In this document: in pieces, positions 1-64,000 of the stretch | Layout: each line of letters starts with the position of its first letter | Position numbering within the stretch: the stretch's first letter is position 1 | From: Candidatus Latescibacterota bacterium | GTDB lineage: Bacteria > Latescibacterota > UBA2968 > UBA8231 | NCBI GenBank assembly: GCA_965203355.1 | Contig: OZ241889.1 | Location: 224,001-288,000, forward strand | Length of the DNA stretch: 64,000 nucleotides | Direction: 5' to 3' | Notes under the pieces: model-generated | Databases searched by the model: none | What the model saw: only the letters and a program-made list of their open reading frames with translations | What the model was told of the DNA's origin: nothing | Made by a program: the position numbers and the translations under genes

Positions 1-350
1 CAAATAGACGCAAACGAAAATAGGGAGTGGAACCTTTTGAAGTGTAGCTTTACTACACTACCAACGGATAGGCCGATGAATGAATCGAAAGCCCAATGCC
101 CGATAAAATCGGGGGGGGGGGGGTAAGTAGTTGTTTTTTAACAACTTATGAAAATAAAGACTCGGCGTTCTTTCAAGCGTAAAACAAGGTATCGTCATCT
201 CACCAAACACCGCTCCCAGCAATGGTACTTTTGCAACTTGTGCTATTGACGCTGTGCCCATCCTGTTAAGCCGCCTAAGAGTGCCGCAAGCCGCCGGGGT
301 TGTATCCTAAATTTCAAAACGTACCACTGCCTTTCTTAACGGCAACTTCA

Positions 351-449
351 CTCCTGGGGACGGTACGATTCGCCAGACTCGGCCACCCGTTCCCCGCGCC
401 AATGCGACTAGCCCGATCAAAAAGCGAATCCCGAATCCCCACTTTCCAT
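351..449 (-). pseudogene. Internally deleted third copy of the tandem coiled-coil membrane protein gene
   Basis: Has the same upstream spacer/RBS and ATG GAA AGT start as 492..932 and 975..1334, joined directly and out of frame to the shared 3' tail (GGGATTCGGGATTCGCTTTTTGATCGGGC...); stop after about 10 codons. Confidence 0.7.
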
Positions 450-491
450 CAGAACACCTCCGCCAAAGCTGTCGCCAGATAGGTTACTCTT

Positions 492-932
492 TTATCCCTG
501 GGGATGGTACGACTCGCCAGACTCGGCCACCCGTTCCCCCGCGCCAACGCGCCCAGCCCGATCAAAAAGCGAATCCCGAATCCCCTCAATAAGCCCTGCC
601 GTGTGAGCCTGAGATTGCTCCAAACGACCCACACGAGACGAAAGAGCTTCAAGCGAATCCCGAATCCCCTCGATAAGCCCCGCCGTGTGAGCCTGCTCCT
701 GCTCCAAACGACTCACACGAGACGAAAAATCGTCAAGTGAATCCCGAATCCCCTCGATAAGCCCTGCCGTATGCGCCTGAGATTGCTCCAGATGCGCTTG
801 AGACTGCTCCAAACGACCCACACGAGACGAAAGATCCCGCATCTCAGCGCGGATGCTTCGCGTCGTAGCCAGTATTAAACCCGCCAACGCAATACCGACG
901 CCTATAACAGTCCAGTCCACATTACTTTCCAT
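492..932 (-). CDS. Small membrane-anchored coiled-coil protein with three 28-aa repeats
   Basis: N-terminal hydrophobic helix (VIGVGIALAGLILA), repeats of SSRVxRLEQxQAHTAGLIEGIRDSL, RBS GGAGGAGG upstream; paralog of 975..1334. Confidence 0.75.
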   Translation of the reverse strand: MESNVDWTVIGVGIALAGLILATTRSIRAEMRDLSSRVGRLEQSQAHLEQSQAHTAGLIEGIRDSLDDFSSRVSRLEQEQAHTAGLIEGIRDSLEALSSRVGRLEQSQAHTAGLIEGIRDSLFDRAGRVGAGERVAESGESYHPQG

Positions 933-974
933 GAGAACACCTCCTCCAAAGCTGTCGCCAGATAGGTCGCTCTT

Positions 975-1334
975 TTATCCCTGGGGATGGTACGATTCGC
1001 CAGACTCGGCCACCCGTTCCCCCGCGCCAACGCGCCCAGCCCGATCAAAAAGCGAATCTCGAATCCCCTCGATAAGCCCTGCCGTATGAGCCTGAGATTG
1101 CTCCAAACGACTCACACGAGACGAAAGATCGTCAAGCGAATCCCGAATCCCCTCGATAAGCCCCGCCGTATGAGCCTGAGCCTGCTCCAAACGACTCACA
1201 CGAGACGAAAAATCCCGCATCTCAGCGCGGATACTTCGCATCGTAGCCAGTATTAACCCCGCCAACGCAATACCGACGCTCACCAACGCAACGACGACAC
1301 CTACAAAAGGAATCCAGCCCACATTGCTTTCCAT
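975..1334 (-). CDS. Small membrane-anchored coiled-coil protein with two 28-aa repeats
   Basis: Paralog of 492..932 with an identical C-terminus (FDRAGRVGAGERVAESGESYHPQG); RBS GGAGGAG upstream. Confidence 0.75.
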   Translation of the reverse strand: MESNVGWIPFVGVVVALVSVGIALAGLILATMRSIRAEMRDFSSRVSRLEQAQAHTAGLIEGIRDSLDDLSSRVSRLEQSQAHTAGLIEGIRDSLFDRAGRVGAGERVAESGESYHPQG

Positions 1335-1394
1335 GAGAACATCTCCTCCAAGGCTTTGACCAGATATACTACTTTACTCATCCCTATCCATTTG

Positions 1395-3824
1395 TCAACC
1401 ATCTCGCCGCCACGCCACCACCAAGCCCACCAATACCGCCAAGCCCACCAATACCGCCAGCCGCGACCAAGCCAACACTCGCGAAAAATAGCGCAATTCC
1501 ACCTCGTGTTCTCCCGCCGACAAAGCCACGCCCTTCCATATATAGTTCACCCGCAACATCTCGGCCTCTTGCCCATCCACCCACACCGACCAATTCGATT
1601 GGTAATTCTCCGACACCACCAACAAACGCGGCTCCTTACTGTTCGTCCGCAGGCGAATCAGCCCGTCCGCCGGATCGTACGCCAGCCGCTCGATCCGGTC
1701 GCCCGCCCACTCCCCCGCGCCATCGAGCTGCACCGTCGGCACTTTCTCCAACAAAGCCACGCGCTGCAGATCCACCCGGCCGCTCAGCAGCCGCGTCAAA
1801 ACCGCCTCGCCGCCATCCAAAACCTCGGCTTGCGGCACCAAGTAAAACCACGGCAACGCCTGCGGATTTTCGTACAGGCGAAAGCGCGCCGCCTCAAAGC
1901 GCAGCGGATACGCCGCCATATTCAGTTCTAGCGGCTTGGGCACAGCCAAGTACTTCCCATTGAGCAAATTCAACAGCGATTGAAACCCTGCCGACGGCAC
2001 CCCCGTGTGCAAAAATTGCTGCACCAGCGGCTCAAACTCCTTCAGCATCCGATCGTAGCGCCCCACCGTCAAATCGTGAAAACCCGTAATGGACCAAACG
2101 CCGTGCAAGTGATAGCCCGGCTCCTCCAGCACCCGAAAGCTAGGCAAGGGCAAGATGCGAAAGAGCGACTCATCGCTTTGCAAAAACTGAACGGCACGCG
2201 GATTCTCTCGGCGAATATCGGTATAGTGGCTCGGATTCCGATAGTGCAAATAAACCCGATCAACGCGCCACGTATCGAACAGCGTCACCGCACACAAACC
2301 CGCCACCAACACCGTCGCCGAAAGCTGGCCCCACAGCCGCAGATAGAGCAACGCCAAACCCGCACCCACGGCCAGCACCACGCACCAGCCGCCGCGCGCA
2401 ATCCAATCGTAGCTCCCAGCCAACACCGCCCTCTTCTGCGGCGCAATGTCCTCGTACAAAGCAGAAATCCAAGCGTCGGTCATGCCCTGCGGAAAAAGTG
2501 CCACCAGCAAGGCCAGCGCGGCGAGGATGCCGCCGACATAGGCCAAGCGTTTCCGCAACACCGCCCGCTCGTCCGCGTCGGCGTCTAATACCCGCTGCAA
2601 CCCCAACCCAGCCAGCGCACACCCGGCAAACGCGAACACAAACGAACCCATGCCAATGGCGCGCTGCACATCCGCCCCGGGCAGCAAGTGAAACGCCAGC
2701 CAATGCACGGGCGTGTGCTCGCCCAATACGTAAGCCAACGCCAGCACAAACACGCCCCCCAATACCACCACTTGAGGACGCCGCCGCCACTCTGGCACCA
2801 TCAGCAGAGCCAATAGAACAGCCAGCACGCCAAAGTACTCGGAGTTGACCTTGAACGCATTGCGGCCCCAATAGCGCGAACCACCCTCCACCAGCACATC
2901 GTCGTACCCCCCGAACTCCGGCACCACCAGCGACGCCACTTCTTCGGGATGCAGAGACCAACTCCGCGCATACGCAAGCTGTTCCTCCACCGTCTTGCCG
3001 CCCACCTCATCGCCCGTAGCACGCTTGGACTCGGCGCGCGTGTAGAGCATCACCGGAAAGGCCCCCTCCGCTCCCAACGCCAAGCCCAGCACCACCGCGC
3101 CGACAAAATGCACCAAGCGGCGCACCAAAGCCCGCTCGCGGCGCATCTGGTACAACTTAAATAGGAAATAGACGCCGAGGCCCAAGAGCGCAAAGTACGT
3201 CATCGGCGGATGAGAGTAGATACACGCCCCAATCAGCACCCCGACTGCCGCCCAATAAATCAGCCTGCTCCGCGCCAAAGCCCGTTCCAACGCCCCGATG
3301 ATCCACGGGAACAGGGCAATGACGCCCATCTTGGCATAGTGCCCGGCCAAAGGGAACGCCAAGAAGGTCGGCGCAGACATAAAAGCCACCCCGCCCCACA
3401 GCGCGGCGCGCCCACCCACGTGAACTTGCCGCAAGTACGCGTACATCCCCAAGCCAGCGACGAACATCGTCAGGATATAGCGCCAGCCAACATACCGCTG
3501 AAAGCTCGTAAAAAAGTACAAAACGTACGCCGGAAAGTACTGGGGACGAATGCCCTCGGACTGGGGGAAGCCGCCCATCTTGGGATCCCACATCGGCTGG
3601 TCCACAGTCTGCACTTTGTCCCAGAAGCTCAGGTCCGCGCCCTGGTGGTAATCCGTCCCCACATCCATGCCAAAGACGATCTTGTCCGACAGCGGGAATT
3701 CGTAGAAGTACAGCAAGCTCAAGGCGAGAAAAAAGATCGGCGGAAAAAGTCGGTGATTCCACAAGGGCGACCTATCGGCCTTTGCCGGTGCTTGGGTTTT
3801 GGCGCGTTTGTTCTTTTGGACCAT
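1395..3824 (-). CDS. YfhO-family (GT-C-like) polytopic membrane protein
   Basis: Many TM helices and a typical YfhO C-terminus (LLVVSENYQSNWSVWVDG...NYIWKGVALSAGEHEVELRY); start reassigned to MVQKNK at 3824. Confidence 0.75.
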   Translation of the reverse strand: MVQKNKRAKTQAPAKADRSPLWNHRLFPPIFFLALSLLYFYEFPLSDKIVFGMDVGTDYHQGADLSFWDKVQTVDQPMWDPKMGGFPQSEGIRPQYFPAYVLYFFTSFQRYVGWRYILTMFVAGLGMYAYLRQVHVGGRAALWGGVAFMSAPTFLAFPLAGHYAKMGVIALFPWIIGALERALARSRLIYWAAVGVLIGACIYSHPPMTYFALLGLGVYFLFKLYQMRRERALVRRLVHFVGAVVLGLALGAEGAFPVMLYTRAESKRATGDEVGGKTVEEQLAYARSWSLHPEEVASLVVPEFGGYDDVLVEGGSRYWGRNAFKVNSEYFGVLAVLLALLMVPEWRRRPQVVVLGGVFVLALAYVLGEHTPVHWLAFHLLPGADVQRAIGMGSFVFAFAGCALAGLGLQRVLDADADERAVLRKRLAYVGGILAALALLVALFPQGMTDAWISALYEDIAPQKRAVLAGSYDWIARGGWCVVLAVGAGLALLYLRLWGQLSATVLVAGLCAVTLFDTWRVDRVYLHYRNPSHYTDIRRENPRAVQFLQSDESLFRILPLPSFRVLEEPGYHLHGVWSITGFHDLTVGRYDRMLKEFEPLVQQFLHTGVPSAGFQSLLNLLNGKYLAVPKPLELNMAAYPLRFEAARFRLYENPQALPWFYLVPQAEVLDGGEAVLTRLLSGRVDLQRVALLEKVPTVQLDGAGEWAGDRIERLAYDPADGLIRLRTNSKEPRLLVVSENYQSNWSVWVDGQEAEMLRVNYIWKGVALSAGEHEVELRYFSRVLAWSRLAVLVGLAVLVGLVVAWRRDG

Positions 3825-3841
3825 AGAATCCTTCCAGCGGC

Positions 3842-4960
3842 CTAATCTCGTCCCATTTCTTCGACCACCCGCAAATATACATTCTCCAGATCCTCGGCCA
3901 ACCGATCCCAACCAAACCGCCCGGCCCACACTCGACCCGCCATCCCCAGTGCCTGACGCTTGGAGTCATCCGCAATCAACGCCCGCATCCCGTCTGCCAA
4001 AGCCCCCACATCCTCGGGCGGCACCAACACCCCAGTCTCATCGTGGCGCACGGCGTCGCGCAGGCCGTCGATATTGGTTCCCAACACAGCTTTACCAGCG
4101 GCCGCCGCTTCTACGGCCACCATGCACCAACCCTCGTAGCGGGACGGGACGCAGACCATGAGCGCACGGCGCAAAAGCTCGCCTTGTCGTTCCTCTTCCA
4201 CGCTCCCGATTATCTCCACCCGGCCCGCCAAACCCGCCCGCCGCGCCAAGCCGCGCACCCTAGCGAGTTGCGGCGGAGTGCCGCGCCCGGCCAGCTTGAG
4301 GTGAATATCCGGGTACTCGTCAGCCATCTCGGCAAACGCAGCAATCAACAGGTCAATCCCCTTCGTGTGTACATCCATGCGCCCAAAGTAGAGCAAGTAC
4401 GGCGCTTCCTCGGGCACCAGCGCAAAAAAGCGCCGATCGACGCCGTTGTACACTATATCCACCTCCGCATCGTGCGCCCGGCACTGAATGGACGCGCGCA
4501 CACTCGGAGAGATCGTCAAGATGCGTCCATAGGCACGCAGGACGCGGCGCTCGCACAGCCACGCCACGCCGCCCACCAGCGGATGCTTGGCGAAGGCGTG
4601 CATACCCATGAAGTGATGAAACAAAAGCAACCCCTGCCGCCGCAGCGCGGCCGGAACGCGCAACGGCGCAAACGCCGAAAACTCGTTGATCCACAAATCC
4701 CATTCCAACCGCTGCAACTGGGCTACGGCCGCATGGCAATAACCCAAACGGCTCAGGGCATAGCTGCGGGCCGAGCCGACCCGCAACAGGCGCAGGCCGT
4801 GCCGCTCGGTCTCCGGCTCCGCCCCGGGAAAAAGGCCGCTGACGACGGTAATCTCGTGGCGGCTGGCCAAGCGGCGATAGAGTTCCATCGCCCGCACCGC
4901 ACCGCCGCCACCCAGCCACGGATTGGCCGGGTCGTCGTACATCAAGTGGCAAATCTTCAT
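3842..4960 (-). CDS. Glycosyltransferase family 4 (GT-B)
   Basis: GGGAV N-terminal motif, YFGRMD..KG, PSRYEGWCMVAVEAAAAGKAV (ExxxxxxxE-type motif). Confidence 0.85.
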   Translation of the reverse strand: MKICHLMYDDPANPWLGGGGAVRAMELYRRLASRHEITVVSGLFPGAEPETERHGLRLLRVGSARSYALSRLGYCHAAVAQLQRLEWDLWINEFSAFAPLRVPAALRRQGLLLFHHFMGMHAFAKHPLVGGVAWLCERRVLRAYGRILTISPSVRASIQCRAHDAEVDIVYNGVDRRFFALVPEEAPYLLYFGRMDVHTKGIDLLIAAFAEMADEYPDIHLKLAGRGTPPQLARVRGLARRAGLAGRVEIIGSVEEERQGELLRRALMVCVPSRYEGWCMVAVEAAAAGKAVLGTNIDGLRDAVRHDETGVLVPPEDVGALADGMRALIADDSKRQALGMAGRVWAGRFGWDRLAEDLENVYLRVVEEMGRD

Positions 4961-4977
4961 GGACTTTTGCCCGCGCT

Positions 4978-5574
4978 TCAGAGCACGCCTTTAGTCGAAG
5001 GAATGCCTTGGACCCGCTCGCTCCGCTGCGCAGCCATGAGCAGGGCGCGCGCGAATGCCTTGAACAGGGCCTCAATACCGTGGTGAGCGTTGTGGCCGCG
5101 CACGAGGTCGAGGTGCAGATTCATCCGACCTTGGTCGGCCACCGCGTAGAAAAACTCGCGCACCAAGGACACATCCAGCGCGCCGACTCGCTCTTCGCTG
5201 AAGGCCGCGGCAAAGACCAAATAGGCCCGGCCCGACAAATCCACCACAGCCCGCGCGAGCGCTTCATCCATGGGCACGTAGCTGTGGCCGTAACGCTGAA
5301 TACCGGCCTTGTCGCCCAAGGCTTGAGCCATGGCTTGGCCGAGGCAGATGCCCACGTCTTCCACCGTGTGGTGAGCATCCACATGCAGATCGCCGCGGCA
5401 TTGGACGTCTAGATCGCACAGGCCGTGCCGAGCAAAGGCGTGGAGCATGTGATCGAAGAAGCCGAGGCCCGTGTCGGCGCGGCATTGGCCGCTGCCGTCG
5501 AGGCACAACCGCAACTCAATCTCGGTCTCAGTCGTCCGACGTACAATCTGCGCCGTGCGCTGATCTGCGCTCAT
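4978..5574 (-). CDS. hisB: Imidazoleglycerol-phosphate dehydratase
   Basis: RRTTETEI, TGLGFFDHML, DAHHTVEDVG, PMDEAL, NAHHGIEALFKAFARAL; ATGA overlap with the hisD stop. Confidence 0.95.
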   Translation of the reverse strand: MSADQRTAQIVRRTTETEIELRLCLDGSGQCRADTGLGFFDHMLHAFARHGLCDLDVQCRGDLHVDAHHTVEDVGICLGQAMAQALGDKAGIQRYGHSYVPMDEALARAVVDLSGRAYLVFAAAFSEERVGALDVSLVREFFYAVADQGRMNLHLDLVRGHNAHHGIEALFKAFARALLMAAQRSERVQGIPSTKGVL

Positions 5575-6875
5575 GGTGTGGATCCTTGTTGGCGGATGCG
5601 GACCGCTTGGGCGTGGGCCTCCAAGCCCTCGGCTTGCGCCATGCGGGCGATGTGATCGGCTGTGTGGGCCAAGCGCTCGGAGGTGTAGGCGATGATGCTG
5701 GTCGTCTTGACGAAATCGGCCCACCCCAACGACGAGGCGTAGCGGGCCGCGCCTTGGGTCGGCAACACGTGGTTGGTGCCAGCGAAATAATCGCCGACCG
5801 ACTCGGAGGAAGCCGCGCCGAGGAACAGCGCACCGCAGTGGCGAATGGAATCCAACCAATGCCACGGGTCGGCCACCTGCAATTCGGCGTGTTCCGGTGC
5901 TAAGCGGTTGAGCAGTTCAATCCCCTCTTTGAGGCTAGGCACCACGACAATCGCGCCGTATTCTTCTAGGGCCCTACTTATAATTGAATAGCGCGGGAGC
6001 ACCGCTCGTTGTGCCTCAAGTTCCGCTTGTACGCGGCGCGCCAAGGCCGCGCAATCCGTGATGCACACGCACGCCACCCCCCAGCCATGCTCGGCTTGCG
6101 AGAGCAAATCCGCCGCGACCAAGCGCGGGTCAGCCGCTGCGTCGGCGAGCACCACGATCTCCGACGGGCCGGGCAGCAGCGCGATGCCCACTGTGCCGAA
6201 GACCTGCCGCTGCGCCGCCACCGTATAGGGAGAACCCGGGCCGACGATTTTGTGTACCGGCGGAATGCTCTCCGTGCCATACGCCAGCGCACCCACGGCC
6301 TGCGCCCCACCCACAGCGTACACCTCGTCAATACCCAACAGGTGCGCGGCCGCCGCAATCACCGGGGCCGGGCGACCAGCCGCTACGGGCGGCGTAACCA
6401 CGCAGAGCTGATCCACGCCAGCCACCTGCGCGGGCACGGCCGTCATCAGCAGGCTCGAAAACAGCGGCACCTCGCCAGCCGGTACGCACAGCCCCACCCG
6501 CTCAATGGGCGTGATTTTCTTGCCCAACATCACCCCATCGCCATCTTCGACAAACCAAGCGTTGATCTTTTGCCGCTCGTGGAAGGCGCGGATATTAGCT
6601 ACCGCCGCTTCCATAGCAGCGCGCAGGTTCGGGTCGAGCGCGGCCTCGGCCTCGGCGAGCACAGACGCTGCTACCCGCAACTGCCGAGGGCACACCTCCA
6701 CGCCATCGAAACGCTGGGTCAGCGCACACAGGGCGGCATCGCCTTCTTTCCGCACCTGCCGCAGGATGTCCCGCACCGCGTCCTCGACTTCGGGGTCGGA
6801 TTCGGGGCGGCGCGCCAGCAGGGCGGCGAGCGGGGCAGCGAGCGGGGCAGCGGGATAAGACGCAATGGGGACCAT
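5571..6875 (-). CDS. hisD: Histidinol dehydrogenase
   Basis: GGAQAVGALAYGTESI, KIVGPG, GPSEI, DLLSQAEH, APEH, GDYFAGTNHVLPT. Confidence 0.95.
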   Translation of the reverse strand: MVPIASYPAAPLAAPLAALLARRPESDPEVEDAVRDILRQVRKEGDAALCALTQRFDGVEVCPRQLRVAASVLAEAEAALDPNLRAAMEAAVANIRAFHERQKINAWFVEDGDGVMLGKKITPIERVGLCVPAGEVPLFSSLLMTAVPAQVAGVDQLCVVTPPVAAGRPAPVIAAAAHLLGIDEVYAVGGAQAVGALAYGTESIPPVHKIVGPGSPYTVAAQRQVFGTVGIALLPGPSEIVVLADAAADPRLVAADLLSQAEHGWGVACVCITDCAALARRVQAELEAQRAVLPRYSIISRALEEYGAIVVVPSLKEGIELLNRLAPEHAELQVADPWHWLDSIRHCGALFLGAASSESVGDYFAGTNHVLPTQGAARYASSLGWADFVKTTSIIAYTSERLAHTADHIARMAQAEGLEAHAQAVRIRQQGSTP

Positions 6876-7753
6876 CAGTACACGACCTTGTTGAGCGGAT
6901 ATTCAATGATGCCTTCGGCTCCGAGCCGCTTGAGCTGGGGGATCACCTCGCGCACCACGCGCTCGTCAGCGACGATTTCCAGTGCCACCCATTCGTCGTC
7001 CATCTGGTTAGATACCGTGGGCGTGTGTAGGGCTGGCAGCCGGGCGATGACGCGGTCGAGCTGGGCGCGCGGCACGTTCATCTTGAGGCCAACCTTGTGC
7101 TCGGCCTCGAGCGCCCCCTTGAGCAGCATCAGCAAGTTCTCGGCCTTTTCTCGCTTCCAACCATCGGCCCACGCCTCCTGGTTGGCAATCAAGCGCGGCG
7201 TCGAGGCGCAGACCGTATCGACGATGCGCAGCCGGTTGGCCTTGAGCGATGTGCCCGTCTCGGTCGCCTCGACAACTGCATCCACTAGCCCGGGAATGCC
7301 GGCCTTGACCTCGGTCGCGCCCCACGAAAACTCCACCTCGGCCTCCACGCCGCGGTCCTGCAAAAAACGGCGCGTCACGCCGACCAACTCGCTGGCGATG
7401 CGGCAGCCCTGCAGGTCTGCGACGCATTGGATGGGAGAATCCTCGGGCACGGCAATAACCCAGCGCAAGGGCTGCGCCGTACTCTTGCTATAGGTCAGTT
7501 CGCCCACTTCTACTACATCGACCTCGCTTTCGAGGATCCAGTCCCGACCCGTCAGGCCGATATCGACGACGCCGCGCGCCACATACTGGGCAATTTCCTG
7601 CGCCCGGAACATGAGGCCCGAAAGCTGGGGATCGTCCATGTCGGGCACGTACGAGCGCGCCGCCAAACGCACCCGATAGCCAGCGCGAACAAACAGATCA
7701 AACGTGGACTCCTTCAAACTCCCGGAAGGAAAGCCAATTTTCAATTTCTTCAT
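6875..7753 (-). CDS. hisG: ATP phosphoribosyltransferase (long form)
   Basis: PSGSL, FRAQEI, DIGLTGRDW, FSWGATE, ETGTSLKANRL and the C-terminal regulatory domain; lies upstream of hisD. Confidence 0.95.
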   Translation of the reverse strand: MKKLKIGFPSGSLKESTFDLFVRAGYRVRLAARSYVPDMDDPQLSGLMFRAQEIAQYVARGVVDIGLTGRDWILESEVDVVEVGELTYSKSTAQPLRWVIAVPEDSPIQCVADLQGCRIASELVGVTRRFLQDRGVEAEVEFSWGATEVKAGIPGLVDAVVEATETGTSLKANRLRIVDTVCASTPRLIANQEAWADGWKREKAENLLMLLKGALEAEHKVGLKMNVPRAQLDRVIARLPALHTPTVSNQMDDEWVALEIVADERVVREVIPQLKRLGAEGIIEYPLNKVVY

Positions 7754-7762
7754 AATAGTTTC

Positions 7763-7838
7763 CAGTGGTCAGTGGTCAGTGATCAGTGATCAGCACCACT
7801 CCACGTGCGGGGGGACTGGCCACTGGCCACTGACCACT
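7763..7838. repeat. Heptamer tandem repeats (CAGTGGT/CAGTGAT)n followed by inverted copies (hairpin, STRR-like)
   Basis: cagtggt-cagtggt-cagtgat-cagtgat-cag at 7763-7793 and actggcc-actggcc-actgacc-act at 7815-7838. Confidence 0.7.
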
Positions 7839-8709
7839 ATCTTAGCTTGTACAGCGCTTGCCGCGCCGCGGTTTGGTCTTGCTCCGTGCCCTCTCGCATG
7901 AGCTGCTGCAAGTGCGGCACGGCCCGCACATCACCCACTTCGGCGAGGGCGTGTACGGCCTTGCTGCGGATGCTCTGGAGCTCGTCGGCGTCGAGGGCGA
8001 CCAGCAGGGCTTCGTAGATGGCGTCGCGGGCCGGCGGGTGATCGATCTGGCCGAGGGCTTGCACGGCCACGTAACGCACCTTGTTCGAGGGGTCCTGCGA
8101 CATGCGGATGACTTCTGCTGCTGCGTCGCGGTATCCGTAGGTGTGCAAGCTCTGCAAGGCGGCGATCCGCCATTCGGGCTTGGGGGCACGCAAGGCGCGG
8201 CGCACCACGCGGAAAGCCGAGTCGCTCAAGGCCGGCTCAGCTTCGTACGAATGGCACGGCCCGAGCGCACCGAGCACGTATTGGCGCACTTCCACCGTGG
8301 GGTCGCGTGCGTACTTGAGTAGCGGGGCGAGGGCGACCGGCGCGCCGATCTGGCCCAATGCCCACGCCGCGGCGGCCGCCACCCGCGGCGACTTGTCTTT
8401 TAGAGCGGCGACTAACGCTGGCACGGCGCGCTCGTCCTTAAAGCGGCCCAACAGCTGTATGACCTCAAACCGCACGCGGATGTACCCGGAGTCGGCTTCC
8501 TCAATCAGCAGGGGGACGACCTCGTCGGCGTCGAAGCGGATGAGCTGGTTGGCGGCTTTGACGCGCTCGGCTTTTTGCAGGCTTTTTAACTGCTGAAGAT
8601 ACTCTTCCGGCGTGGGGCCTCCACACGCAAAGCCCAAACCCACTAGCAAGGCCCCAAGGGCAAGCCGTGCGCTGCCACATTTTTGCTTGTCGAACAAAGT
8701 GCCCGCCAT
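7837..8709 (-). CDS. HEAT-repeat (PBS-lyase-like) lipoprotein
   Basis: Lipobox-like LGFAC and repeated VRxxAxxALGxI units. Confidence 0.8.
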   Translation of the reverse strand: MAGTLFDKQKCGSARLALGALLVGLGFACGGPTPEEYLQQLKSLQKAERVKAANQLIRFDADEVVPLLIEEADSGYIRVRFEVIQLLGRFKDERAVPALVAALKDKSPRVAAAAAWALGQIGAPVALAPLLKYARDPTVEVRQYVLGALGPCHSYEAEPALSDSAFRVVRRALRAPKPEWRIAALQSLHTYGYRDAAAEVIRMSQDPSNKVRYVAVQALGQIDHPPARDAIYEALLVALDADELQSIRSKAVHALAEVGDVRAVPHLQQLMREGTEQDQTAARQALYKLR

Positions 8710-8822
8710 ACTGCGTTTTCTATCGAATGAGAGGGAGCTTGCGGCGGCTGATTCTCATTTGCGAATGTATGGTAAAGATAAAAGCCATATATAACCTCGT
8801 CCACTGCATCCGCCGGCCGTTT

Positions 8823-8851
8823 TTGACAACACGCCTAGGGGCTTTTATACT
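8823..8851 (+). promoter_or_regulatory. Sigma70-type promoter for the SelW-like/TPR/rdgB operon
   Basis: TTGACA (8823-8828), 17-bp spacer, TATACT (8846-8851); RBS AGGAGG at 8871. Confidence 0.7.
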
Positions 8852-8882
8852 TTTTTGGCCCCTATTCCAAAGGAGGTTTCCC

Positions 8883-9116
8883 GTGAACTTGGAACTCATG
8901 TACTGCTCTGCTTGAGGCTACGAAACCAGAGCCGCCAGTTTGGCGGAACAGCTACTCGTCGCCTACAAGACAGACATCGCCACCTTCTCGCTGGTGCCCT
9001 CCGATCGAGGGCGGTTTGAAGTCAGCCTCAATGGCGAACTGATCTTTTCCAAGCTGCAAGAAGGCCGCTTTCCCGACGACGGCGAAGTCAAGGCCCGACT
9101 CGACGCCCGCCGCTAA
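8883..9116 (+). CDS. SelT/SelW/SelH (Rdx) family selenoprotein with CxxU motif (UGA at 8913-8915)
   Basis: Reading through TGA gives MNLELMYCSAUGYETRAASLAEQLL...LVPSDRGRFEVSLNGELIFSKLQEGRFPD, a full Rdx-type sequence; strong RBS; hairpin CCGCCA-GTT-TGGCGG at 8932-8946. Not in the ORF track. Confidence 0.9.
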
Positions 9117-9158
9117 GCCCGCCTAGGCCTTTTACCATTTTGTATAGGAGGATTCGCT

Positions 9159-10217
9159 TTGAAGTACTGCCGCTTGCTCAGTCTCGCGCTCGCGCTTTTG
9201 AATACCCCAGCCCTCGCCCAATCGCCCGAAGCCCTCAACTACTTCCGCACCGGCTTCGACTTGGTCAAAAAGGGCAACTATCGCAACGCCGCCATTGAGT
9301 TGGAAAAGGCCGTGGAGGCCGATTCTTCCTACGGAAACGCTCACTATGTCCTCGGCATTTCCTACAAGGCCCTCAACGAGTACGACAAGGCCATCGCCAG
9401 TTTTACCGCCGCCCACGCCCTCGGCACCAAGCCGGAGCAGTCCGCCAAGGCCCTAGCCCAACTCTATAAACAGGCCGCCCTCAACAGCTTTCGGCAAAAG
9501 AAGTACAACGAGGTCATCGCCTATTTTACCGAGAGCCAAGCGCTTGGCGTACTCGACGCCGAATCGCTCTACATCATGGGCCTTTCCTACAGCGGTCTGC
9601 ACGAGAAAGACAAAGCGGCCATGGCCTATGCCGAAGCCATAACAGCCGATCCCACCGACGCCAGACCCTACAACGCCCTCGGCGATATCCAGCGCCTCAA
9701 CCGCGACTACGGCAAATCCGTCGTCACCTACCAGCGTTCCATAGAAGCCGATTCCACGTACATGGAATCGTACGGCGACTTAGCGCGGGTGAAGTTCGAG
9801 ACCCAAGATATAGAGGGCGTGGTGCTGCTTTTGCAAAAGGCCCTAACGGTCGACGACACGTACGCCGAAGGGCATCGCTTGCTCGGCATTGCGCTCAACC
9901 AACTCGGCCGTTTCCACGAGGCCATTGCCCCGCTGAACAAGGCCGTCGATCTAGACAAAGACTACTGCGAGACGCATTACCGGCTGGGCGAGGCGCACTA
10001 CGGCATGGGCAACTTCCGCCAAGCCATTGAGCACGGCCAGCGCGCCACGAGTTGTCAAGTGGACTACCGAGCCGCCGAAGTGCTGTTGGGCGACGCGCAC
10101 TTCCAACTTGGCCAACGCGAGGAAGCGCGGCGCTGGTACAACCGCGCGGTGAACGACAGCCGCTACAAGGACTACGCAGCGAGCAAGCTAGCAGAGATCG
10201 ACGAGCAGCCCCAATAG
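9159..10217 (+). CDS. Exported tetratricopeptide-repeat protein
   Basis: Signal peptide plus multiple TPR units (AHYVLGISY, PYNALG, THYRLGEAHY). Confidence 0.85.
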   Translation: MKYCRLLSLALALLNTPALAQSPEALNYFRTGFDLVKKGNYRNAAIELEKAVEADSSYGNAHYVLGISYKALNEYDKAIASFTAAHALGTKPEQSAKALAQLYKQAALNSFRQKKYNEVIAYFTESQALGVLDAESLYIMGLSYSGLHEKDKAAMAYAEAITADPTDARPYNALGDIQRLNRDYGKSVVTYQRSIEADSTYMESYGDLARVKFETQDIEGVVLLLQKALTVDDTYAEGHRLLGIALNQLGRFHEAIAPLNKAVDLDKDYCETHYRLGEAHYGMGNFRQAIEHGQRATSCQVDYRAAEVLLGDAHFQLGQREEARRWYNRAVNDSRYKDYAASKLAEIDEQPQ

Positions 10218-10222
10218 CCACC

Positions 10223-10831
10223 ATGGCGCTGCTTCTGGCCTCGAACAACACCGGCAAGCTGCGCGAAGTCCGCGCCCTACTCGCCGATATCGAGGTTGTC
10301 GCGCCGGCCGCGCTGGGCTTTGCACTCGATGTCGAGGAAAGCGGCCAGACCTTTGCCGCCAACGCCCAGCTCAAGGCCCGCGCCTATGCCGCAGCCAGCG
10401 GCCATATAGCCCTCGCCGACGACTCTGGGCTTGAGGTCGACGCCCTCGGCGGTGCCCCTGGAATCTACTCGGCTCGCTACGGCGGCCCCGACCTCGACGA
10501 CGCCGGTCGCTGCCAGCTCTTACTCACCCAGCTTGCGCCCTATCCCGAGCCAGCCGAGCGCCAAGCGCGATTCCGCTGCATCCTCTGCGCCGTAAGTCCC
10601 GATGGCCGCCAGTGCCAAGCCGAAGGTACGTGTGAAGGGTTGATCGCCCCGGCCCCAGTCGGCACCAACGGCTTTGGCTACGATCCGGTCTTTTTTGTCC
10701 CAGCCTACGGCAAAACCATGGCCCAGCTCGATCCGCAGGTAAAAAACCGCCTCAGTCACCGCGCCGAGGCGCTGGCAGCCATGCGCCCGCTCCTCGCCAG
10801 CACCTTTCCCGAGCTAGCCCTCGCTCGCTAA
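10223..10831 (+). CDS. rdgB: RdgB/HAM1 non-canonical purine NTP pyrophosphatase
   Basis: ASNNTGKLRE, ADDSGLEVDALGGAPGIYSARY, GFGYDPVF, KNRLSHRA. Confidence 0.92.
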   Translation: MALLLASNNTGKLREVRALLADIEVVAPAALGFALDVEESGQTFAANAQLKARAYAAASGHIALADDSGLEVDALGGAPGIYSARYGGPDLDDAGRCQLLLTQLAPYPEPAERQARFRCILCAVSPDGRQCQAEGTCEGLIAPAPVGTNGFGYDPVFFVPAYGKTMAQLDPQVKNRLSHRAEALAAMRPLLASTFPELALAR

Positions 10832-12567
10832 TGTTTGGGCCGTTTTCCCAATACGTCCGTCCCTACCGGATCCCCATCCTGCTCGGTGCGCTCTGCGTTG
10901 GGCTGGGGCAGGCGGCGACCGCGCGCATCCCGCTGCTGGTGGGCGATGCCGTCGATGCGGTCTCCACGCCGGATACGGCCTCCGGGGAAATCGCAACCTA
11001 CATCTTCTACATCCTCGCCTACGCCTTGGGCGTAGCCCTGTGCGGCTACGCCATGCGGATTCTGCTAGGGCACGCCGCCAACCGCATCGAATACGACATC
11101 CGCACCGCGTATTTTGCCCACCTACTCAAGCTACCGCTGTCGTACTACCAGCAGCGCCGCACCGGAGACCTCATGGCGCGGGCGACCAACGATCTACACT
11201 CGGTGCATCTCTTTTGGATCTATGGCGTTCGCGGCATCGTCGATACCGCCTTGAGTCTGATTTTCACCCTCGCCTGTATGTGCTGGCTCGACTGGAAGCT
11301 GGCTCTACTGGTGTTGTTGCCCATGCCGCTTTTTAGCGTCGTGATGATCCGCATCGCCGCGGTCATCAACACCCGCTACAAAGCCATCCAAGATTACTTC
11401 GGCCGCATCAGCACCTTCATACAGGAAAACCTCTCCGGCATCCGCGTGGTCAAGGCATACACCCAAGAGCCGACACAAAACGCCGCGTTCGACCAACTCA
11501 ACTTGGCGTACCTCGAAAAAAACCGCGCCTACATCCTCACCCGCGCCAACTACCGACCCCTGTCCTACGTCATCGCCTCGCTCTGCTTGGGGCTGAATTT
11601 GTGGCTGGGCGGCCGCGCGGTCATCAACGGCGAACTCAGCCTAGGGGCCTTCGTGGCTTTCAACGCCTACCTGACCCAACTCATCCGCCCGATCATGTAC
11701 ATCGGCTGGGTCATCGACCGCGCCCAGCGCGCCCTCGTGTCCATGCAGCGCATCAACGAAATCCTCGCCGTCGAGCCTGAGATCCAAGACCGCGCCTTGC
11801 CGCCGACAACGCCGCGGCCAATCGCCGGGCACATCGCCTTCCGAAAGCTCAGCTTCTCCTACGGCGAGGAGCAAGTTCTGCATCAGATTGATCTCGAAAT
11901 TCCCCAAGGCACGACCCTCGGCATCATCGGCCGGGTCGGCTCGGGTAAGACCACCTTGGCGCGCCTCGTGCCCCGCTTGATCCAAGCCGGGCCAAGCCAG
12001 CTCCTCATTGACGGGGTGCCAATCGAGGAATGGCCCCTAGCGACTTTGCGCGACGCCATCGGCTATGTCCCGCAAAATCCCTTTCTGTTTTCCAATACCC
12101 TCAGTGCCAACCTCGCCTACGGCGCGGACTCGGCCAAAGAGGCCCAAATCCACGCGGCGGCCGAAGAGGCCCAGTTCAAAAAGGACATCGACCAATTCGA
12201 CGAGGGCTTCGACACCCTCATCGGCGAACGCGGCGTCACCCTGTCCGGCGGCCAAAAGCAGCGCGCGACCTTGGCCCGCGCACTCATTCGCCGGCCGCAG
12301 ATCCTCATCCTCGACGATGCGCTTTCCGCGGTGGATACCCACACCGAAGAAGCGATCCTCGATCAGCTACACGCCCTCATGCAGGGCCGCACCACGCTCA
12401 TCATCGCCCACCGCATCTCCACGCTGCGCCACGCCGACTGCATCGCCGTGCTCGAAGACGGTCGCATCGCCGAACTGGGCACCCACGCCGACTTGGTCGC
12501 CAGCGGCGGCTTCTACGCCGAATTGTACCAGCACCAGCAGCTTCGCGCCGAGCTAGAAACGCTGTGA
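10831..12567 (+). CDS. ABC exporter, fused permease/ATPase (MdlA-like half)
   Basis: TM domain plus GRVGSGKT, LSGGQKQR, ILDDALSAVD, IAHR. Confidence 0.9.
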   Translation: MFGPFSQYVRPYRIPILLGALCVGLGQAATARIPLLVGDAVDAVSTPDTASGEIATYIFYILAYALGVALCGYAMRILLGHAANRIEYDIRTAYFAHLLKLPLSYYQQRRTGDLMARATNDLHSVHLFWIYGVRGIVDTALSLIFTLACMCWLDWKLALLVLLPMPLFSVVMIRIAAVINTRYKAIQDYFGRISTFIQENLSGIRVVKAYTQEPTQNAAFDQLNLAYLEKNRAYILTRANYRPLSYVIASLCLGLNLWLGGRAVINGELSLGAFVAFNAYLTQLIRPIMYIGWVIDRAQRALVSMQRINEILAVEPEIQDRALPPTTPRPIAGHIAFRKLSFSYGEEQVLHQIDLEIPQGTTLGIIGRVGSGKTTLARLVPRLIQAGPSQLLIDGVPIEEWPLATLRDAIGYVPQNPFLFSNTLSANLAYGADSAKEAQIHAAAEEAQFKKDIDQFDEGFDTLIGERGVTLSGGQKQRATLARALIRRPQILILDDALSAVDTHTEEAILDQLHALMQGRTTLIIAHRISTLRHADCIAVLEDGRIAELGTHADLVASGGFYAELYQHQQLRAELETL

Positions 12568-14345
12568 GCACCGAACTCAACAAAGAAGAAGAAATCCAGC
12601 AGCGCGCCTTCAACTTGGGGCTGACGCTGCAACTGTTGGGATACCTCAAGCCCCATCGCGGGCGCGTGATCCTCGCCTTTGGCACCATTGCCCTCGCCGC
12701 AGGCTTTGGCCAGGTCGGGCCCTATATCACCCAGGTAGCGGTTGACGACTACATCGCCGTCGGCGACTGGGCGGGGCTGCGGTGGATGATCGCGGCCTTT
12801 TTTGGCAGCGTCGCCGTGCAGTATGGTGCTCAATACGCCCAGACTTTGGTCGCCGGCATGATCGGTCAGCGCGTCATGTACGACATGCGCCGCGACCTGT
12901 TTGCCCACCTGCAAAAGCTGCCGCTGCGCTACTTCGACCGCACGCCGCTGGGCCGCATTATGACCCGCGCCACCAACGACATCGACGCCCTCAACGAGTT
13001 TTTCAGCGAGGGCGTCGTCTCGGTTTTTATGGATTTTTTTAGTTTGCTGGCCATCGTCGGCTTCATGGCCTATATCGACTTCGAGCTGGCCCTGATCTGC
13101 TGCACAGTGGTCCCGGTCATCGCCATCTCGACCTTCTACCTACAGGGCCTCGCCATGCGCGCCTATCGCGAATTGCGCACGCGCTTGGCGCGGATCAATG
13201 CCTATTTGCAGGAGAACATCACCGGCATGGAGGTGGTGCAGCTTTTCAACCGCCAGCAACGCAACTTGCGCGACTTCGACGCCGAGCACTTGCCCTATCG
13301 CCGCGCCGAGGACCGCGAAATCCACTGCTATGCCATCTTCTTCCCCTTTACCGAATTGCTCGGCACGGTTGGCATGGCACTGGTGCTGTGGTACGGGGCC
13401 TCTGACGCGATCGAAGGCCGCATTGAGCTGGGGGTGTTGGTGGCCTTTCTCCAGTACATCCGCCGCTTCTTCCGCCCGATCATGGACATCTCCGACCGCT
13501 ATGCCCTGCTGCAGAGCGCCATGGCCGCGTCTGAGCGCATCTTCGAGATGTTGGCCGTCCCCAGCGAACCCGGCGGCGGCCCGCCGCGCAATCGCGCCGC
13601 CAGCCGCGGCGGCGCGATTGAATTCCGCAACGTGTTCTTCAAGTACGATCCAAAAGCCGAAGACTGGATTCTCAAGGATGTCTCGTTTGAACTGCGGGCC
13701 GGGCAGAGTATGGCGATAGTCGGGGCTACCGGCTCGGGCAAAACTACCATCGTCAGCCTCCTCTGCCGCTTCTACGACATCCAGCGCGGGGAAATCCTCG
13801 TCGATGGCCGCGACGTGCGCCAGTGGCACGTGGCCGAATTGCGCCGCCGCATCAGCATCGTCCAGCAAGAGGTCTTCCTGTTTTCAGGGAATATCAGCGG
13901 CAACATCCGCCTCGGCAACGACGCCATTGACGAAGCCCAAGTCGAGCGCGCAGCCCGCTACGTCAACGCCGCGCCCTTTATCGAACGCCTCCCCCAAAGG
14001 TACGCCCACGCCGTGGCCGAAGGCGGCTCGACCCTGTCGGCCGGCCAGCGCCAGTTGTTGGCCTTTGCCCGCGCCCTGGCCTCCGACCCGGAAATTCTCG
14101 TCCTCGACGAGGCTACTTCCAGCATCGACACCGAGACCGAATTGCTCATCCAAGACGCCATCGCCAAGCTAATGAGCGAGCGCACTTCCATCGTCATCGC
14201 CCACCGCCTCTCCACCATCCGCAGTGCCGATCAGATCTTGGTGATGCACCGCGGCGAGGTGCGCGAGCGGGGCCGCCACGAGGAACTCTTGCTCCAAGAC
14301 GGCATCTACGCGCGCCTCTACCGCCTCAATTACGGCCGCTCTTAG
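12564..14345 (+). CDS. ABC exporter, fused permease/ATPase (MdlB-like half)
   Basis: GTG start overlapping the previous stop; GATGSGKT, LSAGQRQ, LDEATSSID, IAHRLST. Confidence 0.9.
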   Translation: MSTELNKEEEIQQRAFNLGLTLQLLGYLKPHRGRVILAFGTIALAAGFGQVGPYITQVAVDDYIAVGDWAGLRWMIAAFFGSVAVQYGAQYAQTLVAGMIGQRVMYDMRRDLFAHLQKLPLRYFDRTPLGRIMTRATNDIDALNEFFSEGVVSVFMDFFSLLAIVGFMAYIDFELALICCTVVPVIAISTFYLQGLAMRAYRELRTRLARINAYLQENITGMEVVQLFNRQQRNLRDFDAEHLPYRRAEDREIHCYAIFFPFTELLGTVGMALVLWYGASDAIEGRIELGVLVAFLQYIRRFFRPIMDISDRYALLQSAMAASERIFEMLAVPSEPGGGPPRNRAASRGGAIEFRNVFFKYDPKAEDWILKDVSFELRAGQSMAIVGATGSGKTTIVSLLCRFYDIQRGEILVDGRDVRQWHVAELRRRISIVQQEVFLFSGNISGNIRLGNDAIDEAQVERAARYVNAAPFIERLPQRYAHAVAEGGSTLSAGQRQLLAFARALASDPEILVLDEATSSIDTETELLIQDAIAKLMSERTSIVIAHRLSTIRSADQILVMHRGEVRERGRHEELLLQDGIYARLYRLNYGRS

Positions 14346-14590
14346 GCCGCCGCCTCTTCTTCTGGGGGCTTCTTTTCAAACCGCGACGCCACCCCGTCCA
14401 CGGCCTTCACCACCTGATCGCGCGTCTCTTCGGCTTGGCGCACGATCAAGCGCCGGGTATCCTCGCCCTTTTTCGGGGCCAGTAAAACGCCTATGGCCGC
14501 GCCGACCGCAACGCCGGCCGCAAAACCCGCCAAGAGGCACGTCGTGCCGTTGGTCGAATGGTTCCGCGGGTACATTTTTTCGTAGAACAT
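14342..14590 (-). CDS. YtxH-domain protein
   Basis: LLAGFAAGVAVGAAIGVLLAPKKGEDTR, the typical YtxH N-terminus. Confidence 0.8.
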   Translation of the reverse strand: MFYEKMYPRNHSTNGTTCLLAGFAAGVAVGAAIGVLLAPKKGEDTRRLIVRQAEETRDQVVKAVDGVASRFEKKPPEEEAAA

Positions 14591-14649
14591 AACAAAGCTC
14601 CTTTAGCTTGTGGATGTACTAATATAGTAAAGAAAATTAATTAAGTGTG

Positions 14650-14678
14650 TTGAATAAAACCAATGCAACTTTTATACT
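14650..14678 (+). promoter_or_regulatory. Putative sigma70 promoter of guaB
   Basis: TTGAAT-N17-TATACT in an AT-rich intergenic region. Confidence 0.5.
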
Positions 14679-14724
14679 TTAAGGCTAAATTCTTCCCTCC
14701 CCCGCCAACGCTGAGAGGACTTTT

Positions 14725-16206
14725 ATGGCCCAAGTCCTGAGCACCCCTTCGCACAGCCTCAAAGAATTTCGCATTCTGCCAGGGTACACACCAACCGACG
14801 GCAACGTGCCCAACACGTCGCTCAAAACCCGGCTCTGCCGTAAAGAGGACGACTTTCTCTATCTGCACGTTCCCTTCCTCAGCGCCGCCATGCAGGCCGT
14901 GACCGGCGGCGAGATGGCCATTGCCTTGGCCCAGTTAGGCGGCATCGGCATCCTGCCCGTCAGTCAGCCTATTGACGAGCAGTGCGCCAAAATCAGCCAA
15001 GTCAAACGCTTCAAGGCCGGTTTTCAGACCGATATTCTCACCTTGGCCCCCGAGCAGCCCATTGCCGAGGTCGTCGAGATCATCCACCGCACTGGCTATA
15101 CGACCTTTCCGGTCACCACCAGCGGCCAGTTCCACGACCAACTGCTCGGCATTCTCACCGACAAGGATTTCGACGAGCGCCGCGATCTCGACTGCCAAGT
15201 GGCCTCCCGCATGAAAACCGACGTGCAGGCCGGCCGCGAAATAAGCGACCTCAAGACCGCCAACGAGCTGATGATCCGCTACGGCCGCGGCTTCCTGCCC
15301 ATTCTATCCAAAGGGGGCGTACTCCAAGCCGTAGTCTTCAAAAAGGACCTCGACAAGCACCTGCGGCACCCCAACGAATCCATCGACAAAAAGAAGCGCC
15401 TGCTCGTCGGCGCGGCCGTTTCCACCCACCCCGAGGACCGCGAGCGGGCCGAAGCCCTCATCGCGCAAGAAGTCGACGTACTCGTCATCGACGCCTCCGA
15501 CGGCCACGCCGAGTACCAGCGGCAGATGATCCAATGGCTCAAGGAGCGCACCGACGCCCCGGTCATCGGCGGCAATGTCGTCACGGCCGAGGGATTTCGC
15601 TTTTTGGCCGAGGCCGGTGCCGACGCCGTCAAAGTCGGCATGGGCATCGGCTCGGGCTGCATTACGCAGGAAGTCAAGGCCACCGGCCGCGGCCAAGGCA
15701 CGGCCTTAATGGAAATCAACGCAGCACGCAACCAGTGGCAGCAAAATTGCAACGCCTACTTGCCCATCATTGCCGACGGCGGTATTTCGGGCCCGGCCGA
15801 GGTCGCCGTGGCCATGGCCTTGGGTGCCAACGCCGTGATGATGGGGCACTTTTTCGCTGGCTACACCGAGAGCCAAGGCAACCTCGTGCGCACCACGGCC
15901 GGCGACATCGTCAAGGAATATTGGATGGAAGGTTCGCTGCGCGCCCACAACATGCGGCGCTACGCGCAGACGCAAGAGAACTTCTTCGAGGAAGGCATCT
16001 CCGGCTACGTGCCCCACATCGGCTCGATTCACGACAAGTTGCCGATTCGCATTCAGATGCTACGCGCTACCCTCGCCACGGCCGGTTGCCGCACCATCGA
16101 CGAACTACACGAAAAGGCCGTACTCGAAATGCAGTCGCCCACCGCGCTAATGGACAGCCAGATCCACGACATCGTCCCCACCCAAACCGACCAGCAGGTA
16201 CTCTAA
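14725..16206 (+). CDS. guaB: IMP dehydrogenase with CBS pair
   Basis: PFLSAAMQAV, IDASDG, GGNVVT, KVGMGIGSGCITQ (catalytic Cys), IADGG, YWMEGS. Confidence 0.85.
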   Translation: MAQVLSTPSHSLKEFRILPGYTPTDGNVPNTSLKTRLCRKEDDFLYLHVPFLSAAMQAVTGGEMAIALAQLGGIGILPVSQPIDEQCAKISQVKRFKAGFQTDILTLAPEQPIAEVVEIIHRTGYTTFPVTTSGQFHDQLLGILTDKDFDERRDLDCQVASRMKTDVQAGREISDLKTANELMIRYGRGFLPILSKGGVLQAVVFKKDLDKHLRHPNESIDKKKRLLVGAAVSTHPEDRERAEALIAQEVDVLVIDASDGHAEYQRQMIQWLKERTDAPVIGGNVVTAEGFRFLAEAGADAVKVGMGIGSGCITQEVKATGRGQGTALMEINAARNQWQQNCNAYLPIIADGGISGPAEVAVAMALGANAVMMGHFFAGYTESQGNLVRTTAGDIVKEYWMEGSLRAHNMRRYAQTQENFFEEGISGYVPHIGSIHDKLPIRIQMLRATLATAGCRTIDELHEKAVLEMQSPTALMDSQIHDIVPTQTDQQVL

Positions 16207-16210
16207 GGCT

Positions 16211-16900
16211 ATGCGCTTACTCATTACCAACGCCGCGACCTCACTCGGCCAAGCCCTAGCCGCTGGCCTCGGCGACGCACACCAAGTGCGCTTGACCGAT
16301 CCCGAGCCTAGGCTCGGGATTCAGTGCGATCTAGGGCACGGTCCAGAGACTGATGCACTCGTCAAAGACATCGCCGTCGTCGTCCACCTCGCCTACACTC
16401 CGCGGGCGGGCGACGGCGAGATCACCTGGCTAGACCGCAACACGCGCGGCACGTACAATCTGCTCTTGGCGGCGGCCGCTGCCGAGGTCGAACACGTCAT
16501 CCTCTTGAGCTCCCTCGACCTTTTCGCCCCGTACGCCGCCGATCTCACCGTTGACGAGACTTGGAAGCCGCTGCCCTCCTGCGCACCAGCCGTTCTCGGC
16601 ACTCACCTAGCCGAGTTCACGGCCCGCGAATTTGCCCACAGCCACAAACTCCGCATTACCATCGCCCGCCTTGGCCATCTGGTCCGCGCCGAGGAGGTCG
16701 CCGACCAGCCTTACGACCCCATGTGGCTCGATGAGCGCGACGCCGCCCAAGCCGTGGCCCAGATTGTAAAAAAAGGGCCAGCCGGGCAGTACAGTGCCAT
16801 TCACATCCAGTCTGCGACGGCCCGCGCCCGCTTTGCTGTCGAACGCGCCAAGAGCCACCTATCGTTTGACCCCCAATACAGCTTTGAGGCCAACCCATGA
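16211..16900 (+). CDS. NAD-dependent epimerase/dehydratase family protein (degenerate motifs)
   Basis: Rossmann-like start, VVHLA, NTRGTYNLL; the GxxGxxG and YxxxK motifs are degenerate. Confidence 0.65.
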   Translation: MRLLITNAATSLGQALAAGLGDAHQVRLTDPEPRLGIQCDLGHGPETDALVKDIAVVVHLAYTPRAGDGEITWLDRNTRGTYNLLLAAAAAEVEHVILLSSLDLFAPYAADLTVDETWKPLPSCAPAVLGTHLAEFTAREFAHSHKLRITIARLGHLVRAEEVADQPYDPMWLDERDAAQAVAQIVKKGPAGQYSAIHIQSATARARFAVERAKSHLSFDPQYSFEANP

Positions 16901-17631
16901 AAGTTTTGCTGCTAGGCGGCAATGGTATGCTCGGTCCACACGTGGTCGCACAACTCCAAGACACCTACGAGTTGCGCATCACCGACATCATGCCCATCGA
17001 CAGCCCGCACGAGACCATGCAGGTGGATGTCTCCGACCTCGATCAAGTGCGCCGCGCCACCGAGGGCACCGATGTCACCATCAACTGCTCGGTGCTGCGC
17101 CCCGACCGCAAGATCGCCTTCGACGTCAATACCATTGGCACGTACAACGGCATCCTCGCCGCAGTCGAGAACGGTCATGCCCGCTTCGTCAACACCGGGC
17201 CTCACTTCACCCAAGCCGGCCCCTCGTACGAGCACTATGACTTCGACATCAACGAGGAAGTGCCCCTGCATTCGGGGGTCGGCCTCTACGCTCACACCAA
17301 ATCGCTCGGCCAAGAGATTTGCCGCGTATTCGCCGCCAATCACCCCATTCACGTGCTCACCGCGCTCTTTTTGAGCTTTCGCCCGGCCGAGCCGTCAGCC
17401 GAGCAACTCGGGCGCGGTACCAATCCCTTCTCCGTCACCTTTCCCGACGCCGCACGCGCCCTGCAAAAGTGCCTAGCGGTAGATTTGGCGTCCCTGCCTT
17501 CGCGCTGCGAGATATTCCATATCACCACGGACACGCCCCACGGCTGCTACAGCAACGCCAAAGCCCGGCGGCTGTTGGGCTGGGCACCGCAAGACCTGCT
17601 CGAAGGCTACTGGCGCAAGTCGCCGGGCTAG
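16897..17631 (+). CDS. NAD-dependent epimerase/dehydratase (uronate dehydrogenase-like SDR)
   Basis: LLGGNGMLG, VNTIGTYN, YAHTK. Confidence 0.75.
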   Translation: MKVLLLGGNGMLGPHVVAQLQDTYELRITDIMPIDSPHETMQVDVSDLDQVRRATEGTDVTINCSVLRPDRKIAFDVNTIGTYNGILAAVENGHARFVNTGPHFTQAGPSYEHYDFDINEEVPLHSGVGLYAHTKSLGQEICRVFAANHPIHVLTALFLSFRPAEPSAEQLGRGTNPFSVTFPDAARALQKCLAVDLASLPSRCEIFHITTDTPHGCYSNAKARRLLGWAPQDLLEGYWRKSPG

Positions 17632-17796
17632 CCCGCGCCCGCGGGGTCGACCGCTTTATCGGTGCGCTCGACGCCCAAGACATTATCTTGGGGACTACCC
17701 ACTTACGCTAAACACCCCGACCAAGCCGACCTGCAAACGGCATGACCACTGCTTTCGGGCTAGCCGAGGAGGTCTTCGCCGAGTGGGAGTAAGCCA

Positions 17797-18600
17797 ATGA
17801 GTAAGCCAAGGAGCTTCCGAGAGCGCGTCTATCACTTTATCGAGCCAGACCACGAGCCAGGGCGCATCGTCGATGTGGCCATCATCGTCCTGATCCTGCT
17901 CAACATCGTCGCTCTGATCCTCGAAACCGTCGAGCCGATCTACAACCTCAATCGCACGGCCTTTGAGCTTTTTGAGGATTTCTCATTGACCGTGTTCGCG
18001 ATTGAATACGCGATACGCCTGTGGGCCATTACGGCCAATTCGCGATTTTCGCGTCCAGTGACCGGGCGCATCCGCTTTGCCTTAACGCCTCTCGCCATCA
18101 CCGACCTGTTGGCTATTCTTCCTTTATTGCTACCGCCCTCGAGCGTGGACGCGCGCTTTATTCGCGTCATCCGCGTCCTGCGGATCTTCCGCGTCCTCAA
18201 GCTGGTGCGCTATTTCCGCGCCCTGCGCCTGCTCGGCCAAGTCATTGCCGATCGCAAAGAAGAGTTGGTCAGCATCTTCTTAGTGCTTCTGATTCTGTTG
18301 GCCCTCTCCTCATCGCTGATGTACTTCGTCGAGCACGAGGACCAGCCCGAGGTCTTTACCAGCATTCCGAGCACCATGTGGTGGAGCATCGTCACGTTGA
18401 CCACGGTCGGCTACGGCGATACCTATCCAATTACCCCCCTCGGCCAGACCATCGCCGCCATCATCGCCATCTTGGGGATCGGCATGTTCGCGTTGCCGGC
18501 CGGCATCCTCGGCGCGGGATTCGTCGAGGCCCTAGCCGCGAATCGGTCAGAAGACTCAGAGCGCCGCTGCCCGCACTGCGGCGAGCCGCTCGACCAATAA
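17797..18600 (+). CDS. Voltage-gated potassium channel / ion transporter
   Basis: S4 segment RVIRVLRIFRVLKLVR, selectivity filter TTVGYGD, C-terminal CPHCG. Confidence 0.9.
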   Translation: MSKPRSFRERVYHFIEPDHEPGRIVDVAIIVLILLNIVALILETVEPIYNLNRTAFELFEDFSLTVFAIEYAIRLWAITANSRFSRPVTGRIRFALTPLAITDLLAILPLLLPPSSVDARFIRVIRVLRIFRVLKLVRYFRALRLLGQVIADRKEELVSIFLVLLILLALSSSLMYFVEHEDQPEVFTSIPSTMWWSIVTLTTVGYGDTYPITPLGQTIAAIIAILGIGMFALPAGILGAGFVEALAANRSEDSERRCPHCGEPLDQ

Positions 18601-18634
18601 AAAAGCGGCCAGGGCAAAAGCCCCGGCCGCTTCT
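18601..18634. terminator. Probable bidirectional rho-independent terminator
   Basis: AAAAGCGGCCAGGGC-AAAA-GCCCCGGCCGCTTCT hairpin between convergent genes. Confidence 0.6.
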
Positions 18635-18824
18635 ATAGCTGCTAAACAGACGTTATTTCACTTAGCTTCTTCTTCGCTAAACGCACTCATGCGATTTTTA
18701 AGCGGCCTATTCGCACGGCCATTTTGCGCCCCACCTGGCCGTTTCTGCGATCCAGACCATGTCAGACCGCCTCCTTTCGCTTCAAAACTCAAAATTCAAA
18801 AAATGACCCCAAGCGGTCTTTCTC

Positions 18825-19100
18825 TCAGAAAAACGCGATTTTGACCAGCAGGGCCAAAATAGCCGGGCCGTATACAAATTTGAGCAACGCCAAATCGCGC
18901 TCGACTTTGGTAAAACGCTCGTTAAATTGCGCTTTCAAATCGGCCAAGTCCTCTTTGGTAGCCGCTTTCAAATCGGCCAAGTCCTCTTTGGTCGCCAACC
19001 GCTCGGTGTGGGGAATCGCCCCCGCAGCCGCCTTGGCCTTTTCTTCGGACGTTCCGGCCTCGACCAGCGCATCATAGACTTCAGCAACAATCAAACTCAT
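18825..19100 (-). CDS. Small coiled-coil protein with C-terminal TM helix (DUF1640/CCDC90-like)
   Basis: YDALVEAG..EEKAKAAA, an 11-aa repeat ATKEDLADLKA x2 (33-bp period), and a C-terminal hydrophobic helix. Confidence 0.65.
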   Translation of the reverse strand: MSLIVAEVYDALVEAGTSEEKAKAAAGAIPHTERLATKEDLADLKAATKEDLADLKAQFNERFTKVERDLALLKFVYGPAILALLVKIAFF

Positions 19101-19133
19101 CGCTTCCCTTCTCGGTTGTTCGGTCAAAAGCCA

Positions 19134-20195
19134 TCAATCGAGCGGCAACTCCACCCGCCGCCCTTCCGCCATGCTGATCTGCACGGCCTCGGTGAATTCC
19201 ATGTACTTGACGCCATCGGCGAAGCTGGTGTGCGTAACGGGCCGGCCGTCGCGGATGGCAGCGACGAAATCCTCTTCCACCTGCCAGCCGTCGCACGGAT
19301 GCTCGGGGATGTCGAAGGATTGGTACTCGTCGTCGCCCTCGCCAGCTATCCATATCCCACTCTCGTCCATCTTAAACGAGCCTTTGGTTCCGTAAAAGGC
19401 AAAGGCAAAAGGAGACCCTAAGCGCACGACGCTGCTCAAGTGATAGACCGCGGTCGCGCCGCTTGTCATCTCGGCGACAATACCCAAGCTCTCCGGCACA
19501 TCGGCCGGTGCTCTCTTCCCCGTCTCCTCGTCGAGCCGCTCGGTCGTAAACGTCTTGCCGTAGGCTATGACGGCCTTTTCGTGCCCGGCATAGCGCCGCA
19601 CCGTCTCGTTGCCAATACCCATCACCATGATGTTGTTGCCAGACAAATCGCGGCGCTGCCGCCAGTGCAGGGGCGCATCCGGGTTGTAGCCGCCAGAGAG
19701 ACCGGTGAAGTGAATTTCCAACAAGTCGCCGAAAAAACCGCTGTGCAGCTTGTCAAGCAACAGCGGCTCGGCCGACAAGTAAAAGGGGGCCGGCACGACC
19801 ATTGCCACCTTGTCCGTTTGCTGGGCGGCTGCGTACATCTGCCGCGCCTCGGCCAGATTCATACACATCCGCGCCTCGGTCAGCACGTGTTTGCCCGCTT
19901 CAAGCCCGGCCAGCGTCATCGGACAGTGCATATAGGGCCACGTGCCGATGCAAATCGCATCGACATCGTCGCTGGCGATCAGTGCCCGCCAGTCCGCAAA
20001 GACCTGTGAGATGCCGTACTCGTCGGCGATCCGTTGGCCCGATTCGCGCGAGCGATTGCAGACTGCGGTTATTTCGACTCCGTCAATACCTTGGAAACCG
20101 GGGATGTGCTGTAGGCGGGTGTTGGCTCCCGCGCCGATTAGGCCGATGCGAAGTGTCAAGTCATTTTCCTCACTATTTTTATTTGCGTGTACCAA
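19134..20195 (-). CDS. Gfo/Idh/MocA family oxidoreductase
   Basis: RIGLIGAG, DAICIGTWPYMH, AGKHVLTEAR; the true start may be about 12 codons downstream. Confidence 0.85.
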   Translation of the reverse strand: MVHANKNSEENDLTLRIGLIGAGANTRLQHIPGFQGIDGVEITAVCNRSRESGQRIADEYGISQVFADWRALIASDDVDAICIGTWPYMHCPMTLAGLEAGKHVLTEARMCMNLAEARQMYAAAQQTDKVAMVVPAPFYLSAEPLLLDKLHSGFFGDLLEIHFTGLSGGYNPDAPLHWRQRRDLSGNNIMVMGIGNETVRRYAGHEKAVIAYGKTFTTERLDEETGKRAPADVPESLGIVAEMTSGATAVYHLSSVVRLGSPFAFAFYGTKGSFKMDESGIWIAGEGDDEYQSFDIPEHPCDGWQVEEDFVAAIRDGRPVTHTSFADGVKYMEFTEAVQISMAEGRRVELPLD

Positions 20196-20337
20196 CCATA
20201 CAACTGACGAAAGCCATTATCCTCAATAGCTTCTGTCATGAGGTATCTCCTCGGCGCGATCTCTTTGAGTCAATATAGCCGGAAGCTACTAGGCAATCAA
20301 ATGGACCTTGACCTATCACGTCGAGAAAAATCCTAGG

Positions 20338-21798
20338 TCAACGCCACTCGTAAAACGACTTACGCGCTAACCGGTACGCATCGGCGGGCCGATCAATCGC
20401 CGTCGCCCCGCCCGAGGCCACTTCAATTATGCGACCGCACACCGGCTCGTACGCGGCTCTGGGTGCTACCGCGCCCTTGGCCACCAAGATGCGCTGGTGC
20501 TCAGGCTGGATTCCCGCACAAGTAATCTGGTGAATACTGTTGGGACAAGCGCGCGCGCTGTTGAGCAAGAGCAGCCCTTTGCTCCCGGCTTGTTCTACTT
20601 GCACGACTGCGGTCGGCCCCTGGTTGAAATAGCGACCCCCACCGTGCCGACGCTCGCGCTCCTCGTACGACCCGTCGTGTAGCGTCCGCACCTGCCCGCC
20701 GATCGCCAAGGTCGGCCCGTGCATGTCATCGGTCTTGCCGCCCACGCGAAGCTGGACCTGCCCACCGACGCCGGCAGCAAAACACGCCTGCGCACTTTCG
20801 GCGTCCCAGACCGACACGACCCAGCCATCGGCCCCCTGCGCGAGCAACTGCTCCAACACAAACGTCGAGTCCCCGGACGAGCCGCCGCCGATGTTGTCGC
20901 CCATGTCGAGCAAACACACGGGCGCCTCCGCGCTCGCTAACGCCAACCGCACCGCCTCGGCTGGGTCGGGCACCGCTGGCTTTAACTGGTCGCGGCTGGC
21001 CCACATCTGCGCACCCAACCTCTCGGCCTCGCGTTGCGCTGTTGCTTCGTCTCCGTCCGCAATCACCACAATCGCCGGTCCCATGTAGGGCACGTCCGCG
21101 TATTGGTATCCAGCGGCGATGCTGCATCCGAGAATCCCCGCTTGGGATTCCAACTCAATCGCCGCCTGCATCAGCGGCTGCATGGGCGCGACACTCGTGT
21201 TGTGGAAGTAAATGTTGAAGAGCACTTCTGGTTTGACTAGTGCCATCTTGGGCTGAACCTCGCCGCGAATCTGCCGCGTCAGAATGGACGCAGCCTGCAA
21301 GCCTCGTTCCCGCTGGTCAATGTGGGGATTGGTCTTGTAGACGATCAAAGAATCGGCCGCAGCCACTAGCTCCGGGGGCACGTTGGCGTGGTAATCGTGG
21401 GTCACGGCGACGGGCAAATCGCCCACCAGCGCACGCACCCGGCGCACGGTCTCGCCGTCAGCTTGGGGAAATCCTTCGGCGACCATGGCCCCGTGTAGTG
21501 CCAACAACACCCCGTCGAGCCTAGGGGCCGCCTCCAGTCCGCCGAGGATGCGTCCGACAAAGTGCTCGTACGCGTCTGCCGTCACTGGGCCGCCCGGCGT
21601 CGCCGAGGTGGCTAGCAGCGGATAGAGTTCATAGCCAAACTCCTCCGCCCCGGCGATATAGCCGGCGATCTCGTGGAAAGTTCCCGCGTACTGGCCAATC
21701 ACATCCGCGCCTTCACAGGCCCCGAAGTCCGCCCGCTGCGTCGGCTGCGAATAAAACGAATTCGACTCGTGGGAAAAACCTGCCATTGCAATGCGCAT
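20338..21798 (-). CDS. M81 (MlrC-like) metallopeptidase
   Basis: HESNSF, LALHGAMV, DYHAN, YKTNPHID, DMGDNIGGG. Confidence 0.88.
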   Translation of the reverse strand: MRIAMAGFSHESNSFYSQPTQRADFGACEGADVIGQYAGTFHEIAGYIAGAEEFGYELYPLLATSATPGGPVTADAYEHFVGRILGGLEAAPRLDGVLLALHGAMVAEGFPQADGETVRRVRALVGDLPVAVTHDYHANVPPELVAAADSLIVYKTNPHIDQRERGLQAASILTRQIRGEVQPKMALVKPEVLFNIYFHNTSVAPMQPLMQAAIELESQAGILGCSIAAGYQYADVPYMGPAIVVIADGDEATAQREAERLGAQMWASRDQLKPAVPDPAEAVRLALASAEAPVCLLDMGDNIGGGSSGDSTFVLEQLLAQGADGWVVSVWDAESAQACFAAGVGGQVQLRVGGKTDDMHGPTLAIGGQVRTLHDGSYEERERRHGGGRYFNQGPTAVVQVEQAGSKGLLLLNSARACPNSIHQITCAGIQPEHQRILVAKGAVAPRAAYEPVCGRIIEVASGGATAIDRPADAYRLARKSFYEWR

Positions 21799-21878
21799 TC
21801 GGTATCGCCTTTCTAGCGAGCCGATCGCTCGGCCATCTCGCCTGTCTTAGAATATGGTGTTATCTTTTTCAAACGCTT

Positions 21879-22940
21879 ATGAACCGCTCGCAAAAGATAT
21901 TTACCTATAAAAAGACGAAGCGCCTAACGCAAATGGTCGCCTGCGGCGGCTGAGCTTCCAAGCTGCGCCCCGACCAGTTGCGGCGCATCCTGGCAGGTCT
22001 GCCAGCAAACGCGGATCCCAACCTGCTAGTCGGCTTCAACCTCGCCGACGACGCCGGAGTCTATCGTCTTAACGAGCGCGAGGCCCTCGTGCAGACCGTT
22101 GATTTCTTCACCCCCATCGTCGACGATCCCTACACCTTTGGGGCCATTGCCGCGGCCAATTCGCTCAGCGACGTGTACGCCATGGGCGGCAAGCCGCTCA
22201 CCGCGCTCAACATCGCGGGCTTTCCCGCCGACGATCTCGATCCCCAAGTGTTCAACGAGATTCTGCGCGGCGGCCAAGCCAAAGCGGCTGAAGCCGGCTG
22301 CACACTCGTCGGCGGACACACCGTGCAAGACCCCGAGTTAAAGTACGGCCTCGCCGTCACCGGCCTCGTCCACCCGGACCGCATCTACACCAATGCTGGT
22401 GCCCAACCCGGCGACCGTCTCATCCTCAGCAAAAAACTGGGCACCGGGCTGATCGCCAACGCCTTCAAGGCCGGTCACCTCGCCGAAGCCGACCTCGCCG
22501 AAGCCGTGGAATCCATGCTCGCGCTCAACAAGGCTGGTGCTGAAATCCTGCCGGACTTTGCCGTCCACGCCTGCACCGACATCACCGGCTTCGGTCTTTT
22601 AGGGCACGCCGCAGAAATGGCCGAGGGCAGCCAAGTGGGCATGATCTTTTACGCGGCCCAAGTTCCAGCCTTAGCCCATAGCTTGGCGCTGGCCGCTAAG
22701 GGACTGGCAGGCGGTTCCCGCGACAATCAGCTTTTCTTGGAACCCAAAGTCGCCATCGCCGACGGCGTCGATCCGGCCCGCGCCCATCTCCTCTTTGACG
22801 CCCAGACCTCCGGAGGCCTGCTCATCGCCGTGGCCGCAGCCGAGGCCGCAGCCCTCCTCCGTGCCCTCCAACTAGACGCCGCTGCGATCGTCGGCGAAGT
22901 TACCAAAGAAAATCCCGGCCGCATCTTCGTCGAGCCATAA
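21879..22940 (+). CDS. selD: Selenide, water dikinase (selenophosphate synthetase), selenocysteine-containing (UGA at 21951-21953)
   Basis: The in-frame extension upstream of the ORF-track start reads KRLTQMVACGGUASKL. Body has DDAGVY, QTVDFFTPIVDDP, NSLSDVYAMGG, GGHT, TDITGFGLLGH, DAQTSGGLL. Confidence 0.92.
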
Positions 22941-22965
22941 CCGCGATTTTGCCTGCCGGGACCAT

Positions 22966-24057
22966 ATGGCCCATCGCCCTCGCATCCTCTTCCTTGCCCG
23001 CCGCTATCCGCCCACTATCGGCGGTATCCAGACCCATTGCCACGCCCTGCACGCCCAGCTCGTGCAACAGGCCCAAGTCCGCCTTGTCGCGCTGGGCCGC
23101 CAGTCGCTTTTGCACTTGACTTGGTTCCTTCCCTATTGCTTTGTGGTCGCCTTTTGGGCCGTGCTCTGCCGCCGCATTGATGCCGTGTACTTCGCCGACG
23201 GGGTCGCCGCTTCGTTGGCTCCGCTCTTGCGCCCTTTGGGTCCGGCGCGATTCATCACCACCGTCTACGGCCTCGAAATGACCTACGAAAATCCCCTCGC
23301 ACGCACCCTGATGCACTGGGGAGTCCGAGCCTGCGACAAGGTCGTCGTCATCAGCCAACACAGCCGCCGCCTTACCGCGGCGAGCGGCGTCCCCGCGGAC
23401 AAGTTAGCCATCATCTATCTAGGAGTTGAACCACTGGAGTTAGCACCAGACGAACTGGCAGCAGTCAGAAAGCACTTTGAGGAAAAACACGGGCTGCGTT
23501 TTGGCCAAGACCGCATCCTGCTGCTTTTTGGCCGTCAAGTTCCCCGCAAGGGCATGGTCGAATTTTTGGCAAAGGGAATGCCCCTGCTCGACGCGGATAT
23601 ACGCCTCTTGATCGGCGGTCCTCCAAGCAGCGAAACCGCGCGCTTGCAGGAGCACTGTCGATCGGACGACCTAAAAGATCGCGTCGTCTTGCTCGGACCA
23701 GTCCCCAGCGATGTGCTGGCCATGCTGCGCGCCAGTTGCGATCTTTTTCTCATGCCCAACATCCACATACCCGGCGACGTTGAAGGCTTCGGCCAAACCC
23801 AACTCGAATGTATGTACGCCGGCACCCCGGCTGTAGCCTTTGCCGTCGATGCTCTGACCGAGAGTGTGCGCGAAGGCGGATTCCTCGTTGACCCGCAAGA
23901 TTACCCAGCCTTCGTCGAGCAAATCCACCGCTTCTTCGCCCTCAGCCCAGCGGAACGCGCCGCGCTAGGCCACCAGTGCCGCGCCTACGTGCAACGCGAA
24001 TACTCCGAGAAAAAAATCGCCGGCCAATACATGGACCTTTTTACCGGAAAGGCTTAA
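22966..24057 (+). CDS. Glycosyltransferase family 4
   Basis: YPPTIGGIQ, GRQVPRKG, DVEGFGQTQLE. Confidence 0.85.
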   Translation: MAHRPRILFLARRYPPTIGGIQTHCHALHAQLVQQAQVRLVALGRQSLLHLTWFLPYCFVVAFWAVLCRRIDAVYFADGVAASLAPLLRPLGPARFITTVYGLEMTYENPLARTLMHWGVRACDKVVVISQHSRRLTAASGVPADKLAIIYLGVEPLELAPDELAAVRKHFEEKHGLRFGQDRILLLFGRQVPRKGMVEFLAKGMPLLDADIRLLIGGPPSSETARLQEHCRSDDLKDRVVLLGPVPSDVLAMLRASCDLFLMPNIHIPGDVEGFGQTQLECMYAGTPAVAFAVDALTESVREGGFLVDPQDYPAFVEQIHRFFALSPAERAALGHQCRAYVQREYSEKKIAGQYMDLFTGKA

Positions 24058-24062
24058 ACGCC

Positions 24063-25112
24063 ATGTACTATACCGAACTCGATACCCCGGCCCTCTGCGT
24101 CGATCTCGACATACTGGAGAAAAACATCCGCGACCTGCAAAACGCCTGCGACCAACTCAAAATCGGCCTGCGCGTCCACACCAAGACCCACAAGACGCCG
24201 GCCATTGCACACAGGCAAATCGCCGCCGGGGCCATGGGCATCGTCAGCCAGAAGTTAGGCGAGGCCGAGGCCATGGCCGACAGCGGCATCGAGGACATCC
24301 TGATTCCCTACAACATCGTCGGCCCGCCCAAGCTAGCGCGCCTGACGCGCCTAATCCAAACCGGCAAGAGCACGATAACGGTCGCCGCCGATTCCGCCGC
24401 CACTGTTGACGGGCTTTCGCAGGCCGCCACGGCCGCTGGTTGCCGCATCCGCACAATCGTCGAAATGGACACCGGCGGTGGTCGCGTCGGCACCCAATCG
24501 CCCGCTGACACCCTGGCGCTGGCCCAGCACATTGACCAATTACCGGGGCTGGACTTTACCGGCGCGATGACCTATCCCAGCAGCGAGCGCGCCCGCCCCT
24601 TCCTCAACGCGGTACGCGAAGGAGCACGCAAAAGCGGCTTGCCCTTGCACATCATCAGCGGCGGCGGCACTGGCAGCGAAGCCATTTCCAAATCCCTCGG
24701 CTGCACCGAGACCCGCATCGGCTCGTACGCCTATGAGGGCATGACGCGCGTGGGTAAGCGCGACGACCTCGACCCTACCCGCTGTCCGCTGCGCTTGGTC
24801 ACCACCGTGGTCAGCACCTCGCGCCCGGGACAAGCCATCGTCGATGCCGGCCAGAAAGCCTTCACCAGCTACCCGCCGATCCCGTATGGCTACTGCATCG
24901 AGCAACCGGAGCTTTTTATCAAAGGCATGTCCGTCGAGCACGGCCACGTCGATACGACCGCCGCAGACCGTCCGGTCAACGTAGGCGATATTCTCTCTTT
25001 CATCCCCCTGCACGGCGGCATGACCACCAACCTCCACGACCGCCTCTTCGCCCTCCGCAACGGCGAGGTCGTCGAAGAATGGGCCATCGCTGGCCGCGGC
25101 CGCGGCCAGTAG
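24063..25112 (+). CDS. PLP-dependent alanine-racemase-fold enzyme (D-threonine aldolase/DSD1-like)
   Basis: LDTPAL, LRVHTKTHK, SQKLGEAE, SGGGT, DAGQKA, SVEHG. Confidence 0.85.
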   Translation: MYYTELDTPALCVDLDILEKNIRDLQNACDQLKIGLRVHTKTHKTPAIAHRQIAAGAMGIVSQKLGEAEAMADSGIEDILIPYNIVGPPKLARLTRLIQTGKSTITVAADSAATVDGLSQAATAAGCRIRTIVEMDTGGGRVGTQSPADTLALAQHIDQLPGLDFTGAMTYPSSERARPFLNAVREGARKSGLPLHIISGGGTGSEAISKSLGCTETRIGSYAYEGMTRVGKRDDLDPTRCPLRLVTTVVSTSRPGQAIVDAGQKAFTSYPPIPYGYCIEQPELFIKGMSVEHGHVDTTAADRPVNVGDILSFIPLHGGMTTNLHDRLFALRNGEVVEEWAIAGRGRGQ

Positions 25113-25144
25113 GGTGGCTCCCTTTTCCATACCGGAAGGACATC

Positions 25145-26020
25145 ATGGAAATCCAACCGCAACCGCAGATATTCGACGTCAATGAGCAAAACTTTGAAGA
25201 GCGGGTCCTCCAAGGCTCGTTAGAACGGGTCATCGTCGTCGATTTTTGGGCCCCTTGGTGCGGCCCTTGCAAGACTTTAGGCCCCATTCTCGAAGACGTC
25301 GTTACGTCGCTCGGCCCCGGCATAGCCCTAGCCAAGATCAACGTCGATGAAAACCAGCAACTCGCCATGGCCTTTCAAGTCCAGAGCATCCCCGCCGTCA
25401 AAATCGTCAAGAACGGCCAGCTAGCCCAAGAATTCACCGGCGCGCTACCCAAGGAGCAGATTGAAGCCATTCTCCGTCCCTTGGTTCCCGATGCTCCCAT
25501 CCCCGAAGCCGAGACAGTGCTTGACCAAGCCGACGACTTAGCGGCCCTCGGCGACCTCGACGGAGCAGCACACCAGTACGAGCAGGTGCTTGAGGAAAAT
25601 CCCACCGACGGCCCCGCCCTCCTCGGCTTGGCGAAAATTCACCTACGGCAGGGCCGCTTCGAGACCGTACGAGAACTAGTCAATCTCGTCGAGACGGACG
25701 CCTCCGAATACCCACAAGCCCAAGCACTGCTCACCCAAATCGAGTTTGCCCACCAGTGCCAGCAGGCTGGAGGCCGCGCCGCCTGTGCCCAGCGAGTGCT
25801 CGGTCAGCCAGACGACCCCGAGGCCCGTTACCTACTCGCCTGTTGCGCCGCCGCCGAGGGCGACTACGAAACCGCGTTGCAGGAATGGCTACACATCGTG
25901 GAAAAAAAAGCGCACGGCGACCCAGCCAAGGACGCCATGGTCGCCGTCTTCCACCTACTCGGCCGCGACAATCCGCTGGTAGCCAACTACCAGCGCAAGC
26001 TCTACCAAGCCCTGTACTGA
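25145..26020 (+). CDS. Thioredoxin-TPR chaperedoxin (YbbN/CnoX-like)
   Basis: VDFWAPWCGPCK followed by TPR-like helices and a YQRKLYQALY C-terminus. Confidence 0.88.
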   Translation: MEIQPQPQIFDVNEQNFEERVLQGSLERVIVVDFWAPWCGPCKTLGPILEDVVTSLGPGIALAKINVDENQQLAMAFQVQSIPAVKIVKNGQLAQEFTGALPKEQIEAILRPLVPDAPIPEAETVLDQADDLAALGDLDGAAHQYEQVLEENPTDGPALLGLAKIHLRQGRFETVRELVNLVETDASEYPQAQALLTQIEFAHQCQQAGGRAACAQRVLGQPDDPEARYLLACCAAAEGDYETALQEWLHIVEKKAHGDPAKDAMVAVFHLLGRDNPLVANYQRKLYQALY

Positions 26021-26031
26021 GCGCGTCCCGC

Positions 26032-26802
26032 TTAGGCCGGAACCAGCGCCTGTGCGCCAAAGATCATCGGATAGCCCTCGCCCGTGCGCACCGAGCGCGC
26101 CGCTCCGTCCATATAGGCGATGCTAAAGGCGCGGCGCGACTGACCTGTCGGATTGATTCCCGAGCGGTGCAGCAGCAGGTTGTTGAGCAAAATCGCCTCG
26201 CCCGCCTCGGCTTCGAGCTCGATTTCCGCGCCCAGCGGCGCGTATTCGGCTAGCTGCTCTGCCGAAGGAAAGTGCCTTTCGGTGATCACTCCGTGCTTGT
26301 GGCTGCCGGGCACCACCTGCATACAGCCATTGGCCGCCGTCGCCGGATCGAGTGCCGTCCATACCGTGGTCGTCGGGTTGCAATCCACGCCCCAACCGAC
26401 GCCCACGTCTTGATGCCAAGGCAGTATCGTGCCCTTTTCCGCCGGCTTGTTCATAAACATCGCCCGGAAAATCGACACGTCCTCGCCGATATAGCGCCGG
26501 GTGATCTGGCGGAAGAGCGGGTGCTGCATGTAGGCGAGATAAACCGGGTCCTGCTCCAAACCCATGATCTTGCGGTACTGGAGCGTGGTGCCCTTGTGGC
26601 CGACAGAGACGACGGGCATCTTCGCGTAGTCGGCGTCCTCGCCGTCGAGTTGAAAGTCCATCTCCGGGTAGGCTATCTCGCCGAGCATGATCGCGTCAAT
26701 GCGCTGCTGTAGTTCGGCCAATCCCGCGTCGTCGAGTACCTTGCCGAGCCGCACGTAGCCGTGCTCCTCAAAGTGGGCGTGCTGTGCGTCGCTGTATTCC
26801 AT
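26032..26802 (-). CDS. Phytanoyl-CoA dioxygenase (PhyH) family protein
   Basis: PWHQD, WTALD, NGCMQVVPGSHK, LLHRSG.N...R. Confidence 0.88.
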   Translation of the reverse strand: MEYSDAQHAHFEEHGYVRLGKVLDDAGLAELQQRIDAIMLGEIAYPEMDFQLDGEDADYAKMPVVSVGHKGTTLQYRKIMGLEQDPVYLAYMQHPLFRQITRRYIGEDVSIFRAMFMNKPAEKGTILPWHQDVGVGWGVDCNPTTTVWTALDPATAANGCMQVVPGSHKHGVITERHFPSAEQLAEYAPLGAEIELEAEAGEAILLNNLLLHRSGINPTGQSRRAFSIAYMDGAARSVRTGEGYPMIFGAQALVPA

Positions 26803-26931
26803 TAGATATTTTCCTCCGTTGCCCTAAGAAATGAGCAATGTTTTCCCCGGGGTCAAATTTCCCTACCTTATCCGGCCCGTGCTTCTACAAGTACGAAATG
26901 CAGCAGATAGTAGATGAGAAAGGAATCACAC

Positions 26932-28002
26932 ATGAAGACGTCCGATCCATTTGAACAAGGTCTCGCCGCCGGTGAGGCCGCGGCTTCGGCCACCAAAGTC
27001 GCATCGACAACATCGGCCCATGGCGGGCGCATGTACGTGCGCACCCAAGGTTTTGGGTCAACGGATGCCGAGTTGCGCTTTTTGCAGCGCTGTGGCGTGC
27101 GCCACAAGGCCGCCAATTTTCCCTTCCACCCCGACCGGGGCTGGGATCTCGACGAGTTGATCCGGGAAAGAGAGCACCACGAGGCCTTTGGGCTGACACT
27201 GGATATGAGCTTGCTACCGATATATCAGCATTTTCCCAACATCATCTACTTTGGCAAAAGCCCGGAGCGCGACCGAGAAATCGACCTCGTATGCGAAATG
27301 ATCCGAACCGCTTCGCACGCCGGCATCGATTCTCTGCGCTATAACACTTGCATCCTGCCCATCGACCGCACCCAGCAAGAAGAAGGGCGCGGCGGCTACT
27401 ATCACACTGCGTTCCGCCTCGACAAGGTCCCGGCGGAAGAACAGGCCAAGCTGACTGAGGTCGGGCGCGTCACCGCAGACATGCACTGGGAACGAATTGA
27501 GTACCTGCTCGAACGCATGATTCCGGTGGCAGAAGAATTCAAGGTCCGAATGGGCAATTCTCAAGAAGACCCAGCCACACCGTCCGGCTACAAAGGCGTC
27601 GACAAAGTCCTCAATGACTTTGAGGGCATGCAGCGTTTTATCGAGATTCAGCGCAGTCCGTATCACGGCTGGAACTTCTGCGTCGGCTCCATCGCTGAAG
27701 GACTCGAAGATCCGGCCCACGAAATCTACCCCATCATAGAGTACTTTGGCCGCCGCAATACGATCTTCCTCGTTCACTATCGCAACCTCCTCGGGGGACG
27801 CTATAGCTTCCGCGAGGCACTGCCCGACGAAGGCGATATGGACTTCCACCGGGTATTAAAGGCCCTCAAGGACACCGGCTACTGCTACGGCATTGATCCC
27901 GACCACGTTCCGCGCACCGACGACGATCCAAAGGGCTATTATCAGTCCTATGCGTACTGCTTCGGCTACATCAATGCCATGATTCAGGCGATCTACGGTT
28001 AG
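26932..28002 (+). CDS. Mannonate dehydratase (UxuA)-family protein
   Basis: RDREID..CEMI, PVAEEFKVRM, NFCVGS, VHYRN, DEGDMD, DPDHVP; RBS AAGGA before MKTSD. Confidence 0.75.
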   Translation: MKTSDPFEQGLAAGEAAASATKVASTTSAHGGRMYVRTQGFGSTDAELRFLQRCGVRHKAANFPFHPDRGWDLDELIREREHHEAFGLTLDMSLLPIYQHFPNIIYFGKSPERDREIDLVCEMIRTASHAGIDSLRYNTCILPIDRTQQEEGRGGYYHTAFRLDKVPAEEQAKLTEVGRVTADMHWERIEYLLERMIPVAEEFKVRMGNSQEDPATPSGYKGVDKVLNDFEGMQRFIEIQRSPYHGWNFCVGSIAEGLEDPAHEIYPIIEYFGRRNTIFLVHYRNLLGGRYSFREALPDEGDMDFHRVLKALKDTGYCYGIDPDHVPRTDDDPKGYYQSYAYCFGYINAMIQAIYG

Positions 28003-28027
28003 TGTCAAGGGACAATAGTACGGGCGA

Positions 28028-28204
28028 TTAATTTTCGGGGGGCCATTCCCGGCTGCTATCTCGCTCAATCCAATCGTTGATAGTCTGGTACCTGTCAACG
28101 GCCCTTTTGTAATCCGTCCGGCTGAGCTGGACGCGGATAGCCACGTCAGCCAGCAGAATATCTGTCGATTCGGTCAGTTGCGGTGGAATAGTCCTAGTCT
28201 TCAT
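28028..28204 (-). pseudogene. Truncated N-terminus of a cGAS/DncV-like nucleotidyltransferase (CD-NTase) gene
   Basis: RBS AAGGAG, then MKTRTIPPQLTESTDILLADVAIRVQLSRTDYKRAVDRYQTINDWIERDSS. This resembles the CD-NTase N-terminal helices and ends before the catalytic QGS loop. At 58 aa it is below the ORF-track cut-off. Confidence 0.6.
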
Positions 28205-28415
28205 TTTAGACTCCTTGTTTGTGCCGTCGGCACAGAAGGCATTTCCCGTGGTCGCAGTTTATATATTGTGGGATAATCTATATCTTTGTAAATTGCAATA
28301 ACCTCATCTACATATAGAGCAAGCGCAGAAATTTTGTTCCACGATTTCCTTTTTCTCCTATCTAGAGAATGCTGCTGTGATGGTCATCGTCAGATGACAA
28401 AAATCAGCCCTACTT

Positions 28416-28452
28416 GTTTACAATACGATAAATATATCTTATAATTGTAAAC
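28416..28452 (+). promoter_or_regulatory. Sigma70 promoter overlapped by a 9-bp inverted repeat (likely XRE operator)
   Basis: TTTACA (28417-28422)-N17-TATAAT (28440-28445); GTTTACAAT (28416-28424) and ATTGTAAAC (28444-28452) are a perfect inverted repeat. Confidence 0.75.
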
Positions 28453-28465
28453 TTTCAATAGGAGA

Positions 28466-29614
28466 ATGCCGTCCATGCTAGGACAAAGGCTCAAGCTCGC
28501 TCGCTCTGCCGCCGGCCTGTCCCTTCGCGGCTTAGAGGAACGCATTGGCAATCGCGTAACAGCGCAGGCGATCGGCAAGTACGAGCGCGACGAATCCCTG
28601 CCAAGCTCGGGCGTCCTTATTGCGCTAGCCGACGCCCTCTCAGTCCCCGTGTCCTACTTGGTCGAAGACCAAGAAATGGCACTGGAGAGCCTTGAGTTTC
28701 GCAAGCAAAAGCTCACAAGCAAGCGAGAAGTGATGCAGGTCGAAGCCAAAGTTTTACACCTGTTGGAACGCTACCTCATGGTCGAGGAGTTTCTCGGCTT
28801 GCCGAGCCTCAACTGGGACAAACCACGCGAAGTTCCTTATCCCGTCGTCAGCGATCCCGCGGAGGCCGACCGCGCCGCTCACAGTCTTCGCCTTCACTGG
28901 GATTTAGGGCTCGACCCTATTCCCAATCTAGTCGAGTTGCTGGAAGAACGCGGCATCAAGGTGCTCTCTTCTGCTCTTGAAAATATCGACGGCCTGATGG
29001 CGCGAGTGCGCCGCGCCGACAAGGGCGTTGTGCCCGTTCTCGTCATCAACGACAGCCACTGGGGGGAACGACAGCGTCTCACAATGGCTCACGAGTTGGG
29101 GCATATGGTCTTGGCGGTTGGTCCAAAGGTAGATGACGAGACGGCTGCCTTCCGTTTCGCCGGGGCATTCCTCATGCCCGCTGAGGTGCTGTGGGCTGCA
29201 ATCGGCAAGCACCGCACGTCCACCGGATGGAGCGAACTTTTCGCCCTCAAGCAGCTATTCGGCGTAAGCGTTCAGGCCCTGACCTATCGATGCAAGGATC
29301 TCGGTATCTTCAGCCCAACCCTGTTTCGGCGGCTATTGCGCGAATTTTCCCGTTTGGGCTGGCGCAAGCCGCCCTATCGGGAGCCTTACGCTATGCCGGG
29401 CGAGATCCCCCGGCGTTTTGAGCGCCTGTGCTTCCGCGCCTTGGCCGAAGGCGCAGTATCCGAGGCCAAGGCCGCCGAGCTACTAGAAATCTCAGTCCAC
29501 AAGTTGAACCAGCGCATGGAGGAGCCGCCAGACTTGGAGTGTGATGAAGCCCATGAAAATGCAAGTCTCCGACACGTCCATCCTGATCGATCTCGAACGC
29601 GGTTCATTGCTTGA
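28466..29614 (+). CDS. XRE-HTH fused to ImmA/IrrE (M78) zinc metallopeptidase
   Basis: GQRLKLARSAAGLSLRGL...AIGKYE HTH; RQRLTMAHELGH; AFRFAGAFLMP; FGVS. Confidence 0.9.
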   Translation: MPSMLGQRLKLARSAAGLSLRGLEERIGNRVTAQAIGKYERDESLPSSGVLIALADALSVPVSYLVEDQEMALESLEFRKQKLTSKREVMQVEAKVLHLLERYLMVEEFLGLPSLNWDKPREVPYPVVSDPAEADRAAHSLRLHWDLGLDPIPNLVELLEERGIKVLSSALENIDGLMARVRRADKGVVPVLVINDSHWGERQRLTMAHELGHMVLAVGPKVDDETAAFRFAGAFLMPAEVLWAAIGKHRTSTGWSELFALKQLFGVSVQALTYRCKDLGIFSPTLFRRLLREFSRLGWRKPPYREPYAMPGEIPRRFERLCFRALAEGAVSEAKAAELLEISVHKLNQRMEEPPDLECDEAHENASLRHVHPDRSRTRFIA

Positions 29615-30053
29615 AACTTGCTTCCGCCTCCCGTTCCAGTTTGCCGTCCCGGACCTTTTGTACGAACGAGAACTAAAAAACCACGGAGGCGATAATCTGC
29701 TCAGGCTCGGCCTACGCATCGAGGAACTAGATAGCATCGGCGTCAATTGTGCCCTTCGCTACCGACGCGAGCAACCGCTGATTTCGCTACCGGACAGTTT
29801 TGCTCTTGCCCTTGCGGCAAGGAATGCTTGGGCCTTACTCACGGGTGATGGTGCGCTCCGTGGGTTAGCCAACAAAGAGTGCGTCAATTGTCACGGTGTT
29901 TTGTGGCTGCTAGATCGGATGTTTGAGCTTTCCGCTGCCAGCGCAAATGAGCTACATGCAGGTCTTGAAGCAATCAGCACTCACCCGCGCTGTAGGCTGC
30001 CCAAGGCAGAAATCCGCAAGCGGCTCGGGCACTGGCGACCGGAGTCTCACTAA
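29553..30053 (+). CDS. PIN-domain protein (DUF3368-like)
   Basis: VSDTSILIDL, YERE, SLPDSFALALA, LLTGDGALR, HGVLWLL; overlaps the 3' end of the upstream gene. Confidence 0.8.
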   Translation: MKMQVSDTSILIDLERGSLLETCFRLPFQFAVPDLLYERELKNHGGDNLLRLGLRIEELDSIGVNCALRYRREQPLISLPDSFALALAARNAWALLTGDGALRGLANKECVNCHGVLWLLDRMFELSAASANELHAGLEAISTHPRCRLPKAEIRKRLGHWRPESH

Positions 30054-30067
30054 AGGATATATACACT

Positions 30068-31447
30068 ATGAACCGCCCCAACATCGTCTTCATCCTCAGC
30101 GACGACCAAGGCCCTTGGGCCGCCGGCTGTTACGGCAACGCGGAAATCCGCACCCCAGCCATTGACCGCATCGCTCAGACCGGCATGCGCTTTGACAATT
30201 TCTTCGTCGCCACGCCGGTCTGCTCGCCCAGCCGTGCGACCTTTTTGACCGGGCGGATTCCCTCGCAGCACGGGGTCCACGACTGGATCAGAGAGGGCAA
30301 CATCGGCGAGTCCGCAGCCGCCTATCTCGCCGGCGAGGTGGCTTACACCGACATCCTCGCTGACAATGGCTGGGTCTGCGGCCTGAGCGGCAAGTGGCAC
30401 CTCGGGCACAGCCAACTCGCGCAGCACGGCTTCTCGCATTGGTACGTGCATCAGCAGGGCGGTGGGCCGTACAACGACGCGCCCATGATCCGCGATGGCG
30501 AGCTAATCACCGAGCCGGGCTACGTGACCACGGCGATCACCAACGACGCGCTGGCGTTTATCGACCGGCACGCCGACGGCAACGCGCCCTTTTACCTAGG
30601 CGTCCATTACACGGCACCCCATAGCCCGTGGACTGGCCACCCACGGGAAATCGTCGATTCCTACGACAACTGCGCGTTCGCCTCCTGTCCGCAGGAAGCG
30701 ATCCACCCTTGGGCGGTGGGCCACGCGCTGAGCGAGAATTGCCTAGGCAACCGCGAGATGCTCAAGGGCTATTTCGCGGCGGTGACGGCCATGGACCGCG
30801 ATATGGGGCGGATCATCGACAAGCTGGAGGAAAAAGGGCTGCGCGACGACACGCTGGTGGTCTTCACCAGCGACAATGGCTTTAGCTGCGGCCACCACGG
30901 TTTCTGGGGCAAGGGCAACGGTACGTATCCGCCGAACATGTACGAGAATTCGATCAAGGTGCCCTTTGTCGTTAGCCACCCCAGCCGCATCCCGGGGGAG
31001 AGCGTCCAACACGGCATGGTCAGCGCCTACGACTTTATGCCAACCTTGCTCGACTATCTGGGACTACCACTACCAGAGGCCGCCAATTTTCCCGGACAAA
31101 GCGCGCGGCCCCTGTTGTTGGGAGAGGGCGACACGGGTCGGCAGGAGGTAATCATCTACGACGAGTACGGCGTGACGCGGATGATGCGCACCGAAGAGTG
31201 GAAATACATCGACCGCTATCCAGCGGGACCGCACGAACTCTACGACCTAGCCAACGACCCGGACGAGCGCGCCAATCTGGCGGACGACCCCAGCCAGGCC
31301 GAGCGGATCGGCGGCCTGAAGCAACGGCTGGAGGATTGGTACCAACGCTACGTAGTGCCCGAGCGCGACGGCCGCACCTTCGCGGTGACGGGCAAGGGAC
31401 AGCTCAGGCCGGTGGGCGATGGCACCCAACCTTTTGTGCAGGAGTAG
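30068..31447 (+). CDS. Sulfatase (formylglycine-dependent)
   Basis: RPNIVFILSDDQ, CSPSRATFLTG, GKWHLG, FTSDNG, ELYDLANDPDE. Confidence 0.93.
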   Translation: MNRPNIVFILSDDQGPWAAGCYGNAEIRTPAIDRIAQTGMRFDNFFVATPVCSPSRATFLTGRIPSQHGVHDWIREGNIGESAAAYLAGEVAYTDILADNGWVCGLSGKWHLGHSQLAQHGFSHWYVHQQGGGPYNDAPMIRDGELITEPGYVTTAITNDALAFIDRHADGNAPFYLGVHYTAPHSPWTGHPREIVDSYDNCAFASCPQEAIHPWAVGHALSENCLGNREMLKGYFAAVTAMDRDMGRIIDKLEEKGLRDDTLVVFTSDNGFSCGHHGFWGKGNGTYPPNMYENSIKVPFVVSHPSRIPGESVQHGMVSAYDFMPTLLDYLGLPLPEAANFPGQSARPLLLGEGDTGRQEVIIYDEYGVTRMMRTEEWKYIDRYPAGPHELYDLANDPDERANLADDPSQAERIGGLKQRLEDWYQRYVVPERDGRTFAVTGKGQLRPVGDGTQPFVQE

Positions 31448-31509
31448 CGAGCCGCAACTCCGGGCGCCTGTCGATCATCCTCCGAGCCCCGATCAACCCC
31501 ACGCGATAT

Positions 31510-32664
31510 TTAGCGCGCACGCGCCCACAGCCACCCCAGCGTCCCTGCTACCGCCAGCAAAAAGGGCACCGCCAAGTGATTGAGCCGGTCCCAGCCCAGC
31601 ATACCCTCCAAAGGTGCCGCCCCGAAACTGGTCAACACCATCAGACCAAAGACTAAAAAATCATTGCACGATTGCACCCGCGCCTTTTCCTCGGGCCGGT
31701 GTGTCATCGCCAACAGCGACGTCGCCCCTACGAAAAGAAAGTTCCACCCCACGCCCAATAGTACCAACCCGACCGCGTAGTGATACAGCCCGACACCGCT
31801 CAAATTGACCGCAATGGAGCAGCCAAGCAGCACAATCCCAGAGAACATGATCCGATGCTCGCCCCAACGCGAGATTAGGTGTCCAGTAAAAAAAGACGGC
31901 ACGTACATGCCCAATACATGCCACTGAATGACCCAAGCCGTATCGGCAAAAGAATGCAAATGCCGCTTCATCGCCAGCGGCGTGGCATTCATCAACAGCG
32001 ACATCAGCCCCCAAGCCGCCACCGACCCAATCACCGCCAGCGCGAAATCCGCCTGCCGCGCAATCTCCCGCAGCGGACGTCCGCCCGCCCGTTGCTCCTC
32101 GACACTCGGCGCGGAAAAGGAGACAAAACAGAGCACTGGTAAAACCAGCGCATGAACGGCGGCAATCCCCAAAAAAGAGCCAGCGAACAAATGGTCGGGA
32201 AACCACGCCCGCGACCACGCCGCCAGATTGGAGCCCGACACCGCGGCCACAACGCCTCCGGCCATCACCAGCGAAATGGCGCGACTGCGAAAATCCTCGG
32301 CGACCACCTCGGCAGCAGCAAAGCGATAATAGGTGGCAAAGCCATTGACCGCGCCAATGCCCAACCCACCCAAACAAAGCAGCGCAAAATGGCCTTGGTA
32401 CACGGCCAAGCACCCCATCACACCCCCGACGACGCCCAGCGCAGCACCCAGCGCAAAACCCAACTTGCGGCCCCGCCGCTGCATTAGCTGCGCCGCGGGC
32501 ACCGTCATTATCATCGTGGCCATTGGTGCCAGTGCCAGCGGCAGGGTAGCAAGCGCGGGATTGGGGGTCAACCGCTGGCCGATGAGCGCCATGCTCGAAA
32601 GCATGACAAGGCTGGCGGTACGCGAGAGGGCCTCGCACAAAAAGAGCAGCGAAAGATTTTTCAC
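31510..32664 (-). CDS. MFS transporter
   Basis: About 12 TM helices; YRFAAAE, RAISLVMAGGV, IQWHVLGMYVPSFFTG. Confidence 0.88.
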   Translation of the reverse strand: MKNLSLLFLCEALSRTASLVMLSSMALIGQRLTPNPALATLPLALAPMATMIMTVPAAQLMQRRGRKLGFALGAALGVVGGVMGCLAVYQGHFALLCLGGLGIGAVNGFATYYRFAAAEVVAEDFRSRAISLVMAGGVVAAVSGSNLAAWSRAWFPDHLFAGSFLGIAAVHALVLPVLCFVSFSAPSVEEQRAGGRPLREIARQADFALAVIGSVAAWGLMSLLMNATPLAMKRHLHSFADTAWVIQWHVLGMYVPSFFTGHLISRWGEHRIMFSGIVLLGCSIAVNLSGVGLYHYAVGLVLLGVGWNFLFVGATSLLAMTHRPEEKARVQSCNDFLVFGLMVLTSFGAAPLEGMLGWDRLNHLAVPFLLAVAGTLGWLWARAR

Positions 32665-32694
32665 GCTGGCTAAACCGGTCGGCCCCGTCGCTGA

Positions 32695-33756
32695 TTAATT
32701 TTTTTCTCGCCGCGTCTTTACCGCCGCAGCCAATTCCTCCAACACCGCCACCGTATCCTCCCACCCCATACAGGCATCGGTAATGCTCTGCCCATACACC
32801 AACTCCGCACCCGCCCGCTGTTTCTGGTTGCCCTCGATCAGGTGGCTCTCCAGCATCACCCCGAAAACATCCTGCGTCCCGCCCGCCACCTGTGCGGCGA
32901 CCGCGTGTGCAACCGTCGGCTGGCGTTTGTGATCCTTGTCGCTGTTGCCGTGGCTGCAATCGATCATCACGCGATGCGGCAAATCCGCCTCCTTGAGCCG
33001 GGCCGCGGCCGCGCCAACGCTGGCGTGATCGTAGTTGGCCCCGTCGCGGCCGCCGCGCAAAATCAAATGGCAACTCGCATTGCCCGAAGTCCCGACGATC
33101 GCCGCAATGCCTTGCTTGGTCACCGAGAGAAAGTGATGCGGGTGCCGGGCCGCGCCAATGGCGTCGAGCGCAATCTGCACATTGCCCGCGGTCCCGTTCT
33201 TGAAGCCAACCGGCATCGACAGGCCCGAAGCCAATTCGCGGTGGACCTGACTCTCGGTAGTGCGCGCGCCAATGGCACCCCAAGCAATCAGGTCCGCGAT
33301 AAATTGCGGCGTGATGGTGTCGAGGAACTCCGAAGCGGCTGGCAAGCCCATATCTCCCAACTGCACCAACAGGCCGCGTGCGGCACGCAAGCCGCTGTTG
33401 ATCGCGAAGCTGTCGTCCAAGTGCGGGTCGTTGATCAAGCCCTTCCAGCCGACGGTCGTGCGCGGCTTCTCAAAATACACGCGCATCACCACAAACAGCT
33501 CGTCGCTTAGGGCCGCCGCTTTTTCCCGCAGCCGTGCGGCGTATTCGAGTGCGGCTTGGGGATCGTGAATAGAACACGGCCCGACCACCACCGCCAGCCG
33601 GTCGTCCGCTCCGGCCAGTATGGCGTCCAATGTGCGCCGGGCCGCAACCACCGTGTGAGAAGCCGCCTCCGAAATGGGCAACTCTTCCATCAGAATCGCT
33701 GGCGGAATGAGCGGTTTAAGTTGAGCAATGCGTAGATCGTCCGTTGATTCGAGCAA
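32695..33756 (-). CDS. aroG: DAHP synthase, class I alpha (AroF/G/H type)
   Basis: GPCSIHD, RVYFEKPRTTVGWKGLINDP, IGARTTESQVHRE, DCSHGNS, SITDACMGW. Confidence 0.92.
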   Translation of the reverse strand: MLESTDDLRIAQLKPLIPPAILMEELPISEAASHTVVAARRTLDAILAGADDRLAVVVGPCSIHDPQAALEYAARLREKAAALSDELFVVMRVYFEKPRTTVGWKGLINDPHLDDSFAINSGLRAARGLLVQLGDMGLPAASEFLDTITPQFIADLIAWGAIGARTTESQVHRELASGLSMPVGFKNGTAGNVQIALDAIGAARHPHHFLSVTKQGIAAIVGTSGNASCHLILRGGRDGANYDHASVGAAAARLKEADLPHRVMIDCSHGNSDKDHKRQPTVAHAVAAQVAGGTQDVFGVMLESHLIEGNQKQRAGAELVYGQSITDACMGWEDTVAVLEELAAAVKTRREKN

Positions 33757-33863
33757 GTCTTTCCACTCCTTTAGTAAGTTAGGTTAAGCCGTTGCGGCGG
33801 CTTGACACGCCTAGTCCCAAACCCGTATATAAGGCGCTTTTTCACCTCAACCAGTGCGCTATC

Positions 33864-34865
33864 ATGGGAAATACTCCACCGGCCGAAGGCATCCGCGTCC
33901 CCGCGGCTGCTTTGCGCCAACTTGCCGCCGACTGCTTCCAGCAAGCTGGCACCAACTCGGCAGACGCCCAACTCCTCGCCGACCTGTTGACGGCCACCGA
34001 CCTGCGCGGCGTCAATAGTCACGGTACTTGGCAACTGCCCGGGTACGTGCATATGATGCTCAAAGGCCGCGTCAATCCCCGCCCTAATATACAGGTGACC
34101 CGTTCGACCACCACTGCCCGCGTCTATGACGGCGATGGCGGCATGGGGCACTTTCCCTGCCACCAAGCCATGACTTGGGTCGCTGAGACAGCGGCGGCAT
34201 ACGGCACGGCGGCGGCGACCACCCGCAACCACTTCCACTTTGGCAGTGCCGGCAAGTACTCGCGGATAGCGGCGGCGGCGGGCTGCGTGGGGATCGCCAT
34301 TTCCTCGCATCGCTACGATTTGCCGCCGGACTCGCTAGTCAAAGGCGTCAACGCCACGTCGCCGATCAGCATCGCCTTCCCCAACCGGGAGCAACCCCCC
34401 CTCGTGCTCGACATGGGCGCACACATGCTACCGTGGAGCGAGGAACTCTTCGCGCAGGTTCCCTTCGCTTTCTTCAAGGAACTGGGCATCGGCGCGGTAA
34501 ACCGGGCGCTGGGCGGCGTACTGGCCGGGATTTACTTGCCGCAATTTATCCCGCCGACATCGCCGTGGGAATCCAACCAAGGGTCTTTTCTCGCGGCCTT
34601 TGACGTGCGCGCTTTTATGCCTTTAGAAGAATTCCAAGCGCAGATGGACGCATTCGTTGCCGCCGCCCGCAACATGCAGCCCTTCCCCGGGCTCGACCGC
34701 GCCGAACTGCCCGGCAATCTGGAGTGGCACCAAGAGCGCGAGTACGGCCGCGACGGCGTGCCCATCGGCCCCCAGCACCAACAGCGTCTTCAGAAACTAG
34801 CCGACGAGCTGGGCCTGGCCCCTCCCTTCGCGGCCTACGAACACACCCGCTTTACGACCGAATAA
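33864..34865 (+). CDS. Ldh_2-family (malate/L-lactate/sulfolactate dehydrogenase-like) oxidoreductase
   Basis: DLRGVNSHG, DGDGGMGH, NHFHFGSAG, PLVLDMG. Confidence 0.85.
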   Translation: MGNTPPAEGIRVPAAALRQLAADCFQQAGTNSADAQLLADLLTATDLRGVNSHGTWQLPGYVHMMLKGRVNPRPNIQVTRSTTTARVYDGDGGMGHFPCHQAMTWVAETAAAYGTAAATTRNHFHFGSAGKYSRIAAAAGCVGIAISSHRYDLPPDSLVKGVNATSPISIAFPNREQPPLVLDMGAHMLPWSEELFAQVPFAFFKELGIGAVNRALGGVLAGIYLPQFIPPTSPWESNQGSFLAAFDVRAFMPLEEFQAQMDAFVAAARNMQPFPGLDRAELPGNLEWHQEREYGRDGVPIGPQHQQRLQKLADELGLAPPFAAYEHTRFTTE

Positions 34866-34875
34866 AGAGGAACAG

Positions 34876-35874
34876 ATGGTTCAACCCCGCATCCTGTCCA
34901 GCGTCGAGATCGAGTTTCAAGGCCAAAGCCAAGCCCGTGCGCTTATTGAGCACGCCGGCTTCGCCATCGAGATCCGGCATCCCGAACCCGGCTGGCCCGA
35001 CGAAGAAACGCGCGCCAAGCTAAACGGCTTCGACGCCCTGCTGGCTGGCGGCGAAAACCTCAACGCCGCCACCATGGACCAAGCGGCCAACCTCAAGATC
35101 ATCGCCCGCAACGGCGTCGGTTTCGACAAAGTTGACCTCGATTACTGCACACAGCGCGGCATCGTCGTCACCAATACCCCGGGTGCCATGGCCGACGCCG
35201 TGGCCGACCTGACCTTCGCCCTGCTCCTTGGGATGGTGCGCTCGCTCAGGTTAGGCGACCAGCGGGTCAAGACGGCAGACATCTACGACGTTCCGGTCGG
35301 CCAAGACCTCTGCGCCATGACCTTGGGGCTGGTCGGCTGTGGCCGCATCGGTGCCGAAGTCGTGCGCCGCGCCCGCGGCTTCAAGATGCGAGTCCTCGTC
35401 CACGATCCCCATATCGACGACGCGCAAATCCGCGCCCTCGGGGCCGATCCTGCCGACCGCGCTGCCCTCTTGTCCCAAGCCGACGCCGTTACCTTGCACC
35501 TGCCGCTGACCGAGAACAACCGCCACCTCGTCAATGCCGAGTTTATCGGCCTTATGAAAGAGGGCGCCTACCTGATCAACACCGCCCGCGGCGGTTTGGT
35601 TGACGAAGCCGCCCTGATCGCCGCGCTCGACAGCGGCCACCTAGCCGGCGCCGGCCTCGACTGCCAAGCCACCGAGCCGCCGCAAGGCCAATCCCTCGAA
35701 CTGGTCCGCCGCGACCAGGTGCTGGCCTTACCCCACACCGGCTCCAGGACCCTAAGTGCCCGCCAGCGCATGGCCTTCGTCGCCGCGCAGAGCATCGTCG
35801 CACTATTGCAGGGCAGAGTCCCCGATCACGTGGTCAACAAAGAAGTGCTGGATCGGTTGGATTTGGCGGGGTAG
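34876..35874 (+). CDS. D-isomer-specific 2-hydroxyacid (phosphoglycerate) dehydrogenase family protein
   Basis: ARNGVGFD, VTNTPG, GLVGCGRIG, INTARGGLVDE, PHTG. Confidence 0.88.
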   Translation: MVQPRILSSVEIEFQGQSQARALIEHAGFAIEIRHPEPGWPDEETRAKLNGFDALLAGGENLNAATMDQAANLKIIARNGVGFDKVDLDYCTQRGIVVTNTPGAMADAVADLTFALLLGMVRSLRLGDQRVKTADIYDVPVGQDLCAMTLGLVGCGRIGAEVVRRARGFKMRVLVHDPHIDDAQIRALGADPADRAALLSQADAVTLHLPLTENNRHLVNAEFIGLMKEGAYLINTARGGLVDEAALIAALDSGHLAGAGLDCQATEPPQGQSLELVRRDQVLALPHTGSRTLSARQRMAFVAAQSIVALLQGRVPDHVVNKEVLDRLDLAG

Positions 35875-35896
35875 CGGTGAGGACGCGGCGCGAGGA

Positions 35897-36246
35897 TTAC
35901 CACCCGCTGGCCGCGTAAATCGTCAGCAGCAATTCTGCATCGTCGAGCAATCGGTATTCCGGTTTCTTGCCGGACAGTCTTTCGCTGTTGCCCAAGATAA
36001 TAGGCACTCCCTCGCCGCGTTTGTCCATCAGAGTCCGGCGCTCTGTCGTCAGCCAAGGCGCGTCGGGCACCGCACACTTGGCCAGCAAGCTGCAAACCGC
36101 CTCATTCCGCACGGACTGGCGAGTGCTCTGGCGATAAATCATCCAGCCCGGCCATTGATACGGGTTGTTCGTCAAAGCGAATAAGGCGCGTCTGACTGCG
36201 CTGCTGGAACAGGCGGGCGAGAGGTTCTTTCGGGTTGTCGAACATG
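35897..36246 (-). pseudogene. Deleted/frameshifted remnant of an AlbA_2 + RecG-C-terminal (HATPase_c_4) type protein
   Basis: One frame gives LARLFQQRSQTRLIRFDEQPV; another gives RQSVRNEAVCSLLAKC...LMDKRGEGVPIILGNSERLSGKKPEY. These look like the middle and C-terminal segments of that family with the intervening part missing. Confidence 0.5.
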
Positions 36247-36430
36247 ATTTATGCCGCTTTATAGACATCATAGACATCGATATTCAACGAGTCATAGTAT
36301 ATACCTAAAAAATAAACTTAAACAATAATATATGTATTAGTAGCGAGACATAGTATGCAGCACTTGACGTAGGATCCATTTTAATCTAAATATTACCCGC
36401 TATGTTATCACAATTGGTAGAAAGTCGTCA

Positions 36431-38071
36431 ATGGGAATATTCTATGGTAGTGGTCCTGGACAGGATCTAGCTGAAGTCGTGGATCGTCTGAGCACGGACG
36501 AGTTGCACACTATATTGGGAAAAGACACCGTTTCGCTTATCGAAGCACTCGCTGGTGTCGAGGACAAAAGCGCAATGCTTCGCCGAATCACGACTGAAAT
36601 ACTACGCGATCGGGCAAACGATCTAATGGTGCGCAGCGATATCCGAGAGACTTGTTTCAACGCTATATCACCCGAAAAGCGAATCGAGCTAGCAAATCGA
36701 TTAGGTATTACGGATGTCGATACGCTTCGCACCATGAACCCGACCCAAGATGCCAAGACTTGGCAAGCCTTTCTAGGATTCTTCGGGATTGATGCACACG
36801 ACGCAGCTCCTTTTGCGATTGCCCCCCAACAAGAAACTATTCGGCCCGAATTTGGGTTGTTTCCTCATCAGCGGCTTATGGCCGACCATGTCTACGATGC
36901 CATTCAGGGAGGGCACGGGCGGGTTGTTCTCCACATGCCAACCGGTGCAGGTAAGACTAGAACAGCGATGCATATCGTTAGCCGATTTATGACTGCCTCG
37001 GAGCCGTCCGTTGTCGTTTGGTTAGCCACTAGCGCGGAGTTGCTTGATCAGGCGGCCGACGCCTTCCAAAGCACTTGGTCTCGGCTCGGCAACCGCGAGA
37101 TCGACATCCTGCGTTTCTGGGGAGATTATACCCCAAACCTGTCTAGAACTTCGGACGGCCTAATAATTGCCGGACTACAAAAAATGTATGCACTCAAGAC
37201 GAGGGACCATATCGATATTTTGCGGCTCGCGAAGTCGGTTAAGCTCGTCATTGTCGATGAGGCCCATCAAGCAATTGCGCCAAGCTATCGGGAAGTAATC
37301 GATATCTTGGCCGAAACTGGTAAAAATAATGCTCTCTTGGGTTTGACAGCGACACCGGGGCGTACATACTCAGATATTGAGGCCGACGAGCGGCTGTCTG
37401 ATTTTTTCGACGGACGAAAGGTCATGCTCAAAGTGGAGGGTCGGGACGACCCGATTTCTTTTCTTATAGAACAGGGGTATTTAGCGCATCCAACGTTCCG
37501 ACTCCTTGAGATCCAATCACCCTCTGAACTTAAGTCTCGTCTGAACAAAGTAAATGAAGGAGACGATTACGATTCGACATTACTAGAATTGCTCGCAGGA
37601 CAAGTAGGCCGAAATATCACCATTGTCGATGAAGTACGCCGCTTGATAGCAAAGGGGCACAAGAGGATAATACTGTTCGGTGCTTCCGTACGACACGCTG
37701 AGCTGTTAGCTATGGCTCTATTAGCGGTAGGAATTGATGGACGTGTTGTGACTGCAAACACAGGATCGACCGCCCGTACGCGAATCATCAGAGCATTTCG
37801 AGAATCTTCCGCAAAGCCTATCGTCCTGTGTAACTTCGGCGTCCTGACGACCGGATTTGACGCGCCGAACACAAGCGCAGCCGTGATTGCCCGACCAACT
37901 AAGTCTCTCGTGTTGTTCAGTCAGATGGTAGGCCGTGCGACACGGGGCCCCAAGGCCGGCGGCAACGAAACCTGCGAAATCTCCACTGTAATTGACACCG
38001 ACTTACCTGGATTCGGCGATATAGCCGAGGCTTTTACCAATTGGGAGGATGTGTGGCATGCCCCACGCTGA
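36431..38071 (+). CDS. SF2 DEAD/DEAH-box helicase (ResIII + HelicC)
   Basis: LFPHQ, HMPTGAGKT, VIVDEAH, LTATPGR, VLTTGFDAP, QMVGRATRG. Confidence 0.9.
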   Translation: MGIFYGSGPGQDLAEVVDRLSTDELHTILGKDTVSLIEALAGVEDKSAMLRRITTEILRDRANDLMVRSDIRETCFNAISPEKRIELANRLGITDVDTLRTMNPTQDAKTWQAFLGFFGIDAHDAAPFAIAPQQETIRPEFGLFPHQRLMADHVYDAIQGGHGRVVLHMPTGAGKTRTAMHIVSRFMTASEPSVVVWLATSAELLDQAADAFQSTWSRLGNREIDILRFWGDYTPNLSRTSDGLIIAGLQKMYALKTRDHIDILRLAKSVKLVIVDEAHQAIAPSYREVIDILAETGKNNALLGLTATPGRTYSDIEADERLSDFFDGRKVMLKVEGRDDPISFLIEQGYLAHPTFRLLEIQSPSELKSRLNKVNEGDDYDSTLLELLAGQVGRNITIVDEVRRLIAKGHKRIILFGASVRHAELLAMALLAVGIDGRVVTANTGSTARTRIIRAFRESSAKPIVLCNFGVLTTGFDAPNTSAAVIARPTKSLVLFSQMVGRATRGPKAGGNETCEISTVIDTDLPGFGDIAEAFTNWEDVWHAPR

Positions 38072-39917
38072 AGAAGCAGTTGACCAAGGAGATCTATTCG
38101 ACGCCCAGATCATTCCCGTGCGTCTAGCTATAACTGCGATGCGCGACTCTGGATATAAGAATACGGCCTATGCACTCGCGGAGTTGATCGACAATGCAGT
38201 GCAAGCCAATGCCTCAATGATTGAGGTATTCTGTATCGAAAAACGTGAGCCTCTTCAGACCCGTACACGCTCAAGGCTTTGGGAAATCGCAGTGCTCGAC
38301 AATGGATCGGGTATGGATCTCCAAGCGTTGTGGATGGCACTCCAGTTTGGTAACGGTACCCGCCTTAGTGATCGAACCGGTATTGGTCGCTTCGGCATGG
38401 GCTTACCGAATGCGTCAATCTCGCAAGCTAGGAGGGTGGACGTTTGGAGTTGGCAGAATGGGACGGCCAACGCGATAAAATCTTTCATTGACCTAGCGGA
38501 GATCGATAGGGGAGACATGAGCGATGTACCAAAGCCTGTGCATGACCCCGTGCCCGAGCGATGGAGGATGCTTTCCGATCACATCGGACAATGTGGGACC
38601 TTGGTGGTGTGGTCAAATCTAGACTTTGAAAGGCTAACTTGGAAGAGTAGTAAAAGTGCTCTAAGGCACACCGAAAGAATCGTAGGCCGTGTATATAGAC
38701 GCTTCATATCAGATAAAAAAGTAACAATTAGGCTATATGCGATGGAGGATGGTGCCGATGATAAGCCGATTTTCGATCGGGAAACCTCAGTAAATGATCC
38801 ACTTTACCTTGTTCCTGTGGAAGAATTACCCTCCCCATTCAGTAAGCAACCGATGTTCACGCATGTTTTTGATGATCCTTATGATATAGAGTATGATGGG
38901 AAGGTGCATACGGTAAAGACTCGCTATTCAGTAGCGTCTGAGGATACAATAACCGAAGCTGGAGTTGGTGATCGTGGACAAACGAAATATGGGAAACATG
39001 CCCAAGGAAACATGGGCGTTTCGGTCCTCCGTGCAGGGCGTGAGATCATGATCGACCATGGGTGGTGTATCGGTTATGATCCGAGAGAACGTTGGTGGGG
39101 TGCAGAAGTGGAATTCCCTCCCCAACTCGACGAGGTATTTGGAGTGACAAACAATAAACAAGCAGCGACCCACTTTGCCGAGTTGGCTACGATGGAATGG
39201 CAAGAACTCGCGGAAGAAGGTGAACAATTCATTGATGTCGTGAAACGCCTGAAAGAGGATAGAGACCCCCGTGGATGGTTACTCGGCCTGAGCGATAGCA
39301 TTAAGCGGAATCTCAAGAGATTGCGCGGGATAGTCAACGGACAAGGCGCGGGAAGACGGTCAAGCGGACGGACACGTCATGCCGTCGATGATGCCACGAA
39401 GACTGTCAATGAGAGATGGAAGGAGCGATCCAAGGAACAGCCTTTAGAAGAGGACAAAAAATCGCCAACGGAAAACGACCTTAACTATATTCGTACCGAT
39501 CTTACTAAAAATAAGAAGTACAGTGACTCGGATGCAGAAGAACTCGTATCTCTGATCAGAGATACGGAGCTGAAGGTGGTATTTCTCGAAGCAGACTTTC
39601 CCGATCCTTTTAATCTCTTTAATGTAGAGATGAAAGGAAATATTACAGAAATAACATTCAATAGGAAGCATCCTGCTTTTGACTATATCTTTGGTACGAT
39701 CAAGACCGCCGACGAGGACGTACGTAATCTTTCTCAAGAAGAAGTAATAGAACGCTTAACAAGAGCTGTCAACGCCGGAAAGATCATCTTCGCAGCGTGG
39801 GGACGTTATGAAAGAGAAGCAGGGGTTGATCGCGTTAAAGCTCTTCAGAAGGTTCGACTTGAATGGGGACAAATCGCGGCACAGTTTCTAGATCAGGACG
39901 ACAATCTCTCGCTATAG
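38058..39917 (+). CDS. GHKL/MORC-family ATPase (HATPase_c_3)
   Basis: AMRDSGYKNTAYALAELIDNA, VLDNGSGMD, GIGRFGMGLPNAS, GTLVVW; RBS GGAGGA upstream of MPHAEE; overlaps the helicase stop. Confidence 0.9.
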   Translation: MPHAEEAVDQGDLFDAQIIPVRLAITAMRDSGYKNTAYALAELIDNAVQANASMIEVFCIEKREPLQTRTRSRLWEIAVLDNGSGMDLQALWMALQFGNGTRLSDRTGIGRFGMGLPNASISQARRVDVWSWQNGTANAIKSFIDLAEIDRGDMSDVPKPVHDPVPERWRMLSDHIGQCGTLVVWSNLDFERLTWKSSKSALRHTERIVGRVYRRFISDKKVTIRLYAMEDGADDKPIFDRETSVNDPLYLVPVEELPSPFSKQPMFTHVFDDPYDIEYDGKVHTVKTRYSVASEDTITEAGVGDRGQTKYGKHAQGNMGVSVLRAGREIMIDHGWCIGYDPRERWWGAEVEFPPQLDEVFGVTNNKQAATHFAELATMEWQELAEEGEQFIDVVKRLKEDRDPRGWLLGLSDSIKRNLKRLRGIVNGQGAGRRSSGRTRHAVDDATKTVNERWKERSKEQPLEEDKKSPTENDLNYIRTDLTKNKKYSDSDAEELVSLIRDTELKVVFLEADFPDPFNLFNVEMKGNITEITFNRKHPAFDYIFGTIKTADEDVRNLSQEEVIERLTRAVNAGKIIFAAWGRYEREAGVDRVKALQKVRLEWGQIAAQFLDQDDNLSL

Positions 39918-39935
39918 GATTTGGAGAAGTAGGTT

Positions 39936-40844
39936 ATGATCGCGGACGGCGAGCGCCTGAAGGAGCTCTTAGAGAAAGCTGAGCACCGAGTAATTTTGTG
40001 CGCTCCATTCATTAAAGCGGCAGTGCTACGGACTATTCTATTAGTCGTGCCCGAGACAGTACCAGTAAAGATTGTCACGAGGTGGCGAGCAACCGAAATC
40101 GCTGTAGGAATAAGCGACCTTGAGGTGCTACAGATTGCGACCGACAGGCCGCACACTGAGCTTTGGCTATTGGATGATCTCCATGCCAAACTCTACATTG
40201 CAGATGATAAGTGCCTTGTGGGATCTGCCAATTTGACGGCGAGTGCTTTAGGCTGGTCAAAAAACAGCAATATAGAACTTCTGATTTCAGCAAAGTCAAC
40301 TGATTCTGATATCGCCTTTCTTTTAGAGCAACTTGAAGCAGCGGAGCTTGCAACTGTCGCGACTCGTGCAAAAATTGAGGCAATGGTAGCTAATCTCAAA
40401 GAGACAAGACTCGAAGAAGGGGAAGACATGACGGATGAAAGTTCAGTCCGTCAATTGGCTTGGCTGCCCCGTTGTGCAGCCCCAGACAAGCTCTATGAGA
40501 TTTATCGAAACTCGGAGACAACAGTTGTAGTGGAGGGCACTAAGGAGGATGGCCTTGCAGATCTAAGGGATCTGCAGATTCGACCTGGGCTCCCGGCAAT
40601 GACTTTCAAAGACAACGTACGGAACACCCTTCTCTTGATGCCTGCATTCGCTCGAATCATTGAGGATGTGCCCCAAAGTCTTACGGATGCCGAAGGAACT
40701 GCACGGGTCGAGGAAGCTCGTCCTGACTTGGATGAGCAAGATGCGAGAGAACAATGGCGTATTGTACGGGACTGGATTGAGAGCTTCTTTGGAGACATGT
40801 TTGAGGTAGCTCCAGCATCGTTTGTCACTCGTCTGAGATCATGA
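39936..40844 (+). CDS. Phospholipase D-like (single HKD) nuclease-domain protein
   Basis: ILCAPFIK, LHAKLYIAD, VGSANLT, NIE. Confidence 0.85.
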   Translation: MIADGERLKELLEKAEHRVILCAPFIKAAVLRTILLVVPETVPVKIVTRWRATEIAVGISDLEVLQIATDRPHTELWLLDDLHAKLYIADDKCLVGSANLTASALGWSKNSNIELLISAKSTDSDIAFLLEQLEAAELATVATRAKIEAMVANLKETRLEEGEDMTDESSVRQLAWLPRCAAPDKLYEIYRNSETTVVVEGTKEDGLADLRDLQIRPGLPAMTFKDNVRNTLLLMPAFARIIEDVPQSLTDAEGTARVEEARPDLDEQDAREQWRIVRDWIESFFGDMFEVAPASFVTRLRS

Positions 40845-40972
40845 TATTAATATCAAAAAAAAGTATCTAGTTGTCTTCGAGTACCGAACTGTCCTACCCA
40901 TCATCTAAATCCCCTCGTAGTCCAATTGTGTTTATAGCTTATAGCCTCCGTCAAATTCAAAGGCCCCTTCTC

Positions 40973-41776
40973 TCAAAGATGACAAATAGCGCACCCGTCC
41001 AAGTCCTCCCCAGCGGGCACCTCATAGCGCTTTTCTAACTTTTCGACGTCCTCTAGGGAGCGTCCATTTACCCAAGTATACTTTCTTCCACTCTCCTCTT
41101 TCTCGTAGTCCTTGGCCTTCTCAAACAATTCGGGATGGTTCTCCTTGAGTCCCTGCCACTCTCCAATCTGTTGATAGAAGCAAAAATAACACCCCGATCT
41201 TGAACGCCAGCGATAGTAAGGGGGGAGTCCGAGACCTGATTGATCGAGTAGTCCCTTCACTTCTTCTAAGCCGATACCATCCTCTTTGAACGGATATATA
41301 GGAATGATATTATTCGCCTCAGAGAGCATAACTGGTTTGCGCTGCTGATAACCTGTGCGCTGCTCGTCTGCCCGAATGCCTATATAGGTATAGGCGCGAT
41401 CATTTCCTATTTCTCGCTCAAAGGGTTTAATCTTCAACACACGCGTACACCAACGGGCCTGTGGGCTAGGGAGAAAGCCGCCGTAGTACTCCTTGAGATA
41501 AACATCGAACGGCTTGCGATCTTCCTTTTCTCGGATACCCAACATCCCAAGAACGTTTAAGCGCTTGACCTCAACACTAAAAATCGCCTCAAATCGTTCA
41601 ATGTATTCGTAGGTCTCCTTCAGTTCCGCTCCCGTATCGCAGAATATGAACTCAAGGTCTAGCTGCGGATAGTTTTCCAAGAGGTAAATGCCGAGCGCGG
41701 TGGAATCTTTACCGCCCGAAAATGAAACCACATGGCGAGCATCGGTATCCTGAAGCGCATCCTTCATCAGAGTCAT
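40973..41776 (-). CDS. sspD: PAPS-reductase-family ATP pyrophosphatase, SspD/DndC-like
   Basis: SFSGGKDS PP-loop, FCDTGAE, RWCTRVLK, GIRADE, RSRSGCYFCFYQ, C-terminal CAICH; last gene of an sspABCD-like operon. Confidence 0.8.
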   Translation of the reverse strand: MTLMKDALQDTDARHVVSFSGGKDSTALGIYLLENYPQLDLEFIFCDTGAELKETYEYIERFEAIFSVEVKRLNVLGMLGIREKEDRKPFDVYLKEYYGGFLPSPQARWCTRVLKIKPFEREIGNDRAYTYIGIRADEQRTGYQQRKPVMLSEANNIIPIYPFKEDGIGLEEVKGLLDQSGLGLPPYYRWRSRSGCYFCFYQQIGEWQGLKENHPELFEKAKDYEKEESGRKYTWVNGRSLEDVEKLEKRYEVPAGEDLDGCAICHL

Positions 41777-41782
41777 GGCCTG

Positions 41783-44700
41783 CTAACCTCCTGCCAATTC
41801 GGAAATCCCGTCCCGCTCGTTGGTCCGGGATTGAAGTTGGTCAATCAACTCGGCGCGAGCATCCGGCGCAAGCATCCGGTCGAGCTTGCTGAACAGATAC
41901 TTAATGCGGCGTTCGAGAAGGGGAGCCGCCGAGGGGCTTATTATTTCTGCCTCAAGGAGTCCCTGTTCTGCTCTCGTGACGACCTCTCGAAGGCGATCTG
42001 CAAATTCTCGCAGGCTCGCATCATCCCAACGATCAAGCCCTTTCCCAAGCAAGATCATACTCAACGCACGTGCAAAAGAAGCCTCCGTATAACGGCCATT
42101 TGTTGCTTCAGCCGCACGGGTAAGAATGGCACGAGAGGTGGCGTCAAGATCAGACGAGGAAATCGCTTCATCACTGAAACATGCCGACCACTCTTTTGCC
42201 CGGTGTAGCGCATTGCCGGGAGAATTAGGAGCAAGAGCTAAGAAGTCGTGGATTATGGCGATGGCCTTTGCAGTATAACCATCAACGATGCCTTCTAATT
42301 CTTGGCGAAGAGCGGCCACGCCCTCTAAAGTGTCGTCATCCGGCAAAAGAGTACCCGTCAGTTTGGGAAACTTCTCCAAGGCCAAGACAGCGGGATCGTT
42401 TGTTGTGCGAAGAACGGCTTGGAAGGAACGAGCCTCGGGGCCGACTTCGCGAGTGGTTAGTGCTGGAGTAGGTAACTGGGCCTTCCAGCTTTCAAGAGCA
42501 TCATAGAATTGGCGGATCAAGTCGCCATGATGAGGCGGCATCCCACCGAACTGTTCAATTAAGTCTCGTAAGTACCTAGTTTGGAACGCATCAACCTCCA
42601 GAACATCAACTGAGAATTCGTCTGGAGTCGAGCAGAAATCTTCAATCTCACTAGCGAGGATGTCGGCGAGATATGAACCATGACGTCGAATGACAACAGC
42701 CCGACCAAAGGCTTGTAGCCCCGCCGCAACTAGGATGGGCAGTGTGGCTTTACGGGTTCCATGCGGTGGTCTTTCAAGTGATTCAAGAAAAGCTGCCGGT
42801 GATTTCTCGGAGCTAGGCGTAGTAAAAAAATCTTTAAGCTGCTGCCAAAGCTCCGCTAGGCCACGCTCTCCGATCTCGGCTGGTGCCGCCCAACCCCAGC
42901 CCGTGTCTTTCGTCCGGTACAGTCCTGTGCGCTCTAGCACCGTTCGGTACAAAGCAACATCCGGTGTCGTAGCTTCTATATCAAAACCAAGATGTGGTTT
43001 CCCAGATCGTTCCAGAATTCCTAGGATCAGCTTTTTGCGTGCATTCACCATTGGTCGGCTGATTTTTTCCCTAACGATGAGTTCGTTGTTTATGCGGGGA
43101 GTACTTGGGAACCGTTCATCGGCGAGTTCGGACAACCTCTCGCGCAACTCGCCTTCGTTGCGGACCGATAACTCTTGTCCTTTAGAAAACCAAGTGAGGC
43201 CGTTCGAGCTAGGGCTGACAATCCGCGACACAATGTGCGCTAAGTGTTCTTGGGCAGCATCAATCATGTACTTAATCTCAGGCTCTATGAAGGGATCAGT
43301 CGCAATAAGCTCGTAATTTTGTCCCAAGCTCCTTAATGCCATAATCTCTAATGCAATATCCAGCGTTTGCGTCGGATGCTCTGGGACTACAAGAATAACC
43401 CCTGAGTCAAGCGAAGATAGCTCCCGCACGAAAGAGCGTAGCTCAAGGATTTCTTCGCTCGTCTCGACAAGGCAATAAACAACGCGCCCGTCTTCACCAG
43501 CCCCCAACTGCAACAGTGGATGCCCTACACCTTCTCGCAGCAGATCGTTTGCAGATGCGTATGCACCGGCGAAAAAACGTCGAATGCGGTTCTTCACGTT
43601 ATGGGCAACGGGTCGCCAATAAGGTGGCGGATGCTCTTTTGACAGAATCTCAACAATGTTGAGTTCCAAGCTAATGCGGAGCTTTTCTTCCTCCAAATGG
43701 GCGCGTAGATCAACATCGGTTCCATGCCAAACCGAGATGTCGTCGTTGCGTTGTCGGTAGAGCAGTAGGTTTCGGTCGATCAGGCCATCAATGGTTTGCT
43801 CAATAACAGCATGGGAGGAATCATTGAACTCAGTGACAGCAAACCTGAGAACATCTTTGCGGACGCGCACACGTTCACCAGAAATGCCAAGCCCAAGAAG
43901 GGCCGCCGCCGCTATGATTTCGCTTTCTTCCTTAGTAGCTGCCTTTGAGAGAGCACTTTCGCTTTCAAGCCATCTACGATGTGTCCCGCCGATTCCCGTA
44001 TCGGCTTCCATTGCCTCTGAAAAATATCGGTACAGATCATGCAGAGTTTGCGACTGACCTAGATCGGCCTCTCGCAAGAAGGAAAAGACCGTTCGCTCAT
44101 TTTGTGCGAGCCGAGCCGCTACCCGAGGTAGCATGTGAAGAGCGGCCGGATGCAAAGGGTAAGCACTTCTTAGAGTTTGTGTGAGCTTCCCCTTATTTCC
44201 AAACGACTCAAACAAGCCCAATTCCAGCGCTCTTTCCGCTATCTTCTCACTAGCTTTAAGGGTCAGAGGCCGACGAATATCGCGCGATTGTTCGATCACT
44301 GAGGCGATCAATTCGTACATCTCCCGACTGTCTTCGACATAGCGGACCAATCCGAAGCGGCCCTCAATTTTCCGCCAACTGTTGCGTGCGGCTTGGCTCA
44401 GATTGCCAACATAGTGAAAGAAGGTCTGGTGTAATAGGATAGTGAATGTCGCGGTAGGTTCATCCTGTCGAGAAGCCCATTCAGCGATCTGTTGGACTTC
44501 GGAAAGAACTTCCGCATGTCCAGAAGAAGCAAGGGTTTCAAGATGCCGACCAAACTCATCCCATATTATTGAAATACGGTCGCGGCCTTGTGTATGTGCC
44601 CTTTGAGAGATTGCGTCTAAAATGTGAAGAATCTCGCCGTTGTGCCGACGTGGCTTCCGAAAATATCTGAGTTGCTGTTTCGCCTGCTCAATAATAGCAC

Positions 44701-45064
44701 CAGCAAGATCAGGTTGGTACCCTTCAAGGACGATAGTTAGCCCTTGGGTGCGACTTTTTATGCGAGTTTTAACAATAGCGCTAAGTTGTTTATCAACAGC
44801 GGCGAGACGTTCGCTAATTACGGAGAGCACCTTTCGCGCTGAGGGTGAGTTCTCGACCGCCATGGTCGCTATTCCGGTAGCCAGCGATTTCCCAGAACCA
44901 TACGCAGCGACTACCATCGAAGCGGCAGCAGGCTTTCCATCAAGTACCGCTTGGATGACTTGGGTACTCTTCTTAGTGGGATAGAAATGTGAAAATCGCT
45001 CGGGATGGTCCCTGTCGAGGAGCAGACTGATCGACTTAAAAAAACGGTCTGTTGTACCTATCAT
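41783..45064 (-). CDS. sspC: Large P-loop ATPase, SspC-like
   Basis: Walker A AAYGSGKS, Walker B IIWDEFG, WRKIEGRF, YPLHP, AQNERTVFSFL; ATGA-coupled to the DUF4007 gene. Confidence 0.75.
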   Translation of the reverse strand: MIGTTDRFFKSISLLLDRDHPERFSHFYPTKKSTQVIQAVLDGKPAAASMVVAAYGSGKSLATGIATMAVENSPSARKVLSVISERLAAVDKQLSAIVKTRIKSRTQGLTIVLEGYQPDLAGAIIEQAKQQLRYFRKPRRHNGEILHILDAISQRAHTQGRDRISIIWDEFGRHLETLASSGHAEVLSEVQQIAEWASRQDEPTATFTILLHQTFFHYVGNLSQAARNSWRKIEGRFGLVRYVEDSREMYELIASVIEQSRDIRRPLTLKASEKIAERALELGLFESFGNKGKLTQTLRSAYPLHPAALHMLPRVAARLAQNERTVFSFLREADLGQSQTLHDLYRYFSEAMEADTGIGGTHRRWLESESALSKAATKEESEIIAAAALLGLGISGERVRVRKDVLRFAVTEFNDSSHAVIEQTIDGLIDRNLLLYRQRNDDISVWHGTDVDLRAHLEEEKLRISLELNIVEILSKEHPPPYWRPVAHNVKNRIRRFFAGAYASANDLLREGVGHPLLQLGAGEDGRVVYCLVETSEEILELRSFVRELSSLDSGVILVVPEHPTQTLDIALEIMALRSLGQNYELIATDPFIEPEIKYMIDAAQEHLAHIVSRIVSPSSNGLTWFSKGQELSVRNEGELRERLSELADERFPSTPRINNELIVREKISRPMVNARKKLILGILERSGKPHLGFDIEATTPDVALYRTVLERTGLYRTKDTGWGWAAPAEIGERGLAELWQQLKDFFTTPSSEKSPAAFLESLERPPHGTRKATLPILVAAGLQAFGRAVVIRRHGSYLADILASEIEDFCSTPDEFSVDVLEVDAFQTRYLRDLIEQFGGMPPHHGDLIRQFYDALESWKAQLPTPALTTREVGPEARSFQAVLRTTNDPAVLALEKFPKLTGTLLPDDDTLEGVAALRQELEGIVDGYTAKAIAIIHDFLALAPNSPGNALHRAKEWSACFSDEAISSSDLDATSRAILTRAAEATNGRYTEASFARALSMILLGKGLDRWDDASLREFADRLREVVTRAEQGLLEAEIISPSAAPLLERRIKYLFSKLDRMLAPDARAELIDQLQSRTNERDGISELAGG

Positions 45065-45951
45065 CGTCCTGCTCCAAGGTAGTACTTCTTCAGCCAACCA
45101 GACAGCGACAACCCTCTTACTCTGACGAAGCGTTCACCTCCAAGAGTATGCGTGTGAATCAGCTCTGTCCCGAGTGCTTCTTCAGCCTCACCTAGGAGAT
45201 TAATCAACGCATCCGCATCTAAGGCCAATGTTCTTCCTGGACATTTAGGCTTGGCTATAGCTTCCGATAAATTGAGATCAAAAGAGTCGCCGCTATCTTC
45301 GTCTTCTGGCAATGCTTTAGCGAAGGCGTATCCAATGATCTCGAACGGAATAGCTTTTTTGCGGCGATTTAGCTGATAAGTGTCTGACTCACGCAGATAC
45401 GTGATCAGCCCTAGTAACCGGAACGGACACTCATGGCCGTCTTCGGGATCCTCCTGAGTGGGAGGGATCGGTGTCGCGTAACTTGACAATAGACACGCTA
45501 TATCCCGTGAGATCGTCTTTGGACTAGGGAGGCGTTGTCCCTGGACAACAAGTTGCCGCCGGAGGTCTTCCGAACAGCGGATACGGTCGAAGCGCCCATG
45601 CGAGAACTGATTAAAGAACCAATACCATGCAACGGCATCGATCCCACATGTTACCAAATTGACGTGTAACACCCACCAAGTGCCGAGGCGCAAGAAATAG
45701 GGGTCGTATTGCTGAATGGTTCTGCCGATAGGGGTGATGGCCGATGAACCACTGCGACCGTTTTTCGTTGTTTCTACAAGACCTGTTACCTGTAGCCAAT
45801 GCCGAATCGACTTGGCCATATTGCGACCAACGCCTAGGTAATCGGATACGAATGGGTCCTTAAAAGCGTCCGCGTCTTCCTTGAGAAGCTCGAGGCCCTT
45901 AACGAGCCAATCTTCTCGCACCGCGAAAGTTTCGTGTCCGCCAAATCTCAC
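45061..45951 (-). CDS. sspB: DUF4007-family protein, SspB-like nickase
   Basis: FGGHETFAVREDWLVKG, LGVGRNMAKSIRHWL, DPYF...TWWVLH, WYWFFN, CPFRLLGLI. Confidence 0.82.
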   Translation of the reverse strand: MRFGGHETFAVREDWLVKGLELLKEDADAFKDPFVSDYLGVGRNMAKSIRHWLQVTGLVETTKNGRSGSSAITPIGRTIQQYDPYFLRLGTWWVLHVNLVTCGIDAVAWYWFFNQFSHGRFDRIRCSEDLRRQLVVQGQRLPSPKTISRDIACLLSSYATPIPPTQEDPEDGHECPFRLLGLITYLRESDTYQLNRRKKAIPFEIIGYAFAKALPEDEDSGDSFDLNLSEAIAKPKCPGRTLALDADALINLLGEAEEALGTELIHTHTLGGERFVRVRGLSLSGWLKKYYLGAGR

Positions 45952-45957
45952 AGTTGC

Positions 45958-47103
45958 TTACCCAGTCAGCCGTTCCAGTGCAAGTAAGCGTTGATAGACT
46001 AAACAGACCGCTTCTGCGGCCTGCTTGGCTTCTTCAAGCGAGTTGAGCACCGAAAAAGAGAACCGAACGCTTGCGAAGGCTTGATCTTCTGTTAGTCCCA
46101 TGGCAAGCAATACATGAGAAGGTTCGGGGCGCTGGCTCACGCAGGCAGAGGTCTGCGAGCAAATGATACCCACCTGATCAAGTTGGGCCATAAGAGCCAT
46201 GCCTTCTACGGACGAAAAATGAATGTTAGAGGTATTGGGAACGCGATTACTGCGATCTCCATTAATATGAAGCCCTAGCGCAGACCCTGCAAGATGGTCC
46301 TCAAATACTCCTCTTAGGGTCTCAAGATGTGTTATCGCCTCGTTTAGCTGGCGAGAGCGGACATCGGCAGCTATACCGAAACCAATGATCCCTGGCAGAT
46401 TTTCGGTGCCTGGGCGCATCCCACTTTCCTGATCTCCGCCGAAGAGCAAGGGAGAGAGTAGGTTTTCTTGCTTGCTGCAAATCGCGCCAATTCCCTTCGG
46501 ACCGTGAATCTTGTGTGCGGTGAACGTCATAAAATCAATGGGAAGATCGGGCAACGAGATTGGAACGCGACCAATTGCTTGCGCCGCATCGACATGAAAC
46601 GGCACTAGACGCCGGCGGCAAATTTCACCTAGTGCCTCAATCGGTTGTACGGTGCCGGTTTCGCTATTTGCCCACTGAACGGACACAAGGGTCGCTGGCT
46701 CCTCTAGAGCAACTTCAAGGCTATGTGGACTGACCCGACCAAGCTGATCTACTGGTAGAATAGTGACCTCTACGTCCGCATCTTGCAGAGCTTGGGCCGT
46801 CTTCAAGACAGACGAGTGTTCAATCTCCGTCGTGACGAGCCGGGTTCCCTGCTTATGTGAACAGATGCTTTGAAGAACGAGGTTATTGGCCTCCGTTCCC
46901 CCCGAAGTGAACAGAATCTGTTCCGACTCTGAACCAACGAGACTAGCGACGCGATGGCGGGCCTCGGACAGGGCCTCGCGAGCATCCGCGCCAAGTTGAT
47001 GCGGACTCGATGGATTCCCGTACCTAGTCGTCATCAACTCGACGACCGCATCGACCACTTCCGGCAAGGAGCGCGTCGTGGCGTTGTTGTCCAAGTAAAT
47101 CAC
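45958..47103 (-). CDS. sspA: Cysteine desulfurase (IscS/DndA/SspA-like)
   Basis: IYLDNNATT, GNPSSPH, FTSGGTEAN, HVDAAQ, TAHKIHGPKG, SQTSAC; first gene of the operon. Confidence 0.85.
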   Translation of the reverse strand: MIYLDNNATTRSLPEVVDAVVELMTTRYGNPSSPHQLGADAREALSEARHRVASLVGSESEQILFTSGGTEANNLVLQSICSHKQGTRLVTTEIEHSSVLKTAQALQDADVEVTILPVDQLGRVSPHSLEVALEEPATLVSVQWANSETGTVQPIEALGEICRRRLVPFHVDAAQAIGRVPISLPDLPIDFMTFTAHKIHGPKGIGAICSKQENLLSPLLFGGDQESGMRPGTENLPGIIGFGIAADVRSRQLNEAITHLETLRGVFEDHLAGSALGLHINGDRSNRVPNTSNIHFSSVEGMALMAQLDQVGIICSQTSACVSQRPEPSHVLLAMGLTEDQAFASVRFSFSVLNSLEEAKQAAEAVCLVYQRLLALERLTG

Positions 47104-47882
47104 TTCAGCTTTCCTCTAGCCCTCACCCCCGGCGGCATAAAAAACTCGTACTGCTCCGGCGTGCCGTAGCCTTCCATCTCCGTCAGCCGCACCCCGGTGC
47201 TGTTGAGCGCCGCCTCGACGATCCGCTTGTTAAAGGTGCTGACGTTTTCCTCGGCCAGATAGTCGCCCACCGGCATCCACAGACACTCGGCAATCTCGTC
47301 CTCTTGGATGCTAATCTCCGTGCTCAGAGGGCGCAGGCGGCAGACGAAGTAAATATCCGACTTGCCATAGCGGTAGCCGTGCCAGTGGCGAAAGCAGACC
47401 AGCGCGTCGAACTCGGTCTCGACTCCGGTCTCTTCGGAGACTTCGCGCACCACGGCTTCGGCCAAGTGCTCGCCCGCGTGGAGCGCACCCCCGGGCAACT
47501 TGTAGCGCGGCGGGCCGGGCGCACGTCGATGGTACTTTTCGCTGACCACTAGCAGTTCCCGCGCCTCGTTGAGCACCACGCCGCCCGCGCCGATATAGTG
47601 CGAAGCGTGGGCCGGCACATAAGCACCTTCTTCGAGTTGCAAGGTCATCATTAGATAGCCATCGCCGCTGTGGTGGAATGTAAAACCGACTTCCGCCGCT
47701 ACCGGGATCAACGCCGCCTTGGCAATCGGCACTTCCAGCCAGACGACCCGGTAGCCTTCGCCTGCCCAAGCCGCCAGCGAAACGCGCAGCCGCTCGGCAA
47801 ACGCCGCCGGGTTTGGGTCGAGAGCCTCTGGTTTGGGAATGATGCCGCCGAATGGATTGGTTGTTGCCGCAATAGGTTCCAT
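47100..47882 (-). CDS. Nudix hydrolase (NUDT6-like, with N-terminal domain)
   Basis: SLAAW..EG.RVVWL, GFTFHH, HYIGAGG, LPGG...AVVREVSEETG, FRHWH; host-like high GC. Confidence 0.85.
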   Translation of the reverse strand: MEPIAATTNPFGGIIPKPEALDPNPAAFAERLRVSLAAWAGEGYRVVWLEVPIAKAALIPVAAEVGFTFHHSGDGYLMMTLQLEEGAYVPAHASHYIGAGGVVLNEARELLVVSEKYHRRAPGPPRYKLPGGALHAGEHLAEAVVREVSEETGVETEFDALVCFRHWHGYRYGKSDIYFVCRLRPLSTEISIQEDEIAECLWMPVGDYLAEENVSTFNKRIVEAALNSTGVRLTEMEGYGTPEQYEFFMPPGVRARGKLK

Positions 47883-48030
47883 AGCCCGCCTTCCGCAATG
47901 GCCGCTAGTGATAGCAAACCCCACTTGGCGTGTCAACCCGCCCAGCTTGGCCCGCTGCCAAACCGTACCCTCGGTGGAGAGCACCGCCTTAGCACCTTAT
48001 ATTGAGATATTCCACATAGAAAGGATCAAC

Positions 48031-49302
48031 ATGTCCGCAAAACTACCCCTCGCCATCGTCGGCTGCGGCGGCATGGGCCACCGCCATCTCTACGGCCTCG
48101 CCGAGTTGCAAAGTGCCGGCCTGTCGCCCTTTGAACTGGTGGGGGCCTGCGACCCCAATCTCGGCAATGCCCACTCGCTCGCCGACCAAGCCGAGGAGCG
48201 GCTGGGGACGCGACCCAAACCCGTCAAAGACCTCGCCGAATTGGCCGCGGTCGCCCCGGTCCAAGCCGTCGACATCACCACCCTACCAGCCCATCACCAC
48301 ACCGTGGCCATCGAGGCCATGGAGCGCGGCTGGCACGCGATGTGCGAAAAACCCATGGGACTTACGGCCCGCGCCTGCAAACAGATGATCGCCAAGACCC
48401 AAGAGACCGGATGCGTCCTCTCGGTAGCTGAAAACTACCGCCGCGACCCAGTAAACCGCCTCGCCAAGGCCCTGCTCAACGCGGGCGTCATTGGGCGTCC
48501 GCGCCTGATGCAGCAAATTGCCATAGGCGGCGGCGACCGCATGCTCATTTCCGTGTGGCGGCACCAGAAAAATGCCAGCGGGGTCCTGCTCGACGTGGGC
48601 GTTCACTTTGCCGACATCATGGAGTACTTCCTCGGGGCAGCCGACACAGCCTACGCCCAGACGCGCCTGCATGAGCCGATCCGCAAAAACCCCCTCGCGG
48701 GCCGCGCCAGCACCGGCAGCGGTTCGCCGGGCGGCGTCTATGAACGTTGGCAAAAAGACATGCCAGCCGAGTTTGAGGCCACCGCAGACGACGCGGCCTA
48801 CGCCACCATCCTCTTCAAAAGCGGCGCGGTCGCCCAGTACATCGAAGACCACGCCGCCCACGGCCAAAACCAGCAACAACGCTCCATCCACGGCAGCCTC
48901 GGCTCGCTGGACCTGCCCGGCGATCGCTCGGGCAACCGCCTCACACTCCATCTTGACGGCGCAGACCCCATCAGCGACCAAGCACTCCTCGATCTCGTGC
49001 CCGACCACCGCCTCGACGAAGTCACGGCCGCGCTCTTCGGCGGCGACCGGCTCTTCGAGTACCACCTTCCCTTTCCCGAGACCGACCGCAAGCTAATCGC
49101 CATCGAATACCACGAACTGGGCACCTGCATCCAGCAGGGGCGACAGCCCGAAGTCGACGCCCAGCAAGGCGCGCGCTCCGTGGGCCTGTCCTACAGCCTG
49201 ATGGAGTCGCAAGTCGCCGGCCGCGCGCTCTCGGTCGATGCGGTCTGCGACGACCAGATCAACGCTTACCAAGCCGAGATCAACGAGCATCTGGGGCTAT
49301 AG
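48031..49302 (+). CDS. Gfo/Idh/MocA family oxidoreductase
   Basis: AIVGCGGMG, CEKPMG, VAENYR, DVGVH. Confidence 0.88.
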   Translation: MSAKLPLAIVGCGGMGHRHLYGLAELQSAGLSPFELVGACDPNLGNAHSLADQAEERLGTRPKPVKDLAELAAVAPVQAVDITTLPAHHHTVAIEAMERGWHAMCEKPMGLTARACKQMIAKTQETGCVLSVAENYRRDPVNRLAKALLNAGVIGRPRLMQQIAIGGGDRMLISVWRHQKNASGVLLDVGVHFADIMEYFLGAADTAYAQTRLHEPIRKNPLAGRASTGSGSPGGVYERWQKDMPAEFEATADDAAYATILFKSGAVAQYIEDHAAHGQNQQQRSIHGSLGSLDLPGDRSGNRLTLHLDGADPISDQALLDLVPDHRLDEVTAALFGGDRLFEYHLPFPETDRKLIAIEYHELGTCIQQGRQPEVDAQQGARSVGLSYSLMESQVAGRALSVDAVCDDQINAYQAEINEHLGL

Positions 49303-49306
49303 GACG

Positions 49307-50107
49307 ATGGTCGCCATCCTCTGCCCTCGCTGCCACAAAATCGTCAGTGCCGAAGCCGAAACCTGCCCCCATTGCGGCCAGCGCAAACCCGGGCTGTGGG
49401 GCGCGACAGCTACCATGCGCAAGCTCGGCCTACAGTTAAACTTTCCGCACTTAATCACCGTGTTCTGCGGCGTGCTCTACCTGCTCGCGTTGGCCCTAGA
49501 TCCATCGGCGATTTTCCAGACGCAGGGCCTGATGCAGATTCTCGCGCCCAGCATCCAAGCCAGCTTCAAACTCGGCGTCACCGGCACCGTACCCATTTTC
49601 GCCTACAAATTCTGGTGGACGCCGATCACCGCCATCTACCTGCACGGCGGCCTGCTGCACATCTTCTTCAACATGATGTGGGTGCGCCAGCTCGGGCCGG
49701 TCGTGGAAGAGCTCTTCGGCCCCTTTCGCCTCTTTGCGATCTTTACGGTCGCCGGCATCACCGGCTTTATAGCCTCGACGCTAGCGGGCCACGAACTCAC
49801 GCTGGGAGCCTCCGGCTCGATCTTCGGCCTCTTGGCCGCGGCCATCGCCTACGGGCGGCGCGTCGGCTCTCAGCTTTTTACCCGGCAATTTCTCCAGTGG
49901 GCGGCCTTGCTTTTCGTCATGGGCTTTGTCATGCCCGGCGTCGATAACTGGGCGCACGGCGGCGGCTTCGTCGGCGGTTACGCAGTAGCGTATGTGTTCA
50001 GCCGCCACTCGGAGCGCGAGGGCTTGGGAGCCTATCTGATCGGCGGTTTGTGTATCCTGGGCACGGTCGGCGCGTTCGTCTTGCAGTTTATCGCCGTATT
50101 GCTGTAG
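49307..50107 (+). CDS. Rhomboid intramembrane serine protease with N-terminal zinc ribbon
   Basis: CPRC...CPHCG, HGGLLHIFFNM, GASG, NWAHGGG. Confidence 0.9.
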   Translation: MVAILCPRCHKIVSAEAETCPHCGQRKPGLWGATATMRKLGLQLNFPHLITVFCGVLYLLALALDPSAIFQTQGLMQILAPSIQASFKLGVTGTVPIFAYKFWWTPITAIYLHGGLLHIFFNMMWVRQLGPVVEELFGPFRLFAIFTVAGITGFIASTLAGHELTLGASGSIFGLLAAAIAYGRRVGSQLFTRQFLQWAALLFVMGFVMPGVDNWAHGGGFVGGYAVAYVFSRHSEREGLGAYLIGGLCILGTVGAFVLQFIAVLL

Positions 50108-50115
50108 CCGGCCTC

Positions 50116-50775
50116 ATGCCCGACGAACTCATCGCGCTCTTCGATGAGCAAGGCCGTCCCAGCGGCAGCAAAAGTCGCGCGGCTGTCAATGGAGACAGCG
50201 ACCGCGTCGGCTTGGTGTTCGTCTGGGCGGCTTGGCGCACGTCCGCCGGCATGGCCCGCACCCTATTGCAGACGCGCTCGCGCCCCGGCGACCCCTATCT
50301 CGGCAGCCTCGACGCGCCAGCCGGCGGCCACATCCGGGCCGGAGAAACGCCCACCGCAGCGGCCCACCGCGAATTCGCCGAAGAAGTCGGCATCGCGCTG
50401 ACGCCCGCCGAATTGGTTCTCCTCGGACAGCAACCACTTCAAGGCACCGGGCCCTCGGCCATGCAGTTTTTCTACCTCTGCACGCGGCCCATCTTGCTGG
50501 GAGAAACCGCATTCAACGAAGAAGTGGGGGCCTTCGTCGAAGTCGGGCTCGACGATTTCGCCGCTTTGATCGGCAAGCGAGTCGCGTCAATCCAAGGCCA
50601 AGCCCGCTACAAGGAAGCACCAAACGAAACAAGGCCCCGGGAAATTGCGCCCGCCGCCTTTGCCGCCTATTCCGCCCCGATCATGGACGCCTTCCGCCGT
50701 TCAGTCGGCGCAATCCGCGCCTATCTCGACGCCGGACCAGCCAACGCTACTACCTGGCCGCCTGCGACTGATTGA
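50116..50775 (+). CDS. Nudix / IPP-isomerase-like hydrolase
   Basis: LLQTRS, PAGGHIRAGETPTAAAHREFAEEVG. Confidence 0.75.
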   Translation: MPDELIALFDEQGRPSGSKSRAAVNGDSDRVGLVFVWAAWRTSAGMARTLLQTRSRPGDPYLGSLDAPAGGHIRAGETPTAAAHREFAEEVGIALTPAELVLLGQQPLQGTGPSAMQFFYLCTRPILLGETAFNEEVGAFVEVGLDDFAALIGKRVASIQGQARYKEAPNETRPREIAPAAFAAYSAPIMDAFRRSVGAIRAYLDAGPANATTWPPATD

Positions 50776-52198
50776 CGTAGCGCTCCAGACGCGCCAGCGC
50801 CTCGCCGCTATCCAGCGCCTCCCGCGCTTCGGCCAACCCCTCTTCCGCACTCGCACTTAGACCCAGATAGTAGTCGGTCAGGCCAGCGTTGAGTACTATG
50901 CGATCGCAAACAGGCCCGGGTTCGCCCTTGAGGGCCGCCACGCCCATAGCGGCAAAAGCCTGCGCACTCACCTCCGCCGGACGCGGACTTTGCTCGTAGC
51001 GAAAGCCGTAAGCCGCCGGATCCACATCGCAGCTAACCATCTCCCGCTGGCTCCCAACCCGGCGGAATCCCTGCACGTAATTGATCGCCTTGCGCCGAGC
51101 GTCCGAGGGCTTGCCCAATCGCAACCCATAGTGGCTGCTCCCCTCCTCGCCCTTGATCACCAACCCCGCGTCCAAGCCGCGTTCCTGCATCAGCCCCAAC
51201 AGTTTGTCCTCGTAGCCGGTGTGGTAAAAGCCCGCGACCATGCCGTTCCAAGCCGCGCCGGAAAACAACTGCTGTGCCTTCTCGGTGGTGGCCCAAGGCG
51301 GACGCTTGGCAATGTGGGTACGCAAATGGCGCAACGCGTACGCACGGGGAGCGTACTCGCGCTGACTCACATACGCGAACCCAATGGACGGGTCTTCAAT
51401 GCAGCGGGCCGCTGTCGCCAGCGGCAGATCGACCCGCGCCCCCAAGGCCGCTAGCACCCCCTCCTCGGTGACTCCGCGCTTGGGCGGCATTTCGGCGACG
51501 CTGTGCAGCACAGTCGCCCGGCCCAAGGCCGCGCGCACGGCCGCAACGAAAAGCGTCGGGCGAAAATAGCGGGCGGCGCCGTCAAAAGGCTGGCCAAAAT
51601 GCAGCAGCGAATCGACTTGGACCCGTGGCGATTCTTCCGGGCGATGCACCGCGTCGAGATGAGCGCGAACTTCTTCTTCATTTTCGATGTTCATCCGCTG
51701 GCCGATCAAGAACGCGGCCATCAGCGAGGGGCGCACTTGGCCTGCTAGCATGGCTTCGAGCGCACCGCGCACTTCTTCGTAGCGCAAGTGCCCACCCTGC
51801 AAAACCGGGCGCAGGGCCGCAACCACCTGCGCTTCACCCGCGTCGCAAGCCGCGAAATCAGGTGCTATCCCCAATAGGAAGCGCAAATCCTCGGGCATCT
51901 GCGCCAGCGCATCTCCGTAGCGGTCAAACGCCTCGATCTCGGCTGCGCTCCAACCGGTCTGTGCGCCGAAGGTGCGGCGGATGGACATGGCCGCGAAAAA
52001 CGAGCCCATCTGGGCCGGGGAAACCTGCTCTGCGCCAGGTAAGGCCCCCTTGAGGGAGGCAAAAATCAGCTCCAGAATCCGCTTAGGGTCTGGGTCGCCT
52101 TCTTTTTTGCCCAGCGGGCGACTCTGATGCGGCCCAGTACAGACGCGCACCTGCGCGTCCAACACTTCCTCGTTGGGGCCGGGATAGGGGTCGGGCAT
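50750..52198 (-). CDS. Anthranilate phosphoribosyltransferase-like (glycosyltransferase family 3) protein
   Basis: AAFLIGQR, PFDG..R, PPKRGVT, KRPPWATTEK, KGEEGS, IVLNAG; lacks the canonical TrpD GTGGD motif. Confidence 0.65.
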   Translation of the reverse strand: MPDPYPGPNEEVLDAQVRVCTGPHQSRPLGKKEGDPDPKRILELIFASLKGALPGAEQVSPAQMGSFFAAMSIRRTFGAQTGWSAAEIEAFDRYGDALAQMPEDLRFLLGIAPDFAACDAGEAQVVAALRPVLQGGHLRYEEVRGALEAMLAGQVRPSLMAAFLIGQRMNIENEEEVRAHLDAVHRPEESPRVQVDSLLHFGQPFDGAARYFRPTLFVAAVRAALGRATVLHSVAEMPPKRGVTEEGVLAALGARVDLPLATAARCIEDPSIGFAYVSQREYAPRAYALRHLRTHIAKRPPWATTEKAQQLFSGAAWNGMVAGFYHTGYEDKLLGLMQERGLDAGLVIKGEEGSSHYGLRLGKPSDARRKAINYVQGFRRVGSQREMVSCDVDPAAYGFRYEQSPRPAEVSAQAFAAMGVAALKGEPGPVCDRIVLNAGLTDYYLGLSASAEEGLAEAREALDSGEALARLERYVNQSQAAR

Positions 52199-52257
52199 GG
52201 GTTTTTAGGCTCCTGTCCGAGTCGAGCAATTCAACGCAGGCATTCGGGAATCGGCAA

Positions 52258-52316
52258 TCTTGGAAATTATTCCATGCCATATATGCGATATATAGCCGTC
52301 TTGGAAATTATTCCAT
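52258..52316. promoter_or_regulatory. Two identical 18-bp boxes, each containing a TGGAA-N4-TTCCA palindrome
   Basis: TCTTGGAAATTATTCCAT at 52258-52275 and 52299-52316 (41-bp period) in a divergent intergenic region. Confidence 0.65.
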
Positions 52317-52411
52317 ATATTTTTTGAGAGAAAGCCCGCTATACAACTTTTGGCGATTAGCATTCCGATCTGCAAAGACAACATTTTTCTTTCATAAAAA
52401 GAGAGACGCCC

Positions 52412-52618
52412 ATGAGTCTTATGCGATTTATCCGGTTGGCGTTGCACAGTCCCAAGGTTACAACTCGCACCGAGGAGGACAAACGCCTAGCCGACCGACG
52501 CATCGTTAGTCGCCTATCGAATGGCAATATTCGCTTGCAGCGCGGCGAGTACGTCACGCGAGAAGACATCGAGGAACAATATGAGCGTGTCAAGTCCTTC
52601 AACTTCGACGGAGAATGA
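52412..52618 (+). CDS. Small hypothetical protein
   Basis: 68-aa ORF with a GAGAG-like RBS; overlaps the downstream gene. Confidence 0.5.
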   Translation: MSLMRFIRLALHSPKVTTRTEEDKRLADRRIVSRLSNGNIRLQRGEYVTREDIEEQYERVKSFNFDGE

Positions 52619-53201
52619 TGCTCCTTATCGCATTGGCGACCTTCGCGCCCGATACGATACCGCAGATAAATTCGCACGCGAGGTCGCCGAGTTTCGATTC
52701 GAGATACCGATTCCCGCGTACAACGAGCTTCGATACGCAGGCTACCACCTTCTACAATCACTAGACGACAGCGGAGCCATTTCCAGCAACGAGCAATTAC
52801 GCAGAGCTATTTCTCATTGTGAAAGAGCGATGTACGAAGCCGCAGAGGCCGGCATAATCTCGGTGCTAGATTCGATAGATCAATTCCGAAAGGACTACAA
52901 GAATATCGTCGTCAAAGATGTCGTTGATAACTATGCCAGTATCGTCGTGCAGGCTCGAGATGCACAAGACCTACTCGCTCGTGGGCGGTCGGATCGACTA
53001 TCGTCGTCAGAGCGGGTTTCTTGTTACATGGAAACGTTTCGACAACTGCGTACCGCCAGCGCAACGCTCGAGGCTAGTCGCGACGATCTTAACGCCAAGC
53101 TATCCGAACAAGTAAGAGACAAAAGGCGATTCATTGTTCGCTGCCTGCTGATTCTGCTCGGAATTGCCGTTGCGGCAGCGGGTGTAGCGATCGGCGTGTA
53201 A
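52581..53201 (+). CDS. Hypothetical helical protein with RxxxxH-like motif and C-terminal TM helix
   Basis: RBS GAGGA before MSVSS; YNELRYAGYHL, AISHCERAMYE, coiled coil, C-terminal LLILLGIAVAAAGVAIGV. Confidence 0.65.
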   Translation: MSVSSPSTSTENDAPYRIGDLRARYDTADKFAREVAEFRFEIPIPAYNELRYAGYHLLQSLDDSGAISSNEQLRRAISHCERAMYEAAEAGIISVLDSIDQFRKDYKNIVVKDVVDNYASIVVQARDAQDLLARGRSDRLSSSERVSCYMETFRQLRTASATLEASRDDLNAKLSEQVRDKRRFIVRCLLILLGIAVAAAGVAIGV

Positions 53202-53285
53202 ATGGCCCTGAAGCCCGTGTTTTGAAACCGGCTGGCAGCCAACTTCCATCTCGAGCATCTACTCCCCCCTTACCCCTAGGAAATT

Positions 53286-53693
53286 ATGCGCTACTTGTCT
53301 TTTCTGTTTCCCATTGCAATCGCAGCTTGCGGCTCGCCTGAGCCAGTACCTCCGGCACTGCTCCACTACGTCGCGGCCCAAGAGGCTTTGGCCGCCGACG
53401 ATCTAGACCGAGCGCGCCAGGCCCTGCAAGACTTGGTGCAAAGCGCCAGCCCAACGCTCAAACCGCTGGCGGAAAAAGCCGCAAGGTCCGCCGATATTGC
53501 CGCAGTGCGCAGTGCGTTCAAGCCGCTGTCCGAACAAGTGCGAAAGGGTCAAATTCCCGAGGGCTACGTCGTGGCGTATTGCCCGATGGCCGACGAAAAT
53601 AAAGGGGCGCACTGGGTGCAGAAGGACCAGCCTCAAATCGCCAATCCATATTTCGGTGCTTCCATGCTCCGCTGCGGCGTCTTCAAGGAGTAG
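53286..53693 (+). CDS. DUF3347-like metal-binding lipoprotein
   Basis: Lipobox IAAC; YCPMA...GAHW, NPYFGASMLRCG. Confidence 0.75.
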   Translation: MRYLSFLFPIAIAACGSPEPVPPALLHYVAAQEALAADDLDRARQALQDLVQSASPTLKPLAEKAARSADIAAVRSAFKPLSEQVRKGQIPEGYVVAYCPMADENKGAHWVQKDQPQIANPYFGASMLRCGVFKE

Positions 53694-53705
53694 CCCGGCC
53701 CGCAC

Positions 53706-54443
53706 ATGATCCGCGTAGAATCCGTCACCCGCCGCTACGGCGTTTTGACCGCCGTCGACGAGGTCAGCTTTGCCGTTGACCAAGGCGAAATCGTCGGCTT
53801 CGTCGGCCCTAATGGCGCTGGCAAGAGCACCATGCTCAAAATGCTCTCCACCTTTATCCACCCCACGGCCGGCACCATCGCCATCGACGGACTTGACGTG
53901 GTGAAACATTCGCTCGCCGTGCGCCGCCGCATTGGCTACCTTTCGGGCGACACCCCGCTCTATCAAGAAATGCGCGTTGATAAGTTCCTCCACTTCATCG
54001 CTCGGGCCCGCGGACTCGAAGGCGACGCCTTGCAACAGGGTCTGGCGCACGCGGTCGAACTCTGCGGGATCAAAGACGTACTCACCCAGCGCGTCAAGGA
54101 GTGCTCCACCGGGTTCCGCCAGCGCATCGGCCTAGCGACCGCCATGGTCCACGATCCGCCGGTCTTGCTCCTCGACGAGCCAACGCACGGCTTCGACCCC
54201 TTGCAGGTCCTAGCGTTCCGCGATACCTTGCGCGGCCTCAGCTCAGACCGGGCGATCCTCTTTAGCACCCACATCATCGGCGATATCGAAGCCATTGCCG
54301 ACCGCGTGTTGATCATCCACCAAGGGCGCCTGCTCGGCGATGGGCGCGTTGAACAGTTGGCCGACGACGCTGGCATTCCCGGGGCTGGTCTCGAAGCCGT
54401 CTTCGCCCACCTAGTCCGCACCACGACCCCGGCCCATGCCTGA
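53706..54443 (+). CDS. ABC-2 transporter ATP-binding subunit (GldA-like)
   Basis: GPNGAGKST, CSTGFRQR, LLDEPTHGFDP, STHI. Confidence 0.88.
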   Translation: MIRVESVTRRYGVLTAVDEVSFAVDQGEIVGFVGPNGAGKSTMLKMLSTFIHPTAGTIAIDGLDVVKHSLAVRRRIGYLSGDTPLYQEMRVDKFLHFIARARGLEGDALQQGLAHAVELCGIKDVLTQRVKECSTGFRQRIGLATAMVHDPPVLLLDEPTHGFDPLQVLAFRDTLRGLSSDRAILFSTHIIGDIEAIADRVLIIHQGRLLGDGRVEQLADDAGIPGAGLEAVFAHLVRTTTPAHA

Positions 54444-55203
54444 CGCGCAACGCCTTTCTACTGCCGAGTGCCTGCGCGGCGCCCGCATTGTCTTCGACCG
54501 CGAGCTAGAGGCATACTTCGACTCGCCTATTGCCTATGCGTACGCCGCGGTCTTCTTGGTGCTGTCTTGCACCACTTTTATGAACTCCTTTTTTCTCGAT
54601 GGGGTCGTCGATATGGGGCCGTACTTCACCGCGCTGCCCTTCCTGCTGATTCCCTTCGTCCCAGCTATCACCATGCGCGCTTGGGCCGAGGAACATGCCC
54701 AGCACACCTTTGAACTGCTGATGACCTTGCCGCTGCACTCCTTGCAGGTCGTGCTGGGCAAATATGTCGCGGCCCTCTGCTTCTACGCGATCGTCCTCGT
54801 TGGTAGCCTACCTATCGTGCTGATGCTCCTCTTCCTCGGCGATCCCGATCTCGGACGCATCTGCGCCAGCTATCTCGGCGCCCTGCTGTTGGGTGCTTTC
54901 TTCCTGTCCTTCGGCCTGTTTGCCTCCGGCCTGACTCGCGACCAAATCGTGGCCTTTGTGATCGCCGCGCTCTTCGGCTTCTTCTTCGTGCTCAGCGGGC
55001 ACGAGAAAGTAGTAGAGGTCCTCGACGGACTCGCGCCGGCCTATCAGCCGGGCACCTATCTGTACGAGACCATCTCGGTCTTGCCCCACTACGAGGCTTT
55101 TGGCCGCGGCGTAATCGCGCTCGCCGACCTGCTGTACTTCGCATTGATGAGCGGGTTTTTCGTCTCGATGAACTATCTCAGCCTCCAGCGGTCCAAGTAT
55201 TGA
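54436..55203 (+). CDS. ABC-2 permease (GldF-like)
   Basis: ELEAYFDSPIAY, PAITMRAWAEE, ELLMTLP, VVLGKY, TRDQIVAF. Confidence 0.85.
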   Translation: MPDAQRLSTAECLRGARIVFDRELEAYFDSPIAYAYAAVFLVLSCTTFMNSFFLDGVVDMGPYFTALPFLLIPFVPAITMRAWAEEHAQHTFELLMTLPLHSLQVVLGKYVAALCFYAIVLVGSLPIVLMLLFLGDPDLGRICASYLGALLLGAFFLSFGLFASGLTRDQIVAFVIAALFGFFFVLSGHEKVVEVLDGLAPAYQPGTYLYETISVLPHYEAFGRGVIALADLLYFALMSGFFVSMNYLSLQRSKY

Positions 55204-58200
55204 AGCGGCACTTCTTGCTCCAAATCGCGCTGGCTTTTGCGCTGCTGTTGGGCATCGTCGCGTACGCCAGTCGCCTCCTGAATCTGACGGGCAGTTGGAC
55301 GCTAGACCTAACCGGGGACGATATCGCCACGCTCTCGCCGACGACCCAGCACTACCTCCGCTCCTTAGACGCCCCGCTCTCCATCACCTACTTTGCCACC
55401 GCCCGCGAAAACACACCGGCGCACCTCAAAGAACTAGATCCCCAAGTCCGGCGCCTCCTGTCGGCTCTGCGCGATCAAGCACCCGACCGCATCGACTATC
55501 GAGTCATCGACCCCGATCAAAGCGGGCGCGCTGGCATCGGCTATGCCGCCAGCAAAGGGGCCTCCTCCTTCAGCGTACGGCGGGTGTTGCACGACGAGCA
55601 TTCCGAGCAAAAAATCTGGTCCTCGCTGGTCATCGCGCGCCCCGACGCACCCCAAGTGCTCGTCCAAAGCATCGAGCCAGAGCACCTGCCTTATCTAGAA
55701 GAGTATCTCATTGCCCAACTACAAGCCGGGCGCGCACCGCCGCAACCGACCTTTGGCGTCTCGGCACCGCCGCCCTTCCAACTGCTGGCGGCCTTTCTCA
55801 ACGAGGCCGGGCCCGTCGTCGAGCTAGACCTCAACAGCAATCCCATCATCCCCCCGGAAATCGACGTGCTGTTCTGGATCCAGCCAGAAGTCGCCACGCC
55901 CGAGCACGTGCGGCAGTTGCTTGCCTTCTTGGAATCTGGCCGTAGTGCCGTGCTCGCCGGCAGCACCTATCAGATCGGCTACGCCCCGCAAGAGGACCCC
56001 ATTTCCTATTGGATCCACCACGCGCCCCCGGCTTGGGGGCAACTGCTCCAGCCCTTTGGCATCCGGCCAGTGCCGGACCTGCTCGTCGATAAAAACACCG
56101 GGCCGATCATCCTCGACTCGGGCGAAGTCGTCGCACCTTTTCACCTGCGGGTGCTGCCGGCTTTTTACAATATGAAGAGCTTTGCCGCACCAGGTCGCGG
56201 CGGGCTTAACTTCGTCGCCGCCAGCGCACTTGAAGTCGATCCGCAGGCCGTACAAGCCAAGGGCTTCCACGCAGAAATCGTCGGCACCACCACCGAAAGT
56301 CCCCGCGTCTTGCCCCTGCCCACCGGCCCCTTCACCGACGCTGATTTAACCGGCGGTTTGCCCCTGCCCAAGCAAAATCTGCTGGTCTTGCTCAAGCCAG
56401 ACGATCCTTGGCAGGGGCAGCTATTCGTCTTGGCCAGCGCGTCGCCCTTTCAAGACGGCATCATCAACCAGCCCGGCTACGCCCATCGCGTCTTCCTGAA
56501 AAACCTCACCCGCACCTACGGCCAAGCCGAGCGCGTATTGCGGGGGCGCGTGGAAAAGGGCGGGCCGCAGCGGCTGGTCCCGCCCGGCGCCGGGGCGCGT
56601 TTCTTCTGGCGTTTCTTTGCTGTCTTTTTGGTACCGCTGGCGTTTGTAGGTCTCGGCGTTAGGCACTATCTGCGCTACGGCAACCCGAGCTGGCCGGCTG
56701 GTCGTTGGGGCCGACAACTCGGCCTCGCCTGCTTGGTCCTCCTCGTCGGTGCGCTCGTCTGGCGCGGCCGCGGCCCCTATCTCGACCTGACAGCCGATCG
56801 GCTCAACACCCCCTCGCCGCTTTTGGACCGTTTGTTACAGGGCACATCTTTGGCCGCCGAGTTGATCGCCACGCACCGGGCCTCCATGCCCCGACAACTC
56901 AAACGCGCCGAAGACCGCATCCGCACCTTGCTCGCCGACTGCAACATTCCCCTGCGAGTGATCCGGCCCGACGCGCTGACCCCAGATCAGCAGCAGGCAC
57001 TCGCGGCCGCCGGGCTGGTGCCCTTCCCCGCTGAAAGAGTCCTCAACGACACCCTCGCCACCCAATACATATGGAGCGGCCTGCGTCTGCTTGGCAATGG
57101 GCAGAGCATGGTCGTGCCGCGACTCGACCCATACACCCTGCCCCACTTCGAATTCCTCTTGGCCGCAGCCGCCCACAACTTGCAACAAGGGCGCAAGATG
57201 CGCGTGGCCGTCATCTCCGACTTACCGCGCCTCTCGCCGGCCGAAGCCCTCGAAGACTACCAGAAGAAGGGCCTCATCGCCCCGGGCGGCACCGACGTGT
57301 ACAGCGACTTAAAAGCCTTACTCGCCGACTATCTCTACGACGTTCACTACATCAACCCCCGCACACCGAGTATGCCCACAGACGTGGATGTCTTGTTGTG
57401 GATGCAGCCGCGCCGCGACTCGGGTCCGATCCTGCTGCTGCTGAGCCAGCACCTCGCACGAGGCGGCAAGGCCATTGTCGCCATGCAGCACTTCAACATC
57501 CAGCAGCGTCAGTACCGCGGAGCGGGCTTTCAGACCGTGTACTGGCCTCAGCCCCAGTTCCAGGACCTCGACCGTTACCTCCAGATCTTTGGCGTCGAAC
57601 AGATCCGCGAGGTGCTCTTCGACCGCACCCAGTCGCACCTCGACCTAGAGACCCAAGTCAACCGCACGGCCGTGCGCGAATACGACCCGCAAAAGGTCGC
57701 CCTGCCTTTCTTGATCCGCGCCGTCGGCCAGCACTACGACCTAGCCTCGGCGATCACCCGGCATCTCGGCGACTTGCTGTTTATCTGGGGGAATCGCTTT
57801 GCCCTGCGCCCGGCAGCGCTAGGCCGTGCGGGCATAACGGCCCGTACTCTGATAGCCACCTCGCCCCAAGCTTGGGCGTACCCCTGGCAGGGCGGTTGGC
57901 TACCGCCCGAGGTCTTCGCCCCGCAGACCTACCTGCCCGGCCCCCAACCCCTAGTCGTGTTGCTTACCGGACCTTTTCCCGAGGTCGCTTTTACCGAAAG
58001 TGAGGATGGACGCGCCGCGCTCCAGCCCGTAGGAGAACACCCCCAGCAGGCTGGTGCCCTACTCCTGATCGGCTCTTCGGAAATGTTCAAAAACGAGCAC
58101 CTGTTGGCCCCGGGCTTTCAGCACGATCAATTCCTGCTCAATGCCGTGGCGTACAACGCTTACGGCGAAGATCTAGCGACCGTACAGGCGCGGCGTCCAA

Positions 58201-58322
58201 CTCGGCGCGGCTTTCCCTTCCAGAGCGCCGAGGCCAAGCACCTATGGCGCGTGTTCGTGGTGGGCGCGGGACCGCTGCTGTTTTTGGGCTATGCCCTCTA
58301 TCGCCGCACGAGGCTAACGTGA
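55200..58322 (+). CDS. GldG-like ABC auxiliary protein with two tandem domains
   Basis: Two similar halves (LDLTxD...S, DVLxWxQP, PFxxR) separated by TM helices. Confidence 0.7.
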   Translation: MKRHFLLQIALAFALLLGIVAYASRLLNLTGSWTLDLTGDDIATLSPTTQHYLRSLDAPLSITYFATARENTPAHLKELDPQVRRLLSALRDQAPDRIDYRVIDPDQSGRAGIGYAASKGASSFSVRRVLHDEHSEQKIWSSLVIARPDAPQVLVQSIEPEHLPYLEEYLIAQLQAGRAPPQPTFGVSAPPPFQLLAAFLNEAGPVVELDLNSNPIIPPEIDVLFWIQPEVATPEHVRQLLAFLESGRSAVLAGSTYQIGYAPQEDPISYWIHHAPPAWGQLLQPFGIRPVPDLLVDKNTGPIILDSGEVVAPFHLRVLPAFYNMKSFAAPGRGGLNFVAASALEVDPQAVQAKGFHAEIVGTTTESPRVLPLPTGPFTDADLTGGLPLPKQNLLVLLKPDDPWQGQLFVLASASPFQDGIINQPGYAHRVFLKNLTRTYGQAERVLRGRVEKGGPQRLVPPGAGARFFWRFFAVFLVPLAFVGLGVRHYLRYGNPSWPAGRWGRQLGLACLVLLVGALVWRGRGPYLDLTADRLNTPSPLLDRLLQGTSLAAELIATHRASMPRQLKRAEDRIRTLLADCNIPLRVIRPDALTPDQQQALAAAGLVPFPAERVLNDTLATQYIWSGLRLLGNGQSMVVPRLDPYTLPHFEFLLAAAAHNLQQGRKMRVAVISDLPRLSPAEALEDYQKKGLIAPGGTDVYSDLKALLADYLYDVHYINPRTPSMPTDVDVLLWMQPRRDSGPILLLLSQHLARGGKAIVAMQHFNIQQRQYRGAGFQTVYWPQPQFQDLDRYLQIFGVEQIREVLFDRTQSHLDLETQVNRTAVREYDPQKVALPFLIRAVGQHYDLASAITRHLGDLLFIWGNRFALRPAALGRAGITARTLIATSPQAWAYPWQGGWLPPEVFAPQTYLPGPQPLVVLLTGPFPEVAFTESEDGRAALQPVGEHPQQAGALLLIGSSEMFKNEHLLAPGFQHDQFLLNAVAYNAYGEDLATVQARRPTRRGFPFQSAEAKHLWRVFVVGAGPLLFLGYALYRRTRLT

Positions 58323-59326
58323 TCCGCTTGCTCGGTGTGCTGGGGGCCCTGTTGGTCCTGCTCATTCTCGGGGAGAGTGCGCTGCGCGGACACCAGCGCG
58401 ACGTGCGCCGCACGGCCGGGGCCTTGCGCCTCTTGACGCCCGAACCAAGCTCAGCCATTGCTCAGATCGAGATTCGCGCCGCCGGACGCCGCTGGCACTA
58501 TGTCCAGCGCGGGAACACTTGGCGTTTCCCAGCGTACCACCACGCCTTTGTCCTCAATCGCCGCGTCGATCACCTACTCCAAAGCCTGCTCGCGACCCCA
58601 GCTACCTTCGTCTCAGCCGAGCCTGGGGATTTGGCGCGCTATGGCCTCGGCCCAAGTAGCGTCCGCATCTATCTGCTCGACCAACAAGGGCGTCCCTTAC
58701 TGGAAGTGCTCCAAGGTCGCGGGGGGCCCGGGACCCGCGCCGGGGAATCGTATGTCCAGCGCGTTGGTGCCGACAGCATCTTTCACCTCCACGCCCACCC
58801 CGTCCACGCCCTCGACGCCGCCCTGCCCGCTCCCATGCTCGACCGCCGAGTCCTGCCCCAAGCCTTACAGCGCAAAGGCTTACGGCGCATCGCCTTCGCT
58901 GGCGACCCTTCCTACCCGGTGCAATCCATTGGCCGCCAGCTAAAGGCCGCAACGGCAGCGGGTCCCATAATGCCCACCCACGAGTGGATCGTCCTCTCGG
59001 CGGCGGGCCCGGAAACTTGCCTCTCCGCGAGTGCCGAAGCCTACGCCGACTTCCTCAAACGCCTGACGTGGTCGGCTCTGCACGATCCGAGCCGCACCGA
59101 TGCCTTTGCCCACGCCCACTACCTCTATCTCGAAGACGAAGAGGGCGCAATAGACACCCTCGCCATTGGCGCAGCCGACGACCGCGGCCGCTACCTCCGC
59201 CTCCACACCACTGGCCACGTCAGCTCCATAACGCCGACAAAAGCCCAACTCCTCTTTCCCACTCGCTCCGCTCTCCTCGACACGCTCCCCCAACCTTCAC
59301 CCTACCGCCAAGCCGAGCCGTTCTAG
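58319..59326 (+). CDS. DUF4340-like protein
   Basis: N-terminal TM helix, W...V..LL..L, LARYGL, SYVQR; GTG coupled to the previous stop, typical fourth gene of Gld-like ABC operons. Confidence 0.65.
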   Translation: MIRLLGVLGALLVLLILGESALRGHQRDVRRTAGALRLLTPEPSSAIAQIEIRAAGRRWHYVQRGNTWRFPAYHHAFVLNRRVDHLLQSLLATPATFVSAEPGDLARYGLGPSSVRIYLLDQQGRPLLEVLQGRGGPGTRAGESYVQRVGADSIFHLHAHPVHALDAALPAPMLDRRVLPQALQRKGLRRIAFAGDPSYPVQSIGRQLKAATAAGPIMPTHEWIVLSAAGPETCLSASAEAYADFLKRLTWSALHDPSRTDAFAHAHYLYLEDEEGAIDTLAIGAADDRGRYLRLHTTGHVSSITPTKAQLLFPTRSALLDTLPQPSPYRQAEPF

Positions 59327-59371
59327 CCATCGATCATCTTGGCCTGAGCGTCGCCTAATCGCATTGGACTG

Positions 59372-59657
59372 TTAGAAGCGTTTTTAAAATTCCTCTTATG
59401 GCCCTTTGCGTTAAAAAAAGAACCTAGTAGCAATGGAGTCTCGCCCGCGGAAAACGCCCGACCTGAGAGCCGCTCGACGGCCTTTGCAGCGGTCGACGAG
59501 AATTTTAAAAACGCTTCTTAGAAGCCTTTTTATTATTGTTTTTAAGCCCCAAAAAAGCTTAGTAGTAATGGAATCTCGCCCTTGGAAAACGTCCGATCCA
59601 GGACCTTTTCGACGGCCAGTTGAAGGAGTCCAACGAGAATTTTAAAAAGGCTTCTTA
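59372..59657. mobile_element. Two tandem MITE-like elements (143 bp and 134 bp) separated and flanked by TTA
   Basis: Unit 1 (59375-59517) has perfect TIRs GAAGCGTTTTTAAAATTC / GAATTTTAAAAACGCTTC; unit 2 (59521-59654) is a diverged copy; TTA at 59372, 59518 and 59655. Confidence 0.7.
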
Positions 59658-59670
59658 GAAGCCAGACAGC

Positions 59671-59700
59671 AAAATGGGACCTCAAATTGAGGTCCCATTC
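59671..59700. terminator. Hairpin terminator downstream of the surface-protein gene
   Basis: AATGGGACCTCAA-A-TTGAGGTCCCATT inverted repeat with an adjacent A-run (U-tail on the minus strand). Confidence 0.7.
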
Positions 59701-59724
59701 TACTAAACTGCTTTGCCGCGAATG

Positions 59725-62700
59725 CTACTTAAGCAGCAGCATCCTCTTGGCTTGGCGGAACGCACCACCGGCCTGCAAGTGGTAGAAGTACAGCCCCGAC
59801 GACACGCTGTGCCCGCTGTCATCGGTCGCGTCCCACTCCACGGCGTAGCGACCGGCACGCTGGTGCTCAGCCACCAGCGTCCGCACCGGCTGACCTACCA
59901 CATTATACACGGTCAACTCCACGTCCGCCGCCTGCGGCAACGCATACTGGATCGCGGTCGTCGGGTTGAACGGGTTCGGGAAGTTGTCGGCCAAGGAAAA
60001 CGCTTCCGGCCGCGCCGGCCCTACTGCCTTCGCCGCCGGATCCGCGCCCGAGTCGCTCAGCGAGATCGCGACCTCGTCGCCCTTTAGCCCGGCAATCGTA
60101 CCGATCAGCCTGATGGTCTCGTCGCCCTCAGTCAAGCCGTCCGCTCTTGGGTCGACGTAAAATTTCACCGTCCCTGTTACCGAGCCGGCCAGAATCTCAA
60201 TCCTAGGAATAAATAGCGCGGAGTAATCCAAATCGCGCGTCGCAGTCGAAGCATCGTCAATGGCCAAATGCACGGTCGCGTCCTCTGCCAACGCCTTGCC
60301 GTCCAACGTGGCGGTCACCACGACAACGGTCAAAGCAGCATTCTCGCTCAACGTGTTCGGATCCGCCGATAGCGCGATGGACGTACTCGGCCCGTCGTCA
60401 TCTCTGATCTCGATGTCTGTCAATCGGGTCTCGCCTGTTGATACGAGCGTAGCCTGCACACCCAAAGCCTTCAGGACCTCTTCGTCATCGTCGTCAATAG
60501 GCGTGAGGGTTAGTGTCGTCATCGCCTCGGTATCACCGGCTGGAATGGTCATAAACACTTCTAGCTCGGCCGTGTAGTCCACATCCCGCACCGCTGCGGG
60601 ACCGTCGCTTGGAGCCACCAGGGCAAACCGCACCATTTCGTCAGCCGCCGAGGCGGTCGCCAAGGTAAAGTTTAGCGCTACTACCGTAGCCTCAGCGTCC
60701 TCGCGGATCGCCGAAGGCTCTGCCGTTAGTCCCGCAATCGCAACCCTAGGCGTTTCCTCCTCAGCCGGGTTGACCTCAATGGCGAAGGTCAGAGTGGCCG
60801 TGTCGCCGTCCGCGTCCACCGCCGAGTAGGTGACTTCAACCGCACCGTCGGTCGCGGACACCGGCACACCAGAAAGCGTCCGCGTGGCCGCAGCAAAGGA
60901 CAAGCCCGCCGGCAGAGACGAGACCCGATACGTCAATGCACCATCGCCGCCCGAAGCGGCCGGAAGAATCAACGCAGCAATCGCCATGTCAACCACATAG
61001 CTCTGATCGTCAATGGCAGCGGTCGCCGCAAAGGACGGCACCCCGCCCTTGCCGGCGTCTTTCAGCGTTATATCCACCGTGCCGACAGTCACCTTGGCGT
61101 CGTTTCCTTCCGCATCTCGGACGGTGATTTGCTTGTTGGGATACGGCACTGTCAGCCTGATTTTCTCGTTGGTCTCTACGCTCTCGTCGTTAGTGGGGGT
61201 GATGCGGATGGTCGTCGTCCCCGACACCGAGCCAGCCGGAATCCTCAGCGGACGCAGGACTGCCCGGTAATCTATATCGCGCGTCGCCTCAACAACATCG
61301 ACGACAGCACCGTTGGCATCCCTATCCTTGGGATCGGGGTCAATGGTCAAAAACACGAACACGTCATCATCGAACACCTTCCCGTCCAAAGTTCCAGTCA
61401 CCGCAACATCAGTCTGACCGGCCCCTTCGCTTATCTCGGTCGGATTCACCGTCAGCGAGATCTTCGTACTCGGCGCGTCGTCATCGGCGATCGCTATGGT
61501 CTTAATCACCGACACGTCGCCTATCGTAACCTTTATGTATATCGGCCCTTGCGAAATCACAGCGGTGTCGTCGATGGGAGTGAGCGTGATCGTCGTCGTC
61601 CCCTCGGTAGAGCCGGCCCGAATGATGAGCGGCGCATCAAAGGTCAGCGTGTAATGCACGTCGCGTATCGGAGTGGACGCTACAACATCACCAGACGGCA
61701 AAACCGCGCCGTTCGACAAAATAACGAGCCGCACCGGCTCGTCCCCGACCAAGGTATCCGTCAAGGTGACTTTCAGATCGATCGTCGTCTGACCGGCGTC
61801 CTCGCGGACACTCTCTTGACTAAGCGTAATGGCTTCGGCTGTAGCCGTGATTTCTTTCTTTATTTTTATATCCACCGGATGGATCGTCAGCCCATTCTCT
61901 TTAATCTGTACCCCAGCTACAGCCGCATCGCTATCAAGCGATGCCACTCGGATCGTGCCAGGCAATTGGTTCCTAGGGGTAATGGTAATAGTCGCCGTCC
62001 CGGACACCGAATTTCGCGGAATCGTCAGCGTCGTCAGCCGCACAGTGTAGTCCACGTCGCGCTGCGCCTCGCGATTATCCTTCGTCGCATCGGTATAGTC
62101 AATCGCGCCGCTGCCATCCGTATCAGAGTTGGGATTCCCCGTCAATGCGGGATGATCGACAATAGTCAAGACGAAACTCGTCGCCTCTTTTATCACCTTT
62201 CCATCCAAGGTGGCCGTTACTACGATATCGGTCGCTCCATCGAACCTATTTAGCTCGGCAATGTCCGCGGACAAATGGATGTTTTTGCTGTCCTTATCGT
62301 CGTCAATAAGGGTAATCGTCGTCGACTCAACCTCCTCCCTACCAGCGTTGCCGCGAATCTCAATAGGCATATCTCCGTTGGCGACATCATCATTGATAGG
62401 GATGAGGGTAATCGTCCCCTCGGCCTTCTTTTGGCCAGCCGGAATCATGAGAACGGTCAGTCTTATGTAGAACCGACTGTTAAGCCCCTCATGGGAAACC
62501 CCCAAGAGCACATATCTATCCGCATCCACCGCTATGTCATCAGTGACTTCAACGGATACATCAATATCGGTCGAACCGGCGTCCTCGCGGACACTGTCAG
62601 TACTTATCGATAGCGCAAACTTGGCTGTCTCCGTCTGTGCCGTAGCCTCTCCGACCCATCCCAACACCAAACTGGCGACCAACAGCCAAGCTGCATGGGC

Positions 62701-62733
62701 CAGACATTGCAGCAAAAACCTCGTATGCGTCAT
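59725..62733 (-). CDS. Secreted/surface Ig-like repeat protein with C-terminal FlgD-Ig/T9SS-A-like sorting domain
   Basis: Signal peptide, repeated SVREDAG / RDxDY / IPAG...TTTITLTP Calx-beta-like units, a putative Ig unit (LPAGLSF..ATRTLSG), and NFPNPFNPTT...SSGLYFY...MLLLK. Confidence 0.8.
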   Translation of the reverse strand: MTHTRFLLQCLAHAAWLLVASLVLGWVGEATAQTETAKFALSISTDSVREDAGSTDIDVSVEVTDDIAVDADRYVLLGVSHEGLNSRFYIRLTVLMIPAGQKKAEGTITLIPINDDVANGDMPIEIRGNAGREEVESTTITLIDDDKDSKNIHLSADIAELNRFDGATDIVVTATLDGKVIKEATSFVLTIVDHPALTGNPNSDTDGSGAIDYTDATKDNREAQRDVDYTVRLTTLTIPRNSVSGTATITITPRNQLPGTIRVASLDSDAAVAGVQIKENGLTIHPVDIKIKKEITATAEAITLSQESVREDAGQTTIDLKVTLTDTLVGDEPVRLVILSNGAVLPSGDVVASTPIRDVHYTLTFDAPLIIRAGSTEGTTTITLTPIDDTAVISQGPIYIKVTIGDVSVIKTIAIADDDAPSTKISLTVNPTEISEGAGQTDVAVTGTLDGKVFDDDVFVFLTIDPDPKDRDANGAVVDVVEATRDIDYRAVLRPLRIPAGSVSGTTTIRITPTNDESVETNEKIRLTVPYPNKQITVRDAEGNDAKVTVGTVDITLKDAGKGGVPSFAATAAIDDQSYVVDMAIAALILPAASGGDGALTYRVSSLPAGLSFAAATRTLSGVPVSATDGAVEVTYSAVDADGDTATLTFAIEVNPAEEETPRVAIAGLTAEPSAIREDAEATVVALNFTLATASAADEMVRFALVAPSDGPAAVRDVDYTAELEVFMTIPAGDTEAMTTLTLTPIDDDDEEVLKALGVQATLVSTGETRLTDIEIRDDDGPSTSIALSADPNTLSENAALTVVVVTATLDGKALAEDATVHLAIDDASTATRDLDYSALFIPRIEILAGSVTGTVKFYVDPRADGLTEGDETIRLIGTIAGLKGDEVAISLSDSGADPAAKAVGPARPEAFSLADNFPNPFNPTTAIQYALPQAADVELTVYNVVGQPVRTLVAEHQRAGRYAVEWDATDDSGHSVSSGLYFYHLQAGGAFRQAKRMLLLK

Positions 62734-62765
62734 TTCAACCTCCCCAGGAAACGCATTCCTAATTA

Positions 62766-62802
62766 AAAATGGGGCCTCAAATCGAGTTTTGAGACCCCAT
62801 TT
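62766..62802 (-). terminator. Hairpin terminator between the two surface-protein genes
   Basis: AAATGGGGCCTCAAA...TTTGAGACCCCATTT, related in sequence to the hairpin at 59671. Confidence 0.6.
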
Positions 62803-62827
62803 CGCTGAACCTGCCATACCGCGAGTG

Positions 62828-64000
62828 CTACTTGAGCAGCAGCATCTTCTCGACTTTTTGGAACTGTCCACCGGCCTGCAAGCGATATAAATACAGCCCC
62901 GACGACACGCTGTGCCCGCTATCGTCGGTCGCGTCCCACTCCACGGCGTAGCGACCCGCGCTCTGGTGCTCAGCCACCAGCGTCCGCACCGGCTGACCTA
63001 CCACATTATGCACGGTCAATTCCACAGCCGCCGCCTGCGGCAACGCATACTGAATCGTGGTCGTTGGGTTGAACGGGTTCGGATAGTTGGCCGCCAAGGA
63101 GAATGCGGTCGGCAGCGTCTGCAATAATAGCAACGCACGTGCGCCGTTGGCGTCCGTAACCATGTACGTGTATTCCGCGTGTTCGGCCTCCACGCTCGGC
63201 GTACCCGCAATGGTCCGCGTCGCGGCATCAAAAACCAAACCCGGCGGCAGGGGCGGCGAAAGACGGTACGTCAGCGGTGTAGTGCCGCCCGAAGCCTCCG
63301 GGAGCGCGAGGCCCTCCACGTGCTCGCCAACGATGAATTCGCGGATTTCAGCCAAGCCGGACGAGGCTGTTGGAACGACCTTGCCAGACCCACTGCGGAA
63401 CAATTCGAAAAATGATTCAAAACTCAGTTCGGTGTTGACCGTGATGGTAAAAAACAACGCAGCGGTTTCCCCTTTGCCGTTGGTCGCGACGTAGATGATG
63501 TTGACCGCGCCGTCGGTCGCTGCCGTCGGTGTGCCCGAAATCGTCCGCGTGGCCGCGTCAAACGCCAAACCCGCCGGCAAGGCCGAGACACTGTACTTCA
63601 GGTCGCCCTTGTCGTCTAAAGCGGCCGGTAGGACGAGAGGACTAATCGCCTGTCCAGCGGTGTATTCTTGGTCATTAATCGAAACGCCAGCGCCGAAGAC
63701 AAAGGGCGACTTTTTCTTTTCGTCGCTCAGCGCGATCTCGGCCTCGGCTCCCGCCAGCCCGTCAATCACACCGACCAGCTTTATGATCTCGCGGCTCTCC
63801 AATAAAACGTCGTCAATGGGGCGAACCACAAATAGGCTTGACCCCGTTAGCGAGCCGGCCGGAATTACAAGCAGCGGATTGAACTCCGCGGCGTAGTCCA
63901 AATCGCGCTTGGCTGTTGACGCCTCGTCAATAGACAGGGTCACTATTGCGTCCTTGGACAACGCCTTTCCGTCTAACGTAGCGGTCACCGTAACAGAGGT
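62828..64000 (-). CDS. Paralogous Ig-repeat surface protein (5' end outside the window)
   Basis: Same repeat units and a near-identical C-terminal NYPNPFNP...MLLLK domain; the frame is open to the window edge. Confidence 0.8.
   Translation of the reverse strand, partial: TSVTVTATLDGKALSKDAIVTLSIDEASTAKRDLDYAAEFNPLLVIPAGSLTGSSLFVVRPIDDVLLESREIIKLVGVIDGLAGAEAEIALSDEKKKSPFVFGAGVSINDQEYTAGQAISPLVLPAALDDKGDLKYSVSALPAGLAFDAATRTISGTPTAATDGAVNIIYVATNGKGETAALFFTITVNTELSFESFFELFRSGSGKVVPTASSGLAEIREFIVGEHVEGLALPEASGGTTPLTYRLSPPLPPGLVFDAATRTIAGTPSVEAEHAEYTYMVTDANGARALLLLQTLPTAFSLAANYPNPFNPTTTIQYALPQAAAVELTVHNVVGQPVRTLVAEHQSAGRYAVEWDATDDSGHSVSSGLYLYRLQAGGQFQKVEKMLLLK

Follow-up and report, generated by a model that had tools for sequence, protein, structure and literature searches.

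A helicase, MORC-type ATPase and HKD nuclease gene triplet beside sspABCD, a candidate restriction module of the Ssp phosphorothioate system

Gene content of the low-GC island

The window (64,000 nucleotides of contig OZ241889.1 from a Candidatus Latescibacterota bacterium) shows in its GC profile a low-GC island at 36280-47100 (about 36.3-47.1 kb), with a GC content of 0.48-0.52 against 0.61-0.64 (about 0.62) in the flanks. The island contains only a gene triplet and the sspABCD genes, and no tRNA genes were found in the 64-kb window. The first gene of the triplet (36431-38071, + strand) encodes an SF2 helicase/translocase of 546 aa, the second a MORC-type ATPase (ORF as called 38049-39917, + strand, 622 aa), and the third a PLD/HKD nuclease of 302 aa (39936-40844, + strand). 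The helicase stop codon (38069-38071) is inside the MORC-type gene, and 18 bp, which include a GGAG, separate the MORC-type and PLD genes, so that the overlap and the spacing given in the preliminary description of this DNA are both borne out by the ORF coordinates. The second ATG, at 38058, is probably the true MORC-type start, with the ATG at 38049 as the alternative, because it is preceded by a GGAGG at a distance of about 10 nt and the homologues have 617-619 aa; from this start the gene spans 38058-39917 (+ strand, 619 aa) and its overlap with the helicase gene would be 14 nt. The three genes are co-transcribed.

The remainder of the island is filled by sspD-C-B-A, a context absent from the preliminary description. 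All four genes are on the - strand: sspD (40973-41776), which encodes a PAPS-reductase-like sulfur transferase (PADLOC SspD 2.9e-89; Pfam PAPS_reduct 3e-13), sspC (41783-45097), encoding a BrxC-like ATPase (PADLOC SspC 1.9e-145), sspB (45061-45951), encoding a DUF4007 protein (PADLOC SspB 4.2e-112; Pfam DUF4007 1.3e-59), and sspA (45958-47103), encoding a cysteine desulfurase (PADLOC SspA 2.9e-127; Pfam Aminotran_5 3.4e-73). sspD is convergent (tail-to-tail) with the PLD gene, with a gap of 128 bp between them. With sspB, sspC and sspD, plus sspA, beside putative effector genes, the locus belongs to the Ssp phosphorothioate (PT) systems in the broad sense. Pfam scans of eight island ORFs gave no methyltransferase domain, as had been noted before, and on this result the triplet was rejected as a type I/III restriction-modification system.

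Domains and folds of the three proteins

The motifs quoted for the three proteins in the preliminary description are all present in the translations. The helicase shows the Pfam domains ResIII (1.3e-25), DEAD and Helicase_C and the motifs PTGAGKT, VDEAHQ and QMVGRATRG; the Walker A residues G172, G174, K175 and T176, the D276-E277-A278-H279 box and Q498, R502 and R505 of motif VI are invariant in 33 sequences. Its profile, built from 33 homologues, matches RadD (6jde, 4e-40), SauUSI (7clg, 3e-15) and a type I R subunit (3h1t, 3.5e-15), and its top PADLOC match is PbeA (3.1e-21), restricted to the helicase part (model positions 246-616 of 672). The N-terminal part, of about 135 aa, is family-specific, with no assignment obtained for residues 1-140, and the C-terminal tail is conserved.

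In the MORC-type protein, Pfam detects HATPase_c_3 (1.5e-19) covering residues 40-163 only, and the translation contains ELIDNA, DNGSG and GRFGMG, with E42, D45, N46, D81, G83, G85 and G108-G115 invariant in 36 sequences. In the AF2 model (pLDDT 80.9), residues 16-430 are a predicted GHKL ATPase plus S5 transducer module: the VIA-align matches include SMCHD1 6mw7 (Z 20.2, rmsd 4.4, 333 aligned), MORC3 5ix1 (Z 19.2), MutL 7p8v (Z 18.1) and MORC2 5of9 (Z 17.6), Foldseek gives the same picture, and the sequence profile matches MORC2 (5.6e-07). An N-terminal GHKL domain with motifs I-III followed by an S5-fold transducer places the protein among the MORC/paraMORC GHKL ATPases. True MORCs are told from paraMORC1-5 by a specific sequence motif, and since the available text of PMC2292703 refers to this motif without giving its sequence, the protein, classed by its GHKL motifs and its modelled S5 fold, is labelled here MORC-type and not MORC. 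The C-terminal domain (about residues 445-619, the last 175 residues or so) shows matches to unnamed clusters only.

The PLD protein has a Pfam PLDc_2 match (7.8e-08) at residues 8-122 only and contains HAKLYIAD and GSANLT. H83, K85, S97, N99 and E114 are invariant in 32 sequences, as are W176, P178, P183, D209 and W280 of the C-terminal domain. The AF2 model (pLDDT 89.3) shows a single-HKD (PLD/Nuc-type) nuclease domain (residues 1-150), which a linker joins to a tandem winged-helix module at the C-terminus (residues 172-302). By VIA-align the N-terminal domain matches SauUSI 7clg (Z 16.2), Nuc 1bys (Z 14.3), BfiI 2c1l (Z 13.6) and the NgoAVII R-protein 4rct (Z 12.0), so that its fold is nearest to those of the ATP-dependent restriction nucleases SauUSI, BfiI and NgoAVII R-protein. 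Each chain carries one HxK(x)4D(x)6GSxN motif within a Nuc fold, which assigns the protein to the HKD/PLD nucleases of the Nuc and BfiI type, and with a single motif it would therefore have to pair up to form an active site, by analogy with Nuc and BfiI. The C-terminal domain matches 3bhw (Z 8.0), N.BspD6I 2ewf (Z 7.4), BrxA 7zge (Z 7.0), SspB 6juf (Z 5.6) and FokI 2fok (Z 5.6); at these moderate values (Z 5.6-8.0) the modelled tail shares the fold type of BrxA, SspB and FokI, a tandem winged-helix module for DNA binding. Neither the tail nor the helicase shows sequence homology to SspB (hhalign probability 0.2%). A sulfur-binding domain (SBD; cf. ScoMcrA) was not among the 50 listed matches of either the PLD or the MORC-type model; of the two folds proposed earlier for the unrecognised regions, the winged helix is thus predicted in the PLD tail and the sulfur-binding domain is missing from the listed matches. 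The earlier idea that these regions read the mark is conjectural, with MORC-type residues 16-430 modelled as GHKL-S5 and the PLD tail as a tandem winged helix.

Linkage of the triplet to ssp genes

The comparison set contains 78 loci, retrieved by similarity to the MORC-type protein (the best 80 of its 290 relatives, with a single genome for each species), so that the counts of genes in cis describe loci selected in this way and no random sample. The order helicase-MORC-PLD is kept in 68 of these 78 loci, in many phyla, which answers the question of conservation in other genomes that the preliminary description had named as a check. At least two of sspB, sspC and sspD are within 10 kb in 62 of the 78, and 58 combine the kept order with ssp within 10 kb. 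In 42 of the 62 ssp-linked loci, less than 500 bp separate SspD and the triplet. There are two recurrent layouts: 41 loci have ssp upstream of the triplet and on its strand, and 19 have the convergent arrangement seen in the window. The triplet is spread over at least 10 phylum-level groups, plus plasmids. In Trichormus variabilis plasmid A it is between sspC/sspD and a cysteine desulfurase gene, and in Pannonibacter plasmid p.BB_2 sspB, sspC, sspD, helicase, MORC and PLD are co-directional, with the desulfurase gene divergent just upstream.

Four of five genomes with an 'orphan' triplet (no ssp within 10 kb) carry sspB/C/D elsewhere; in one of them, syntenic with the window, SspC and SspD are 91% and 97% identical to those of the window and lie 1.9 Mb from the triplet. 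Among 400 sampled Gammaproteobacteria, SspD was found in seven and the MORC family in two, both SspD-positive and with the genes adjacent; among 401 Alphaproteobacteria, 10 had SspD, and the five with the full-length MORC family were all SspD-positive, with both genes on the same contig. With the two seed genomes left out, 799 sampled genomes of both classes remain: the family occurs in 5 of the 15 that are Ssp-positive, and none of the 784 Ssp-negative genomes has it at full length, at an Ssp background rate of about 2%. The tie of the triplet to sspABCD, in cis and in trans and across many phyla, favours the earlier proposal of a backbone modification over methylation. The triplet genes co-evolve tightly (Mantel r 0.90-0.92, 43 loci), and their co-evolution with the Ssp cassette is weak (Mantel r 0.14-0.41). 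The nuclease tail follows SspB (r 0.30) about as closely as the catalytic domain does (r 0.28), and therefore nothing points to a shared sequence specificity.

Some loci vary in content or surroundings. L005 has no separate PLD gene; its orthologous helicase carries an N-terminal fusion to another HKD domain, in which HxK...GSxN is intact, an architecture resembling PbeA/SauUSI. L024 and L026 show helicase and MORC only; PLD and ssp were not found at either, nor SspC in the L026 genome. The triplet is beside GmrSD and a UvrD/PD-(D/E)XK pair in L017 and beside ArdA in L039, each with ssp elsewhere in the genome, and DndB-domain proteins adjoin it in several loci.

Known systems and proposed role

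SspE and SspFGH are effector genes adjoining sspBCD, the same genomic role and position as the triplet. SspFGH likewise consists of three genes, none of which is dispensable, and inflicts damage on non-PT DNA; SspF is described as a Walker A protein and SspH as containing an FtsK/SpoIIIE-like translocase region (PMC8092258). SspE, according to a 2025 review (PMC12707154), is a single protein with a DUF262 (DndB/ParB-like) NTPase and a DUF1524 HNH nuclease. The triplet, with its SF2 helicase, GHKL-S5 ATPase and HKD nuclease, has no domains in common with them. It was rejected as SspFGH, with no FtsK-like domain and no SspF/G/H-named match (Pfam, PADLOC, NCBIfam), and as SspE, with no DUF262 or DUF1524 in the three proteins and no SspE-named PADLOC match.

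PbeA and SauUSI show an HKD nuclease fused to an SF2 helicase, the same pairing as in the triplet, where the nuclease is a separate gene. SauUSI is both the top structural match of the nuclease domain and a profile match of the helicase. In contrast to both, the triplet nuclease has its own DNA-binding tail and a MORC-type ATPase gene is between the nuclease and helicase genes. PbeA is described as HKD plus SF2 and linked to Dnd phosphorothioation, PbeB as a small protein, PbeC as a CxC ABC ATPase and PbeD as DndE-like (PMC10853773). The partner of PbeABCD is thus Dnd and that of the triplet Ssp; the triplet was rejected as PbeABCD, as the helicase core alone matches PbeA and the island ORFs gave no PbeB, C or D matches (PADLOC). 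CglI/NgoAVII, in the description available, combines an R-protein (PLD nuclease plus DNA-binding domain) with a separate DEAD-family helicase/ATPase translocating on DNA, and the NgoAVII R-protein is among the structural matches of the triplet nuclease. These systems differ from the triplet in having a DNA methyltransferase, a Z1 domain in the helicase and no GHKL component. Their DNA-binding domain we take to be B3-like, and that of the triplet nuclease is modelled as a tandem winged helix.

Prokaryotic MORC/paraMORC operons place a GHKL plus S5 ATPase beside an SFII helicase and a nuclease, HKD nucleases included, and DNA looping between recognition and cleavage sites has been proposed for them, with MutL as the analogy (Iyer, Abhiman, Aravind 2008, PMC2292703). 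Nitrococcus mobilis, Erythrobacter and Roseovarius, named in a figure legend of that paper, are among the 78 loci (L058, L054/L059 and L051, respectively). The operons in the available text of that paper are tied to DNA methylases, and no link to Ssp phosphorothioation occurs in that text. A likeness to MutL-MutH-UvrD, in which a GHKL-S5 clamp, a helicase and a latent nuclease read a mark on one strand, may be drawn as an analogy of mechanism; the triplet differs in showing no MutS-like sensor, a nuclease fold unrelated to MutH and a defence context.

The triplet is probably the restriction (effector) half of the Ssp phosphorothioate defence system. SspABCD would mark host DNA with single-strand backbone sulfur, and we infer from the conserved order, overlapping genes and tight co-evolution that the three proteins assemble into, or work as, a single ATP-driven translocase-clamp-nuclease machine. 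The PLD protein may bind DNA through its tandem winged-helix tail and pair to build the active site, while the SF2 helicase would translocate on DNA. The MORC-type GHKL-S5 ATPase would dimerise on ATP, clamp or loop DNA and license cutting, in a possible parallel to the licensing of MutH and UvrD by MutL. DNA without phosphorothioate would most likely be cut or nicked and PT-carrying host DNA spared. In favour of this account are the linkage to ssp in cis and in trans, the tight co-evolution of the three genes, the HKD-helicase fusion of L005, the invariant catalytic residues and the nearness of the nuclease fold to ATP-dependent restriction nucleases. The weak co-evolution with the Ssp cassette, the lack of sequence homology to SspB, the listed matches free of a recognised sulfur-binding fold and the loci with helicase and MORC only (L024, L026) count against it.

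The co-occurrence fits equally a module needing phosphorothioate to work and a module toxic without it. A possible but clearly less probable account is that PT is sensed and not spared: PT sites of the host would stimulate the ATPases, the activated complex would nick or cut incoming DNA, and the triplet alone would be inert and not toxic. Ssp-negative genomes would likewise be expected to lose a module that has no use in the absence of PT, and the triplet persists 1.9 Mb from ssp in one genome. Its free pairing with very divergent Ssp cassettes is expected if sulfur, not sequence, is read; DndB-domain proteins are next to it in several loci, and SspE works by PT stimulation, according to the introduction of PMC8092258. 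But the nearest relatives (SauUSI, the NgoAVII/CglI R-protein with its helicase, type I R subunits) act by translocation and collision, not by activation through a self mark, and the listed matches of the PLD model include no known PT-sensing fold. That the triplet is an independent MORC-helicase-nuclease defence system, which shares islands with Ssp and answers to another trigger, is unlikely. Such operons occur with methylases or alone (Iyer et al. 2008, PMC2292703), and a few triplet loci are among other defence genes with no ssp nearby (L017, L039), but ssp is elsewhere in four of the five orphan genomes, these two included; the close spacing to SspD in two fixed orientations, the triplet embedded within the ssp operon on one plasmid and the absence of the full-length family from Ssp-negative genomes at so low an Ssp background also speak against it. 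A MutL/UvrD/MutH-like maintenance or repair module, handling nicks or misplaced PT from SspBCD, is very improbable: the GHKL-S5 fold resembles MutL and MORCs equally closely (Z 18.1 and 19.2, respectively), the best PDB match of the helicase is the repair helicase RadD and, according to the 2025 review (PMC12707154), DNA-nicking ATPase components act together with the final sulfur donor, but 10 of 15 sampled Ssp-positive genomes are without the triplet, so it is not needed for modification, and it sits in a horizontally acquired low-GC island, with transposases, ArdA and GmrSD beside it in other loci, surroundings typical of defence cargo.

No description of the triplet was found in the searchable literature. 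The text of PMC8092258 reports 2,211 of 2,678 sspBCD examples with neither sspE nor sspFGH and proposes undiscovered partners. For the restriction reading in its full form, we put at about even the chances that the triplet is a third, non-homologous and widespread SspABCD restriction module, in which a MORC-type clamp, an SF2 translocase and a winged-helix-guided HKD nuclease would read single-strand backbone sulfur much as MutL, UvrD and MutH read hemimethylation. The triplet is present in about a third of the sampled Alpha- and Gammaproteobacterial Ssp systems, and if this reading is true, some of the many 'orphan sspBCD' cases would be explained, and prokaryotic relatives of the eukaryotic MORC silencers would be tied to an epigenetic mark on the DNA backbone.

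Gene content of the island

The triplet contains three forward-strand genes: a helicase gene at 36431-38071 (546 aa; Pfam ResIII/DEAD/Helicase_C), a MORC-like gene at 38049-39917 (622 aa; Pfam HATPase_c_3, at residues 40-163 only) and a PLD nuclease gene at 39936-40844 (302 aa; Pfam PLDc_2, at residues 8-122 only). The helicase stop codon falls inside the MORC-like gene, whose true start is probably the second ATG, at 38058, because a GGAGG lies about 10 nt upstream of it and homologues are 617-619 aa long. The PLD gene, with its own GGAG, follows after 18 bp. The preliminary description was accurate in these respects: ORF and Pfam scans returned the three ORFs at its positions, with every quoted motif in the translations, the overlap of helicase stop and MORC start, the 18-bp gap and an island free of methyltransferases (no such domain in the Pfam scan of island ORFs).

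The island spans about 10.8 kb and shows a GC content of 0.48-0.52, versus about 0.62 outside. Its minus strand carries the single-strand phosphorothioation (PT) genes sspD, sspC, sspB and sspA (PADLOC E 2.9e-89, 1.9e-145, 4.2e-112 and 2.9e-127, respectively). The sspD and PLD genes converge across 128 bp, where no terminator-like hairpin was found (fold z-score 0.41; the hairpin scan was also empty), and the 64-kb window contains no tRNA gene. At the left edge, a 126-aa ORF (35897-36277, minus strand) shows a weak match, below the Pfam cut-off, to HATPase_c_4 (1.2e-05), the C-terminal part of RecG-like/AlbA_2-type regulators, and may be a gene remnant at the insertion boundary. At the other edge, a NUDIX hydrolase gene (47100-47984, minus strand; Nudix_hydro and NUDIX domains), with a weak PADLOC match to the candidate PDC-S07 (2.8e-07), overlaps the start of the co-oriented sspA by 4 nt at its own end; because GC climbs at that point, the NUDIX gene may be core and lie outside the island.

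In PADLOC the three triplet proteins match no model by the name of SspE, F, G or H; the helicase core scores best against PbeA (3.1e-21), the GHKL N-terminus of the MORC-like protein against MzaB (8.4e-15) and the PLD domain against ZacB and DrmC (2.4e-11 and weaker). No specific NCBIfam model exists for any of them, the PADLOC models of 2023 leave them unlabelled as Ssp parts, and present annotation names them only "DEAD/DEAH box helicase", "ATP-binding protein" and "phospholipase D family protein". Relatives of the MORC-like protein number in the thousands; the best 120 are 63-100% identical, about 618 aa long, and labelled at most "ATP-binding protein". A eukaryotic protein set lists one 620-aa homologue (P0116, 63% identical) under Chromera velia; contamination of that data set by bacteria seems likelier than a gene of the eukaryote itself.

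Conservation of the triplet and its linkage to ssp

A search that took one genome for each prokaryotic species returned 290 relatives of the MORC-like protein, and the neighbourhoods of the best 78 loci were scored by tblastn with the window proteins as queries. These loci belong to Latescibacterota, Alpha- and Gammaproteobacteria, Acidobacteriota, Chloroflexota, Bacteroidota, Actinomycetota, Armatimonadota, Bdellovibrionota and Thermodesulfobacteriota, and one belongs to a Cenarchaeum archaeon. Conservation in other genomes, a point raised in the preliminary description, is evident: the helicase-MORC-PLD order is kept in 68 of these best 78 loci, at least two of sspB, sspC and sspD lie within 10 kb in 62, and 58 show both; several non-scoring loci lie on contigs that break off no more than a few hundred bases from the match. 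The ssp genes are located 5' of the triplet on the same strand in 41 loci and 3' of it in convergent orientation, as in the window, in 19, while two loci deviate; where the distance was measurable (62 loci), fewer than 500 bp separate SspD from the triplet in 42. In Pannonibacter phragmitetus p.BB_2, genes encoding a desulfurase, a DUF4007 protein, an ATP-binding protein and a PAPS-reductase-family protein are followed by the triplet, annotated as DEAD/DEAH helicase, ATP-binding protein and phospholipase D family protein. Plasmid A of Trichormus variabilis ATCC 29413 has the triplet inside the ssp cluster, between sspC/sspD (with a DndB-domain protein) and a cysteine desulfurase gene, and Nitrococcus mobilis Nb-231 also contains the triplet.

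Linkage extends to genomes in which the two cassettes are apart. Five loci with full flanks show no ssp nearby, and sspB, sspC and sspD were found elsewhere in four of the five genomes; the remaining one (L026) is the only one of the five without an SspC match, and its PLD gene is missing too. The closest relative of the window, a Latescibacterota MAG (L001), has a triplet 79-91% identical and the same upstream genes, Ldh_2 and 2-hydroxyacid dehydrogenase, but an IS3-type transposase gene (12815-13678, minus strand) after the PLD gene. Its orthologous ssp genes (L079), 90-97% identical to those of the window, are 1.9 Mb from the triplet. This genome also contains an additional, divergent ssp cluster (L083).

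The background rate was obtained from two even whole-genome samples with a MORC-family profile and the SspD model at E <= 1e-40, a threshold at which none of 14 control genomes was positive; genome G257 was left unscored. Among 400 Gammaproteobacteria (the class of the Nitrococcus genome), SspD is found in seven and the MORC family in two, both SspD-positive, with the genes adjacent. Among 401 Alphaproteobacteria (the class of the Erythrobacter genome), SspD is found in ten and a full-length MORC family member in five, all SspD-positive and on the same contig; one SspD-negative genome of this sample shows a partial match covering the GHKL domain only (profile positions 19-221, E 1.5e-33). With the two seed genomes excluded, Ssp is present in 15 of 799 genomes, and the full-length MORC family in 5 of the 15 Ssp-positive versus 0 of the 784 Ssp-negative genomes. 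The earlier proposal of a backbone modification, rather than a methyl mark, is supported by this linkage in cis and in trans; that the unrecognised domains are what reads the mark stays a conjecture.

Some loci carry extra genes between ssp and the triplet. A pair encoding a family-less protein of about 173 aa and a DndB-domain protein of about 420 aa recurs between sspD and the helicase gene (L004, L048, L053, L055, L068 and L073) and is also seen in L031, L029 and L052; the Pfam DndB match is about 1e-27 in those scanned (L048, L031, L029 and L052). In L029 only a MORC gene comes after the DndB-like gene, with neither helicase nor PLD gene. A second recurrent pair (L051, 3736-8078; L078, 12801-17041; L076, 4878-8279; L065; L077) encodes a protein of about 800 aa with two GHKL domains and one HEF_HK domain (HATPase_c_3, HEF_HK, HATPase_c) and a partner of about 650 aa, which has no Pfam or PADLOC match in L051 and L078; these two were assigned by domain scan, and L065, L077 and L076 by ORF size and position. 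A SIR2_2 and GmrSD_N/NsnA-like pair occupies this place in L044 (6562-8630, minus strand) and L059 (6516-8416, plus strand), with PADLOC NsnA matches of 3.9e-30 and 1e-33.

Predicted folds and variant forms of the triplet proteins

The PLD protein model (pLDDT 89.3) shows a Nuc-type HKD nuclease domain at residues 1-150, with matches to SauUSI (Z 16.2, rmsd 2.1, 140 aligned), Nuc (Z 14.3), BfiI (Z 13.6) and the NgoAVII R-protein (Z 12.0), and Foldseek was concordant. Residues H83, K85, S97 and N99 are invariant among homologues. Enzymes of the Nuc and BfiI type have one HKD motif per chain, and two chains pair to build the active site; by analogy, the PLD nuclease would have to pair as well. 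Beyond a disordered linker, the whole of residues 172-302 aligns with 3bhw (Z 8.0), N.BspD6I in its N-terminal part (7.4), BrxA (7.0), SspB (5.6) and the FokI recognition domain (5.6), and the last 85 or so residues match many ArsR-type winged-helix repressors (Z 5-6.5). These scores are moderate, close to the noise level stated by the tool for a single match, and are taken seriously because the full-domain matches all fall in one structural group. The Aravind laboratory describes this group as sharing a wHTH module, present in FokI, SspB and DndG (PMC10853773) and in BrxA (PMC12839542). Profile-profile comparison gave no homology between SspB and either the PLD or the helicase family (probability 0.2% each), so the tail resembles SspB and BrxA in fold alone. 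The C-terminal 130 or so residues, considered unrecognised from sequence, do lie outside the Pfam match at 8-122, but at moderate Z their model resembles BrxA, SspB and FokI.

The MORC-like protein model (pLDDT 80.9) matches SMCHD1 (Z 20.2), MORC3 (19.2), MutL (18.1) and MORC2 (17.6) over residues 16-430. Its C-terminal half, also considered unrecognised, is mostly an S5 transducer domain, and the description holds only for residues 445-619, modelled at pLDDT 60-80 as helices, a small sheet and a long helical hairpin. This segment has no structural match, and the protein atlas (445-622) returned only unnamed clusters (0.95), which probably are this protein's own family. In its core, the helicase comes closest to RadD (4e-40), SauUSI and a type I R subunit; the first 135 or so residues of the protein and its strongly conserved C-terminal tail carry no domain assignment, and the atlas look-up gave nothing above 0.79 for residues 1-140. 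Complex prediction with full-length MORC and PLD proteins fell short of the tool's mark of 0.32, at 0.19 and 0.00, and is evidence neither way.

L005 has no separate PLD gene; its helicase, an orthologue with 72% identity, instead carries at the N-terminus an in-frame fusion to a different HKD domain whose HxK...GSxN motif is intact, which supports joint action of nuclease and helicase. An apparent MORC-PLD fusion in L066 proved to be two separate genes, and a search of proteins of 530-2000 aa gave no fused, longer PLD form at E <= 1e-10, which the tool rates as weak evidence. The Cenarchaeum MAG (L060) shows helicase and MORC genes adjoining an SspD-like gene, with no detectable PLD gene; two Chloroflexota loci (L024 and L026) show them among metabolic genes, with no detectable PLD gene and no ssp found.

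A candidate effector for Ssp

Pairwise distances were correlated over the 43 loci with all five proteins. Correlation is strong within the triplet (r 0.92, 0.92 and 0.90) and between SspB and SspD (r 0.86), and weak between the triplet and the Ssp cassette (r 0.14-0.41); the triplet therefore behaves as a single cassette that has recombined with differing Ssp cassettes. The window is itself an example: its SspC shares just 22-27% identity with the SspC of loci that match its triplet at 70-75%. Extra co-variation of the DNA-binding tail of the nuclease with SspB was rejected, as r is 0.30 for the tail and 0.28 for the catalytic domain. To judge from this free reassortment and the tail result, the triplet may recognise the sulfur, or some very general feature, and not a sequence particular to one cassette.

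We propose the triplet as a candidate for the effector half of an Ssp defence system, in which an HKD nuclease would be bound to DNA, an SF2 translocase would form the second part and a GHKL-S5 clamp would couple ATP to the licensing of cleavage. SspFGH and SspE would be functional counterparts without homology, and PbeABCD has in common only the helicase core and the notion of an HKD nuclease. Close working models are CglI/NgoAVII, described as a PLD R-protein with its own DNA-binding domain and a separate DEAD helicase, and the HKD-helicase fusions SauUSI and PbeA. MutL with MutH and UvrD is the model for the GHKL protein, and a MutL-type role was proposed for MORC operons generally by Iyer et al. 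(2008; PMC2292703). By analogy, a modest edge goes to PT shielding DNA from the triplet, as with SspFGH and DndFGH, because its architectural relatives attack unmarked DNA. That PT instead switches the triplet on, as for SspE, fits the co-occurrence data equally well but is somewhat less favoured in view of those same relatives.

Operons of MORC, SFII-helicase and nuclease genes were predicted in the same 2008 article as methylase-tied restriction systems. The triplet operon may already be drawn in its figure, since three genera of the legend, Nitrococcus, Erythrobacter and Roseovarius, occur among our loci. The full-text literature search, with supplementary files and the 2020 SspE paper outside its scope, found no GHKL/MORC-helicase-PLD module linked to Ssp. 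Of two comparative-genomics articles that deal with PT and BREX systems, PMC10853773 contains neither "MORC" nor "GHKL", and PMC12839542 contains none of "MORC", "MutL" and "HATPase". A 2025 review (PMC12707154), in its account of PT restriction branches, gives only dndFGH/sspFGH, sspE and pbeABCD. As reported in the SspFGH study (PMC8092258), 2,211 of 2,678 sspBCD examples have no known restriction partner, and its authors asked whether further partners exist or these sspBCD systems are solitary. The triplet, present in 5 of 15 sampled Ssp-positive genomes, is a concrete candidate partner, specific and widely distributed, for PT-based restriction-modification, and its occurrence in cultured organisms that are not pathogens, and on sequenced plasmids, makes the partnership directly testable. 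If true, bacterial MORC-type ATPases would have a defined epigenetic mark to act on, and they would offer a tractable model of how GHKL clamps couple the reading of a mark to DNA processing.

Follow-up and report, generated by a model that had tools for sequence, protein, structure and literature searches.

The 64,000-nucleotide stretch of Candidatus Latescibacterota DNA analysed here (the window) carries at 36431-47103 a low-GC island of seven intact genes, as judged by ORF calling. The minus-strand genes sspA-B-C-D converge with plus-strand genes for an SF2 helicase, a MORC-type GHKL ATPase and a single-HKD PLD protein, together termed the triplet. The features of the island are:

36431..38071, plus strand: SF2 helicase, RadD / type I-III Res-like, 546 aa
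38049..39917, plus strand: MORC-type GHKL ATPase, 622 aa for the longest ORF, 619 aa from the start used in the database copy
39936..40844, plus strand: single-HKD PLD-family protein, 302 aa
40845..40972, no strand: AT-rich convergent spacer between the PLD gene and sspD, 128 bp
40973..41776, minus strand: SspD, PAPS-reductase-like sulfurtransferase, 267 aa
41783..45064, minus strand: SspC, large BrxC-like ATPase, 1093 aa from the ATG at 45064
45061..45951, minus strand: SspB, DUF4007 protein, 296 aa
45958..47103, minus strand: SspA, cysteine desulfurase, 381 aa, GTG start

Six base pairs separate sspA from sspB, and likewise sspC from sspD. The sspC reading frame reaches up to a TTG at 45097 (41783-45097); its likely start, judging from the sequence, is the ATG at 45064, which is preceded by GGAG and forms an ATGA overlap with the sspB stop codon. 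The GTG start of sspA overlaps the stop codon of an upstream Nudix gene by 4 nt. In the triplet, the helicase and GHKL genes overlap by 23 nt and an 18-nt gap precedes the PLD gene. No terminator-like site was called in the convergent spacer. Between 36 and 47 kb the GC content was 0.48-0.535 per 1-kb bin versus 0.60-0.65 in the flanks, with means of 0.495 for the triplet, 0.514 for the ssp operon and 0.63-0.64 for the flanks. The first-pass annotation had described a packed minus-strand operon with 6-bp gaps or ATGA overlap and an ATPase of about 1090 aa, a convergent plus-strand operon of SF2 helicase, GHKL/MORC and single-HKD PLD genes, and a composition AT-richer than the flanks in all seven genes; coordinates, Pfam domains and GC content agree with this description.

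The modification module had been recognised as SspA-SspB-SspC-SspD from gene order and domain content, and all four proteins were matched by the corresponding PADLOC models and belong to the respective families. SspA matched SspA (E 2.9e-127) and DndA (8.6e-126) in PADLOC and Aminotran_5 in Pfam (E 3.4e-73). SspB was matched over its full length by the PADLOC model PDLC02762 (E 4.2e-112) and by Pfam DUF4007 (E 1.3e-59). Residues 17-1044 of SspC aligned with positions 3-1049 of the 1054 in the SspC profile (E 1.9e-145), BrxC being a secondary match (E 2e-56), and SspD matched PADLOC SspD (E 2.9e-89) and Pfam PAPS_reduct. SspB, SspC and SspD are 47%, 48% and 72% identical to their counterparts in an SspFGH-linked cluster on an Azospirillum plasmid, and their best PADLOC sub-models are the same as for that cluster. 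Identities to the counterparts beside other triplets are 23-32% for SspB and 21-39% for SspC. In an SspD tree, a quick version with long-branch warnings for loci L005, L091 and L092, the window SspD grouped with SspFGH-linked clusters and outside the main triplet-linked clade. The sspABCD genes of the window thus belong to a normally SspFGH-coupled lineage, which the first-pass annotation had missed; their pairing with the triplet is a hybrid and atypical, and effector modules appear to be interchangeable.

The helicase contains the Pfam domains ResIII (E 1.3e-25), DEAD and Helicase_C. Its best solved sequence relative is RadD (6jde, E 6.8e-39), also its best curated match, and SauUSI was found as well (7clg, E 1.2e-14). 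The Walker A motif G172-x-G174-K175-T176, the residues D276-E277-A278-H279 and Q498/R502/R505 of motif VI were invariant in 40 sequences. The GHKL protein (Pfam HATPase_c_3, E 1.5e-19) has a GHKL domain followed by an S5-like transducer, and its C-terminal region is uncharacterised. Human MORC2 chains were its only solved sequence relatives (E 2.2e-07), and its AF2 model (mean pLDDT 68.9) matched the ATPase modules of MORC2/3/4, SMCHD1, MutL and Hsp90 with Foldseek E values of 1e-12 to 1e-10. Its N-box E42/N46, D81-x-G83-x-G85 and G108...G115 were invariant in 17 sequences.

The PLD protein (Pfam PLDc_2 and PLDc) is predicted from its AF2 model (mean pLDDT 90.2) to comprise an HKD domain (residues 1-156) and a helical/winged-helix C-terminal domain (170-302), with H83, K85, G96, S97 and N99 invariant in 45 sequences. 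The N-terminal domain of the model resembled the PLD domain of SauUSI (Z 16.2), Nuc (14.3), NucT (14.2) and BfiI (13.6). The C-terminal domain matched 3bhw (Z 7.9), N.BspD6I (7.5), BrxA (7zge, 6.8), SspB (6juf, 5.7) and FokI (5.7), with alignments spanning 126-132 residues and middling Z values. The modelled likeness to BrxA, SspB and FokI (Z below 8) may stem from no more than a shared arrangement of helices, and comparison of this domain with SspB gave no profile-level similarity (hhalign probability 0.3%). A Pfam scan for a phosphorothioate (PT)-reading domain in the N-terminal region of the helicase, the middle and C-terminal regions of the GHKL protein and the C-terminal region of the PLD protein returned nothing credible. 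The N-terminal domain of the helicase (residues 1-135; mean pairwise identity 25% versus 54-55% in the motor core) and the C-terminal domain of the PLD protein are the most variable parts, which fits specificity or interface modules.

The island was compared with the named systems by a PADLOC scan of 40 window ORFs, comprising 39 of the 53 non-overlapping ORFs of at least 100 aa plus one extra; the 14 ORFs outside the scan belong to clear metabolic Pfam families. As the first-pass annotation had stated, none of the 40 matched SspE, PglZ or BrxL, nor did any match SspF/G/H; the PADLOC set includes an SspE model (PDLC02786). SspABCD-SspE, in which a nuclease effector next to the Ssp modification genes tells self from non-self by PT, resembles the arrangement proposed for the island. 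SspE is a single protein, a DUF262/DndB-like NTPase plus HNH. The SspABCD-SspFGH system has the same modification module and also a three-gene effector cassette beside sspBCD, whereas its effectors are unrelated to the helicase, GHKL ATPase and PLD nuclease of the window: SspF (614 aa) has a Walker A motif, SspG (535 aa) no annotated similarity and SspH (1771 aa) an FtsK/SpoIIIE-like C-terminus (PMC8092258). The triplet gave no SspF/G/H match at E values up to 0.01, and the Azospirillum plasmid genes, used as positive control, matched SspF (1.9e-183), SspG (9.3e-153) and SspH (E 0). The best PADLOC matches of the triplet were weak and partial (the helicase part of PbeA, E 3.1e-21; the MzaB N-terminus, 8e-15; ZacB, 2e-11), and its NCBIfam matches were all far below the curated cut-offs. 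The triplet thus matches neither SspF/G/H nor a named stand-alone system, either of which would have refuted the first-pass annotation, and it fits no SspE, SspFGH, Pbe, BREX or Dnd model as a system in PADLOC.

Several other assignments were rejected. BREX type 4 has PglZ and BrxL together with BrxP/BrxC; here BrxC and BrxP appeared only as secondary matches under SspC, SspD and SspB, and none of the scanned ORFs matched PglZ or BrxL. PbeA, the CxC-ABC HKD+SF2 proteins and SauUSI combine a PLD/HKD nuclease and an SF2 helicase in one polypeptide without a MORC ATPase, whereas the window encodes them in separate genes. The helicase matched only positions 246-616 of the 672 in the PbeA profile. 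Pbe systems also include the CxC ABC ATPase PbeC and the DndE-like protein PbeD; the scanned window ORFs gave no PADLOC match to PbeB/C/D. A SauUSI-type enzyme was dismissed likewise. SauUSI, a type IV enzyme that depends on modification, carries an SRA-like reader of modified bases at its C-terminus; in the island the MORC gene lies between the helicase and PLD genes, Pfam found no SRA-like domain, and only the PLD and motor domains are alike. The PbeABCD system is linked to Dnd-type PT modification (PMC10853773). Tiamat and Mza are prokaryotic GHKL/MORC-like ATPase systems with antiphage roles, according to 10.64898/2026.09.30.754977. MzaB was the only PADLOC or NCBIfam family matched by the GHKL protein, over the N-terminal ATP-binding region only (66.7 bits versus a cut-off of 850); PADLOC detected no other Mza components and no match to Tiamat.

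A precedent is a group of operons predicted in 2008 to be restriction-modification-like, with no link to PT (Iyer et al. 2008, PMC2292703), a prediction that the first-pass annotation had overlooked. In these operons a MORC-type GHKL ATPase accompanies an SF2 helicase of the Rad25/ResIII type and a nuclease, which is an HKD domain in a few cases. Judging from Pfam, fold and invariant ATP-binding motifs, the window likewise contains a MORC-type GHKL + S5 ATPase, and it has an adjacent SF2 (Rad25/ResIII-like) helicase and nuclease. DNA methylases serve as modification partners in the 2008 operons, where the HKD domain is described as fused N-terminally to the helicase; the window has a separate PLD protein with a DNA-binding-like domain. 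PADLOC and Pfam revealed no DNA methylase in the island, and the conserved partner is sspBCD. The terms phosphorothio, PAPS, DUF4007 and cysteine desulfurase do not occur in the text of PMC2292703. Nitrococcus mobilis, Erythrobacter sp. and Marinobacter sp. from its figure legends, matched by taxon name only, carry the module (loci L033, L022 and L015). In a search that ran outside the supplementary tables of PMC8092258 and Xiong et al. (2020), no paper or curated model was found that ties MORC-helicase-HKD operons to Ssp. The triplet is without a model in PADLOC 2.0 and NCBIfam 20, and RefSeq annotates it only generically.

Homologues of the triplet proved strongly linked to sspBCD across genomes, whereas a lack of such linkage would have refuted the first-pass annotation. 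Species-representative genomes contained 389 GHKL relatives confirmed by tblastn, and the neighbourhoods of the best 80 of these 389 loci were examined. In this set the helicase was adjacent in 77/80, the PLD gene in 73/80 and SspD in 68/80; among those loci with at least 8 kb of flank on each side, SspD lay within 10 kb in 55 of 59. The sspD gene and the triplet shared a strand in 42 loci and lay on opposite strands in 26. The commonest layout, sspA(-) sspB-C-D-helicase-GHKL-PLD, occurred in 27 loci and is co-directional with a few hundred bases between sspD and the helicase gene; the layout of the window occurred in 11. SIR2, GmrSD_N, DndB-like and IS genes occupy the gap that separates the ssp genes from the triplet, making it a variable slot for defence genes. 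According to the tree labels the hosts cover at least nine phyla, with cyanobacterial and Bacteroidota plasmids in addition, and in the SspD tree the triplet pairs with several SspD lineages. Cultured carriers include Pannonibacter phragmitetus (plasmid p.BB_2), Roseobacter litoralis and Trichormus variabilis. In a large protein library the module is represented by 564 clusters at 50% identity (E up to 1e-30).

Ten genomes without adjacent ssp genes, a set exclusive of that of locus L007, were tested for distant ones, and SspB/DUF4007 was present elsewhere in six. No DUF4007 was found in three fragmentary MAGs, and it was absent from the whole genome of the Fischerella carrying L080, a locus with full flanks and without the PLD gene. 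Among plasmids, SspD lay within about 12 kb in all 12 of those with a full-length GHKL homologue (at least 36% identity), while it occurs on only 72 of 72,556 plasmids (Fisher p = 3.5e-37 for co-occurrence, the records not being independent). The triplet was present on 12 of these 72 SspD-positive plasmids and SspF on 37.

We therefore read the island as a two-module PT restriction-modification system in which the triplet is the cognate effector in place of SspE or SspFGH, a reading to which we assign a probability of about 0.6. The helicase–MORC–PLD set is probably an unnamed restriction partner of Ssp, with the sulfur mark sparing the host's own DNA; both the defence function and the PT dependence of the triplet are inferred. 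SspA, the DNA-binding subunit SspB, SspC and SspD would put PT on host DNA, as established for the family. The PLD subunit may grip DNA via its C-terminal tandem HTH/winged-helix module and the SF2 motor would move along it. The MORC ATPase could dimerise on ATP, clamp or loop the DNA and join two single-HKD PLD subunits into one active site. PT-free DNA would then be nicked or cut, and PT on host DNA would block licensing. A PT mark acts in trans, so that the modules need no adjacency and the effector can be swapped between Ssp lineages.

A different, rather unlikely mode of Ssp coupling would resemble that of SspE: host PT would stimulate the ATPases and turn the nuclease on against PT-free DNA, and the triplet would be harmless without modification. 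SspE is described as PT-stimulated (PMC8092258 and PMC13251355), and SauUSI, the closest solved analogue of helicase plus PLD, is activated via modified-base recognition according to 10.1101/2025.10.16.682607. The co-occurrence data fit this mode as well as the classical one. However, PADLOC and Pfam revealed no DUF262/DndB-like PT-sensing domain in the triplet, and in many loci a DndB-like gene stands as a unit of its own between the ssp genes and the triplet, a hint that sensing or regulation may be supplied separately.

The two modules of the island might also be orphans lying side by side, the sspABCD cluster having lost its SspFGH and the triplet belonging with an ssp cluster located elsewhere. 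The affiliation of the window SspD with SspFGH-linked clusters points in this direction, and a second ssp cluster may be present elsewhere in the window's own genome. A sister genome is informative here. It carries the triplet at the same site with 86% DNA identity to the window, and an orthologous Nudix-sspABCD block (90-97% aa identity) about 1.87 Mb away. Homology of the window to locus L001 stops at 40845 and that to L087 starts at 40843; a 1231-bp IS abuts both sister breakpoints, its two copies being 99.9% identical. From these sequences, an IS element appears to have split the island at the PLD/sspD spacer, with the modules adjacent beforehand. All seven genes are intact in the sister genome with dN/dS values of 0.05-0.23, versus 0.07-0.20 in flanking genes, and both halves of the split island are under purifying selection. 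Another ssp cluster of the sister genome, L086 (GC 0.60), has an SspD that is sister to that of the triplet-linked L008 (SH-aLRT 99), and this cluster could equally be the source of a PT mark. Against two orphans, both window modules are low in GC, unlike the host-like L086 ssp genes, and both show the same synonymous divergence as the flanks. At the Latescibacterial locus L005, too, a helicase-GHKL pair adjoins an ssp cluster from the window's clade, and the several SspD lineages paired with the triplet indicate that swaps are normal for it. This makes a chance pairing improbable.

It is more doubtful still that the triplet acts on its own, as a type IV-like or modification-independent restriction system of the MORC type, and lies near ssp only through defence-island clustering. 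Operons in which MORC and SF2 helicase genes accompany various nucleases, mostly beside DNA methylases (Iyer et al. 2008, PMC2292703), the resemblance of the helicase and PLD proteins to SauUSI and the variable defence slot would all suit this explanation. The co-occurrence in full-flank loci and on plasmids is, however, far above island clustering, the commonest layout is co-directional with short gaps, and the only non-fragmentary examined genome without ssp is that of L080, whose locus lacks the PLD gene. A role as modification or repair accessory, for example in SspBCD loading or processing of PT-insertion nicks, is the least probable: the RadD match and the MutL-like fold, known from repair ATPases, would fit it, yet IscS + SspBCD suffice for PT modification in E. 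coli (PMC8092258), the triplet is missing from most SspD-positive plasmids, and an invariant nuclease-type HKD closest to restriction PLDs (SauUSI, BfiI, NgoAVII, Nuc) suits an effector better.

For the two-module system favoured here, the broader context is the large number of sspBCD clusters (2,211 of 2,678) without SspE and SspFGH, for which further restriction partners were proposed, or which may be orphans (Wang et al. 2021, PMC8092258). The helicase-MORC-PLD set would account for part of this gap as a concrete and common partner; since it has no PADLOC or NCBIfam models, current defence-finders score such loci as ssp minus effector. That it constitutes a third widespread Ssp-coupled restriction class, with a bacterial MORC ATPase as enforcer of an epigenetic mark on the DNA backbone, seems to us somewhat better than an even chance. 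Its association with several divergent Ssp lineages, in the window the one usually coupled to SspFGH, would make PT a common signal for interchangeable effector cassettes. If true, this would be the first link of a MORC-type clamp ATPase to PT-based self-recognition, and prokaryotic MORCs would gain a defined epigenetic context, parallel to MORC silencing in eukaryotes.

The first-pass annotation had described a phosphorothioation operon converging on a helicase-MORC-PLD operon, with no SspE-like gene, PglZ or BrxL in sight. This description of the locus was upheld: gene content, spacing and AT-richness were right in all details checked by ORFs, PADLOC, Pfam and GC bins, and none of the three missing genes appeared in PADLOC scans of 40 window ORFs (39 from a set of 53 that do not overlap, and one more; the 14 omitted had clear metabolic Pfam families). 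Seven intact genes lie within 36.4-47.1 kb of the window.

Genes of the island, in window positions
36431-38071, plus strand, SF2 helicase gene
38049-39917, plus strand, GHKL ATPase gene, 23-nt overlap with the helicase gene
39936-40844, plus strand, PLD-family gene
128 bp, AT-rich convergent spacer from the PLD gene to sspD
40973-41776, minus strand, sspD (PADLOC and Pfam)
41783-45064, minus strand, sspC (PADLOC and Pfam)
45061-45951, minus strand, sspB (PADLOC and Pfam)
45958-47103, minus strand, sspA (PADLOC and Pfam)

SspA, SspB, SspC and SspD were each assigned by PADLOC over the full length (E ≤1e-89) with concordant Pfam families, and their genes are separated by 6 bp (sspA-sspB and sspC-sspD) or overlap in an ATGA (sspB-sspC). 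SspABCD installs phosphorothioates (PT), and IscS together with SspBCD gave d(CpsC) dinucleotides in E. coli (Wang et al., PMC8092258). The GC content of 1-kb bins was 0.48-0.535 between 36 and 47 kb and 0.60-0.65 outside, with averages of 0.495 for the helicase-GHKL-PLD triplet, 0.514 for the ssp operon and 0.63-0.64 for the flanks. As island borders, no tRNA genes were found within the window, and flanking direct repeats were only short and chance-like. A promoter and terminator scan called no terminator in the convergent spacer and returned only consensus-level promoter-like sites.

Some neighbouring stretches also stood out. About 480 bp at the left edge of the island (35877-36361) lack DNA homology to the sister genome, a related Latescibacterota genome, and a 126-aa minus-strand ORF there (35897-36277), which matches HATPase_c_4 weakly (E 1.2e-05), is possibly a gene remnant. 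PADLOC found no further Ssp effectors among the 40 ORFs and only an RmrA-like gene at 28.5 kb (28466-30053, HTH plus Peptidase_M78, E 4.6e-51), which overlaps a 170-aa ORF that matched no family. Local GC falls to 0.51 at 28-29 kb, and the two genes probably form a small pair of their own, with a defence or toxin-antitoxin-like role. In a second dip (52001-53700, GC 0.52), the ORFs 52521-53201 and 53286-53693 matched no Pfam or PADLOC family.

The PADLOC models for SspE, SspF, SspG, SspH, DndF/G/H, PglZ and BrxL matched none of the triplet proteins. For SspFGH this negative is meaningful, because the same models recognised the three genes 3' of sspD on an Azospirillum plasmid as SspF (1.9e-183), SspG (9.3e-153) and SspH (E 0). 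The two cassettes also differ in the kind of proteins encoded: SspF carries a Walker A motif, SspG is without similarities and SspH has an FtsK/SpoIIIE-like C-terminus (PMC8092258), whereas the triplet consists of an SF2 helicase, a GHKL protein and a PLD protein. The best PADLOC matches of the triplet were partial and weak, namely the helicase part of PbeA for the helicase (E 3e-21), the N-terminal ATP-binding part of MzaB for the GHKL protein (E 8e-15) and ZacB/DrmC-type PLD domains for the PLD protein (E 2e-11). NCBIfam bit scores all stayed far under the curated cut-offs (RadD 108/720, dnd_restrict_1 52/600, MzaB 67/850, DrmC 30/133). Mza, Azaca (ZacB), DISARM (DrmC), Mokosh, Hachiman, Dpd and a type I R subunit were rejected as identities, their PADLOC or NCBIfam matches being weak and partial.

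Prokaryotic operons of MORC and SF2 helicase genes with various nucleases, in some few cases HKD domains, were described by Iyer, Abhiman and Aravind (2008) and predicted to be restriction-modification systems with DNA methylases (PMC2292703); phosphorothioation, PAPS reductase, DUF4007 and cysteine desulfurase are not mentioned there. Later analyses of PT and BREX systems (PMC10853773, PMC12839542) treat, in the portions available, HKD+SF2 proteins (PbeA), SspB/BrxA/DUF4007 and Ssp without a MORC partner; 'MORC' does not occur in PMC12839542, nor 'MutL' or 'histidine kinase' in PMC10853773. No name for a helicase-GHKL-PLD partner of Ssp was found in the open-access literature; an earlier mention is possible, as supplementary tables and Xiong et al. 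2020 lay outside this search. RefSeq labels the proteins 'DEAD/DEAH box helicase', 'ATP-binding protein' and 'phospholipase D family protein'.

The catalytic motifs of all three proteins are intact. In the helicase, Walker A (G172-x-G174-K175-T176), DEAH (276-279) and motif VI were invariant in 40 family members, and the nearest solved relatives by sequence were RadD (E 7e-39), a type I R subunit and SauUSI. Pfam places the GHKL protein in HATPase_c_3, and its Bergerat motifs are invariant; its solved sequence relatives were human MORC2 chains only, and its predicted model (mean pLDDT 68.9) fits the ATPase modules of MORC2/3/4, SMCHD1, MutL and Hsp90. The PLD protein carries one HKD motif, with H83, K85, G96, S97 and N99 invariant in 45 sequences, and in its model (mean pLDDT 90.2) the N-terminal domain most resembles those of SauUSI (PLD domain, Z 16.2), Nuc, NucT and BfiI. 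These are nuclease-type single-HKD domains that are active as dimers.

A relaxed Pfam scan gave nothing credible for the N-terminal region of the helicase, the middle and C-terminal regions of GHKL or the C-terminal region of PLD, and searches of the ESM Atlas with the PLD C-domain and the GHKL C-region yielded unnamed clusters or low scores only. The most variable parts of the family are the 135 N-terminal residues of the helicase and the PLD C-domain (25% and 30% identity on average between pairs), compared with 54-55% for the helicase core and 41% for PLD. The PLD C-domain (170-302) is predicted to be helical with a terminal hairpin, and its whole-domain structural matches form a consistent but middling set, with 3bhw (Z 7.9), the recognition region of N.BspD6I (7.5), BrxA (6.8), SspB (5.7) and FokI (5.7), besides ArsR-type winged helices. 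Tandem HTH/wHTH DNA readers, the family of these matches, are described in PMC12839542 and PMC10853773. An hhalign run against an SspB alignment gave a probability of 0.3%, so that sequence-level homology to SspB was rejected and the likeness to DNA readers is a lead only. A complex prediction for GHKL with PLD gave scores of 0.00, 0.35 and 0.00, which point neither way.

The GHKL family is large and well conserved, with 4,381 matches in 8,000 scored candidates; the top 120 were 63-100% identical and 606-641 aa long, and a representative protein library held 564 clusters at 50% identity (E ≤1e-30). One 620-aa homologue (P0113, 63% identical) is filed under a transcript name of the eukaryote Chromera velia and could be bacterial contamination or a transfer. 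Species-representative genomes contained 389 confirmed GHKL relatives, and the hosts labelled on the SspD tree come from at least nine phyla. Around the best 80 of these 389 loci, tblastn with the window proteins (coverage >0.4) detected the helicase in 77/80, PLD in 73/80, SspD in 68/80, SspB in 60/80, SspC in 57/80 and SspA in 51/80. Linkage of the triplet homologues to sspBCD, which the first-pass annotation had proposed to score, was thus borne out, with SspD present in 55 of the 59 loci that have at least 8 kb on both sides (exceptions L001, L054, L057 and L080) and on 12/12 plasmids. Among short-flank loci, SspD was found in 13/21 and some ssp gene in 14/21. When ten genomes without adjacent ssp genes, a set outside which the genome of locus L007 stood, were searched, a DUF4007 gene was present elsewhere in 6/10; it was absent from the Fischerella genome (L080, a locus also without PLD) and from three fragmentary MAGs.

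The plasmids come from an independent collection, in which 19 records matched the GHKL protein. In 13 of them the match covered 80% or more of the query, and 12 of these 13 were at least 36% identical. On all 12, SspD lay within ~12 kb (11 paired by accession and coordinates, H5 by annotation), while SspD occurred on 72/72,556 plasmids overall (Fisher p = 3.5e-37, the records not being independent) and SspF on 37. The 13th record (Nocardiopsis, 26% identical) was not among the 60 SspD matches listed.

The commonest layout was a co-directional sspB-sspC-sspD-helicase-GHKL-PLD series with sspA divergent upstream (27 loci, and six more without detected sspA); the convergent layout of the window occurred in 11 loci and a convergent one with sspA on the other strand in eight. 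A cultured carrier of the six-gene sspBCD-helicase-GHKL-PLD operon plus sspA is Pannonibacter phragmitetus BB, on plasmid p.BB_2. With sspBCD and the triplet as constant parts, the interval between them is a variable slot. It holds an uncharacterised ~173-aa protein with a ~420-aa DndB-family protein between sspD and the helicase or PLD gene (L004, L044, L053, L061, L070), a GmrSD_N (NsnA-like) plus SIR2 cassette (L022, L039), a ~783-aa protein that carries HEF_HK and a double GHKL domain, next to an uncharacterised ~664-aa partner (L040, L062, L066, L071), or methyltransferases or IS elements.

Variants of the module and related clusters were also seen. In genome G004 (L090 10242-13715, L095 116-1198, G004:C14), a divergent helicase (24% identical) and GHKL protein (39%) lie directly 3' of sspBCD; the third gene encodes not PLD but a 360-aa protein outside all Pfam families, hence the pair in L090 was not counted as a member. 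The Fischerella locus (L080 7766-11806) combines an HNH protein, a shortened helicase and GHKL, without PLD or ssp. SspFGH clusters on the Azospirillum and Microvirga plasmids (L091 21609-23648, L092 22380-24329) are followed by an extra gene annotated as 'DNA phosphorothioation-associated putative methyltransferase', without PADLOC match.

In the sister genome, the two halves of the island are separated. On this MAG chromosome (L001), the triplet (86% DNA identity; left flank 89%) occupies the same site beside a 2-hydroxyacid dehydrogenase gene, and homology ends at 40845, where the PLD gene ends. The orthologous Nudix-sspA-B-C-D block (amino acid identities 96, 94, 90, 91 and 97%) lies ~1.87 Mb off on the same chromosome. 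Two copies of a 1,231-bp IS, 99.9% identical and in opposite orientation, abut the PLD gene and sspD, so the island was cut in two by an IS-mediated rearrangement, precisely within the spacer. All seven genes are intact in both genomes, with dN/dS of 0.05-0.23 (dS 0.25-0.53) indistinguishable from the flanking genes (0.07-0.20, dS 0.23-0.44), thus both modules are under selection even apart, as expected if they are coupled via a DNA mark and not co-transcription. A caveat is that the modifier of the triplet in this lineage may be the adjacent ssp operon or a cluster of the L086 type: the sister genome carries a second sspA-B-C-D cluster (L086, G001:C1:6398000-6416000), whose GC (0.60) is host-like; a 708-aa PbeC/DndD-like ABC ATPase (PADLOC PbeC E 4.5e-52) comes after it together with small ORFs, which makes the combination one of Ssp/Pbe type.

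Just past the IS next to the triplet, the sister genome encodes a PDC-M01A/B pair (Septu PtuA-like ATPase and partner; L001 14477-17025), so the site is a defence island there. At its ssp block (L087 4297-7171, compared with window 47100-47260), the last ~53 Nudix codons are duplicated immediately upstream of sspA (79% amino acid identity), and ~1.9 kb of low-GC DNA (0.50) with three unassigned ORFs separates the intact Nudix gene from this copy; at this border of the island, the 3' end of the Nudix gene thus has the look of a site of insertion or recombination.

Judged by sequence comparison, the ssp module of the window is not the kind usually found beside the triplet. In the same best 80 of 389 loci, identities to the window proteins were 23-32% for SspB, 21-39% for SspC and 39-58% for SspD, and 41-79% for GHKL, 43-87% for the helicase and 28-91% for PLD. 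Downstream of the nearest plasmid SspDs (54-72% identical), SspF was found in 5/6 cases (H20 and H21 by annotation; H23, H24 and H25 by coordinates); H22 was not among the five SspF matches listed. A quick maximum-likelihood tree, with long-branch warnings for L005, L091 and L092, grouped the window SspD with the sister copy, two SspFGH-linked clusters and the Latescibacterial L005 (SH-aLRT 99), and held a separate clade of 62 (support 100), 60 of them triplet-linked and two from genomes with the triplet elsewhere. This topology, with four changes of the label 'triplet' on the tree, implies that the triplet has been paired with more than one Ssp lineage, in fact with several. That speaks for recognition of a feature shared by these lineages, for which the PT mark is the obvious candidate.

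Motors of the SF2 ResIII type move along DNA, ATP makes GHKL/MORC ATPases dimerise, and single-HKD PLD nucleases need dimerisation. What the analysis shows is which genes are present, that their catalytic motifs are intact, which folds they match, their linkage to ssp and their maintenance by selection. In the proposed model, the triplet proteins would jointly form a restriction machine driven by ATP. Site or mark would be recognised through the C-domain of PLD, the N-domain of the helicase or both, and the MORC clamp would pair up two PLD subunits. DNA free of PT would license the nuclease, and PT on host DNA would restrain it. The main alternative is an SspE-like mode, in which the triplet would be activated by PT stimulation; the present data fit this mode and PT protection alike.

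The reading of the triplet as a restriction or effector module that uses PT, put forward in the first-pass annotation, is supported by these genomic comparisons, and the triplet is a candidate for a third type of effector cassette in PT-based restriction-modification, built from known parts. The module is widespread and missed by current tools, and it addresses a published question, the partners of many 'orphan' sspBCD clusters.
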